Source: Macrostomum hystrix
Lineage: Eukaryota; Animalia; Platyhelminthes
DNA length: 64,000 nt
Assembly: GCA_950097015.1 (NCBI GenBank)
Contig: CATNEN010000001.1
Span: 27,032,001 to 27,096,000 of the forward strand
Direction of reading: 5' to 3'
The notes beneath the pieces were generated by a model, which was not told the DNA's origin, ran no database searches, and worked only from the letters and a program-made list of their open reading frames with translations. This document shows, piece by piece, positions 1 to 64,000 of the stretch. Within the stretch, counting starts at the first letter, position 1. Each line of letters opens with the position of its first letter. A program made the position numbers and the translations under genes.

Positions 1-1854
1 TATATATGCACGAGCGGTAATTAGGCAACTGTATACTTTTCCAGCCGATTAGGCGTCCCCGAGATTAGAGTTTAGCAGTTCCCTTCGATAATATTCTTAG
101 TATAACTTCTGAGTATAATTCTAATTATACTTCTCACTGCTATCTTCCTTTAAAATGAATAACACAATGCAAAGCTGTCGGAAATTTATCTTTTAAACAC
201 ACTTAAAACTATATTTACAAACACCTCTTGAAAAACTACTTCAACTTTTAAACTCTTTAAACACTCTCCTGAAACACTTTAATACTCTTGTACAAAGGCT
301 TTCAGCTTTAACTCAACTCAACAATTTCAACTTCAACTCTAAAAACACATACTTCGAAACACTCTTACAAACTCACTGAAACACTTCGAGCACTTTCGAA
401 CTCTCTCGGACTCACACACAGGTTATTTTTCCAGACCAAATGTGCGGCTATTTATAGTGAGAAAAATTAACTTTTGTTTAAACGGGAGCATTTTACATAA
501 TATTATTTATAATATGCGATTTAAAACAAAATTATTTACATACAGTATTACTTTTGATACGGTACAAAGATAAACAAATTATTATTTTTTTTTGGCGCAT
601 TTTTAATTTTATTTATTTTTATAATTTTTATAATAGAATAACGTATATACAAGAGGCTAACTATTACAATAGTTAACTACTAACTACCGTAACTGCAGAT
701 TTCCCTGTTTTTTTTTCTTTATAATTATAGTCCATAACACATTGGAACCTCATTTTCACACGAATTAAGGATTTCACTACATTTTGAGACATAATTAATA
801 CGTCAGTTCAGCTAAAAAGAGACACCTTGCCTCGAAAGCAATGCATACGAAGCAGTTATGTTGCTTTTAAATATAAATAAAAGAATATTTATTATGTTGT
901 CTTTAGCTTTGCCGGAGTTTTAAAGTAAGTTTTAGTTTTAAGAACATCGCTTAACAAATCTTTAATTTTTTACACTTAAGCACATAAGCACATAAAATTT
1001 GGTTAACGGATATGGTTTATTTTATCATAGGCGTGCATTATTTATTGTAGCAAAGGAACTGGAGGATAAAACTTAAAATTGGTCGATTACTTTAATTTGA
1101 ACTTTTAATTTTCGTAACTTAGTACCGGTTGTAAGTGTAAGGCTCACGCTGTCTTGTTGATGTATCGAGAGTATAGAGATAATTTCAAAACGCTCATAAA
1201 TTCAAGGTAAATAAAATGACTAATTAAAAATGTATTCTTATAATCTAAGTATTTCGCAACATCTTTTTAGAGTACTCTTTTTACCGCGTTTGCATCGTTA
1301 AAATTATATTACGCGAAATGCTTGTTTACCTCTTTGGCAATAACTTCTTGGAAGTTTCAACTGACGCATAGATTGTAAAATAAATATATCGTATGCTTTG
1401 TTTACTCTCCTACATTCAGTTCATTTATAATTCGGTCAGTTCTTTCCCTAAGCTAGCCACGTTTCAGCTTTAAAGGTGGGCAATTTTCCTGTTTCGTTCG
1501 TAAAATTATAATTTCATTTGAAAAAAACGTATTTCGCAACGAGAAATGATGCAAAAAGAGTTCAAACATTGACTTCAAAGTTCTAAGTAGCCGAAGGTGT
1601 TAAGTGTATCTGTTTAGAGTGGATAATAATGGGCAATCCAGAAGAGTATGTTGCCAAGGGTGTTATGTAGTTGAATTGTCAAAATAATAAAATTAGTTGT
1701 AAAACTAATTAAAACATACAAGTAGGCCTAATCATTAGGTATTCATTAATAACCATACAGAGTTTAATCTTGTGTATGTTGGGTTTTGTTGAGAGTCGGA
1801 AAAATAATGATTAATTGTACCTTACAGTGGTATAGTGTGGGTGCATCTTACAAT

Positions 1855-2930
1855 ACATGAATTCCTTGAGATGCGACTCGAATAGGGCCTTGCTCAAAGC
1901 CTCAATGAGGTTTGTGTGCACAGTTGGATCTTAAAGATTATATGGCAAGCTGGTAGTTGACAATAGTAGTAGTAGGCCTATGATTTATGGAGATGTGCTT
2001 AAGCTTGCCATCCATCAATGATCACACATCCGCCTAGGTGATGAATCAGAGGTAGCAGTGTTGCAGCAGTGCAGTTGAGAACAAGAATCATGACACACTT
2101 CCAAGCACCACACTCAACCATGCCTAGTACCCACTGACCATCTTGGTGCACGCCTTGGCATACATGCGCAACACCCGGCCGAACCGGCGAGGTGAAATGA
2201 GGGCCAAGCAAGGTAAGTTGCAAAAACCAACTGACCAAGCACAAAAAAATCAAAGGGGGACCAAGGGACAAAAAAGGAAGGCGTGAAGAAAAGGAAAAAA
2301 GGAAGAGAAAAAGAGCAAATGAGAGCAAACTAAGTCGCAAATAGAGCAATGAAACAAACTAAGTTGTAAATAGAGCAAAAACTAAGTCGCATGGCCGGCT
2401 AAGATTTGGGAGGTTGCGCATGTATGCACCTTGGTTGTAGTTGTGATGAAAGAAGTAGGATTCATCAATTTCTACTAGTTATTTTACCAAGACCACTCAT
2501 GTTCTACCAGATGATCTAAAATGTACTGGGCACAGATTTGAATCTCTGATAAAGTTTTGTTAGTCATCAATTGCATTCTGGCTGATATTAGACTGCAATT
2601 GGCACTCGCCTTGTTTTGCTTCTATAGCCTGTTGCCCACCACAAGATTAGATCTAGCAGCTGATGCAGCATGAGATAGCTAGCTTAAAAAATGAGTCTTT
2701 TTTGGAATTGACACCTGGACATGACAGTTGGTGCATGCCCAGGTAAGCCTATCCAAAATTGGTTGCCTATACACAGCTATAGACACATTGATAGTGCTAT
2801 ATCGCCAACACTAGGCCTATCTCCAAGGCATGTCAAACATGACTGCTGGTTTGCAATAAGATGGTATGTCACCAACTAGTTGATGATGTCCCAAGGTGTT
2901 GCTGTGATGTTGGCGAACTCCTGCATGGTG
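1855..2930 (-). pseudogene. Degraded Merlin (IS1016/ISXO2-like DDE) transposase remnant
   Basis: After removing the 2159-2426 insert, the minus strand reads VEIDESYFFHHNYNQGVHQDGQWVLGMVECGAWKCVMILV..TLLPLI..IIDGWQA and further DPTVHTNLIE..HLKEFMY. This matches the Merlin motifs VEIDES/KYNRG/GQWV/TLLP/SDxW/HTxxIE. Multiple stops and deletions; boundaries approximate. Confidence 0.7.
2159..2426. mobile_element. 268-bp hAT-like MITE
   Basis: TIR CATACATGCGCAAC / GTTGCGCATGTATG; 8-bp flanking duplication CGCCTTGG (2151-2158) / CACCTTGG (2427-2434). Removal restores the Merlin reading frame. Confidence 0.75.
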
Positions 2931-3069
2931 AAGTTAACATTGTATAGCTCTAAGGTAGGCACACTAGGACACAATAAACATTTTGTTGGGCTATCAGCCA
3001 TGTATATTAGCTAATGCAATGCAGTTGCAATCAGACCTAACTGAGTTAGAAATCTTAGAAGTTTGCTAC

Positions 3070-3925
3070 TATAGCTTTTTGCAAATGAATTCAGCCTATC
3101 TGCAAAAGCTTTCAGCCAGCCAGGGCCAGCCCATTTAGTGGAAGCCAGAATTCCCCATAGACAACTGGCTCATCCCACAGAACAATTCAGCCAATCTGCA
3201 ATATAATTCGTCCAATGCCAATTTTTAACTGCATGCAAACCAATACAAAATAACTCTGTAACTCTGTAACTTGACTTAGCGTTGACACATGGGGGACAGG
3301 GTTTGCGTCTCCGAGTTGCAACAGGTGAGTCCGCATCTGTCCCAGAGTTGCCGTGGGATTTGTCTCCAGAAGTTGCCTGACAGACTCCATCTGATGTGGT
3401 AGCATCACCTTTGGCCGTCCACCAGCTGCAGGTAGCTTTGCCACGCGCCCTTCCCGATTGTACACGGAGATGACAGTCCTAGCCGTTTTTCGTTTCACTC
3501 CAAGGACATCAGCCAGTCCGACCCAATCGCGTCCCTCTTCGTACGCTGATACCAACCTGGTCCTGTCTTCGTTCGACACGGGATTGTAGGCACCACAAAT
3601 CATGTTATAAACTCTATTGATGAACTCTATTGATGGAGTTTGGATGAAAGGTTTTGCGGCTTTGTGGGTAGCAGAAGCAAGTTGTCTATGGCAGAAAGCA
3701 CCCTACGTAACTTTTCTCACTGGAGTTCTATGGGGGACTGCCACTGCGACAAACAACGTTAAGTTGACTGGCTGAAAGGTTTTGCGGATAGGCTGAATTG
3801 ATTTGCAAAAAGTTCTGCGGGATGAGCCAGTTGTCTATGGGGAATTCTGGCTTCCACTCAATGGGCTGGCCCTGGCTGGCTGAAAGGTTTTGCAGATAGG
3901 CTGAATTCTTTTGCAAAAAGCTATA
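3070..3925 (-). mobile_element. Internally deleted Tc1/IS630-like DNA transposon
   Basis: ~114-bp inverted repeats 3070-3183 and 3812-3925 with TA at both outer ends. They enclose ORF 3187-3603 resembling the N-terminal HTH region (GGRPK linker); no DDE domain. Confidence 0.65.
3187..3603 (-). pseudogene. Truncated transposase, DNA-binding HTH part only
   Basis: EDRTRLVSAYEEG..LADVLGVKRKTARTVI..GGRPK..LLETNPTATLGQMR pattern; similarity lost after ~aa 110. Confidence 0.6.
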
Positions 3926-4953
3926 ATATATGAGTCCTATTTCTAAGCCCCCTAGTTTTGACCATAGACATACACTCCCAAGTTGCCATCTTAGTGCAAT
4001 TTCAAAATTATGCCTAGTTTTTTCTGAGTGTCTTAAGATCTCAGTGACATAAAATGTGATCATTTTTCATTGTTTTCCCTAATTTATTGTTGCTTGCACT
4101 TAAGTTTTTCAAAAAATTTAACAAACAAAACAGGAAAATTGCTAGCCAGTTTTATAGTTCTTAGAGAAAAAAATTTAACTGATCATAATCCTAATAAGTT
4201 AATCAAAAAAATCTACAATATTAAAGTAATACTATATAGAACTTCTATAGTGGAAAACTATTTAAATTTGAGGTGTGAGTTCTTTTACCTCAGAAAGTGT
4301 GATTTTGCATAGTAGGTATTGTAGTATAGCCAATTTTATATTATATAAATTATTATTATTTTTTTTATATAATAATTTATTCATAATATTTTTGGCCTAT
4401 TATGATAAATTAATTTAAGTGCCTAGTCATAGTAACAACAATATAAACTAATTCACAAAAACAGGTGGTTCTAATCTGAAGCAGATTGAATTTGAATTTC
4501 TAATTGACTCTTGACAGTGTAGAATGTTGCTAACTGAGTATTTTGAAGTTCTTCTTACTGGAGTTTGAATAAGCTTCACTTTCATACATAAGATAGAAAA
4601 AAGGATATATAGACTTGTTAAAAAAATAAATAATAGACATAACTCCTTACTACAACTAAACAGGCAGTGTCCTCTAAATATCATGCGAGAGGAATTTCTA
4701 GCCATTTATAGGCAGACAAAGAAATTAGATGTACAATTGTGCACTAAGGACCTTTCCCACTATAATTAAACAGTAAAATACTTTTACCAGCACTATCCAA
4801 GGACACCAACCTGAATAAAGATAATCATATAGTGCTAGAGCAGACAGTGGTTTCCTTACTCAGTGTAGGGAATATATTGGATAACTGATTACATTCAGCT
4901 GCAAAAAAGTTGAAAGCTAAGTTGATAGACTAGTAACTTACTTCAGTCTCCCC

Positions 4954-7900
4954 TGTCATGAGTATAGCGTCTGTGCACACGTTTGTACACCCGTCTAGGT
5001 GTACATGCTAGCGTTCTCTCTCTCATGCTACCATATTATGTAATCGCGTCTGGCTCTGCGTGTGCTACTTATATATCGGCTGAAGCCAAATAGATTGGTT
5101 GGAGCTTTGCTCTCGTCCGCGCTCATCACATGGCATCGCAAGCTACAGTAATTTAATAGTGCATGGACCTGAAACCGCCCGGAGAGTTGGAGACCGACTC
5201 CAACGAGACTTGGAAACGATGGCGTCAGAAATTCATGATCTACCTCAGGGCCACAGGCATTGTTGAAGAAGAGCGCCGAATCAATTTGTTCCTGCACCTC
5301 ATCGGTGACACCGGGCTGGACATCTACAACACGCTAGAATTTGAAGACGGTGAAGAGGAGGAAAAAAGCACCGCTGATAAACGCCGAACTCTAGAAGATG
5401 TTTTGGGACGTTTCGATGAGCATTTTAGCCCGCGCACTAGCGAAGTGTTCGAACGATTCAAGTTCTGGGAGCGAGACCAGAAAGAAGCGGAGCCTGTGGA
5501 CCTATTTGTGACCGATTTGAAGCGCCTTGCCACAACGTGCAACTTCGACACTCAAAAAGAAAAAATGATCCGGGACAAGATCGTCTTGGGCTGCAATGAC
5601 TCTCGAATGCGAGAGCGGCTACTCCGAGAGCCGGAGCTCGATCTGAGAACGGCGATCGACATGTGCCGAGCTGCTGAATCCGCCAAGCATCAGATGAAGG
5701 AAGTCGAGAAAGGCCTGAACTCCGTAAGAGCGTCATCTTCGTTAAGTCAAGTGACCACACGACGGCATTCAAGCGGTAGCCATGGCAACTCAGCACCCAG
5801 CGCACAAGCAGACACTCGAAGTCAGTTTGGAGCGAACGCCGCTCGCACAGCTCCGACTCAGCAGTTTGCACGCTGCAACCACTGCGGATACGGTCATCGT
5901 GAAGGCAAGTGTCCTGCTTTCGGTAAGCGATGCTTGAGTTGTGGCCGCATGAATCACTTCCGTAGTCAGTGCCAGAGTAAAAGCCAGAAAGTCATGACTG
6001 TGGGTGTCGCGGAAGCTGCTGAGCCCCGTCCGGACGGGGATGAGGTTTGCTTCATCGGAACACTGCAGTCTGATGGTGAATCAGCTTGGTTAGCCGAAGT
6101 CCAGCTGCCAAATGGTGAGAGGCTGAAATGTAAGATGGACACTGGAGCAGAGGTGAACGTGTTGCCTGCTCACCTGCTTCCGGCTGGGGAGCAGCTGTGC
6201 GCCACTCGTACAGTTCTAACTGCCTTTGGCGGAGCGCGCATTCCGGTTCTTGGGAAGTGCAGGCTGAGGGTAAAGGTGCAGGGCAAGTCATCTGAGCTGG
6301 AGTTCATGGTGTCAGATGTGAAGCAAGGCATCCTGGGCCTTCCAGCGCTGAGTGCATTGGACCTTGTCCGACGTGTTGAGGTTGTCTGTCGGCAACCATG
6401 TATCGATGAAAACTTTGTACTTAAGGAGTTCGCTGACCTATTCGATGAAAAGTTAGGCTGCCTGCCGTACGTACACTCTTTCACCCTGGATGATCGTGTC
6501 ATGCCGGTAGTCAACGCGCCTCGAAAGATCCCGTTTGCCTTGCAAGAGAAGGTTCAAGAGGAGTTGCAGCGTATGGAATCGCTTGGAGTCATAGTGAAAG
6601 TTGCTGAGCCTACTGACTGGGTTAATTCTCTGGTCACGGTTCACAAGCCCGATGGTAGTCTGCGGCTCTGCATAGATCCAACGCATCTTAATAAGGCCAT
6701 TAAGCGCGCTCACTACCCAATGACGACGGTGGAGCAAGTTATAGCGCGAATCCCAGGAGCCAAGTTTTTCACAGTTCTAGATGCAAAGACTGGCTTTTGG
6801 CAAATCAGACTCCATGAAAAATGCTCGGAACTGTGTACCTTCAACACCCCATGGGGCAGGTACAAGTTTGTGCGACTGCCCCCTGGAACAATCGATGCTC
6901 CCGAAGTTTATCAACGTGAGCTTAGCAAGATCTTCAGCAGCTGGGCTGAGGTCATTGTTGACGACATGCTGGTCTGGGGAAAGACGCGCGAGGAGCACGA
7001 CCAGAAGCTATTGAAGGTCCTCAACGAGGCTCGAAGAGTGAATTTGAAGCTTAATCGCAGGAAGTTGAGGGTTGGCGTCTCGTCTGTCAACTATGTCGGT
7101 CATGTGATCTCTTCTGATGGAGTGATGCCAGACCCTGTTAAGGTGAAAGCAATCCAGGAGCTTCCAGTGCCCGAGGACAAGCAGGCGGTGATGCGGCTGC
7201 TGGGCATGGCCACCTACCTCGGCAAATTCATTCCGAAAGCGTCAGACCTAACGGATCCACTTCGCTCGCTTTTAAAGAAGGATGTGCTGTTCGACTGGCA
7301 GGAAAGGCAGCAAAAAGCTTTTGAGAAGCTGAAAGAAGTATTGACGCAAGCACCCGTATTAAGGCTGTTTGATCCTACAGTAGATGTCGAGTTGCAAGTT
7401 GACAGTTCATCTGTTGGAGTTGGTTGTGCGTTGCTACAGAATGGACAGCCTGTCGCGTATGGTTCCGCAGCTTTGACTTCGACGCAGAAAAATTATGCCC
7501 AGATTGAGAAGGAGACGCTGGCTGTCGTGATTGCTTGCAAAAAGTTTCATGACTACGTCTATGGCCTACCAGTGGTTCGAGTCACGACTGATCACAAGCC
7601 GCTGGAGATAATTTTCAAACGAGATTTGGTTCACGCCCCACCGAGAATTGCTCGAATGCTGTACCAGCTCAAAAGGTACAATCTGAAGGTCTCGTGGTCA
7701 CCAGGATCCAAGATGCAGATTGCCGACACGTTGTCAAGAGCGTACTTGCCAGAGACCGAGGCAGCTTTGGATGATGAAATCGAGGTGGAGGTCCACCAGC
7801 TGTGCAGGAGTCTACCGATATCTGCCGTTCGGATGCAAGAAATTCGTGACGAGACTAGCAAGGATCGCGATTTGTCTCTTGTGGCACAGTTCGTTCAGGA

Positions 7901-9706
7901 TGGTTGGCCAACAGATTACCGCCGTGTTTGTTCATCTATCCGTTCTTACTGGAGCTTCAAGGAAGAACTGGTCTATCACGAAGGCGTACTGCTGAAGGTG
8001 AACCGTGTCATTGTGCCTGTCTCACTGCGTCAGAAGATCCTGGAGATTCTGCACGAAGGCCATGCTGGAATGGGCAAGACCGAAGCGCGTGCGCGTCAGA
8101 TTCTGTACTGGCCTGGAATGTCAGCCGATATGAAACGGTTCGTGAGTCGCTGCACTACGTGCCAGGCATTTCAGCCTGCCAATCCAAGGGAGCCGCTGAT
8201 GAGCCATCAGGTTCCAGATTCACCATGGACAAAGGTTGGCTGCGATTTGCTCGACTTTAAGGGTGACAAGTGGCTGGTCGTTACATGTTACTACAGCAAT
8301 TGGATTGAGTTGGCAAAACTGGGCCAGCAGTCAGGAGCTGCTCTGGTAATTTCTAGAATAAAGTCTATGTTTGCCAGGTTCGGAATCGTCAAGGAGCTGG
8401 TCAGCGACAATGGACCCCCGTTTAGCTCATTCAAGTTTCAAGAGTTTGCTGCTGAGTTCGGTTTCCGACACACGCGATCGTCTCCAGGTCATGCGCAGTC
8501 TAATGGAATGGCTGAGAAGGCAGTCAAAGTGGCAAAGAGCATTCTGCGGAAATCGGACCAGCCGGAGGTAGCGCTGATGGAATATCGGGCGTCACCGATC
8601 AGTGGAACCAAAATTAGTCCGAGTGAGCTAATGTTCGGTCGGCTGATTCGGACGAAGCTGCCAGCAGACAGCAGAGCATTGGTCCAGAACAGGACAACCG
8701 AGTTCTCCAAGGCTCCGCTGCAGGCGGTTCAACAGCGTTACTACGACCAGCATAGCCGAACTCTACCAGAACTGCATGTCGGTGATGCTGTCCGCTACCG
8801 TCAAGATTTCAAATGGGAGCCAGCAGTCGTCGTGGAAGCTGATCCGGCTCTGCGCTCCTACCGGGTGCAGACGCAACACGGCCGTGAGCTCGTTCGGAAC
8901 CGTCGGGACCTTCACCTGGTTCCGCAACAAGCCACTCCAGAGGCTGAGGACGTCGTCGCAGCGAGACAAGAGGGCACAACCAGTCCGGAAGCAACGGCAG
9001 CATTTCGAGCACCTGCTGAGGCTGGCGAGCTTCCGCGGCGGTCGGCCAGGACCACAAAGGGCGTGTTGCCTGCCCGCTACCGATCTGATGACTGAGTATG
9101 ATTGTGATGGACTGTTTAGTGACTGTTTATTGGCCGTTTAAAGACTATTATTTGCAGTGCGTTTATGTTAGATTTTGTCTCTTTTTGCGAGCATTTGCTA
9201 ATATTCTTTTGCGGTTGCTTTTGCTAAAACTTATTTTTTCATGATTTGATTTTGATTTGATTTGAAATGCTAATGATTTTTTGAGTTGCCTTATGCTCTG
9301 AGTTTTTTTGCATGAAAACTATAATTATCGATTTTATTCCTTTTGATTTCTGCGTGATGCAAAAAGATTTTTTTTAATTCCCTAATTATCCAGTCACAAT
9401 ATTTTTTTTGTTAATTTTTAAGCTTTGTCCTATAACTCTCGTTTTAATTTCTCGCAAGCTTGCTATTCGTCGAAATTTAATTTAATGTAATGTCTGCATT
9501 CACTATTTTTGTTGCTTTTAGAAGGGAGATGTCATGAGTATAGCGTCTGTGCACACGTTTGTACACCCGTCTAGGTGTACATGCTAGCGTTCTCTCTCTC
9601 ATGCTACCATATTATGTAATCGCGTCTGGCTCTGCGTGTGCTACTTATATATCGGCTGAAGCCAAATAGATTGGTTGGAGCTTTGCTCTCGTCCGCGCTC
9701 ATCACA
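4954..9706 (+). mobile_element. Intact Ty3/Gypsy LTR retrotransposon (Gypsy-1)
   Basis: Identical 177-bp TG...CA LTRs (4954-5130, 9530-9706), 5-bp TSD TCCCC, TGG-starting PBS at 5131, PPT AGAAGGGAGA at 9520-9529, single uninterrupted ORF. Confidence 0.97.
5163..9095 (+). CDS. Gag-Pol polyprotein, 1310 aa (Gag, protease, RT, RNase H, integrase)
   Basis: CxxC-x4-H-x4-C knuckle, protease DTGA, RT LDAKTGFWQ / IVDD, RNase H YAQIEKE / TDHKPL, integrase HHCC and SDNGP..SNGMAE; Gypsy domain order. Confidence 0.96.
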   Translation: MDLKPPGELETDSNETWKRWRQKFMIYLRATGIVEEERRINLFLHLIGDTGLDIYNTLEFEDGEEEEKSTADKRRTLEDVLGRFDEHFSPRTSEVFERFKFWERDQKEAEPVDLFVTDLKRLATTCNFDTQKEKMIRDKIVLGCNDSRMRERLLREPELDLRTAIDMCRAAESAKHQMKEVEKGLNSVRASSSLSQVTTRRHSSGSHGNSAPSAQADTRSQFGANAARTAPTQQFARCNHCGYGHREGKCPAFGKRCLSCGRMNHFRSQCQSKSQKVMTVGVAEAAEPRPDGDEVCFIGTLQSDGESAWLAEVQLPNGERLKCKMDTGAEVNVLPAHLLPAGEQLCATRTVLTAFGGARIPVLGKCRLRVKVQGKSSELEFMVSDVKQGILGLPALSALDLVRRVEVVCRQPCIDENFVLKEFADLFDEKLGCLPYVHSFTLDDRVMPVVNAPRKIPFALQEKVQEELQRMESLGVIVKVAEPTDWVNSLVTVHKPDGSLRLCIDPTHLNKAIKRAHYPMTTVEQVIARIPGAKFFTVLDAKTGFWQIRLHEKCSELCTFNTPWGRYKFVRLPPGTIDAPEVYQRELSKIFSSWAEVIVDDMLVWGKTREEHDQKLLKVLNEARRVNLKLNRRKLRVGVSSVNYVGHVISSDGVMPDPVKVKAIQELPVPEDKQAVMRLLGMATYLGKFIPKASDLTDPLRSLLKKDVLFDWQERQQKAFEKLKEVLTQAPVLRLFDPTVDVELQVDSSSVGVGCALLQNGQPVAYGSAALTSTQKNYAQIEKETLAVVIACKKFHDYVYGLPVVRVTTDHKPLEIIFKRDLVHAPPRIARMLYQLKRYNLKVSWSPGSKMQIADTLSRAYLPETEAALDDEIEVEVHQLCRSLPISAVRMQEIRDETSKDRDLSLVAQFVQDGWPTDYRRVCSSIRSYWSFKEELVYHEGVLLKVNRVIVPVSLRQKILEILHEGHAGMGKTEARARQILYWPGMSADMKRFVSRCTTCQAFQPANPREPLMSHQVPDSPWTKVGCDLLDFKGDKWLVVTCYYSNWIELAKLGQQSGAALVISRIKSMFARFGIVKELVSDNGPPFSSFKFQEFAAEFGFRHTRSSPGHAQSNGMAEKAVKVAKSILRKSDQPEVALMEYRASPISGTKISPSELMFGRLIRTKLPADSRALVQNRTTEFSKAPLQAVQQRYYDQHSRTLPELHVGDAVRYRQDFKWEPAVVVEADPALRSYRVQTQHGRELVRNRRDLHLVPQQATPEAEDVVAARQEGTTSPEATAAFRAPAEAGELPRRSARTTKGVLPARYRSDD

Positions 9707-10205
9707 TCCCCAACCGAAAATGGGAAACAAAGTGCTTGCAGCATGATTTATAAAAGATTGTAAAACGAAAAAATAAACAAATTGGTGCCACAGGTGGCAC
9801 AATGACCGTAGACAAAGATGATGGCAAAAGAATATGGTATGTGAATATTGGCTAGATTACAAAGAGACAAATGCTTGATTAGGAAAAGCCAGGCACCCAG
9901 AGACAGAAACAAGGTTATTATTGTAAGATTTGCTTAATGTAGAAAAGCTCTAGCTACATGTTTATGAAATAAGACATGAAATAATTAATAAGTAAAAATG
10001 TTTGTTTGTTTGTTTTTTTAATGCTGTAATTGATATAGTAAAAAGTTACAAAAACTTTCTATTTATTTTTTGTCTCCATTTTTTGTTTTATTATGTTTTA
10101 TTATTCTTTAAAACTTTTCTCTTTCAATTGTGTTCTAAGCTGCTCGAACTAAGGGTACTTAACTAATTTCTACACTAATATTTCACTTATTAACTTTGCA
10201 ATTAA

Positions 10206-18763
<8,558 letters not shown>

Positions 18764-18999
18764 CTTGGAACAGGCGAACCTACTCACTGTCCCAATCGGG
18801 GAGTGAGTAGTGCTCAGTGCCGCTCTTGCTGTGGCTCTGTCGCCTGTTCCACTGGCTGTTTCCTCTTTTTGCCGTCCCAAGCTCTCCGGATTGTCCTAGC
18901 AACCTGAACTGATCGTTTTAATTAAAAAAAATTGTTTTCTAAATCCCCAATTAGGAATCCCCATGTCCCCAGATCCCAAGACATTGCCAGGTGAGTCTT

Positions 19000-19096
19000 C
19001 TCGAATCCCATGACCAATCAGCTGACAAAAGTCGGGCCTTAGCAGCCTTCGACTCCGGCTTTGATTGTGAATTAGCGGCTGACACCGTTATTCGAG
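19000..19096 (+). promoter_or_regulatory. Candidate SECIS element (form 2) in the TGR 3' UTR
   Basis: ATGA (19010-19013), stem CAATCA-GCTG pairing with CGGC-TGATTG, unpaired AAAA (19027-19030), apical mini-stem GTCG..CGAC, GA at 19069-19070. Possible lower helix CTCGAAT/ATTCGAG. Confidence 0.8.
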
Positions 19097-19564
19097 TTGA
19101 CCCTGCCTGGCTGCCTGTAGCGGTGACTCTATTCGCATCAGTAATATCTAGCTAAGCACAGGAATTATTTTCACCTATAATTAATTTGATGTATATTTAT
19201 GCCAGTACAGTTATTGGCTATTGACTACCTAACATTAAATATTGACCAGTCTTATTTTGGCACCATTCGCCGAGTGAATCCAGCGCCTGTGCATCTACAA
19301 TTCAAGTGCTCTATGATAACTCTTTATTTTCTGTTGCTTAATATAAGCTATAATAAGCACTGCATGAAGATCCTTGGCTGTTCAATCTATTCGTTTATTT
19401 AATTATTTTTTCAATTAGATTCTCAAATTCATTGCGTAATTGCCTTTCGTGACTTGAATTTCTTTTTACACTTTGTGAAGTTAAGTGCTGTGAAAAAAGC
19501 CGCGGTGCCTCGCATGTCTACCTTAAACCTGGATCAGGTGCAGTGTTTGCTTATCGTGCCAAGT

Positions 19565-21064
19565 CTGGTGGGTCAGTTGCCTTTGTAGCTAGGGCTGGTG
19601 GGTCAGTTGCATTCGTTGGTAGGGCTGGTGGGTCAGTTGCATTCGTTGGTAGGGCTTGTGGGTCAGTTGCCTTTGTAGCTAGGGCTGGTGGGTCAGTTGC
19701 CTTTGTAGCTAGGGCTGGTGGGTCAGTTGCCTTTGTAGCTAGGGCTGGTGGGTCAGTTGCATTCGTTGGTAGGGCTGGTGGGTCAGTTGCATTCGTTGGT
19801 AGGGCTTGTGGGTCAGTTGCCTTTGTAGCTAGGGCTGGTGGGTCAGTTGCATTCGTTGGTAGGGCTGGTGAGGTCATGCAGTCACTGAGGCCTACCAGTT
19901 GCATTCGTTGGTAGGGCTTGTGGGTCAGTTGCCTTTGTAGCTAGGGCTGGTGGGTCAGTTGCCTTTGTAGCTAGGGCTGGTGGGTCAGTTGTCTTTATTG
20001 CTATGGGCTGGTGGGTCAATTGCTTTTGTTGCTAGGGCTGGGGGGGTCAGTTGCATTCGTTGGTAGGGCTTGTGGGTCAGTTGCCTTTGTAGCTAGGGCT
20101 GGTGGGTCGGTTGCCTTTGTTGCTAGGGCTGGTGGGTCAGTTGCGTTTGTAGCTAGGGCTGGTGGGTCAGTTGCGTTTTTAGCTAGGGCTGGTGGGTCAG
20201 TTGCCTTTGTTGCTAGGGCTGGTGGGTCAGTTGCGTTTGTAGCTAGGGCTGGTGGGTCAGTTGCGTTTGTAGCTAGGGCTGGTGGGTCAGTTGCGTTTTT
20301 AGCTAGGGCTGGTGGGTCAGTTGCCTTTGTTGCTAGGGCTGGTGGGTCAGTTGCCTTTGTTGCTAGGGCTGGTGGGTCAGTTGCGTTTGTAGCTAGGGCT
20401 GGTGGGTCAGTTGCGTTTTTAGCTAGGGCTGGTGGGTCAGTTGCCTTTGTTGCTAGGGCTGGTGGGTCAGTTGCGTTTGTAGCTAGGGCTGGTGGGTCAG
20501 TTGCGTTTTTAGCTAGGGCTGGTGGGTCAGTTGCCTTTGTTGCTAGGGCTGGTGGGTCAGTTGCCTTTGTTGCTAGGGCTGGTGGGTCAGTTGCCTTTGT
20601 TGCTAGGGCTGGTGGGTCAGTTGCCTTTGTTGCTAGGGCTGGTGGGTCAGTTGCATTCGTTGGTAGGGCTGGTGAGGTCATGCAGTCACTGAGGCCTACC
20701 AGTTGCATTCGTTGGTAGGGCTTGTGGGTCAGTTGCCTTTGTAGCTAGGGCTGGTGGGTCAGTTGCCTTTGTAGCTAGGGCTGGTGGGTCAGTTGTCTTT
20801 ATTGCTATGGGCTGGTGGGTCAATTGCTTTTGTTGCTAGGGCTGGGGGGGTCAGTTGCATTCGTTGGTAGGGCTTGTGGGTCAGTTGCCTTTGTAGCTAG
20901 GGCTGGTGGGTCAGTTGCCTTTGTTGCTAGGGCTGGTGGGTCAGTTGCGTTTGTAGCTAGGGCTGGTGGGTCAGTTGCGTTTTTAGCTAGGGCTGGTGGG
21001 TCAGTTGCCTTTGTTGCTAGGGCTGGTGGGTCAGTTGCCTTTGTTGCTAGGGCTGGTGGGTCAA
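19565..21064. repeat. 30-bp minisatellite with an 804-bp higher-order duplication
   Basis: Unit AGGGCTGGTGGGTCAGTTGCCTTTGTAGCT; the variant block GAGGTCATGCAGTCACTGAGGCCTACC recurs at 19870 and 20674. Confidence 0.95.
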
Positions 21065-21184
21065 TTCTGCTGATGGATGATTGCTCTAGAACAGAGCAAT
21101 ATTAAAATGTCAGGAAAAATGCTTATTTTATAGAGTTAGGAATTTTAGCCAGCTTAAAAAATGAAAAACCCGAGCCGCTTTTGA

Positions 21185-21905
21185 AGCAACCGGTGACCCG
21201 GTACCCATTGCTCAGCTGGTTGAACAGGAGCAACCGGTGACCCGGTACCCATTGCTTAGCTGGTTCAACAGGAGCAACCGGTGACCCGGTACCGATTGCT
21301 CAGCTGGTTGAACTGGAGCAACCGGTGACCCGGTACCCATTGCTCAGTTGGTTGAACAGGAGCAACCGGTGACCCGGTACCCATTGCTCAGCTGGTTGAA
21401 CAGGAGCAACCGGTGACCCGGTACCCATTGCTTAGCTGGTTCAACAGGAGCAACCGGTGACCCGGTACCCATTGCTTAGCTGGTTCAACAGGAGCAACCG
21501 GTGACCCGGTACCCATTGCTCAGCTGGTTGAACTGGAGCAACCGGTGACCCGGTACCCATTGCTTAGCTGGTTGAACAGGAGCAACCGGTGACCCGGTAC
21601 CCATTGCTCAGGTGGTTGAACTGGAGCAACCGGTGACCCGGTACCCATTGCTTAGCTGGTTCAACAGGAGCAACCGGTGACCCGGTACCCATTGCTCAGC
21701 TGGTTGAACTGGAGCAACCGGTGACCCGGTACCATTGCTTAGCTGGTTGAACAGGAGCAACCGGTGACCCGGTACCCATTGCTCAGCTGGTTGAACAGGA
21801 GCAACCGGTGACCCGGTACCCATTGCTCAGCTGGTTGAACAGGAGCAACCGGTGACCCGGTACCCATTGCTCAGCTGGTTGAACTGGAGAAATCGATGAC
21901 CCGGC
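21185..21905. repeat. 44-bp minisatellite (~16 copies)
   Basis: Unit GAGCAACCGGTGACCCGGTACCCATTGCTCAGCTGGTTGAACAG. Confidence 0.95.
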
Positions 21906-24060
21906 TTGTACTATAATAGTTTAGGCGGAGTACAATAGTCGCTCATCACGCTCAGGAGCCTAGGTGAGTGTGGTCATGCGATTTGGTCATTCGAGCAACT
22001 GTGCATTTGTAAAAGAAAAAAGTTGTAGCAGTTCTTCATTTGACAGTTAAATAAAATGAAAAAATTGCCCATTTAATAATAGGAAATTAATTTATAAAAT
22101 TTAAATTTTTCAATCAATTTCACCTAAACATAATGTACAGAAGCGTTTGTACAAAACAAAAGAGCAAATGAAGTAAAATGCACTGAGTCAAATAAAATAA
22201 AAAAATAAAAATATTCCTTCTATTTAGTCCTTCGTTTTTTTGCTTCGCTGTACGACTCGGTAGGGGCTGCACGACGTCTGCCTCTGGTCGACTTGGTCGG
22301 GGCTGCAGCTGCACTGCCGGTGGACTCGGTCGGGGCTGCAGCTGCACTGCCGCTAGACTCAGTCGGGGCTGCACGACGTTTGCCTCTGGTCGACTTGGTC
22401 GGGGCTGCATCAGATGCGGCATCCAGAAAGGCCGACTGAAATGTAAGAAGGGGCAATTCTCAAGGTAGAAAGCGAATCTCAAAGTTGGAGGGCAATTCTC
22501 ATTCCCCTCCAGCATTATCATTGCCACTGTCACATGGACTCATTGGGCACTCTGTGGAGTATAAAAAGTTATTAGAAAACCATGACATGGCTACTTACGG
22601 TAATACAATTTTGTTGGAACTCTAAAAATGAGTCACCCCCTAAAAAAGTGCATACCTGATAATTTCCAAATAAGGTATTCACCACTAAACCCACGAGAGT
22701 TCATGACCTGAGAATTCCCAAATAAGGTAAAATCTCTAAAGTAAACAAGTAAACAAGTGCAAACCAAGTGCATGACCTCATTGTCCCCATAAACAAAAAA
22801 ATTATTTTTAGCTTTTTAAAATTACTTATTAATACTATTATTTTAATAATTTTTTATATATTATATTATTATTGTAGTAGGGATGCTTTTATCATTTTTT
22901 TAAAAGTCAAATTCGTACCTATGCTCTTTGTTTTAATGCGCTAAATATTTTTATATGTAAAATATTATAAATATTCTGTCAAATTCATTCATTTTAACAA
23001 ACCTTTTTGTGTATATAAACGAGTGCAATTCCTATGAAACAAAGCAACGTGCCAGTGTGGCGAAAAGCAAATAAGCTATAACTGAGTAAGAAGATGTTCA
23101 AGTGTTGAGTTGGTTATTTGAGGCTGTGACCCTCTGGTCCTGGAGAAACGCCCAGCAAAGACTGGAGAATAAGAGACCAGTGCCTTAGAAGGATAAACCG
23201 CTTGTGCCGAGAGATACGCTACCAAGAGAGAGAAAAGTAGAGTGAGAAGCCCGGTTACAACTTTGGTGGCAGCGGAAAGGATTAGAGAAACGGCCTCAAT
23301 CGAAGAATAGAGAGATTATCAAGAAGAACGAATAATCCAAAGAGATGTCGATTATTATGCTGATAATAGCGGTGCTGATGAATCAGCAGCCAGGTATCCC
23401 TCCACTATTTGGAAGTGGTGGAACACAGTCAATGTTCGGAAATAATGGAAAGCAGACAATGCCTGGAAGCCAGGAACAAAAGAAAAAGCCTATGGGAAGA
23501 GGCATGATTTCGATGCAGAATAAGCAAGATATGGAGTACATCAGTAGTAGGAGTTAGCAGAACCCTGCCGACACTGCGGAGATAGGAGGCTATCTCGCCA
23601 GTGTATTTTGGAGTGTGGAGGGGCGCCGAACAGAGGAGGAGGATGATAGGAATTGGGGTGGGGTGGGGTGTGGCGTCCAATCCGAGACTGGAGTGTGGGG
23701 AGGCATGGGGTGGGTGGGTGCCTGTGTACACAGTGCAGGGATAGACTGATGGGATGCCGGCCAATCTGCCGACACTGCGGAGATAGGAGGCACGGGAATA
23801 CACTGATGGGATGCCGGCCTATCTGTTAGCAGAACCCTGCCGACGCCGCCACGCGGTATTTTTCAAATGCGAAAATTTATGACTTCGAATTCACAGTTTG
23901 TGAACTGAAAACAGTTCAGTTTAATGGTTGTTTGTGATTCAGGGTCGCCACAGTGCATGGTTGGTGAGAGATTCACCGGGACGATTTGATTTTATGAGTT
24001 CGCTTCCCTTTGGTTTGAATGCAAATATTTACCTCGTAAGCACAGGCTCTATCTAGAATA

Positions 24061-25110
24061 ATGTTGAAATCGCCAATATTTAAAAGTTGTCACAAAGACC
24101 TCTATGAGGTGTGTTTGACCTGCGAAGCATGCACAATTGGGGGTGTCTCCCCGCGACACCATAGTAACAACACCTGCCAAGTTACTCGCTGGCTTGCCTG
24201 CAGCCAGTGCGGCATCGTGGAGCAGGTGAAGACCAAGCAGGTGCCTGCCAAGCACAAGGAGCATGAAATTGTGCCTTCGACGGAGAAGGAAAGGGAGGCC
24301 CAGCGCTGGAAGATCATCAGGGCTGCGAAGCAACTGCAAGAGAAACTGCGGCGCGACCAGCAAAAACAGCGGGCTGAGAATGAGCGGCCAACTGTACGTT
24401 CTGGTGTGTTCACCCAGGTATTCGAGGACGTAACCAATAGACGGCCAGAACCTGATGAGGAAGAAGCTGGCAGCGACAATGACTTCCTGATACTCAGCAG
24501 CCTCACTCGCAAAGGCGCGGCTGCGAACAAGCGCACTGCTGCTGATGCTGCACCGCAACATGGAGGAAAGCGCCTGCGGCATGACTCTACCCAGTCTGCA
24601 CTGCAGAGCATTGAGGCTGATGTGATCGGTCCTACAGCTTCTGTGACGGACGCCACTGTTGCTGCTGCAGCCATTCGGAGGCCGGAAGTTCGAGGCAAAA
24701 TGCTGCGGAGAGACGATGGGCCGAATCTGCAGGCTGAGTGTGAAATAGCGGAAGGACCATCGGCGCCGTCGCTGATGCTCGCGCCACCAGCTGTTCAGGC
24801 CAATGAGCAAGGAGTAGCCCTGCAGGCTGGTGCCGACGACATGGCTACTTCTGCTGCACTGGAGATTTTCGAGGCTGATCAGCTGTTCAGCACTGTCAAC
24901 CTGCTTGAGGGAGAGATTCCAAACTTTCTCTTCCTTGAGGCGCCAGAAGCGGGGCGTGAAGCTCGGAGACTCCATGATGCAGCAACTCAAACAGAAAGTG
25001 AGCTATGTACCGCATCATTTGTGTGCCTGCCGAGTATTGTTAACGCGCCATTTACAGTGGAACGCTTAGGTTTGGACAAAAGTATTGTTAGACCCTTTTT
25101 TGAAAGTTGA
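24061..25110 (+). CDS. Polinton ORF of unknown function, Cys/His-rich N-terminus; probably continues to 25273 through a frameshift in a T run
   Basis: 349-aa ATG-initiated ORF just inside the left TIR; no family recognised. Confidence 0.55.
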   Translation: MLKSPIFKSCHKDLYEVCLTCEACTIGGVSPRHHSNNTCQVTRWLACSQCGIVEQVKTKQVPAKHKEHEIVPSTEKEREAQRWKIIRAAKQLQEKLRRDQQKQRAENERPTVRSGVFTQVFEDVTNRRPEPDEEEAGSDNDFLILSSLTRKGAAANKRTAADAAPQHGGKRLRHDSTQSALQSIEADVIGPTASVTDATVAAAAIRRPEVRGKMLRRDDGPNLQAECEIAEGPSAPSLMLAPPAVQANEQGVALQAGADDMATSAALEIFEADQLFSTVNLLEGEIPNFLFLEAPEAGREARRLHDAATQTESELCTASFVCLPSIVNAPFTVERLGLDKSIVRPFFES

Positions 25111-25810
25111 AACTATCGCTGAGTGTAATTACGAGTGCAATAAGGAGCCACTGCGGATGCTCTATCAGCAGCGGGTAGTTGTCAAGTGTCAGGATTTTCA
25201 AAAAAGACAGTCGTTTTATTGCGGCCATGTTGCAATTTACGTTCAAATGTTGCACGACTCCCTTCCTTGTTGAATATAAAGCGTGTATAAATGAGTTATA
25301 TGTTATATCGTGTAAAATTGAGCAGAAGAGCTATTTTAGCAGAAGAGCGGACAGCAAGGAGATAGCCAGTGTAAAAAGCAATTGTAAGGCCTGTTTCTGC
25401 AGTAATGATTTTTCCTTCGAGTCGTAATCACAATTAATATTTGGCTGCTATTGTACATGAATGTAATAACTGCTCCATTTTTCCCTCGTCAACATTTTAC
25501 TTTGCTACATGCAGCGGACACACACGCACACACACACACATAGTGCCATAGGACGTGTTTTTTCCGCAAGCAAGGCTTTTTATTTATTATTTTTTCCTTT
25601 CTTGTCATTTTTTCTGTTTGTCACGTGCTGCAATATTTTTCATAATCGCTTTTGTCATTGCTATGTGCAGCGAGACACTGAAAGCACCGTACAGCTGTCA
25701 AACCTAGTGTCCTTATTTTCCACACTCGATGCGTTCTCAAAGCACTTTACCGTCGAGCTATTTAAGTTTGTTTATCTGTTTGGCACGTTATTAATAATGA
25801 TCTTTACCAC

Positions 25811-26956
25811 TGTAGTGTCGGCATGTTTTTTATAATGCGTATATTTCTACTTGTAGTAACTTATTCGCGCACGTCAATATTATGAATTATTTTAATGTAT
25901 CTTATAGGTTAGTTGTTTGTACATGCGCACCCCAGCCAGGCCTAACACGCGACCGGCCGGTCACCCCTGCTCTACAGCCAAGGCATCAGACTAGCCCTGG
26001 TCTGGTGGGCCCAACCAATGAGAGGACGGCTAGCCGATTGAAGTGAACCGACTTAAGTGCGACACCCCGAGCCGGGCCAATCAGCAGCCGGTTCGTTAAC
26101 CGGCAGGGTCGACCTGGCAGGAGAACAAGCGGCGCGGCCGGCACCCAGGCTTTGATGAGGGCTGGGGCGGGCGCTTGACTATAAAACTGACTATTGCGCT
26201 GAAATATTGTTCTCATGCGATTCTGGTCTCGCGTTTGACCTTGCTCTTGCTCTTGATCTTGATATTGTTACGCATCCTAGTAAATAGATACCGGGACAGG
26301 TAAACCGGTCCAACTAGTTAGTCAAAGAAAACCCCCACACTCAACCCCACGTCAGTAAGTAGCTTGCGCTGAGCTCGGTACGTCTGGCCAACTGCTGACG
26401 GAGTGTTAGATAGGGATTGGCAAGCACGGAAGCACTCTCCATATCGCCGACAATCATCGGTGGGACGCCGTCGAACAGACATTAGGTGTGGCACGATAGA
26501 ACTATCGTTGTGCCATAGTGCAGAAGTACTTGCTGGTCGCCTCGGTTTTATGTTAGGGATTCTGGTTAGGTTTCGCGTTATTTGTCTTGTTTGTTATAGG
26601 GACTATCTGTTTGTCTAGGATTTATTTGTGTTATTTATCGTGTCGTATTATCGAGTAGAGTTCGTGTTTTGTGTTGCGGTTATCGAGATTTTGTTAGTGC
26701 GAATTGTGAATTGGATTGAATTAAGTACAGTACCTGGCAGGGGACGAAAAGAGCGCTGCCAGGGGAATTGATCAGTGATCATAGCTTTCTCTTATTTACT
26801 GATTAACACTTAAATATCAGCTGTTTAGCTTGGAATTTGAATCGTCTTGTCTTCGTTAATTTCGAGTTGCGAAAAGGGAATCTCTCACAAAGAGTAGGAC
26901 ACCCGACCTCATTTAGGAATCTCAACGTAAAGAGAGACCTAAGTCAAAATATCACA
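25811..26956 (+). mobile_element. Solo LTR (1146 bp) inserted in the Polinton
   Basis: TGTAGTGTC...ATCACA ends, 4-bp TSD CCAC (25807-25810 / 26957-26960), internal CCAAT and TATAAAA. Shares start, size and a GTAGGACACC(C)GACC motif with the 62645-63804 LTR. Confidence 0.75.
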
Positions 26957-27464
26957 CCACTGCCTGCCCCATGCGACGAAATGCAACTGCCAAATATATT
27001 TTAAACTTTCAACTAATCCTTTCTTTGTGCTTTAACACGTAATCAACTTTTATAGTAATCAAGTAGCAAAAGCGCGTTTTTCCCTACAACTTTCTTCCAT
27101 TGTGCTTGCTCTGTTCTCCTTGAACTATTCAGTCTAAACCGATACCTTAAACCTGTGCTTTATGGATCCATGTCACTCAAATATACGTCGCACAGTTTGA
27201 ATGTTAACGTTCTTATCACCTTTGTTCAATCAATTGTCTTACTTCAGAATTTCTGTTGCCCACATCATAGTGAATGCTGCTAGGAAACTAGGTGATCTAG
27301 GTTAAGGTGATCTTTGGAATTCAGGAAAAATATCATTGCAGTATAGCAGCCTGCATGATACAAGAAAAACAAAGAAATAAATAAATACATATTTATACGC
27401 TTTTCCAATCTGCATTTGGGGCTCAAGTTTCAGCCCAGCTATCTCCCCGATTCCGTTGACACGG

Positions 27465-27780
27465 AAGAGCATTCCTGGCTAGAGACTGAATATTCGTGCA
27501 CAGAGCAAGTTGAGCACTCTTGGCAAGATCATGGCAACTCGTGGCTGGAGCCAGAGCATTCCTGGCTGGAAACTGAACAAGTTGAGCACTCTTGGCAAGA
27601 TCATGGCAACTCGTGGCTGGAGCCAGAGCATTCCTGGCTGGAAACTGAACAAGTTGAGCACTCTTGGCAAGATCATGGCAACTCGTGGCTGGAGCCAGAG
27701 CATTCCTGGCTGGAAACTGAACAAGTTGAGCACTCTTGGCAAGATCATGGCAACTCGTGGAGGGAGGAAGCGCATTCCTG
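27465..27780 (+). repeat. 72-bp in-frame tandem repeat (24 aa, ~4 copies) within ORF 27416-27892
   Basis: EQVEHSWQDHGNSWLEPEHSWLET repeated. Confidence 0.9.
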
Positions 27781-28132
27781 GACAGAGCAACCAAATCACG
27801 AATCGGCCGATGCAGATGAAGCAGCCGACGACCTCTCCAGGAACCGTTCCAGTCATGCGCAGGACAGCACAGCAACTCCAGGTAGGTTATGAAAGAAGGG
27901 GCACAATCGCGAAATGAAAAAAAAGAAAAAAAAATAAATGCGACAAAAGAAAATTTAAATAGTGAACTTTCTCCAAAACTGCAGTTGCAATTGCTTTTGT
28001 GGTTGCAATTGTGGTTTTAAAGAAAATCAGTTACTCAGCGCTTTTAATTTGGTAAAAATATGAATTTGTGGGAAATACCACTTCTGTAGTAAGTCTGATT
28101 TGTAAAAAAAATTGTTTTTCCCCCTCATTTAG

Positions 28133-30121
28133 ATTGCATCGCGGCTCTTCCTCTAGCTACTGCACACAATGGGACTCTGCTCGTCTACAGAGTCAACCCC
28201 TCGCTTCTGGAGACGCGCGTGAATGCCTTCGACATGGTGAGACAGTGCCAGGACGTGGTTGAGGGAGTGGCTGCGGAACATCGCTGTGAAGAGCGCTGCC
28301 GATCTGTTGGTCAACAGCATTCCAAGTCAGCAAAGCTTCTTCAACGAAGTGACAAAGTCGCCGTGCACAGATTAGGACTAAAGTCGCGCCCAACGAGCTT
28401 GGAGAGAGTTCGAATCCAAAAATCTCGGTGACTACATGATGGCCTACCTTGAACTCGACATCCGACAGCTTGCCGACATATTCGAGTCCTTCAGGCAGCT
28501 GAGTATCAAAGATGATGGACTGGATCCAGTCCATTTCATCTCGACACCTGGACTCTCCTTCAGCTCAGCTCTGAAGTCTACTGGAGCCACTTTTGAGCTG
28601 CTCACTGACAACACCATGTACCGAATGTTTGAGCAAGGCATTCGTGGCGGTATGACATTCGTCAATGTTCATTGTGCCGAAGCGCGCTCCGCTCATTTAG
28701 CCAATCCAGCCACTGTGCAGCAGCAGCAGCAGCAGCAGCAACCTGACAGAGCAGATCTACTTCCACTGGATGTGAACAATTTGAACGGAGTTGCTCTCTC
28801 AATGCCATTACCAGTCGGAGAATTCAGCTGGGTTGACGAAGAATTTCTCTCAACATGGACTGCCGACGCCTTCTTGAATCTGAGCGACGACTCGCCGGTC
28901 GGCTATCTGCTCGAAGTTGACCTGCAGTACCCAGATAACATTCACGAGAAGACTCAAGACCTGCCATTAGCGCGTGAGAAGGGTGTAGTTTCCTTCGACG
29001 ACTTTCCCGACTACATGAAGCAGCTCTGGCAGCATCTCAATCCGGATGGAAAATCGTACCATGGTTGCCATAAGTTGCTCTTGACCTGCTTTGACAAGGA
29101 GCGCTACGTCGTGCACTCGAATGTTCTCAAGTTCTACCTTCAGTATGGGATGCGCATCCAGAGGATCCACAGAGCCGTGCAGTTCAACCAGAAGCCTGTC
29201 TTTGCGCCGTACATACATAAAAACAGTGAGCGCCGCGCAAATGCCAGCAATGACTTTGAGCGCAACTACTACAAGATGAAGAACAATTCGCTTTTCGGGA
29301 AGACGATGGAAAATGTTCGAAAAAGAAGAGACGTTAGAATTTGCACCAATGATCAGCAGGCCAGAGTCTTGGCTTCGAAGCCTACTCTAAAGGACTTCAT
29401 CATCGTGAACGAAGATCTCTCCGTGTTCCAACTGGCCAAGACAAGTGTCCAGCTGGATCGCCCCGTGTACATCGGACAAAGTGTCCATGACAACTCAAAG
29501 TTGGTAATGTACAAACTGTTCTACGAAGAGCTGAAGTCGCGCTTTGAGAGCAATGCTGCCAGAGTGACACTGTGTGGAGGTGACACAGATTCGCTCTTTC
29601 TGTGTCTCGAGAATCTAGATGTCGAGCACTATGTCCTACCAAAGATGATGGAGTCCGGCCTGCTAGATACCAGCAATTACCCGGTGCACCACCCGCTCAA
29701 GTCAGACCGACTGAAGGCCAAGCTCGGCTGCCTGAAGGATGAATCAGCTGGTGAAAAGTTCAAACAGTGGATCTTGCTTCGTCCCAAGCTTTACTCTATG
29801 CTTGCTGATGAGGGCGGAGGCAGAATCAACAAGAAGGTGGCAAAAGGAGTTCAGAGATCTGTTGTGCGCACCGAGATCAGTCATCAGAACTACGTGGATG
29901 CATTTTATGCCCTTCAAGAGCTGACAGTCCGTGTCCGTCGCATCGGCAGCATACACCACAGAGTGTTCACCATCGAGCAATCCAAGCGAGCACTGACTGT
30001 CTGGGAAGACAAGCGAGCCTGGACTGATGCCAATGCAAGTCTTCCGTTCGGGCACTGCGCCCTTCGATGGAAATCACGGACTCTAGGGAGAAGGAAGCTC
30101 GAAGCGCCTCTCATTGCCACT

Positions 30122-30159
<38 letters not shown>

Positions 30160-30190
30160 TGAGCCGAAGCAAGCGCGCCTTGCAGACTGA
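28133..30190 (+). pseudogene. Protein-primed family B DNA polymerase (pPolB), disabled; intact ORF part is 28436-30190
   Basis: ExoIII YLELDIRQLADIFE, GIRGG, motif A LDVNNL, motif B KNNSLFGKTMEN, motif C DTDS, LRPKLYS, KVAKGV. In-frame stops at 28373 and 28379; ExoI/II region missing (deletion near 28280). Confidence 0.9.
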
Positions 30191-30754
30191 TGTCCGGTTA
30201 AAGTGTCAACTGTCCAATCAAACTTTTTTGGTAGCAATTCCTTCTGGTTTCCCCTCTTCTACTTTGTTACGGGTGATGGGTATTGATTATTTTGAAGAAC
30301 ATTTTTTTTCTTCAAACGATATATTTGCCTTCTATGAGACGAGTCGTGGATTAAGTTCACTTTTCTTGTGTGATGGGTGAAATTTGAATTTGTGCATGAA
30401 CTTACTGTACCTTTTGCTTGTAACTATTTGCGCTGGCGGCAGCAATGAAAGAAGAAGAATCGAATGAACTATATTCTTCACAAAATTTGAACTTTGGATT
30501 TTATTATTCCAAAAATTACATTGAATTCAAAGCGGATCCACTGCTCAGGCTTTCACAGAAATTTATTTCTTTTATTATTCAAGTCACTTAGTGAATCGTG
30601 TGACTCTAGCAGCTCTCACTTAATGAGAGCTGCTAGATTCTCAACATCAGAATGCAATTGTCGCAGAGAGCGAGCTCCGCTGAGAACAAATGAGCCGTTA
30701 TGGAAAAGCAAACATTTGCAAAAGCGGAGTTTACAGATTAAAGCAGAAAACGAT

Positions 30755-33700
30755 TGTGATAGCGGGGGTCTGCTCAGTTGTTCCGCTCAGAGTAATGTAC
30801 AGTGCAGGTGTACACCTGCACGCGCGCGTGTGATTGGCTGACGCTTTGTCAGACAACCTTTATTGTTGGCCTGCTATAAAGTTAAATAAAAGCCTCTGCC
30901 ATTGGGGGGGACTTACCCCCGAAGTGGAGTTTTCACAGTGGCGACTAGACTGAAACGATCCTGCGCAAATGAGTAGTGCAAGTGCACTAGGGCTTGTCGG
31001 CCCATACGAAGAAGGCTCTGAGCCGTGGCATATGTACCAAGCAAGGTTAGAACAATATTTTGTTGCCAATGACGTCACTGAGGAAGCAAAAAAACGAGCG
31101 ATTCTGCTGAGTTCATGCGGCAAGAAAGTTTTCCATCTGGCCTTCAGTCTTCTGTCTCCTGAACAGCCATCAGCCAAGAGCTACACCGAAATTTGCGATG
31201 CACTGAAGAGCCATTTTGAGCCTGAGGAGTCCGAGATCGTCCATCGTTACCGGTTCTACACCAGAAATCGCAGGGAAGGTGAGGGCGTCGCTGACTTCGT
31301 CGCAGACCTCCGAGACCTGGCTCGCGACTGCAAGTTCGGCGAAAGCCTGACTTCAATGCTTCGCGACAGGCTGGTGCTGGGAATCAACAACGATGGTGCT
31401 CAGCGGCGGCTGCTGGCCGAGCCCGATCTCCCTCTAGCGAAGGCATTGAAGCTGGCCCTGGCCCACGAGTCCGCCACCAAGGGCTGCCAACTGGTGTCGG
31501 GAGCGAGTAAGCCAGATCCATTCAGTCAGGAGTCCGTCAGCATTGTCAAGCAACAGCAGAAGTCGTCTTCGACAAGGAAGTGCTTCAGGTGCCTGTCAAC
31601 GAGGCATCTCGCTAATAAGTGCCCGTTCGCCACCCAGAAGTGCTACAAGTGCTCAAAGACCGGCCACACTGCGGCTGCCTGCAAATCCCAGTCGAAGGAC
31701 GATAGAAGAGAGGCTCTGCAGATGCAGGACGGCGAGGAAAAAGACAGCTGCGAGGAGGAAACGGCCCACTCTCTGTACCAGCTGTCCGGCAAGAGGGTAT
31801 CGAAGGTGCCGCCAATTACAACGATGGTGCGCATCAATGGCCGACCTGTTGTCATGGAAGTGGACACTGGAGCCTCCGTGTCCCTTGTATCCTCGAAGAC
31901 CTACAGGACCGTGCTCAACTCGCAGCCAGCACTGCAGCCTGCGTCCGTGCAGCTGCGAACATACTCCGGTGAGAAAGTGCCAATTGAAGGCTGCATCTGT
32001 GTTGCGGTGGAAGCTGCTGAAGCACCGTCAAAGACACTCAGCCTCCTTGTGGTTGCCGGCTGCGGATCCGACCTGCTCGGAAGAGACTGGCTGTCCGAGT
32101 TGCGGCTCGACTGGAGATCAATCAAGCAGGTGGCAGCTGCTCTTGAGGTGTCGCCCAGACTACAGCAGCTGCTCGACAAGTACAGCGATGTTTTTTTGCC
32201 TGAGCTAGGGAAGTACAACGGACCGCCAGTGAGTTTGAATATGAGACCCGATGCTCAACCTCGCTTTATGAAGGCCAGGAATCTCCCCTTTGCTTTGAAG
32301 GACAAGGTGGAGAGCCAACTGAACCGCGAGATCGAACAAGGAATCCTGGTGCCCGTGCAGCACTCCGAGTACGCATCGCCGGTGGTGCCAGTGCTCAAGT
32401 CCGACGGCTCTGTGAGGGTCTGCGCCGACTTCAAGCAGACCGTCAACCCGAACGTGGAGCCCGACTCGTATCCTCTGCCGCGGATTGAAGAGCTGTTCGC
32501 GAAGCTGACTGGTGGGCGGCTCTTCACTAAGCTCGACTTGTCACAGGCGTACATGCAGCTGCCACTCGATGAGGCCTCCCAGAGGGTGTGCACAATCAAC
32601 ACTCATAAAGGGCTGCTTAGGTATACGCGGCTGCCCTTCGGTGTCTCGCCAGCGGTCGGAATTTTTCAGCGCCGGATGGACTGCTTGCTGCAAGGAATCA
32701 CCAACACCGCCTGCTTCATCGATGACCTCATCATCACCGGGAAGGACGACAGCAGTCATCTGAACTCCCTGGAGCAGGTTCTGGAGAAGCTGAGCCAGGG
32801 CGGCCTCCGGTGCAAGCTGGAGAAGTGCCAGTTCATGCAGACGAGCATCAGTTATCTCGGTCACCGCATCGATGCCGACGGCCTGCACCCGATCAAAGAC
32901 AAGGTCGAGGCAATTGTCAGCGCTCCAGCTCCCAAGGACGCAACTCAGCTGCGCAGTTTCCTAGGCATGGTGAACTACTATGGCAAGTTTCTGCCTAAAT
33001 TGTCTCAAGTCCTGGCTCCGCTGCACCTGCTGCTGCGCGAGCAACACCGCTGGAACTGGGGCGCTGCTCAGAACGCCGCTTTCGAGAAGTGCAAGACACT
33101 GCTGTCCTCGGCTCCGGTATTGGCGCACTTTGACCCGAGCAAAGACCTGCTGCTCGAGTGCGACGCGTCCCCCTACGGTCTGGGGGCGGTCATCAGCCAC
33201 AGGATCGATGGAGCTGTCCGGCCTGTGGCCTTTGCCTCGCGTACGTTGCACGACGCTGAGAAAAACTACTCACAGCTCGAGAAGGAAGCCCTCGCGATAG
33301 TGTTTGCGGTTAAGAAGTTCAACGCGTACCTGTTCGGCCGCCCATTTCTGCTGGTGAGTGACCACAAACCTCTGCTTGGATTGCTGGCTGAGAACAAGGC
33401 CGTGCCGACCCTGGCATCCGGAAGAATTCAGAGGTGGGCTCTGCTGCTGTCTGGCTATAACTACCGCATGGTTCACCGAGCCGGAGCCTCACTGCTGTGC
33501 GCCGATGCCTTGAGTCGCCTGCCGCTGCCCGACAAGCCGGCGACTGTCCCGAAGCTGGCAGAGCTGGTCATGCTGATGGACCACCTGGATGATGGACCTG
33601 TCACGGCAGCTCAGATACGCGGCCTGACTCGAAGGGATCCTACGCTTGCCCGAGCTCTGCACTTCACGCAGATTGGCTGGCCAGAGCGGGTCAGTGACGA

Positions 33701-35335
33701 TCTGCTGCCATACTCCAAGAGAGCGGCTGAGCTCAGTGCGCAAGACGGCTGTCTCCTGTGGGGCGCTCGAGTGGTGGTCCCGGTTGGAGCGCGAGCTGCT
33801 CTGCTCCAGGTGCTGCATCAAGGTCATGCGGGGGCGTCTCGCATGAAGACGTTAGCCCGGGGTTATTTCTGGTGGCCAGGATTAGACTCGGAGATTGAAA
33901 ACCTGTCCAAGGCCTGCGCTGACTGTCAGGAGTTGCAGAACGCCCCGGCGCCTTCGCCAATGTTGTCGTGGCCGTGGCCTGACCGACCGTGGTCTCGAGT
34001 GCATATCGACTATGCGGGTCCGGTGTCTGGCAGGATGCTGCTGGTCGTCGTCGATGCCCACTCAAAGTGGCTGGATGTGCATGTGGTGTCGTCAGCGACC
34101 TCAGCTGTCACCATCCAGAAACTCCGCTCCAGCTTCGCGACGCACGGGTTGCCAGATGTGCTGGTGTCGGACAATGGGCCCAACTTGGTCAGCGAGGAGA
34201 TGTCCGACTTTCTGCGGAAGAACGGCATTCAACACGTGCGCGTTGCCCCCTACCATCCGGCGTCCAACGGCCTGGCGGAACGAGCTGTCCAGACGCTGAA
34301 GCGGTCCCTGGAGAAGCAGCGCGAAGGCTCCTTGGAGGATAAGGTCGCCCGGTTCCTGCTGAGCTATCGGGTCACTCCGCATGCGACAACTGGTGTGGCT
34401 CCCTGCGAACTCCTGATGGGACGGCGACTGTGCACGTTGCTAGATCGAGCTCGGCCAGACCTGGGAGCAAGAGTACAGCGTAAGCAAAGTCTGCAAAAAG
34501 AGCACCACGACTGCAAAGCTCGATCCCGGACTTTCGAGACTGGGGACGCTGTACTGGCCAGAGACTTTGGAGCCAACGGAGGTCGGTGGAAGCCGGCGCG
34601 AGTTGTCGGTGCCGCCGGTCCGGCCTCCTACCTGTGCGGCTTCGATGGCGACGACCGAGTGGTGCGGCGGCACGTCGACCATGTCCGCGGTGGTCCTGAG
34701 CAGCCGCGGCCTACCGGAGCTGGCGTGACAGACGGTGCTGCCGACGCCAAGGCCGCACCTGAGCCTGAAGCTGCGATGCCGGCCGTGGACGAGCCGCCTG
34801 ATCTGGCTGCTCCTGGAGACCCTGAGATCGACGGGTCTCTGCGCCGATCGTCGCGAGTTCGACGTCCCCCGGAGCGCCTGAGCTACGGGTGACGTCATCT
34901 GTGGAAGAGACTATTTTGATTGACTGTAGTGTTCGGACGATTATTTTCAGATTTGGTACTTTGTTATGGTTATGGGTTATTTTCCATTATATGGTTGTGT
35001 CGTTGCTTTTCTGTCTTGCGTTGCGTAGTTTTTGTGCTGGTTAATTAGTATTTGTTATTAGGTTAATTATTGTGTTATTGTGCCTCACTATAAAATGCGT
35101 TGTTCTATTGTATTCTCTTGCGATCCCTGATCCTCATGTAGATGGGGAGGGATGTGATAGCGGGGGTCTGCTCAGTTGTTCCGCTCAGAGTAATGTACAG
35201 TGCAGGTGTACATCTGCACGCGCGCGTGTGATTGGCTGACGCTTTGTCAGACAACCTTTATTGTTGGCCTGCTATAAAGTTAAATAAAAGCCTCTGCCAT
35301 TGGGGGGGACTTACCCCCGAAGTGGAGTTTTCACA
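30755..35335 (+). mobile_element. Intact Ty3/Gypsy LTR retrotransposon (Gypsy-2) nested in the Polinton
   Basis: 183-bp LTRs 30755-30937 and 35153-35335 (one mismatch), 5-bp TSD ACGAT, PBS TGGCGAC, PPT GGGGAGGGA. Confidence 0.97.
30969..34892 (+). CDS. Gag-Pol polyprotein, 1307 aa
   Basis: Two CCHC knuckles, DTGA, RT FIDD, RNase H, integrase HHCC and DDE; no interruptions. Confidence 0.96.
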   Translation: MSSASALGLVGPYEEGSEPWHMYQARLEQYFVANDVTEEAKKRAILLSSCGKKVFHLAFSLLSPEQPSAKSYTEICDALKSHFEPEESEIVHRYRFYTRNRREGEGVADFVADLRDLARDCKFGESLTSMLRDRLVLGINNDGAQRRLLAEPDLPLAKALKLALAHESATKGCQLVSGASKPDPFSQESVSIVKQQQKSSSTRKCFRCLSTRHLANKCPFATQKCYKCSKTGHTAAACKSQSKDDRREALQMQDGEEKDSCEEETAHSLYQLSGKRVSKVPPITTMVRINGRPVVMEVDTGASVSLVSSKTYRTVLNSQPALQPASVQLRTYSGEKVPIEGCICVAVEAAEAPSKTLSLLVVAGCGSDLLGRDWLSELRLDWRSIKQVAAALEVSPRLQQLLDKYSDVFLPELGKYNGPPVSLNMRPDAQPRFMKARNLPFALKDKVESQLNREIEQGILVPVQHSEYASPVVPVLKSDGSVRVCADFKQTVNPNVEPDSYPLPRIEELFAKLTGGRLFTKLDLSQAYMQLPLDEASQRVCTINTHKGLLRYTRLPFGVSPAVGIFQRRMDCLLQGITNTACFIDDLIITGKDDSSHLNSLEQVLEKLSQGGLRCKLEKCQFMQTSISYLGHRIDADGLHPIKDKVEAIVSAPAPKDATQLRSFLGMVNYYGKFLPKLSQVLAPLHLLLREQHRWNWGAAQNAAFEKCKTLLSSAPVLAHFDPSKDLLLECDASPYGLGAVISHRIDGAVRPVAFASRTLHDAEKNYSQLEKEALAIVFAVKKFNAYLFGRPFLLVSDHKPLLGLLAENKAVPTLASGRIQRWALLLSGYNYRMVHRAGASLLCADALSRLPLPDKPATVPKLAELVMLMDHLDDGPVTAAQIRGLTRRDPTLARALHFTQIGWPERVSDDLLPYSKRAAELSAQDGCLLWGARVVVPVGARAALLQVLHQGHAGASRMKTLARGYFWWPGLDSEIENLSKACADCQELQNAPAPSPMLSWPWPDRPWSRVHIDYAGPVSGRMLLVVVDAHSKWLDVHVVSSATSAVTIQKLRSSFATHGLPDVLVSDNGPNLVSEEMSDFLRKNGIQHVRVAPYHPASNGLAERAVQTLKRSLEKQREGSLEDKVARFLLSYRVTPHATTGVAPCELLMGRRLCTLLDRARPDLGARVQRKQSLQKEHHDCKARSRTFETGDAVLARDFGANGGRWKPARVVGAAGPASYLCGFDGDDRVVRRHVDHVRGGPEQPRPTGAGVTDGAADAKAAPEPEAAMPAVDEPPDLAAPGDPEIDGSLRRSSRVRRPPERLSYG

Positions 35336-35849
35336 ACGATTCAGGTTCATAAGTTGCGCTGGGTAGAATGTTGCGCAAATCAGACAGCGATAAAGCACCG
35401 CATAAGTCCAGGTTGCCCTTTGCACTAATAGTTTTAATTCGAACACAAATGGATTGATGAGGCAGCAGTTGAACCGGCACTCTGCGATGCAGCATAGCCA
35501 CGAAGCGACGGGCAGCCCTGGCCGCGTCTGCGTAGCTCTTGGCGCCACAGATGCTCAGTTGCCCAGTGGGGTAGAGCAGCAGAGTTACCCTGGGATTCCG
35601 CATCTGCTTGATGAGCACCCGGGGCCAAACGGGTCGGTAGATCACATGCGCCATGCTGAGAGCCAGTTCCCTTAGAGGCAGCTGGGCGCCCCCGCCTCCA
35701 ACCAGTTCCAGATCCACTCCGCCAACCAGGTTGGTGACACTCAGTGTTGTGGTTCCTGCACTCATTTTGAATACTTTGACTGCTGATGTCGCTGAAACTC
35801 TTGTGCCATGGACACTGCTCGCTTCTTAAGCTGATGCAGAACTTTGGCC

Positions 35850-36277
35850 TTAGCCAACTGTAGTACAGCAATGCATTTCTCACAGCACAGCCGCTAGCTG
35901 ACTCCTTGGTGGAAGGTGAGCTCAGATCGTCTAGGTTGAATACCTGTCTGCCTAACAGCTCAGTCAGAAAAGAAGATTTTTCCTCTCCGCTTGTCCAAGT
36001 GACTTCCGCCTCCAATGCTCACAATGTCATCGGCCAATTGAAAATACGGCCGGATTCCATCGGTCCACTTGAATTTATGCTGATGTTTCGTGAGCTGACT
36101 GTAGTACATTCGCATGTCGGGTGACACTCTCTCCCACGGATGCGGTGGGGCGTACACATGGTGGGAAATGTAGTAGCTTCCCTTTTTTACTTCGAGGACT
36201 GCCAGCTCCTTCACGATGAAGTTATCATTCTCTCCATCACACGGGAAGCCTTGAATGTCTATGTAGTTCATGCTCAA
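35850..36277 (-). pseudogene. Polinton DEDD/DnaQ-like exonuclease-family protein, frameshifted near 36010
   Basis: IDIQGF..FIVKELA..H..APP..W..H...W..G..PY, continuing in another frame as GEEK..L..NLDDL..CAVRN..W. Pattern recalled from invertebrate Polintons; 3' end uncertain. Confidence 0.6.
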
Positions 36278-36320
36278 GCGGGTGCCTTGAAACTAGCAAA
36301 ATTAGATTGTGCTTCCTTTC

Positions 36321-36989
36321 TTAAATACTGTTTCTCCCCCTGTTCAACCTCAGCCATGCAGACTTGTTGCCCAATCCTTTGAGTGAAGGCTGTGCATCTT
36401 CAATTGGATAAAAAATTTCTTGATGTACAGATTTTCCAACAGCTGACATAGGCACATTGAGATTTTTTTGGCGAAGCAAGTCACTGAAAGCGGGCCATCC
36501 AACAGGCTGACCAGAACTTTTTGAGTCCTTCACTGTGTGCAGAATCAAATCGAAAATGTTTGAGTTAGGAATCGAGTTCCCAGAAATGTTCACCTCTCTA
36601 TTATCGGACACCCGGATAGCAGACTGGCTGTCAGATAGGATGGCCCATAGACTCTGAGCCCTCGGTTTGAGCTTCTGTGGCACTGACTGGTAGATCTTTT
36701 CTTCCCAGCTTCTTTGAGGCATCTCAGCCTTTATCAACTTCGCTTTCTTCTCTTCTGATGCAGCTTCCTTTCCTGTCTGCTTTCGCTTTGCCAGCAAGCT
36801 TTGCATTGCACTCTGGTACAGGGCTGTCTTCATATCATCTGGGCAGTCTTGGGCCAACAGGATATCATCGCATTTCATCTGTGCCTGCTTTATGGCCGTG
36901 TCACTGACAGACTCAATGGGCTTGGCACTCCTCCTCAGCATTTCATACTCGGACCTTGAGATCAGAACCATCTCATTGAATTTGTGCAT
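36321..36989 (-). CDS. Conserved Polinton protein of unknown function (222 aa)
   Basis: Motifs IPNSNIFDLI, PVGWPAF, NVPMSAVG; lies in the tightly packed virion-gene block. Confidence 0.7.
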   Translation of the reverse strand: MHKFNEMVLISRSEYEMLRRSAKPIESVSDTAIKQAQMKCDDILLAQDCPDDMKTALYQSAMQSLLAKRKQTGKEAASEEKKAKLIKAEMPQRSWEEKIYQSVPQKLKPRAQSLWAILSDSQSAIRVSDNREVNISGNSIPNSNIFDLILHTVKDSKSSGQPVGWPAFSDLLRQKNLNVPMSAVGKSVHQEIFYPIEDAQPSLKGLGNKSAWLRLNRGRNSI

Positions 36990-37296
36990 CTCTTTTCCTC
37001 TTCTTTTTCACAAGTTTCAGCAGAGTGGGGAGGATTCTGATAAAAGAAGCTTTGAGTAAGTCACTCTGTTTTCTTTGCCGGGCAATTCTGCGGATTATAT
37101 TTTTAGATTTCAATAGCGCTGTCTTTTCAACAAGAGAAAATGGCAAATTCTCTTTCAATAGGTTGTGGCAGGCCTCGACAAGAAAAGTGCAAGCTTCTTT
37201 CGGACACAGCTTTATTATTGCGCGCTTGAGGCTAATTGTATATTTGTGTGAGGCAAGGACTTCAAATAAGCTTTGATGAGCTTCGAACACTTCCAT
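36973..37296 (-). CDS. Small basic Polinton protein (107 aa)
   Basis: EACHNLLKENLPF..K..L...K..IRRIA pattern; overlaps the next ORF in operon-like packing. Confidence 0.65.
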   Translation of the reverse strand: MEVFEAHQSLFEVLASHKYTISLKRAIIKLCPKEACTFLVEACHNLLKENLPFSLVEKTALLKSKNIIRRIARQRKQSDLLKASFIRILPTLLKLVKKKRKRDAQIQ

Positions 37297-37339
37297 AGTC
37301 GCAATAATTCAGGCTAATAGCCTTTCTCAACCTATATTC

Positions 37340-37989
37340 TTAAGCATAAACCAGATGTGGCCTCTGATTGGGCAGAATTCTGGCTCGCACTCGCAGCTCA
37401 TCGGGGGTGCAAGGGTGAAAGTCCAGAAACAGGTAGCTCCCCCTGCCCTGCGCTGTGACATGCTTGAACACCTCAAGCAGGAAGCCAGGCTTCTCTGGAA
37501 AGCACTGCCTGCCCAATGCAGCGATCTGCAGCTGGTCTCTGGGTTTTTAAGGATCACATAGTACATCGTGTTCAAGCTCATGGTCCGCAACTCCTTGCCC
37601 TTGAAAAACATATTCTGAGTGAGCATTACAAGAAAGCATGGCAGGTGATGGGCGAGTCCAGTGAAAATATTTCGCATTGAAGCAGAGTTAGAAGTTTCAT
37701 CAATCATGTCATCAAAAATGACCAGATCATTGCTCATCAAAGTGCTCTCAAAGTTAGTGGGTAATCCCTGATACAATTGCACACCAAGACTGCTCAGCTC
37801 TGCATGCGCTGGCTGTGCGATCCCATAGTACCAGAGCACTCTCCCAGGCTGGATGTCGAATAATACATCCCTGTACTGTATTAGATGCTTCACGAAGGTT
37901 GTCTTTCCAGCATTGGTGGGTCCGCAGACCATCATGCAGCTGCCCTGTCGCAGGCGGACATCATAGTATAACACTCTTTCTGCTTCCAT
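37340..37989 (-). pseudogene. FtsK/A32-like genome packaging ATPase, one frameshift near 37540
   Basis: Walker A GPTNAGKT, Walker B LVIFDD, LTQNMF..RTMSLN..KNP. Shifted frame gives DQLQIAALGRQCFP..YLFLDFHP..LRVR..stop at 37340. Confidence 0.9.
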
Positions 37990-38006
37990 CTCTCTTGGGC
38001 TTTATT

Positions 38007-38548
38007 TCAACTATTTCTTTTTAGCCATAAACCTCTTTTTCTTAAGCTGGCTTCAAACTGACAAAGCATTCTGTCATTCAACGGGCAGTTTTCTTTCACG
38101 TGTAGATTTCGCAGAATCCATTCGAATGATCGCTTCAAAACAATTCTTTGATATGCAAAATAGAGACAGAAAAGTCCGCACTTGTCCGACTGACTGCATT
38201 GGATTCGGTTAACATTGCAAAGCATGCGGAAAGGAAACTTGAACTTGTTAGCAAAAAATGGTGGATGGCACTCAGAGTCTGTGCGTTCCAACCGAGAGAA
38301 TCAAATAATTCAACTACATTTCCATTGCCAACAAAACATGCAACCCAGTGTCCAAACGAGACGCTATGTTTTATCAAGAAGAAGCTGATAATTCTGTTGT
38401 GATTGGGAATTTTCTCCCTTCTTCCTTCATCCCGGTTTATTATCCAGGTCTTTTGCTTTAAGCAAAGGGTGACTATCAAGATTCGATTGCTGGGCAGGAA
38501 GGATCTAGCAAGAGAACGCAGCTGAAGGGCATCCATATCAACTTTCAT
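38007..38548 (-). pseudogene. Adenain-like (C5) maturation cysteine protease, frameshifted near 38290
   Basis: HWVA and FDSLG in one frame; IQ...SDKCGLFCLYF in the next. Confidence 0.85.
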
Positions 38549-39831
38549 TAAGATGAATAGTCCAGCAATAGCTCCCTGTGCTTGGTGACCTCAATCAGTG
38601 AGTCATACACACACATGACAATCAGGGACACGGCTTCATCCAAGGCCTGTCGGAACCGAATCTCCAGCCGCAGGTTTCCCTCCTTCTGCCCGTACCACAG
38701 AGCCGCTCCCTCGGGTGTCAGATCGAATGCGAACACGGTGTTCTCGTTTGAGAAGAGTTGGTAGGGAATCGATGGAACCGAGTTGGTGTGGCTCGCAGAT
38801 TGACAGCTTTTCAGGTAGTGCAAATACTCTCTGACAAACGAATTGTTCTCAGGTGTAAATGCCCCGTGGCACATGGATTCACCCCCTTTCTTGAGAGCAA
38901 GCTGACTCAGGTTGAAGTTTTGGAACTGGAACGGGCTGGAATGATGGTGCCCATTGAAGGCTCGGTGGTTGACGAAGGCCAGCATGATGAATTTCGGGAG
39001 CTTTCCGTGCGTGAATCCTTCAATATTTTTTGACTGAATTCCCTGGGGCAGGATGAAGTTTTGCATTTCAGTTCGCTCAATTGGGTAGAGCGCATTCTGA
39101 TTAGCCAGCCCCTGCTCGTGAGCCAAGCTGATGTGGGGCAGAACTTTGACTCGGCGAAGATAGAGGATGAAGTGCGATATTTCCATCCTGTAGGCGGTGT
39201 TGTTGGCGGCTGGAGCTCTGATTCCAAATGCTCCATCACTGGGCACCAGTTTGATGTGCAGGTGCAAATTGTTCAGCAGAAACACTGGGCACTGGAAAAT
39301 GTCGCTAAGGAGTGGTCCCGCATATTCCCTCCATTGGGAGGTCCTGTGGTTCTCAGTGTGGTCCTCATCAGCTGAGTCGGGTTCCAGGAAACCGGCAGGG
39401 TGAAATTTGAGTTGCTGGGCATCGGATGAGCTCATCAGTGCTTTGAAGTAGGCATGGTACGGGTACAGCTGGTCACCCCCAGAGACGATTCGCTGGTTAA
39501 TGCTAACAATTACATCTGAGAATGCTGTAGATAGAACAAAATTTTCCGGATGCACATTGCTGTCTCTGCGGTCTGCAACAACTCCATCCTCACCCAGCTC
39601 ATCCTCCCTCATCAATGCTCCATTCAGTCTCACAATGCGGCACCGAATGTAGAGAAATGAGTTAACTAAATCAGTGTACTCATCAGCTGATTGGTGGCAG
39701 TCAAATTCAATGGGTGAGTTTCCGACAATGGAATTCACAGGATGAATGTCAATATAGGCAGATTTCTCAATGCAAGTCTGCAGCACAGGTGTCTTGAACA
39801 GGTCGAGCCTGGGGTTGAATCCGAAAGCCAT
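38548..39831 (-). CDS. Major capsid protein (double jelly-roll, hexon-like), 427 aa
   Basis: LDLF..P..QT.IE..YIDIHP..PIEF..YTDL..LY..FSDVIVSIN..YPYHAY..FNG...SPF.FQNFN..FAFDLTP..GNLRLEIRF; intact. Confidence 0.9.
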   Translation of the reverse strand: MAFGFNPRLDLFKTPVLQTCIEKSAYIDIHPVNSIVGNSPIEFDCHQSADEYTDLVNSFLYIRCRIVRLNGALMREDELGEDGVVADRRDSNVHPENFVLSTAFSDVIVSINQRIVSGGDQLYPYHAYFKALMSSSDAQQLKFHPAGFLEPDSADEDHTENHRTSQWREYAGPLLSDIFQCPVFLLNNLHLHIKLVPSDGAFGIRAPAANNTAYRMEISHFILYLRRVKVLPHISLAHEQGLANQNALYPIERTEMQNFILPQGIQSKNIEGFTHGKLPKFIMLAFVNHRAFNGHHHSSPFQFQNFNLSQLALKKGGESMCHGAFTPENNSFVREYLHYLKSCQSASHTNSVPSIPYQLFSNENTVFAFDLTPEGAALWYGQKEGNLRLEIRFRQALDEAVSLIVMCVYDSLIEVTKHRELLLDYSS

Positions 39832-39834
39832 TGT

Positions 39835-40215
39835 CTATGACAGAGAGTCCAGTACGCACTTCACAGTTTTGCTGCTGACTTTTCGCTTCCTTCTTGTTGC
39901 TTTCTTGCTCTTCCCAGTTCTCTTCTTCTTAAGCTTTTTCTTGCTTGAACTTTTCTGCTTCCTTCTTGATCTGCTCTTCTTTATCTTGTTGTCTTTGCAA
40001 TGATTACTATTACTTTTTTTAAACTTTCTTTTCCTTCGTTTTGATTGCATAGAAGAGTTTTTAGCATTGGGGAGACCAGCAGCAGCTAGCGTTGATGGAG
40101 CAGTCGATGGGGGCTGGAACGTCATGAGTCCCGGTGAGCTCCCGCAGCCGTACAGTGCAGGCTGCTTGCCAGTTCGCGCACCCGAATACTGCCGAATAAG
40201 CTGCTGGTAATTCAT
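39835..40215 (-). CDS. Lys/Arg-rich putative virion core (DNA-condensing) protein, 126 aa
   Basis: Extremely basic C-terminal half; located between the minor and major capsid genes. Confidence 0.6.
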   Translation of the reverse strand: MNYQQLIRQYSGARTGKQPALYGCGSSPGLMTFQPPSTAPSTLAAAGLPNAKNSSMQSKRRKRKFKKSNSNHCKDNKIKKSRSRRKQKSSSKKKLKKKRTGKSKKATRRKRKVSSKTVKCVLDSLS

Positions 40216-41027
40216 TGAATTCTTTTCTCCCGAATCTGAACTGTCAGCAGAACGGGACTGCAGGACTGAGCGGCCAGAAGGCTACCAAAAATATCTCGCA
40301 GTTGAACTCGAAGGCTGTGTAAAAAATTGATCCTCGGAATTGGAAAGAAGATAGTTTTCTTAAACACTTGACTCAGATAGTTTCCCCATTCTGCATCAGG
40401 TTTCATTCGAACTGTTCTCAGCAGTGAGTTGCCGTTGCAATTGCTCGACTCAACGATGCTGCAGTGCACATTAATCAGATTGGTGCGCGGGCAGCCGATG
40501 CAGCGCTCTGAGACAAGCCGCCCAGGTCGAACTTTCACTGATCCCTGGTTGCTGAATCCAAGCCATTGCAGAATCTTGCTAGGCGGAAGATGCAGCTCTG
40601 CCTGCACTGTGTTGTTCTGCACTACTGTTCTCGAGTTTTGAATGTCAATTTTTATTCCAAAGTCCCTAGCATCACCGCGACGTCCCAGCAGACCTGATTC
40701 ATCAGCCTCCATTTCAGCATCTCTGTCGCTCCTCGCATCAAAGAACAGAGACTCAGAGTTGGCCAACAGCTCATTCAGGCACTCCACCAGCTCCTCCACT
40801 CTAGCAAAGCGTCCAGGTTGAAGAACCAGGGCCTCGTGCTCTCTTCCAACTGAGATAGTGACGCAGTAAGGTTCGTCAAGATTGTACCATGAAGCAGGCA
40901 GATGGATTTCAACCAGACCTGCCTCATAGTCCACATTTCGATCCAAGTAAATAGGTGAAGGCAGGTGAAAATGAAAGTCACTAGAAGTACCTTCAGCATG
41001 TTCACTGTTGATAACAATGTTTCTCAT
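40212..41027 (-). CDS. Minor capsid protein (penton-like); first ATG at 41027
   Basis: SDFHFHLPSPIYLD..YEAGLVEI..P.SWYNL; C-terminal VHCSIVE..LLRTV..LRVQLRD..G. Confidence 0.8.
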   Translation of the reverse strand: MRNIVINSEHAEGTSSDFHFHLPSPIYLDRNVDYEAGLVEIHLPASWYNLDEPYCVTISVGREHEALVLQPGRFARVEELVECLNELLANSESLFFDARSDRDAEMEADESGLLGRRGDARDFGIKIDIQNSRTVVQNNTVQAELHLPPSKILQWLGFSNQGSVKVRPGRLVSERCIGCPRTNLINVHCSIVESSNCNGNSLLRTVRMKPDAEWGNYLSQVFKKTIFFPIPRINFLHSLRVQLRDIFGSLLAAQSCSPVLLTVQIREKRIQ

Positions 41028-41064
41028 AATAGAAAATAACTTTATCACAGAAATAGGTTTACTA

Positions 41065-42153
41065 CTAGACTTTTCTTAAGTCCTTTTCATCCACCCACCC
41101 GGTGGAGTTGTAGCCGGCCCACTTCACAAGATATCGGATTTTTCCATGACGTTTCTCAGTCTTCAAAATCTTTTCAATCACATACAGCCGCTGTGAGTCC
41201 GGAACAGCCTGCAGCTCATGCTCATGGAAGAGGCCTCGAATCTCTTCCCCCTTCATGTCTCTAATCTTGTACATGTACGGGTAGTGCTTCGGGGCCCTGG
41301 CCACCACAGTATACACTTCCTCGCTCCAGTTGGCCTTGTAGCCCTTTCGGAACACCCTGGGTGCATTGGAAATCCTCACTAACTTATTGTCACAGAATTT
41401 CGGTTTCTTCAGCTTCTCTATTGTCTCAATTGCTTTTCCATAGTACAGGTTCATCCAGACCTCAGATTCATTCTCTTTGCAGACGCTTGTTGGCGCCATT
41501 TTTATGCTTCTATGGTAAGTGCTGTTGTAGGACTTCACTAGCTTGGGCAGCACGTCAACCCAGTGCAGGGTGCTTTTGTACGTGAAATACCGCCACATTT
41601 TGCTCTTCAGAGTTCTGTTCCATCGCTCAATGATGGCTGCTTTCTGCTCACTATTAGTTGGGAAAGCCAGAATCCCCCGCTCTATGCAGAATTGGCGAAA
41701 AGTAGTGTTAAGAAACTCTTTCCCTTGATCTGTGCGGACTGTGCGAGGCTGGCGTTTTGAGTATTTCAGAATGCTCTCGAATGCGGACTTCACTTCTGCA
41801 GCTGATTTATTTTTCAATGGCCTGGCCCATGCACATTTGGACAGCACATCAATGCATGTGAGAATGTACTTGTAGCCATTATTGTACTTTGCGAATGGAA
41901 TCATCTCAACCAAGTCAAGCTCCCATTGATCGTCAATGGATCGCACTATGATTGGTGCTCTGGGGTATCGCCTTCTAGCTGGCTTGTGTAATGTGTGCAC
42001 TGGCTGCTCACACAGCCACTGCTCAATGCTCTTAGTGGTCTCACGACCACCTCTTTCTCTCACTTCATGCTGCAATTTTGATGCACTGGAAAAGCTGGCT
42101 GGTTGAGCAGGCTTAAAGTAAATTTTCTCCATGAGCAGTTTAGAACGAAGCAA
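41065..42153 (-). CDS. Retroviral-like (RVE) integrase with C-terminal chromodomain
   Basis: DQWELDL, IDVLSK, TDQGKEF, KAAIIERWNRTLK, YVIEKIL..YLVKWAGY; intact. Confidence 0.95.
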   Translation of the reverse strand: MLRSKLLMEKIYFKPAQPASFSSASKLQHEVRERGGRETTKSIEQWLCEQPVHTLHKPARRRYPRAPIIVRSIDDQWELDLVEMIPFAKYNNGYKYILTCIDVLSKCAWARPLKNKSAAEVKSAFESILKYSKRQPRTVRTDQGKEFLNTTFRQFCIERGILAFPTNSEQKAAIIERWNRTLKSKMWRYFTYKSTLHWVDVLPKLVKSYNSTYHRSIKMAPTSVCKENESEVWMNLYYGKAIETIEKLKKPKFCDNKLVRISNAPRVFRKGYKANWSEEVYTVVARAPKHYPYMYKIRDMKGEEIRGLFHEHELQAVPDSQRLYVIEKILKTEKRHGKIRYLVKWAGYNSTGWVDEKDLRKV

Positions 42154-42506
42154 GGCTTGCTTTCTCTAGCATGAGCAATTCATTTTCTTAAGTTTTTTGT
42201 AATTCACTGTAGCAGAAAATCGACCGGCGTCGAAAAACAACCAGCACCATACAAATGCAGAAGCAATTGTGAACACTGAATAAACGGGAAAAAACATTAA
42301 GTAGCTGGCTTTTAACACTGTCAAAATTACAAATTGAGCAGCTGATTTGAGCACAAAAGCAGTCAGACGCATTAGAGCACACTGTTCAGTCACTCATCGA
42401 AGTGCAGCCTGGTAAGCTTCATTGCCTCCTGCCGACGAAGTGGAAACGGCTGTTTGCGCTTCCTGCTACCGCTGGCCGCCGCAGCCGCAGCCGCCCGGAA
42501 CTGGTA

Positions 42507-43128
42507 TCACACCGGATCCTCCCGCAAGTCCGAGTCCCGAGATGGGATCCGTCCATCCCCAGCGCTAGCCACGGGAAGCGGCGTGGATGTGGCAGCCTCG
42601 TTGTCGATCTGCAGCATTGTAGGCGAGCCGATCTCGTCTACGTCTCCACCATTGCCTTCAGATTTCTCGGCCCCCAGGATGGGCTTCGTGTCCTGCTCTT
42701 CCTCATCTGACTCAAGCTCGTACTTCGTCCGCATGTCCTTGAAGGGAGCCGACAGCTGGCCGTCTATCCATGATGCGTTGTGCCACAGCTTCTTCCACAG
42801 CGGTGGGGTCAGCGGTACGGCGTTACGCTTCATGAATTCTTCGCAGCAGTCCTCAGGCAGTCCGCTTGAGCCAGATGATGCCGTCCCTGACTTCGATAAA
42901 CTTATCAAAGCCTAGTTTCACCACCTTGCACTCGCTATTGAGAGCAGACACTACGAGCGACCGCTTCAGTTGCTTCAGCTTTTCCCATTGGCAAACATTC
43001 AGGTTGAAGCCAGGGACGCCAGGTTTAAGACTTGCAGTGCTGCCGTGGCGGTAGAACTTTCTAATCGCTATGTACTTCAAGCCTTCGTACTATTGAACCT
43101 GAATCTTATAACCGTCGCAGATGTCCAT
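42507..43128 (-). pseudogene. Tandem PC4/Sub1-like ssDNA-binding protein (stop at 43090-43092, frameshift near 42865)
   Basis: MDICDGYKIQVQ*YEGLKYIAIRKFY..LKPGVPGFNLNVCQWEKLK resembles the PC4 core; second weaker copy ..NAVPLTPPLWKKL; acidic tail. Confidence 0.65.
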
Positions 43129-43532
43129 CGCTAGCTAATGTCAAAAGCTAAGATCAGGAAAATTACGAGCTGAGAAAACTTGCTCCTTTTCCTAACGAAT
43201 TTTGAGGGCTTATATATCGTCCAAAATGTGTGCTCGATTCTGATTGGCTAGAGTTGGGGTGGGTGTTTGTCCTGTGATGGAGCTTAGACTAGATATGTAG
43301 GTAAGTAGGATTGGACGCCACACCCCACACTCACCCCAATGCTTTCCTCCTATCTCATTCCTCCTCTGTTCTGAGATTGTCGGCGTCCCTCCACACTCCA
43401 AAATACACTGCCGGGCTAGCCTCGTATCGCCGCAGTGTCGGCTGTGTCCTCTGCTGTGGGATAGGCAGCGCCTATAGGCAGAGCAATCTAAGGTGTGGCA
43501 AACTCGCAAAAACTAAACGCTTACAGATTTGC

Positions 43533-44041
43533 CCGGCATCCCATCAGTGTATTCCCGTGCCTCCTATCTCCGCAGTGTCGGCAGGGTTCTGCTAACCGAT
43601 AGGCCGGCATCCCATCAGTGTATTCCCGTGCCTCCTATCTCAGCAGTGTCGGCAGGGTTCTGCTAACAGATAGGCCGGCATCCCATCAGTGTATTCCCGT
43701 GCCTCCTATCTCCGCAGTGTCGGCAGGGTTCTGCTAACAGATAGGCCGGCATCCCATCAGTGTATTCCCGTGCCTCCTATCTCCGCAGTGTCGGCAGGGT
43801 TCTGCTAACAGATAGGCCGGCATCCCATCAGTGTATTCCCGTGCCTCCTATCTCCGCAGTGTCGGCAGGGTTCTGCTAACAGATAGGCCGGCATCCCATC
43901 AGTGTATTCCCGTGCCTCCTATCTCCGCAGTGTCGGCAGGGTTCTGCTAACAGATAGGCCGGCATCCCATCAGTGTATTCCCGTGCCTCCTATCTCCGCA
44001 GTGTCAGCAGATTGGCCGGCATCCCATCAGGGTTCTGCTAA
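43533..44041. repeat. 71-bp tandem array (~7 copies) in the right Polinton terminus
   Basis: ATAGGCCGGC recurs at 43599, 43670, 43741, 43812, 43883, 43954; inverted partial copies at 23554-23590 and 23743-23844. Confidence 0.93.
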
Positions 44042-45490
44042 CTCCTACTACTTACATCACAGAGAGAAATGTACATAAGTTTAGCGGATGCTTCTTCTGT
44101 GCTAAACCAGGACCTGTGAGGCCAGATGGGCACAAGTGTCGCATCACCTGGAACACCCTGAAGCCGAACATGCCGAAGTAAGATAATAGGCACGGTGCAC
44201 CAGAGAAGTGTACTGAGTGTGTAAATTTGTGTAAATATGTGTTGTCTATAGTTGTCGCAGTTGTCACAAGCCGCTAAGAAAATCATAAAAAATAGGGAGT
44301 TAGGGAAATAATAAATGGGCACACGGCCGTAGAAATAATGTGCTCCAATACCTACTCAGTAGAAATAGGAGTAGTGTGTGAAGAAAATGCAGAAGTTATG
44401 TTCGTTCAATTAAAGGCATTTAATGTTATAAGAGAGAATCTGTCTATAGGCGAAAGTGTTATAAGTCGGGCATGTGAAATTAGTTATCAATAAATGTCTG
44501 AACGAATTGTTAGTAGTTGGCTTGCTCCAATGAAGTACAGCAATTCTGAAGGGGAAGAGCAATGTAACGTCGCAATATAACGAAGATTGTGAAGAAATGA
44601 GAAGTGATTTCTCTCTGAAAGAGTTACTAGTAGCTGACATGTTTCAGTGAATAAAGGTAACTCAGAAGGGGAGGTGAAGTTTTCGGAGTGTTCCTGGATT
44701 GAAGTCCAGAAGCCCAGAGAGTAGTAGACTCTGGGAGAGTCATTGACAAGTTGTGAAGTCATGACTAAGTGATCAGTTCCAAAAGGCTGAGAAGAAGGCG
44801 CAGTGCTGATCTGAGGGATCAGATGTAGAGCCAGTATTGTGAAATTTTGTAAAGGCACAAAGGTTGCCTGAAATGGCCTACCTGAAGAAAGACACACTGT
44901 GGCCTGATGATCAGATGAGGACTGTGTTGTGATGTAAATAGGCATTGTGGTTGCCTGAGAAAGCAGATAAAGAGGCCTGAAGCAAGAAGTGAAGGGGCAC
45001 AGAAGATTGCCTGAAGAGGCCTATCTGAATAAGGGCACTGTTATGGCCTGAAGTGTATTTAAGAGAGGCAAATGATGCCTAGAGAAATAAGGGGAGACCC
45101 CTGTGTGAAATCTGAGAAGGCAGTGGCCTATGAATAATCAAATAAGAAATTATGAAAGCAGAGTAAATATGTTAGAGAAGGTAAATTAGTCTACATGAAT
45201 AAATTAGGAAATTAGATATTGCCCGCATGCCAGTTAAATTAAGTGACACAAATGGTCAAAAGCAAATATTACTGGTCACCTTTTCAGTTGTGAGAATTAA
45301 TTAAAAATAGTGAGGTGACGAAGAAGAACATGTGACAACTGTGCGACATACTGTGTAAATTGTTGTGTAAACACGCCTTAAACGTTGTGAAATTAGTATA
45401 AATGTTGTCTTTGAATATTTCTGTTGTATAAACCGAAAGGAATATGTAATGCGTGCTACTGTGAGTAAACGTGAAAGCACGTGAAAGCAC

Positions 45491-47068
45491 CTCAGCGGAT
45501 CCGAGAGGCCCAGGAGGAGTCGGTGTTCTGATAAGTCCACGGCTGCAGCGCTGCACCCGATGCGAGAGCCTATCACCGAGACTGCTGCGAGTTGACCTGC
45601 GCCTGCGCTCGCGAAATGTGCGCCTGTTCTGCGCCTATGCACCCACAGCTGCACACCCGACGGAGCATCAGCAATTTATGGAGTTCCTGTCGGGGCAGCT
45701 GGAGGCGGTCGCTCAGCGCGATTCGGTGCTTGTGCTCGGAGACTTCAACGCTGTGATGCGGAAATCTGAGCGCGCAAGGTTCGTCACTCCACGCGAGAAC
45801 AGCAACACCGACGCACTAGTTGACTTTGCAGGGCGACACGATCTAGTATCGGCAAACACTATTTTCCAAAAGCCACAACAGAGACTGGCTACTTTTGCAG
45901 GATGCAAAAGTCCGCGCCAAAAAGCAGGCGGTAAATTTGCTAAGAGGAGATTCGCTCAGCTGGACCACGTGCTGCTTCGCTGGCGAGAGCGGCGCCGCGT
46001 GACCAATTGCGACACGGTGGCTCCACTTGCTGTGCCGTCGGACCACAGGCTGCTGTATTGTGACCTGCACCTGAAGGACCCCCTGTATCGACCACCGAGA
46101 CGGCAACCGAAGCACTATTTCCGTGCCCTTCGCAACTCAACTGTGAAGGATCGTTTCTGCAAGGCTTTCACCGAGGCAATGGAAGCGAGGCCGGAGACTG
46201 CAGCTCTAGCAGACTACGGAAGCATCAGTTCAGCCATTCATGCCGCCGCTGCCAAAACACTGCCGATGGCGCAGGCAGCACCAAGTGGTAAGCCTGTGTG
46301 TGTGGCAGGATGATGAGTCACTGCGACAGGCCCGGCTGACAGTCGAGAGGCTGCGACGAAGAGGACAAGCCACAGAGGACGCTGAGAAAGCCCTGGCGGA
46401 GACCTTCAATTCGCGGCAGTGCGCCGCGGTGGAGGATGCTATCCGCAAAATCACCGACGCTGGTCCTGACAAAAAGCCGCGTGCCGTTTGTTTGGCTGTC
46501 AACGAGCTGACGGGACGCAAGCGGCGCAACGCGCTAAACCTAGCGGGTGATACACCTGAAAAACTGAGAAACCGGTTGAGGGGGCGGTTGTATCAGGCCG
46601 TAATTGAAACCGTGCTCTTGTACAACGCCCACACGTGGACCCTGACCAGCTCGCAGGAGCGGCAGTTGGACGCCGCACACGCAGCTCTCCTGCGCGCCGC
46701 CTTCGGGATCCACTACTCGCCGAACACCGCCACCATTGTCACCAACGATGAATTTTACCGCCGAGCCCAACTCCATCGACCAAGCCAGCTACTGCGATCC
46801 CGGCGCCTGCAGCTGGCCGGACACGTCTTTCGAGCGGAGCAGCGCTGCCCAGAGCCCCTGCAGGATGTACTGTTGCTTTCCCTGCAGGGACCGCGGCGGC
46901 GTGGCCAGGCGAGGACAGTGCGCTACGTCGACCTGCTTCTGTCGGACGCTGGCATCTCCGACCCCCTCGGAGTGACAATTCTGCGAAACGCTGCGCTTGC
47001 GCGCGCATTTTGACAGTTACCCACCTTCGGCACCGCCGGGGTAGCTGTAATTTGTTGTTGTTGTTGTT
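45491..47068 (+). mobile_element. 5'-truncated, internally deleted RTE-type LINE
   Basis: APE motifs GVG, YAPT, GDFNA, LDHVL, SDH. C-terminal LYQAVIETVLLY..TW..LDA..LLR..GI..TN..L.LAGH; RT core absent. (TTG)n tail; TSD GTGAAAGCAC. Confidence 0.85.
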
Positions 47069-47222
47069 GTGAAAGCACATCCAAGCTCAATATCCTCGCC
47101 ATTATGAAAGGTGAGAGTGATGACGTAACCACTTTCCCATAAGTATCAGTGCTAATTAGTTTCCAATTGCGGATTGAAAACATTAAAATACGATAATTTC
47201 ATGAAATAATGAAGCTAGAAAA

Positions 47223-48256
47223 GTGATTAAAAATCAGACAACAGGATTCACTCCACATTATCTATTGTTTGGACGTGAGGCGGATATGCCAATAGACAGT
47301 GTTGTCAAAAGGCCCAGATTGTACTACAACTATCCTAGCTATGTAGCTGAGCATGCAAAAAGAATTGAGGAGATGCATAAGGTTGTTCAGAAAAAATTAG
47401 AAAAGGTGCGAGACCGTCGGGAGCAGGCTGCTGAGACAGTGACTACCAAGGCCGTGCCAATTCGCGGTCTCGTGTTGATAAACAATCCACAGTTGCATGG
47501 TGACGAGAGCACTAAATTTCACCGAAAGAAGAGAGCCCCGTACAGAGTGTTGGCTAAGCTTTCTGACACAGTTTTCCGAGTCCAGAAAGAGAAGAATGGA
47601 AAACTAATCGTGCCATGATGCTGGTACACCGGAATAATCTGACTCCTGTACCGAACTCGGTCAAAGCCACGGGCATGCCCGAAAGTTCTGACATGGAGAA
47701 GAGAGAACCAACAGGTAAGGGAAGGCAGGAGACTGCCCAGAAGATCCAGAAAAGAAAGGAAGTGCAACCTAAGATTGTGAAAGAGGCAGTCCAAGAAATC
47801 GAGCAAGAAGAAAGCTCTGACTCAGAAGAGGAAAGAATTCAATGGAGAGCTTGCAAAGAGATAAGTGGAAGTGAGATTGAAGAAACTGATGAAGACTCTG
47901 ACACAGAATCCGGAAGTTCGGCAGAAGAACTTATCGAAGACTCTGAAACGGAAACGGAGGAAGAGTTAGAAGAGTCGGAAGAAGATAACGAAGAAGAACC
48001 TGAAGCTGAACCATCAGACCATGATGTTGAGGAGGAACCAGCCTGTGAGGAGGAGGCTGAGGACCGAGCGGATACAGCCAGTGGAACGGCAGCACCACTT
48101 CAGTGGCGAGAGGTGCGGTACAACCTGCGGCCAAGAAAGCCTACAGTCATCAATGAGCCAGCAGTTCCGACACCTGACGCGAATCGCAGGGAGGCACCGC
48201 GTATACCTAACAAGTATGGCTTTGTGCCAAGGAAGCGGTACGCCCACTACCAGTGA
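47223..48256 (+). pseudogene. C-terminal integrase remnant and acidic tail of LTR-A
   Basis: TTGFTPHYLLFGRE, GPY/F-like APYRVL, VHRNNL after a frameshift near 47615, RYNLRPR. Confidence 0.75.
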
Positions 48257-48299
48257 CAGCAGAAACGGCAGCGGCAGCAGCAGCAGCAGCAACGAAGAA

Positions 48300-48766
48300 C
48301 GAGGCCGCCGATCAGGCGGCGGCCAGGGCGGCAAAACTAGACCAAAGTCAGGTCCCGATCCAGTTGGACGCCGCCAGAGCAGCCACCCGACGCTGCCGGC
48401 GCGCCCTGGATATCATAGCAGTCGGCCCCTTCTGGAGCCCGCCCCAGGGTCTGCCGCGGAAGCAACAGGTCCTGGTCAACCAACTTCGCGCGGGCGCCAG
48501 CATGGTCGATAGAAAGACCCGCTACCGTCTCGGTGTCGACGCGTCCCCGCTGTGTCCCGATTGCGGCGAGGTGGACAGTGTCGACCACGTCGTTCTCCAC
48601 TGTCCAAGAGGCGACCGCCACCGAGCCCTACGCGGAATCCCGGCCGAGAACTTGATGGAGAACCCGGCCGCGGTCGTCGAGCTCCTGCGCAGTATGGGGC
48701 GCCTCTAGCGCCCCCGCCCTTATCGGTACTCCGGATCGGGCGCGCCCTGAAAAAGAAAGAAAAGAA
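48300..48766 (+). mobile_element. 3' fragment of an ingi/I-group LINE (heavily 5'-truncated)
   Basis: NQLRAG..CPDC..DHVVLHCP..LLRSMGRL-stop, homologous to the end of the adjacent LINE; A/G-rich tail; flanked by AGCAACGAAGAA on both sides. Confidence 0.85.
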
Positions 48767-48778
48767 AGCAACGAAGAA

Positions 48779-48832
48779 GGGGGCTAGGAGACGACGTCCA
48801 CGACGTGCCCCTGGAGAGGACTAACGGTCTCC
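48779..48832 (+). ncRNA. Minimal HDV-like self-cleaving ribozyme
   Basis: P1 GGGGGC/GCCCCT with 5' G-U wobble; P2 GGAGAC(G)/(CG)GTCTCC; P3 ACG/CGT; L3 TCCACGA; P1.1 CC/GG; J4/2 CTAA (C48821); P4 reduced to AGAGGA. The predicted cut site is the element's 5' boundary. Confidence 0.85.
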
Positions 48833-51800
48833 CCAACCACCGAGTCTGCGCAGACTCCGACATCGATAGTGAACTGATACAAGTGCTGCGTCTCCGTGGA
48901 GGCAACGCCAACGCCAACCCCAGCGCCAAGCGTCCAAGGACCCGTCGGTCAGCACGCAAGCGCAGAGGGCGCGACCGGAGGTCTCAAGCAGAGCCGACTC
49001 AAGAGCTCCGCGCTCTTCAGTTCAATTCTAACGGACTGAAGGCCCGCATGACGGAGCTGAGTCATTGGCTCGCGACACACCGCCCGGCCGTCGCCCTGAT
49101 CCAGGAGACAAAGCTGGTCAAGGACGAGGATTTCACCCCTCCCGCGAACTACTGCGTCGCCGCTCGGGTCGACGGGATCCCGTACCTCAACGACGCTGAA
49201 AGTGTTAGCCAGGATGCCCAGCCGCGTCTGGATGGTGCTCAACCACGCGCGGCTGACGACCAGCCGGACACCTCCGACGATACCGGCGGACCGTCGATGC
49301 GCGTTGCTGGAAGGCTTGTGGCCAGACCTACGTGTCGCCTCCGGTTCCCAGACGACCGTAGTAACTGGTGCCGAGGCTGTCGCTCCCGCCGCACCGCTTG
49401 CTCCGAGCGGGACAACCCGCTCCCACAGGCGCAAATTCAACCGCCAGACGGGGCCAAGCCCAGTGATGCGTTGGGGCGCAATAGGACGGCGTCGCCCCCG
49501 GCCGTTAACACCAAGAAACAAAAAAAGACGACCGGCAGGGGCGGAGTCATCACCCTGGTGCGCCTCAACGTTCGGTACAGCAACCTTCCGCCTATCCCAC
49601 AAGACCAGGACAAACTGGACGCTGCTGCTATCACCATCCACCCCGAAGGCCGCGCGCCAGTCCAAATTGTCAACGTTTACGCGCCGCCTGCGAGTGCCCA
49701 GCGCCACGACAATTGGACACCGAACCTCGCACTCCTCCCAACGAATGACACCACGGTGATCGGAGGGGACTTCAACGGCCATGGCAGCTGGGACGGCTGG
49801 GTCGATGAGGACGAGAGGGGCCACTCGATCGAACACTGGTGCTCTGCTAACCATCTCCAAATTTGCAATGGTGCCGCACACACCCGCAGCAGCCCAAAGC
49901 AGCGGCTCCCGCAGCTCCCCGGACCTGACGCTCGCCAGTGAGCGCCTGGCAGCGAACATCGCCAACGGCTGGAGGACGGAGCGTGATATGGGCAGCGACC
50001 ACCTGCCAATCACGTTCCCGCTGACACGGTTACGCCAATGCCGTGACACCCGCCGCCGTACCCGCTGGAGCTTTCGCAAAGCCCAATGGACCGCCTTCCA
50101 GCAGCACCTCGATGAACTCCAGGGCCCGCAAGCCTGGGGCAGCATCGAGCAGCGACACGCCGCGTTTTGCAGTGACATCCTTGAAGCAGCGGCCCTCGCG
50201 ATACCCCGCGGCAGTCCTTCGAACCACAGGCCACCTTTCTGGAACTCCAACTGCGAAAAAGCCCGAGACAACTGCAACCAGAAGCGGAAAGAAGCCGAAG
50301 CCATGCCAAATCCTCAGAGCTTAGCCGACTACAACCGGGCCAGACACGAGGCGGGAAACACCATCCGCAAAGAACGCCGCGAGTACCTCGAAGACCGGGC
50401 ACAACACCTCACCGTCGGCAGCGACCTCTTCCAATTTCTCCGCGCCACGCGAGGCGACAGGGCACCACAGCGCGGCAAGGTGGACATCGCCCGCACTGCG
50501 CCGGATGGGTCGGACCTTCGCCCAGCCCGTACCGATAAAGAAAAAGCGGACATCTTTTGCCAGCACTATGCCTCCGTCGCCAGAGTGCACCGCCGCAAGA
50601 CGGACGCCCCCGTCCGGGATGTCGCTAAGATGGCCCGCAAGAATCCGGTAACCACTGCTGTCCCCTTCTCCATGGCTGAACTCCACGCTGCCATCCGTCG
50701 CCTAAAATCAGGCAAGAGCCCAGGTCCTGACGGCATCCACAATGAGATGCTCAAGCGGCTCAGCACCCGGTTCGACCAACGTTTACTCGACCTAATCAAT
50801 GCTACCTGGACTAACAAGCAATGTCCGCGCAGCTGGCGGCTGGCGACCATCATCCCGATCGCAAAAAAGGGGAAGGACCCGAAGCTTGTGGCCTCCTACA
50901 GGCCAGTGGCCCTCACGAGCTGCGTTGCTAAGTGTGCGGAGCGTATGGTGTTACAACGCTTGCAACATGAACTTGAATCTAAGGGCCTGCTCTCGCCGGC
51001 CCAAGCTGGGTTCCGCCGCGGACGTAGCACGGAGGAACAACTGGCGCGTGTCTGCCAAGACATTTTTGACGGCCTCGAGCGCTCCCCGGCCTTCCGGAGC
51101 ATCCTCAGCTGCCAGGATTTCAAGAGCGCGTACGAATCTGTCTGGAAAGAGGCCCTGACCTACAAGATGGTCCGGCTCGGCATCGATGCCAACACGATCA
51201 GCTGGACGGCCGCTTTCCTCGAAGATCGCAGAGCTACGGTGTGTTGGAACGGCACCATGAGCAGCCAACGCACTTTTCGGGAGGGTCTGCCACAAGGGTC
51301 GGTGCTGGCCCCGACCCTCTGGAACATCTTCGTCAACGATCTTGCCACAGACGTTACCGAGGCATCTCCCAACTGCGGAATAAGCCTGTACGCGGACGAT
51401 TCGGCGCTCCTGGCCACACAACCATCCCTGCTCAAGTGTGCCGAGGTTCTCCAACCAGCTCTGGATGCTGTGACCAGCTGGTGCTCCCGCTGGAAGATCG
51501 AATTAAGTACCAACAAGTGCTGCTACTGCACGTTCACCCTTGCTCCGAATGAGGTCAATGGGAAGGTCCGGGTCCCGCTCCAGCTCGGCAATGAGCCTCT
51601 CAACTTCGACCCGAATCCAAGGTTCCTTGGCTTGGTTCTCGACGGCCAACTCAACTTCAAGTCCCACGCTGCTGATGTCCGTAAGCGCATGAGCCAACGC
51701 CGCCGAGCCCTGGCTAGCCTCGCGAGCAGGAAGGCCGGTGCCTCCCAGAATGTCCCTACGCACTGCCTACCTGGCGACCATCCGTGCCGTCGCCGACCAT

Positions 51801-53135
51801 GGCTGCGGCATCTGGGGAGCGAGCGCCGCGCCGAGTACCAAATTGTTGATAGAGCAGCAGCAGAACGCTTGTGCGCGCATCATCACCGGATGCCCGCAGC
51901 TCACTCGCTCTACGAACCTCCTAGCCGCAGCGAACCTACCGCCTTTTGGACACGTGATCCTTGAGCGCGCCGCACTCCTCCGCGAACGTGTCCTCCGCCT
52001 GCCAGACGACGTCCCGGCCCACGACTCCGCAGAGCGCATCACCCGCAGCAGGCTCCTCAATCGCGCTTTTGAAAGTGCCAATCGTCGCCAGGAACCGACC
52101 ATCAATCCTCTGCTTCTAAATGACTATCGTCGTCCGTTCCGAGGTTGCTGGCGTCGCGTGGCTCTTGAGCTCACTGAGGCCGCCCATCTTGAGGCCCTTC
52201 CACGCGAGCCATACCCGCCGCCGACCCCCGAGATCAACTGCCTGATGGACAATCCACGGATCCACTTCAACCTGGCGCTCACCGCTTTGTGCGCCCGCTA
52301 TCTCCCGACGAGCATCCGACGCGACCGGGCGCTGAACTTCCTTGCCGATCTCCAACCGACGGACATCGACGTCTGGACCGACGGCTCCGTCAGGGACGGC
52401 ACCTCGGATGCCTGGGGCGCCGCCGTTATCAACACCCGCAGGTGGGGTACCATTATTGCCGCCCCTGCCGGCCGGGTCGCTTGCTCCTTCCAGGCGGAGA
52501 TATGCGCGATACGGGCGGCCCTCGATTACATCAGACAGCTGACGCCGGACCACGGGACGTCGATCCGCATCCATAGCGACTCGCTGGCGGCGCTGGCAGC
52601 CCTTGAGCACGGCCCCTGCGAGCAGCGCTCGGCTGATGGCAGCCTTTGCTGGGCAACGCTGAGCGCCTTTCAACACAGCTGCGAGTTTGTTTGGGTCCCG
52701 GCGCACTGCGACATCCCGGGAAATGAGTTGGCCGACCGCTACGCTAATCGCGCCCGTCTGGTACGACAGCAGGACAGGCCCATCTCTTTCCAAGCTGCTA
52801 TGGCGGCCCTTCGCCGGGCGAGAGCCGCCCTTGACCTCGAGGTGCTGGGGCCGTGCTGGCGCTCCACCCCCAAACACCTCAGCCGCACCGAGACGGTCGC
52901 CATCAACCAGCTCAGGGCGGGATGCTCGATGCTGGCCAATTCCACCCGCCATCGTCTCGGCCTCACTGACGACCCGCTCTGCCGCGACTGTGGCAACCTC
53001 GATACTGAAGAGCACATTCTCTTCGAGTGCCCGCGCGGCGACGGTACCCGTGTTCGCTACGACAACTGGGACGAGGCCCTGCATTTATACCCTGAACAAG
53101 TCCTCGCCCTCCTGCGCAGACTGGGGCGCCTCTGA
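48781..53135 (+). pseudogene. LINE polyprotein with two frameshifts (near 49895 and 51755)
   Basis: APE FNSNGL, IQETKL, GGV, NVYAPP, GDFN, PDLT, SDHLP; RT SYRPVALTS, QAGFR, GLPQGSVL, YADD; RNase H TDGS, AE, SDS, WVPAH..GNELAD; terminal CxxC-x7-H-x4-C. Confidence 0.92.
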
Positions 53136-54126
53136 GCGCTCCTCCTCCTCGCTGCCTGTAGCAGCTTTGGGGACGGTGGATTCAGAAGAAGAAGAAGAAG
53201 CAACGAAGAAGCGGAGGCGACGGGACTGATGACGGTGATCTGATGCTACACAAAGTAAAATTGACTCATATGCTTTATTCAATTTTTATATTAGGGAAGG
53301 CAGGTTGTAGTAGGGATGCTTTTATCATTTTTTTAAAAGTCAAATTCGTACCTATGCTCTTTGTTTTAATGCGCTAAATATTTTTTATATGTAAAATATT
53401 ATAAATATTCTGTCAAATTCATTCATTTTAACAAACCTTTTTTGTGTATATATACGAGTGCAATTCCTATGAAACAAAGCAACGTGCCAGTGTCGCGAAA
53501 AGCAAATAAGCTATAACTGAGTAAGAAGATGTTCAAGTGTTGAGTTGGTTATTTGAGGCTGTGACCCTCTGGTCCTGGAGAAACGCCCAGCAAAGACTGG
53601 AGAATAAGAGACCAGTGCCTTAGAAGGATAAACCGCTTGTGCCGAGAGATACGCTACCAAGAGAGAGAAAAGTAGAGTGAGAAGCCCTGTTACATTATTA
53701 TCCATGCAGCATTTGTTACATTAAATGCAGGTTATGTGTACGTGTTAAAAATAACATGTACAAGTTGCAGTGCGAATAGCAATTTTTTGGTTCTTTGACT
53801 CTTAAATATTGTTGCAAATACAATATATAGGCCCTACAACAATATTGATCATAGTCATACAAACTTGCTTTTCAAGCAGATTAAACGGATTGATTGTCTT
53901 TGAAAATAACATTATGAAAATCAACAGCTACGTACAACTGTAAAAACATAACTGCAACAATTATACTTTATGTAATTGTTATTTAATTATTTAGGTATTA
54001 ATATGTAATTATAAAGAGCTAAAAAATTACTGAACTAATCCATATATATGCTGATTTAAGATTTGTCGCCAGATTGACTGGATACCACCCCATAACTGCA
54101 TGCAATTCTCATTCCTTTTGTATAAC

Positions 54127-54567
54127 TGTAGTGTCAGCTTGTTTGCCCTTCTATCTCCCCGTGTTATTATTCAGTGCTTATTTTTAGACACGTGTATTTT
54201 GCTAAGAGTTCACCCACGCCAAGCCGGGCCGGACCAGCTGGGGGAAATGACGCCCACCACCCCGCGAGCGCTACCCCTGGGCTACGGTCCCGGCCAATCA
54301 GCGAGCGACCCGGCCTCACTACCTGTCTACCCTCGGCAAGAAGCGACCCCGGGGCTCAGAACGGCGGTCGCAAGTCTACTGCGATTTGTCGCCTTGGCTC
54401 AAGCTACAGCCAGGCATCCACCTCGCCGATCGACCTAATTTGGGGTTAAAATGACTCTATATAACGAAGCATGTTTTTGTAGTCCAAATTATCTTTTTCT
54501 CCGCAATCCGCCTCACACTGTGAGAAGCACGTGCAAATTATCGTTCTCCGCAATTCGCCTCACACTG
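54127..54567 (+). mobile_element. 3'-truncated copy of the LTR-C LTR
   Basis: Near-identical to 62645-63093; starts TGTAGTGTCAGC; similarity ends abruptly at 54567. Confidence 0.9.
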
Positions 54568-54784
54568 TCCCGGTGGGACAACCGCGCCCAATCCGCGCCC
54601 TCCCACCAGCGCCCCGCTGTACGCCCCACTATACGCCCACCCACCGATAACTGGTGGGAGGGCGCATAGTGTGGCCAGGCGGCGCACTGGTGGCCCACCA
54701 GTGTGGGGCGCGGGTTGGGGTCGACGGGAGGTAAATAAAATTCGGGGCATATCCTCAAAGTCTACTGTTAGTAGAAATGTTAGT

Positions 54785-55334
54785 TTGAAATCATGAAACC
54801 AACTCAGTCGTGTAGGAAATCATTTCTAGATAGATTTTCAATTGAATCCCACTCGATAAACTGTGCTCAAATCTATTGGGACACCGACGACAGCCATATA
54901 CTGCTGACATAGTCAGAGTCAAGATAAAACTTTCTAGGTGACTTTCCAGGTTAATAAGTTCGAGTGGAAATCATTTGAAATCATGAAGCCAACTCAGTCG
55001 TGTAGGAAATCATTTCTAGATTGATTTTCAATTGAATCCGACTCGATAAACTGTGCTCAAATCTATTGGGACACCGACGACAGCCATATAGTACTGACAT
55101 AGTCAGAGTCAAGATAAAATTTTCTAGGTGACTTTCCAGGTTAATAAGTTCGAGTGGAAATCATTTGAATCATGAAACCAACTCAGTCGTGCAGGAAATT
55201 ATTTCTAGATTGATTTTCAATTGAATCCGACTCGATAAACTGTGCTCAAATCTATTGGGACACCGACGACAGCCATATAGTACTGACATAGTCAGAGTTA
55301 AGATAAAATTTTCTAGGTGACTTTCCAGGTTAAT
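54785..55334. repeat. ~189-bp tandem repeat, ~3 copies
   Basis: TTTGAA(A)TCATGAA..CAACTCAGTCGTG recurs at ~54785, 54974, 55164. Confidence 0.93.
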
Positions 55335-55963
55335 ACGTAAGTCATGATACGTAATACGTAATACAGGTAAGTCAGTTCTTTAAAATGGCATGAGCAAGTC
55401 AGAAAGAGATCAAAGAAAAGAATTGATCGACAGTGAAAGCATTTAAATTTTTTGTTTCGCATTTGTTGATTTCTAATGCGGCGACATCGGAACTGACTCT
55501 CGTAGGCACCAGTTAAGTTTGGCATGCTTATAGTCACTCTTTAACTGAGCATTTATTGATTTATTTATATAATGATTTGTATACAACACAACAACAATGA
55601 TACAACATTGATACGATACAACGATACAATGATACAACAATATATAAAAATTTAAAGCTCAGTTTAATGACAATTATCCCAGATCCTCAGTTTGGTGACA
55701 ATCCCAGATCCTCTGTTTGGTGACAATCCCAGATCCTCTGTTTGGGACAATCCCAGTGTAGTGTCAGCTTGTTTGCCCTTCTATCTCCCCGTGTTATTAT
55801 TCAATACTTATTTTTAGACACGTGTATTTTGCTAAGAGTTCATCCACATCCACGCTAAGAGTTCATTCATCCGGGCCGGACCAGCTGGGGGAACGGACGC
55901 CCACCACCCCGCGAGCGCTACCCCTGGGCTACAGTCCCGACCAATCAGCGAGTGACCCGGCCG

Positions 55964-56799
55964 ACATTCTGGACCTGTGTGCCGACGAACCGATGAGCGT
56001 CGTCGATGTCACTAACGAGGGGCCCGTAGAAATAGCGCCCAGGCTGACGCGAAGGGAGCGACGCCAACAGCGCGCTCAACGGTTTTACCAGGAACGGCGG
56101 GAACGGCGCCGCGAAGAGAGAGCGGTAGAACCCCAGCCGGAGGCCGCACGGCGAAATATCTTCCAGTCCCTCAAGAATTTCATACTAAACGAATGGTCTT
56201 ACTACGGCAACGGAGACGGCGCCTTCCAAGGGCGTGAGAAAGCTGTGTCGAACATACGGGCCGCGATCCGTCGGGATCGAACTCGAGGGCAACGCGCCGG
56301 TGTACCATTCCCCGACCTCCAGCGGACGCTGAGCGAAGCTATAAGTACAGCGGTAGCTTTTACACCGCGGCGACGCATGCCGAACGAGGCCATCGACCTC
56401 ATCCGTACGGCGTGTGCACAGGAGCTGGTGCCCCTGATCGGGTGGGGACCGGACCCACGTGCCGCCGCGCCTCCACCTCCGCCACCAACACAGGTTCGGG
56501 CGCAACCGTCCGGCCTACCAGCCCAAGACCGCTTTTCGATGCCCCACATGCGTGGCGCCCTCGAGAGAACCGAGTACCGGTCACTCTTCAATGAGGGCTA
56601 CCGCCGGCAGCAGGAGACGGATGGCTCGGTAACGGTCCGTAGCGCCGTCGGGTTCCGGGTCGACCGCGACACGCGGGGCGATCGGTTTGAGTGCGTCTAT
56701 ATGCACGCGCCGGCGCCCGGGGCCAAGCGGCTGCAAAAAGCACGAAAAATTACGATTAAAAATATACTGAACCAACTTACAAGCCGCACCGCGGTGTGA
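55964..56799 (+). CDS. Orphan ORF (5' end lost or starting at an internal ATG) in the 3' internal region of LTR-C
   Basis: ~278 open codons, GC-rich, Arg/Pro-rich; no recognised domain. The first ~47 aa of the tracked ORF are LTR sequence. Confidence 0.5.
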
Positions 56800-57437
56800 G
56801 AGGAATTATACTGGACAAATGAAGAACTGTTGATTTAATATCAAACGTCCTGGAGGCAAGACGTTAAACTGCACCATAACTAGAAAGTATAGTTAACGTC
56901 CTGGAGGCAAGACGTTAAACTGCACCATAACTAGAAAATATAGTTAACGTCCTGGGACATGACGTTAAACTGTACCGAAATAAGCAGAGTATAGAGAGAT
57001 TAAACGTCCTGGGACATGACGTTAAACTGTACCGAAGTAAGGAGGATAGTGTGATTAAACGTCCCGGAGGCGTGACGTTGAAGTGCACAGTAGCTATAAA
57101 GAGCGAATTATGTACCGAATTACGTCCTAAAGCATTAACTTATACTTCATCGATTAACCCATCATTGCACGGCAATGATTGCGTCAAATACAGAGGAAAA
57201 TTGAGCCTTGTCTAAGTATTCGAGTCTGAGTTCTGTTCGCCGTGCTTTGAAAGTCCTTTACCAATTATTGTCTTGAATTTATCAGTTTCCGCTGTCAATA
57301 AAACAGTGAAGAACCCTACTCTACCTCTTTTAGGAGGGGGGAGGTGGTGAGAGTGTGTCAAGTTCGATTTTTAGTTGATTTTTTGCCGTGCATAATTAAT
57401 TATTGTCGCCGCGTCGGTTATTGCAAAATACGTTTCT

Positions 57438-60400
57438 TGTTGTGACTTGAATATTCAACCGGACTTGAATGTACTCTATTAACTTATCGTTGCTCAATGC
57501 ACGCCCATTTTCCTATGCGTGCGTGGGCCGCGTGTGTCACCTGCGCGTGCGACACAACGTGTTCTGTTCTTACTCCTTGCTCTCCACGTGCCATTGTCAC
57601 CTCCAGCCATATTTTGTTAGTATAAATATATCGAATCTCCTTGTACGTAGTTCGTGGCCTTTGCGCTATCTAAAGAATTCCTGGTCTACAAAAGTGGCGA
57701 AGAGGAATGAGCATTCTGGGCTCAATCGGACCCTTTGTGGAGGGCACTGAGAGTTGGCTGCAATACCAGGAGAGACTGGAACAGTTCCTGATCGCAAATG
57801 ACATCGAGTCAGGGAACAAGAAGCGAGCCGTGCTGCTCAGCACATGCGGCAAGAACACTTACCAACTGGTATCCAGCCTACTGGCACCTGCGAAGCCCTC
57901 TGAGACTGACTATGTGGTAATCTGTGACAAGCTGAAAGAACACTTTGACCCAACCCCGCCAGAGATCGTTCGACGATACCGGTTTTACAGCAGAAGCCGT
58001 CAGGCGGGCGAGTCCACTGCCGAATTTCTCGCCGAGCTACGAAATTTAGCACGTCATTGCAACTTCGGCGCCAGTTTGAACAGCATGCTCAGAGACAGAC
58101 TGGTCCTGGGCATTGAGAACGACAACATCCAGCGGAGGCTCTTTGCTGAGAAAGAATTGACCCTGGAGTCTGCACTCTCGATGGCACAAGCGCACGAGTC
58201 GGCCGCGAAGGGAAACTTGCTGGTGACCAAAGGCTCAGACACCGTGCACGCAGTTCACCGATGGACACCAGAAGAGCGACGGGACAGCCCTGGATCAACC
58301 GGAGAGGCAACGTCGACTAAGCGGTGCCACCGGTGTCTGTCGCAGCGTCATTCAGCGGCGAAGTGCCCGTTCGCAGACAAGAAGTGCTTCGCTGCTCAAA
58401 GATCGAGCATGTCGCGGCCGCGTGCAGGTCAGCAGCGGCAGCCAGCCGTGAAAACCACGCGACGTCACGACGAGAGACCCAGCACGCCTCCGGCCATCGC
58501 GACGGACAGAAGATACACGAGCTCGAGGCGGAGGAGACCTTCTCGCTGCACGTCATGGCCGAGAGAAACGGCAAGGTGCCCCCAATTGAGACTGTGGTGA
58601 TCATCGACGGCACCCCAGTACGAATGGAGGTGGACACTGGAGCATCTGTTTCCCTCATATCGTCGGAGACCTACAAATCTGAGCTGTGTGGCCAGCCTCT
58701 GCTCGAGTCCGTCGACACGCTGCTACGCACCTACTCGGGAGAGTCCGTGCCAGTGCTCGGAAGAATTCGAGTTCGTGTTGAGACCGAGTCGGCCTCCAAG
58801 GTGCTGCCGTTACTCGTGGTGGAGGGCACAGGCTCCAGCCTGATTGGTCGGGACTGGCTGGTCGATCTGCCCTTAGACTGGCGAACAATCAAGCAGGTGC
58901 GGCATGCAGCTGACAACCCAAAGCTACGCAGTCTGCTCGATCGCTACGCCGTTGTTTTCAAGCCGGACCTCGGTCGGTACACGGGACCAGCCGTACAGCT
59001 TCGTCTCAAACCTGGCGCCGGCCCTCGTTTCTACAAGGCTCGGAATGTTCCGCTCGCACTGAAGGAAAAAGTTGAAGCGCAGCTCGACAAGGAAATCGAA
59101 CAGGGTGTGCTGAAACCTGTCGGTAGTTCAGACTATGCATCCCCGATCGTCCCAGTGCTAAAGACGGATGGCTCCGTTCGCATATGTGCCGACTTTAAAC
59201 AGACGGTTAATCTCGACGTGGAGCCGGACACATACCCAGTGCCGAGGATTGACGAGCTTTTCACCAAGCTGGCTGGCGGGAAACGATTCACAAAGCTCGA
59301 CCTATGCCAGGCATACCTACAGATGCCGCTTGACGAAGCATCGCAAGAACTCTGCACCGTTAACACCTCCAAAGGTCTGCTGCGGTACACTAGACTTCCG
59401 TTCGGAGTTGCTCCTGCCGTGGGCATCTTCCAGAGACAGATGGACTGTCTGCTGCAAGGAGTTCCGCACGTAGCGTGCTTCATCGACGACTTGCTCGTAA
59501 CCGGAACAGATGATGGTGACCACCTGCGGAACCTCGAGCAGGTGCTCCAACGGCTACAGCAGAGCGGCCTACGGTGCGGCCTGAGCAAATGCGATTTCCT
59601 GCAGGAGAGTGTCAGCTACCTCGGTCACAAGATCGACTCCACGGGACTGCATCCAATGCAGGACAAAGTGCGGGCTGTCCAGGAGGCACCAGCCCCCCGA
59701 GACCCGACCCAGCTGCGCAGCTTCCTGGGCCTGGTAAACTATTACGGCAAATTCCTGCCCAACCTGTCGACCGAGCTGGCACCTCTGCACCGCTTGCTGA
59801 ACCGCGATAGCCCGTGGCACTGGGGCGCATCCCAGGACGCAGCATTCCACAAGTGCAAGGAGCTGATCAGCAGAGCGCCGGTGCTGGTTCACTTCGACGA
59901 CAAGCTGCCCCTGGTGTTGGAATGCGATGCTTCACCATACGGCATCGGCGCAGTCATTTGCCACCGGGTCAACGGAGTCAAGAAGCCGATTGCGTTCGCC
60001 ACGCGTACTCTGCACGATGCTGAGGCCAACTATTCGCAGCTGGAGAAGGAGGCTCTCGCGGTTGTCTACGGAGTGAAGAAGTTTCACACGTATCTGTACG
60101 GCCGGGAATTCATGCTGGTGAGCGACCACAAGCCGCTGCTGGGACTCCTGCACGAGTCCAAGCCGATCCCTGCGATGGCTTCGGGCAGGATCCAGCGGTG
60201 GGCTCTGCTCCTGGCCGGCTATCGGTACAATATGGTCCACCGAGCCGGCAAGTCCCTGCTCCGAGCCGATGCACTGAGCCGCCTGCCCCTGCCTGAGAGA
60301 CCACGGGATGCACCTGTACCGGCAGAGATTGTGCTCACGATGGACATGTTAGATGAGGGGCCGGTGACAGCGGGCCACATTCGGGCATGGACTCGGACCG

Positions 60401-61995
60401 ACCCGGACCTGTCCAGAATTCTGCACTACACGGAGTCCGGCTGCTGGCCAGCGCAGACGCCCCCGGAGCTGCAGCCGTACCACTCACGTGCCGATTAACT
60501 TAGCATCCAGGATGGCTGCCTGTTGTGGGGCTGCCGAGTGCTGGTGCCAGCGGCGGGCCGGTCGGCTCTGCTCCAATGCCTTCACCAGGGTCATCAAGGC
60601 GCCTCCCGGATGAAGGCGCTCGCCCGCAGCTTTTTCTGGTGGCCCAAACTCGACGAGGCCATTGAGCAGCTCGTCAGCGCGTGTCCCGACTGCCAGGAGC
60701 TTTCAAAGTCCCCGCGGCCGTTCCCACTGCAACCGTGGGCGTGGCCGGACAGGCCGTGGTCGCGCCTCCACATCGACTACGCTGGGCCAGTGGAGGGACG
60801 AATGCTGCTCGTGATCGTCGACGCCCACTCGAAGTGGATGGAGGTACACGTCATGCCGTCAACGTCCTCGGCCGCGACAATCGAGAGACTGAGGCAGAGC
60901 TTCGCCACACACGGCCTACCCGACGTGCTCGTCTCGGACAATGGACCAAATCTAGTCAGCGCGGAAATGGAGGCATTTCTGGAGCGGAACGGCATCAAGC
61001 ACGTGCGCAGGGCGCCCTACCATCCGGCGTCCAACGGCCAGGCGGAACGGGCGGTGCAAACTCTGAAGCGCTCACTGGCCAAACAACGAGGCGGTACGCT
61101 GGAAGAGCGGGTGTCCCGATTCCTCCTGACATATCGGGTGACTCCGCACGCCACTACTGGGGTGGCCCCGTGTGAGCTGCTGATGGGACGACGGCTTCAC
61201 TCACTTCTCGATCGAGTCCGCCCAGATGTGCCGGCCAGGGTCTCTCAGCAGCAAGCGTTGCAAGGGCAGCACCACGACATCCACGCCCGCGACCGTCGGG
61301 TGGAGGTCGGGGACGCCGTGCTTGCCCGCGACTTCGCGAACGAAGGTCGCTGGAAGCCGGCGACCGTGACGGCGAGTTCTGGCGCTACGTCCTTCACCTG
61401 CCGTTTCGAAGATGGACGGGACGCCCATCGCCATGTGGACCAGGTGTGCAAGCCGGCTGGGCCTACCCTGACTGCTGAAGAGCCCCAGTCACAGCTGCCA
61501 ACTTCGCCCCCACCTGGTGGCCAGGCAGAAGCGGCGGTGGTCCTGCCAGGTGTTTCCGAGACCCATGAGGCCACTGGTGAGGGATTGCCGAGGCGCTCAA
61601 GCAGGAAGTGCGGACCATCTGACCGATTGGGCTACCAGTGATTTAGTGACACTGCTTAAATGACTATCAGCTCCAATGTACGGTGGATTGACTATTCGCG
61701 GTGTTATTCAATTTATTTTTAGCTTTGGTGTGGAGGGATGTTGTGACTTGAATATTCAACCGGACTTGAATGTACTCTATTAACTTATCGTTGCTCAATG
61801 CACGCCCATTTTGCTATGCGTGCGTGGGCCGCGTGTGTCACCTGCGCGTGCGACACAACGTGCTCTGTTCTTACTTCCTTGCTCTCCACGTGCCATTGTC
61901 ACCCCCAGCCATATTTTGTTAGTATAAATATATCGAATTTTCTTGTACGTAGTTCGTGGCCTTTGCGCTATCTAAAGAATTCCTGGTCTACAAAA
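57438..61995 (+). mobile_element. Ty3/Gypsy LTR retrotransposon (Gypsy-3) nested in LTR-C
   Basis: LTRs 57438-57693 and 61739-61995 (about 5 substitutions, 1 indel), 5-bp TSD TTTCT, PBS TGGCGAAGAGG, purine tract GGAGGGA. Confidence 0.95.
57707..61641 (+). pseudogene. Gag-Pol of Gypsy-3, disabled (1-bp deletion near 58390, in-frame TAA 60496-60498)
   Basis: Collinear with and similar to the intact Gypsy-2 polyprotein across all domains. Confidence 0.93.
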
Positions 61996-63804
61996 TTTCT
62001 TTTCTTGTTTCTATCGCGACCGCTATGCTAAATACGCTTAATTTCAAATTGCTTTTGTGAATTTTGTCCCGGAATAACGCTCTGATATATTTGTGAAGTT
62101 ATACTGCGTTCTTGTATTGTTGCCGTGTGTCCCAGTTGCATTGTCCCGTTGTTTTTGCTATTTGTCATTTGCTTAATTTAATTGTCGTTGCCATGGTGTG
62201 TGTCATTATGGAATTTCGTTCGGATTTCTTTGTTATTTTTACTCGCCGTTGCTACTGTTTTTCCACCGTGTTCGATTATTGTTCCTATTGTTAGTTGCTT
62301 AATTGGTCAGATGCATTGCTAAGATGTTGCTGTGTTATTTCCTGATGTGTTGTCTAATTAGTATTGCTTATTGCTTAGTTATTACTCTGCCGAGTTGCGA
62401 CTGCTTTGTATTGCTATTGCTCAGTTATTATTCGAATTGAATTTGACTCCTGAACTTTTTTATATATATTTTTTTCAGATTTATGCTAAGATAGTCGTAA
62501 TACTTTATTTCGCACGAATTCAAAATTTTAGAGAGTTACGTATTTCATACCCGAATATTTGGTCTTTGTTAATTTCCGAATCGATATTGTCATGTTACAA
62601 TTTTTTCCTCATTTTCCCTACTTACTTCTTTTAGGAGGGGGGAGTGTAGTGTCAGCTTGTTTGCCCTTCTATCTCCCCATGTTATTATTCAATACTTATT
62701 TTTAGACACGTGTATTTTGCTAAGAGTTCATCCACGCCAAGCCAGGCCGGACCAGCTGGGGGAACGGACGCCCACCACCCCGCGAGCGCTACCCCTGGGC
62801 TACAGTCCCGACCAATCAGCGAGCGACCCGGCCTCACTACCTGTCTACCCTCGGCAAGAAGCGACCCCGGGGCTCAGAACGGCGGTCGCAAGTCTACTGC
62901 GATTTGTCGCCTTGGCTCAAGCTACAGCCAGGCATCCACCTCGCCGATCGACCTAATTTGGGGTTAAAATGACTCTATATAACGAAGCGTGTTTTTGTAG
63001 TCCAAATTATCTTTCTCTCTTTTTCTTCGCAATTCGCCTCACACTGTGAGAAGCACATGCAAATTATCGTTCTCCGCAATTCGCCTCACACTGCGAGAAG
63101 CAGGTGCAACTAGTCCACTTGTTTTGTCCCTCCCCGCCCGACCACACTCCGCTTGTTCAGTTAGGTAGCTTTCGGCGCTACGCGTCTTGAGAGTGCGCCG
63201 CTGACAAGGGTGGTCTAGATAGGCGCTTGTTGTCGAAGTCAGTACGTGCTCTCTTCGGAGACTCCGCCGTCAGGCAGAAGGAGTGCCAACCGATAGGATC
63301 TGTCGGGGCAGCGCTGAAAGCAGAGACAACCGGAGCCTCTCGGGAAGAGTAGGGCGCGGATGTAGGCCAGTTAAGTAAAATTGTTATATCCAAATTGTTA
63401 GACCAGACTTGCTTCTCATTGTGAGCGCGCTATAATTTATTTCCGTGTGAATATCTATTCTGTCAGTATAACTTTTAAGTCAAGTAAACTATATTCAAAG
63501 TAATTCCTATTCGTATCTGGAATCGAAGTCACAGCCAATTAACTCACTCCTAATCATATTATTCGAGTCTTCGTGTTCGTACTGTGTTATTCTTTTTCAT
63601 TGGGAGTTTCGCCGGGCCGGAGGGACACGCGGGTCTCATCGCTTATCTATTCCGCTTCGCTCGCTACCACAGTCTCTAACGCTATTTAATTCCAGATTCC
63701 CTGCTGCTATTGAAACGATTGGTAGGACACCGACCCCGGTGAATAGTGAATAGTCGCTATCTTTAAATTCCTCACGCTCCAGCTAGGACATTAATTTTAT
63801 TACA

Positions 63805-64000
63805 CCAGATCCTCAGTTTGGTGACAATCCCAGATCCTCAGTTTGGGACAATCCCAGATTGGTGATAATCCCCCAGATAAAAAGTTTTAAACAATGAAAT
63901 GAACTAAGCCTTGTTACAACACTGATACAACACAACAACAATGATACAACATTGATACGATACACCGATACAATGATACAACAATATATAAAAATTTAAA
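63805..64000. repeat. Host tandem repeat interrupted by LTR-C
   Basis: 63927-64000 repeats 55584-55657; 63805-63860 continues the 23-25-bp subrepeat seen at 55678-55756. Confidence 0.8.

Follow-up and report, generated by a model that had tools for sequence, protein, structure and literature searches.

Organization of the Polinton locus

The window analysed is a stretch of 64,000 nucleotides from Macrostomum hystrix (contig CATNEN010000001.1, positions 27,032,001 to 27,096,000 of the forward strand), and all the coordinates given here are positions within it. It holds a Polinton/Maverick element with AGT termini, terminal inverted repeats and a 6-bp target duplication (TACATC at 23537-23542 and 44053-44058), which carries both a protein-primed polymerase B (PF03175) and a retroviral-type integrase (PF00665), and the empty target site of this element is present in two DNA runs (X2 and X6). 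Its features are the following:

23543..44052, no strand assigned: Polinton/Maverick, 20,510 nt including the Gypsy insert, with AGTAGT termini and terminal inverted repeats
24061..25110, plus: 349-aa ORF, N-terminus Cys/His-rich, remainder acidic and of low complexity, without family match
28056..30190, plus: protein-primed DNA polymerase B, C-terminal part (PF03175 1.4e-9)
30616..30750, minus: TBP-like gene piece B, the final 44 codons and the stop
30755..35335, plus: young Gypsy LTR retrotransposon in the TBP gene, 4,581 nt, with LTRs, target duplication and gag-pol ORF
35337..35765, minus: piece A of the TBP-like gene, codons 1-143, which cover repeat 1 and continue in repeat 2 as far as the YEPE stirrup
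35960..36271, minus: exonuclease-like (RNase T fold) gene, from the fold of relative P0012, directly upstream of TBP and frameshifted here
36321..36989, minus: 222-aa ORF, with relatives in gene models P0009 and P0011
36973..37296, minus: 107-aa ORF from the ORF list, no assigned family
37327..37989, minus: packaging ATPase, frameshifted in this copy; Walker A, with weak matches to Pox_A32 (E 0.028) and FtsK (E 0.043)
38007..38548, minus: cysteine protease, adenovirus type, from HW...D and QC...CG motifs only; split over two frames
38548..39831, minus: 427-aa ORF, likely major capsid protein, from size and position
39835..40215, minus: 126-aa Lys/Arg-rich ORF, likely core protein, from composition
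40212..41027, minus: 271-aa ORF, likely minor capsid (penton), from position, without family match
41065..42132, minus: integrase with chromodomain, 355 aa (PF00665 1.2e-13, PF00385 7.5e-5)

The 427-aa ORF contains what we take to be Polinton capsid motifs; it has no Pfam, PHROG or PDB sequence match, and its single-sequence structure model (pLDDT 29) is unusable for recognizing a double jelly-roll fold. The 271-aa ORF presumably resembles a penton, and the protease, whose start codon overlaps the capsid stop codon, is assumed from its motifs to belong to the adenovirus-type family. The start of the 222-aa ORF likewise overlaps the gene before it, the 107-aa ORF. The relative of the exonuclease-like gene, P0012, reaches an Atlas TM of 0.86 against a cluster of mostly Preplasmiviricota viruses and of 0.69-0.73 against PF00929 clusters. 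Polymerase B has a frameshift at the 5' end and falls short of the usual length, and this copy of the Polinton is dead. No TFIIB was matched by Pfam among the ORFs of at least 100 aa, and no RNA polymerase of its own was found in the element.

The TBP gene and the Gypsy insertion

The TBP gene is the final gene of the minus-strand block that begins at the integrase, as the initial annotation had placed it, and both of its pieces match PF00352 when scored alone. Piece A, which opens with an ATG at 35765 and ends in the letters YEPES, scores E 2.6e-13 (50.1 bits, cut-off 22.9) and E 2e-12 against the TBPs of the PDB; piece B, whose codons run from 30750 to 30619 and include LLFHNG, followed by the stop at 30618-30616, scores E 3.3e-4 (20.9 bits, slightly below the same cut-off) and lines up with the C-terminal ends of intact relatives.

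The DNA between the two pieces is a Gypsy element with LTRs of 183 nt each (one mismatch between the pair), and an unbroken gag-pol ORF of 1307 aa (30969-34892), and it is flanked on each side by a copy of the 5-bp duplication ACGAT. An intron was rejected as the cause of the interruption. The earlier claim that removal of the Gypsy and of one ACGAT copy restores an intronless ORF of 187 codons with both TBP repeats holds, and the coordinates agree. Because the insertion is very young, the clean frame in this copy does not by itself point to selection.

Conservation within the Polinton family

The fold was computed on the intact natural relative P0001, PAA46374, in which the full two-repeat saddle is present: the whole TBP core is matched with a VIA Z of 17.3 over 175 residues, where the next fold reaches 7.3, with a Foldseek E of 1e-11 and an Atlas TM of 0.87. 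Sister copies carry the gene at the same place. It is uninterrupted in the contigs of all four DNA runs (three studies), where the Gypsy is missing from the site, and a single 12.4-kb contig covers the element from the integrase through TBP. In Macrostomum lignano, three gene models (P0009, P0011 and P0012) hold TBP with the same neighbouring genes, at identities of 85, 74 and 84%, against 63-67, 56 and 66% for the neighbours in the same models; a 40-aa piece of the capsid, at 90%, exceeds the TBP figures. Further relatives are P0002-4, P0013, P0106 and P0178-80.

Of the three results that the initial annotation had named as overturning it (lack of a TBP fold, absence from sister copies, and neutral evolution as a captured host pseudogene), none is borne out: the fold is that of TBP, sister copies have the gene, and it is conserved no worse than its neighbours, or above them. 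The excess of silent changes is weak (17 of the 40 differences listed out of 128, p 0.02-0.10); no stop codon occurs among those 40, and within codons 29-68, a span counted post hoc, 11 of the 15 differences listed are silent. Identity to cellular TBPs is about 25% (22-27%), against 70-85% within the family, and more distant relatives at 30-50% identity carry the same residue signature.

In a tree taken without host TBP and TRF2, with an unsettled bootstrap and group labels from rough motifs, the nine family rows form one clade (support 100/96) that does not group with the TRF2-type row P0015; given the absence of these host sequences, the unsettled bootstrap and the long family branch, the donor of the TBP cannot be named from it. 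No relative turned up in viral contigs, whether these were scanned with the TBP alignment, with the capsid ORF or with the integrase, and scans of metagenomes gave none or just eight unrelated cellular TBP loci, without a Polinton gene by tblastn. TBP is a regular gene of this Polinton family, not a stray capture.

Residues of the viral TBP

All the residues pointed out at the outset are present, namely YRPVWP and LLYPTG in repeat 1, the kept YEPESF and LLFHNG in repeat 2, and the change of the second conserved Asn to Thr. The repeat-1 motifs and the Asn-to-Thr change are common to the intact relatives, and decay was rejected as the source of these odd residues, which are family-wide. In the yeast numbering, which apart from an anchor is our assumption, the alignment has the family keeping Asn69, Phe190, Phe207, Glu186 and Glu188, while Asn159 is Thr in all eight full-length rows, Pro191 is Ser or Asn and Val203 is Lys, so the canonical combination of both central Asn with Pro191 is broken. 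The four Phe of canonical TBP are not retained either: in repeat 1 of the family rows the second Phe is replaced by Tyr and the first by Trp/His or Pro, the choice between Trp and Pro varying with the placement of a one-residue gap. The acidic TFIIB stirrup, EPE, occurs in 8/8 full-length rows and in piece A of the window.

Pro191 bars bases other than T at position 1 of the TATA box (Patikoglou 1999, as reported in PMC1636458), where base 2 is described as read by residues 194, 203 and 205, and G as tolerated at base 6. PMC4180970 states that TRF2, with Phe-to-Trp and Phe-to-His changes, fails to bind TATA, and that the trypanosome TBP without the first two Phe belongs to an organism without TATA promoters. 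The repeat-1 Phe changes count against a TATA-like reading by the viral TBP.

The (C/T)TTAAGAA box

An 8-bp box, (C/T)TTAAGAA, which is new relative to the initial annotation, lies 48-149 nt upstream of eight of the 11 co-oriented start codons, including that of TBP itself. Its variants are CTTAAGAA and TTTAAGAA, and the copies are as follows, all on the minus strand:

35823..35830, CTTAAGAA: 65 nt ahead of the TBP start codon
36318..36325, TTTAAGAA: 54 nt ahead of the exonuclease-like gene, overlapping the stop codon of the 222-aa ORF
37337..37344, CTTAAGAA: 48 nt ahead of the 107-aa ORF
38039..38046, CTTAAGAA: 57 nt ahead of the packaging ATPase
39926..39933, CTTAAGAA: 102 nt ahead of the likely major capsid gene
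40357..40364, TTTAAGAA: 149 nt ahead of the basic 126-aa ORF
41073..41080, CTTAAGAA: 53 nt ahead of the likely minor capsid gene
42185..42192, CTTAAGAA: 60 nt ahead of the integrase

The other three co-oriented ORFs have no box; it is missing ahead of the 222-aa ORF and the protease, and also ahead of the plus-strand polymerase and 349-aa ORF. With the leading pyrimidine required, the 8.0-kb arm holds eight boxes on the coding strand and none on the opposite one, and the remaining 55 kb of the window hold one on both strands together. Shuffled sequence gives a mean of 0.73 boxes, with none of 500 shuffles attaining eight; the box lies 20-130 nt upstream of 7/11 start codons (p 4e-5) and ranks first in an unbiased 7-mer ranking, all these figures coming from the same copy in which the box was discovered. 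The arm contains no TATAAA.

The boxes begin with C in six cases and share the core TAAG in all eight. From position +22 of the box to the start codon, a boundary picked after inspection, the 412 nt contain no ATG (5.5-8.3 expected), and between +8 and +22 there are four, affecting three genes. As the boxes fall in differing reading phases of the upstream genes, a protein motif was rejected as their origin. Five of them are 14-151 nt within the upstream coding sequence, and the 20 nt before the boxes are 15-55% pyrimidine, with no pyrimidine tract. The entry titles of 1qna and 1qn5 name crystals of wild-type TBP on boxes carrying T(-30) or G(-26), and for this reason the box may be readable by the host TBP on its own.

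Comparison with known TBP systems

A close parallel in the literature covered here is that of the beta/gammaherpesvirus vTBPs (KSHV ORF24, EBV BcRF1), which are described in PMC12529657 as having a TBP fold with a more polar DNA face and as using a variant TATA box (TATTWAA, late) ahead of virion genes with the host Pol II. The Polinton also has a variant box, although a different one, before 8/11 co-oriented ORFs. On the other hand, ORF24 is large and depends on five further viral factors, and it keeps the four Phe and the equivalent of Pro191 and lacks the TFIIB glutamates (same source), whereas the Polinton protein, known from sequence, has no visible partners, has lost Pro191 and two Phe, and keeps the glutamates. 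It is a bare core of about 190 aa (183-224 aa in the family) in place of the multi-domain architecture of ORF24, BcRF1 and UL87, with their Pol II-binding and extra DNA-binding domains; the herpesvirus rows of the viral fold search were 577-1005 aa, with weak matches.

Cellular TBPs (yeast 1ytb/1rm1, human 1cdw, archaeal 1mp9/1ais) share the two-repeat saddle over the full length. The Polinton TBP differs from them in having neither N-terminal extension nor introns, in the changes Asn159Thr, Pro191Ser/Asn, Val203Lys, Phe116Tyr and Thr124Cys, in the altered Phe99, in the loss of the TFIIA-side Glu93 position and in a shorter repeat-2 loop. TRF2/TLF (TBPL1) is also a TBP paralogue with altered intercalating residues, but the signature of three altered Phe given for it in PMC4180970 is absent from the Polinton family, which keeps both repeat-2 Phe (YEPESF/LEPEIF), where P0015 has His at the first.

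Nucleocytoviruses mostly encode their own RNA polymerase. The TBPs of Nucleocytoviricota and mirusviruses (ASFV B263R and others) show that the fold occurs in large DNA viruses (PMC5825884), and they show 5-21% identity, with weaker matches than those of cellular TBPs. In print, TBP already labels a gene of a virus in this size class, in the Fig. 5 legend of Starrett 2021 (PMC8502044), where the virus is a MELD virus with a mid-size linear dsDNA genome and an adintovirus-like polymerase; it is a figure label only, neither promoter nor mechanism is described in section 3.4, and the terms TBP, TATA and Macrostomum do not occur in the one supplementary file. Where PMC10675990 and PMC12220804 mention TATA, they refer to other elements or to a name.

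Proposed mechanism and alternative explanations

The stand-alone 187-aa TBP-fold protein probably binds (C/T)TTAAGAA, instead of a TATA box, ahead of the eight genes and recruits the host TFIIB and Pol II. The initial annotation had proposed a promoter-recognition factor of altered specificity, an overall reading that is partly supported and now has a candidate target box. The loss of Pro191 together with the kept TFIIB glutamates fits, at the level of sequence, a box-reading factor that recruits this host machinery. The box would then act as a core promoter, with transcription starting some 25-30 nt downstream; repeat 2 of the viral TBP would lie on its 5' half, where the loss of Pro191 may admit C at base 1 and the changes near Val203 may suit T at base 2, and the Glu186/Glu188 stirrup could dock the host TFIIB. 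Given the box ahead of the TBP gene itself, positive feedback may arise, in which slight leaky transcription would flip the virion block on, and the polymerase arm, without a box, would presumably be read first by host factors. Against this reading, a TBP behind its own box requires a starter, and three of the 11 ORFs have no box.

More tentatively, a 16-kb integrating virus of animals may possess a private, self-amplifying transcription system made up of one 190-aa TBP and one 8-bp box, with the host TFIIB and Pol II. If true, the element would pass from transposon-like quiet to particle production through a bistable switch, no viral TBP system smaller than this one would be known, and TBP and promoter would form a natural pair of altered specificity, in which the changes at Pro191, Val203 and Asn159 can be set against those of the box bases as a natural experiment in TATA recognition. 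A TBP encoded by the element and matched to its own box would also bear on how animal Polintons switch on their capsid genes, helper-free or not, in a host group that includes a laboratory model.

It is unlikely, by comparison, that the box serves as a promoter for the host TBP/TFIID and that the viral TBP acts as a decoy or a shut-off factor, binding TFIIB or other TBP partners but not reading this DNA. Such a role would agree with the conserved glutamates in all eight full-length rows and the DNA-facing changes in both repeats, with the failure of TBP relatives with altered repeat-1 Phe to read TATA (PMC4180970), and with the tolerance of wild-type TBP for a single substitution at box position 2 or 6; however, an arm without canonical TATAAA repeats one fixed variant eight times, six of these begin with the C that host Pro191 disfavours, and the changes of the DNA face are themselves conserved, as the silent differences in codons 29-68 indicate.

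The TAAG core is reminiscent of the baculovirus late promoter, and helper-virus dependence has been proposed for many Polinton-like viruses, so that the box might be a late promoter for a helper virus polymerase, with the TBP gene serving another role. This is a good deal less probable: starts within TAAG would place the four short upstream ATGs in the leaders of three genes, beyond +22 there is none, and the Polinton supplies its own TBP.

Flatworms use spliced-leader trans-splicing, the genes are tightly packed and every box lies close to where the upstream gene ends, all of which could suggest an RNA signal (a trans-splice acceptor or 3'-end) by which a long transcript would be divided into messages of one gene each, with TBP unrelated to it; this is very improbable, since the pyrimidine tract before AG is absent, cleavage at five boxes would truncate the upstream coding sequence, and ATGs follow within 22 nt in three genes.

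Finally, a pseudogene of host TBP or TRF2, captured and carried as a functionless passenger, is hardly credible in spite of the long branch, the weak silent-change excess and the tree without host paralogues, given a gene without stops among the differences listed, conserved above its neighbours at a fixed position, far closer to its family than to cellular TBPs and sharing its signature with relatives at 30-50% identity.

The TBP gene and its Polinton

The Polinton-encoded TBP homolog of the initial annotation, there described as interrupted by a Gypsy insertion, is split into pieces of 143 codons (35337-35765) and 44 codons (30616-30750 with the stop), both on the minus strand. They flank a Gypsy element of 4,581 nt, whose 183-nt LTRs are one base apart and which is bordered by an ACGAT duplication. 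Its identity is upheld by PF00352, which matches both pieces when these are scored separately (2.6e-13 and 3.3e-4). Given that the insertion site is uninterrupted in the contigs of all four runs compared (three studies and three organism codes; nine runs listed), including a 12.4-kb contig that joins integrase and TBP gene in one stretch with no Gypsy break, the gene is found in sister copies and the Gypsy insertion is an accident of the window copy.

Features of the Polinton
23543-44052: Polinton, AGTAGT termini, 6-bp target duplication (23537-23542, 44053-44058)
~23560-23850 and 43300-44050: bounding inverted repeats
Plus strand: protein-primed polymerase B (PF03175)
Minus strand: integrase with chromodomain (PF00665, PF00385)
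Minus strand: likely minor capsid, basic ORF, likely major capsid, protease, packaging ATPase
Minus strand, after the ATPase: two unknown ORFs, exonuclease-like gene, TBP gene

The capsid and protease labels are our presumption from position and motifs, and neither the searches nor a fold confirmed them. Two of the runs, X2 and X6, show an empty site, with the right flank running on into the left flank, so that the insertion is polymorphic and young. Four genes of the window copy carry frameshifts (ATPase, protease, exonuclease-like, polymerase); at several of the one-base frameshifts (35960-38548, 28056-28436) none of the contigs listed agrees with the window, which means either decay of the copy or a (long-read) assembly error.

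A 349-aa ORF (24061-25110, plus strand) lacking family matches, with a Cys/His-rich N-terminus (CxxC...CxxCG), an acidic low-complexity remainder and no (C/T)TTAAGAA box, is a candidate early regulator. Between it and the polymerase, some 3 kb (25110-28050) contain six TATAAA sites and, around 27500-27800, tandem repeats of 60 nt, with no recognisable gene and no evident N-terminal half of the polymerase. In the right terminal repeat a 71-nt unit is tandemly repeated about six times (43530-44030), and the left end has fewer, rearranged copies.

Relatives and conservation

Macrostomum lignano supplies the closest named proteins, which makes that flatworm or a close relative the probable host. 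A word-indexed search gave six matches among 251 candidates (mutual identity 69-87%), a full scan gave 465, of which four fell below 1e-30, followed by one at 51% and then by cellular TBPs, and a profile search gave 14 among 6,495 candidates, ten being family members with identities down to 30%. In three mis-joined gene models of M. lignano, the TBP is spliced to one or other of its neighbours (capsid end, ATPase, 222-aa ORF, exonuclease-like gene), which shows that other copies have this gene order too. The public models P0005, P0009, P0010, P0011 and P0012 are Polinton pieces joined to host exons, some of them named TATA-box-binding protein, and could be mistaken for host TBP paralogues.

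Identity to the window in the three mis-joined models is 85, 74 and 84% for the TBP, against 63-67, 56 and 66% for its neighbours, which argues against the neutral captured pseudogene considered at the outset; a 40-aa capsid piece reaches 90%. The excess of silent changes is weak: of 128 nucleotide differences in the 143-codon piece, the 40 listed comprise 17 silent and 23 residue-changing ones, with no stop, where a silent share of 27-32% is expected (p 0.02-0.10). Codons 29-68, counted afterwards, have 11 of 15 silent. That the TBP gene is a mere passenger is scarcely credible.

In a tree of 59 rows (nine family members, nine short divergent TBPs and 41 cellular cores, mostly drawn at random from 124), the family forms a single clade (100/96) separate from the sole TRF2-type row; these rows single out no donor. 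Eight short divergent TBPs, each some 180 aa long and found on contigs of up to 47 kb (P0157, P0139, P0046, P0110, P0120, P0124, P0149, P0156) are possibly further viral TBPs; P0157, with Thr at the second Asn, adjoins the family on a long branch (85/90).

Fold and residues

The predicted structure of P0001, an intact relative (pLDDT 68), resembles complete TBP cores (Foldseek E 1e-11), with Z 17.3 to TBP and 7.3 to the next fold, and an Atlas model reaches TM 0.87 to TBP cores, so that the fold is that of TBP; viral TBPs fit the P0001 model less closely than cellular cores. In yeast numbering, anchored here, all eight full-length rows of the family have retained Asn69, Phe190 and Phe207, together with the EPE stirrup, and change Asn159 and Val161 to Thr, Pro191 to Ser or Asn, Val203 to Lys, Phe116 to Tyr and Thr124 to Cys, while Phe99 becomes Trp/His or Pro according to the placement of a one-residue gap. 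Judged from these alignments, the alterations are fixed across the family. Decay as their source is ruled out, since all eight rows share them. By this signature, the protein is neither a canonical TBP nor a TRF2.

A recurrent box upstream of the genes

Inspection of the sequence 5' of the start codons revealed a recurring (C/T)TTAAGAA. The 8.0-kb arm with the co-oriented genes carries eight of these boxes on its coding strand, at distances of 48-149 nt from the start codon that follows (48-65 nt for six of them), and the remaining 55 kb has a single one. Dinucleotide shuffles (500) averaged 0.73 boxes and never gave eight, and the presence of a box at 7 of 11 start codons has p 4e-5 against random start positions. 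Three ORFs lack it: the protease and the 222-aa ORF, which each overlap the preceding gene at their start, and a doubtful 108-aa ORF. This arm contains no TATAAA; the polymerase arm has no box, and six TATAAA sites with no clear tie to its genes.

Four ATGs follow the boxes within 22 nt and none beyond, where 5.5-8.3 are expected, the pattern that would be left by a TATA-like element if transcription began 25-30 nt 3' of it. The boxes lie in differing phases of the upstream genes and have no pyrimidine tract, and their being an RNA signal is very unlikely.

Taken as an 8-bp TBP site, the box departs from TATAWAW in having C at position 1, T at position 2 and G at position 6. According to PMC1636458, TBP repeat 2 touches the 5' half of the box, Pro191 allows only T at position 1, residues 194, 203 and 205 determine position 2, and G is accommodated at position 6. 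Positions 1 and 2 oppose residues altered in repeat 2, a suggestive fit that comes from one Polinton copy and was partly chosen after looking.

Proposed mechanism

The TBP is observed; as for a mechanism, the viral TBP probably binds the box and hands on to host TFIIB and Pol II, in which case integrase, capsid, packaging and the TBP gene itself would be activated jointly. The box 5' of the TBP gene would make this switch self-reinforcing, and weak recognition of the box by host TBP might start it. Less probable is that host TBP is the reader of the box and the viral TBP a decoy, and that the box belongs to a helper virus as its promoter is improbable.

Going by PMC12529657, this system would work similarly to the herpesvirus vTBP with TATTWAA; the Polinton protein is not a vTBP member, being a bare core with another box, with the TFIIB glutamates kept and no viral partners seen. 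PMC4180970 describes TRF2 and trypanosome TBP, in which Phe is altered, as not acting through TATA boxes, a caution against a TATA-type reading. A 'TBP' label in a MELD virus appears in Starrett et al. 2021 (PMC8502044), and literature searches, which covered mostly papers free of subscription, turned up no account of a TBP in a Polinton together with its cognate box.

Other elements

Further Gypsy elements lie at 5160-9095 (open 1311-aa frame, 31% identity to the TBP-interrupting Gypsy) and 57674-61641 (frameshifted, 62%). An exon at 10206-10799 (plus strand) encodes glutaredoxin and the beginning of a pyridine-nucleotide oxidoreductase domain, the combination of thioredoxin-glutathione reductase, and is followed by long minisatellite arrays (10800-22000). 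At 45465-53135 (plus strand) lie two pieces of LINE type, whose domains are endonuclease, reverse transcriptase and RNase H.
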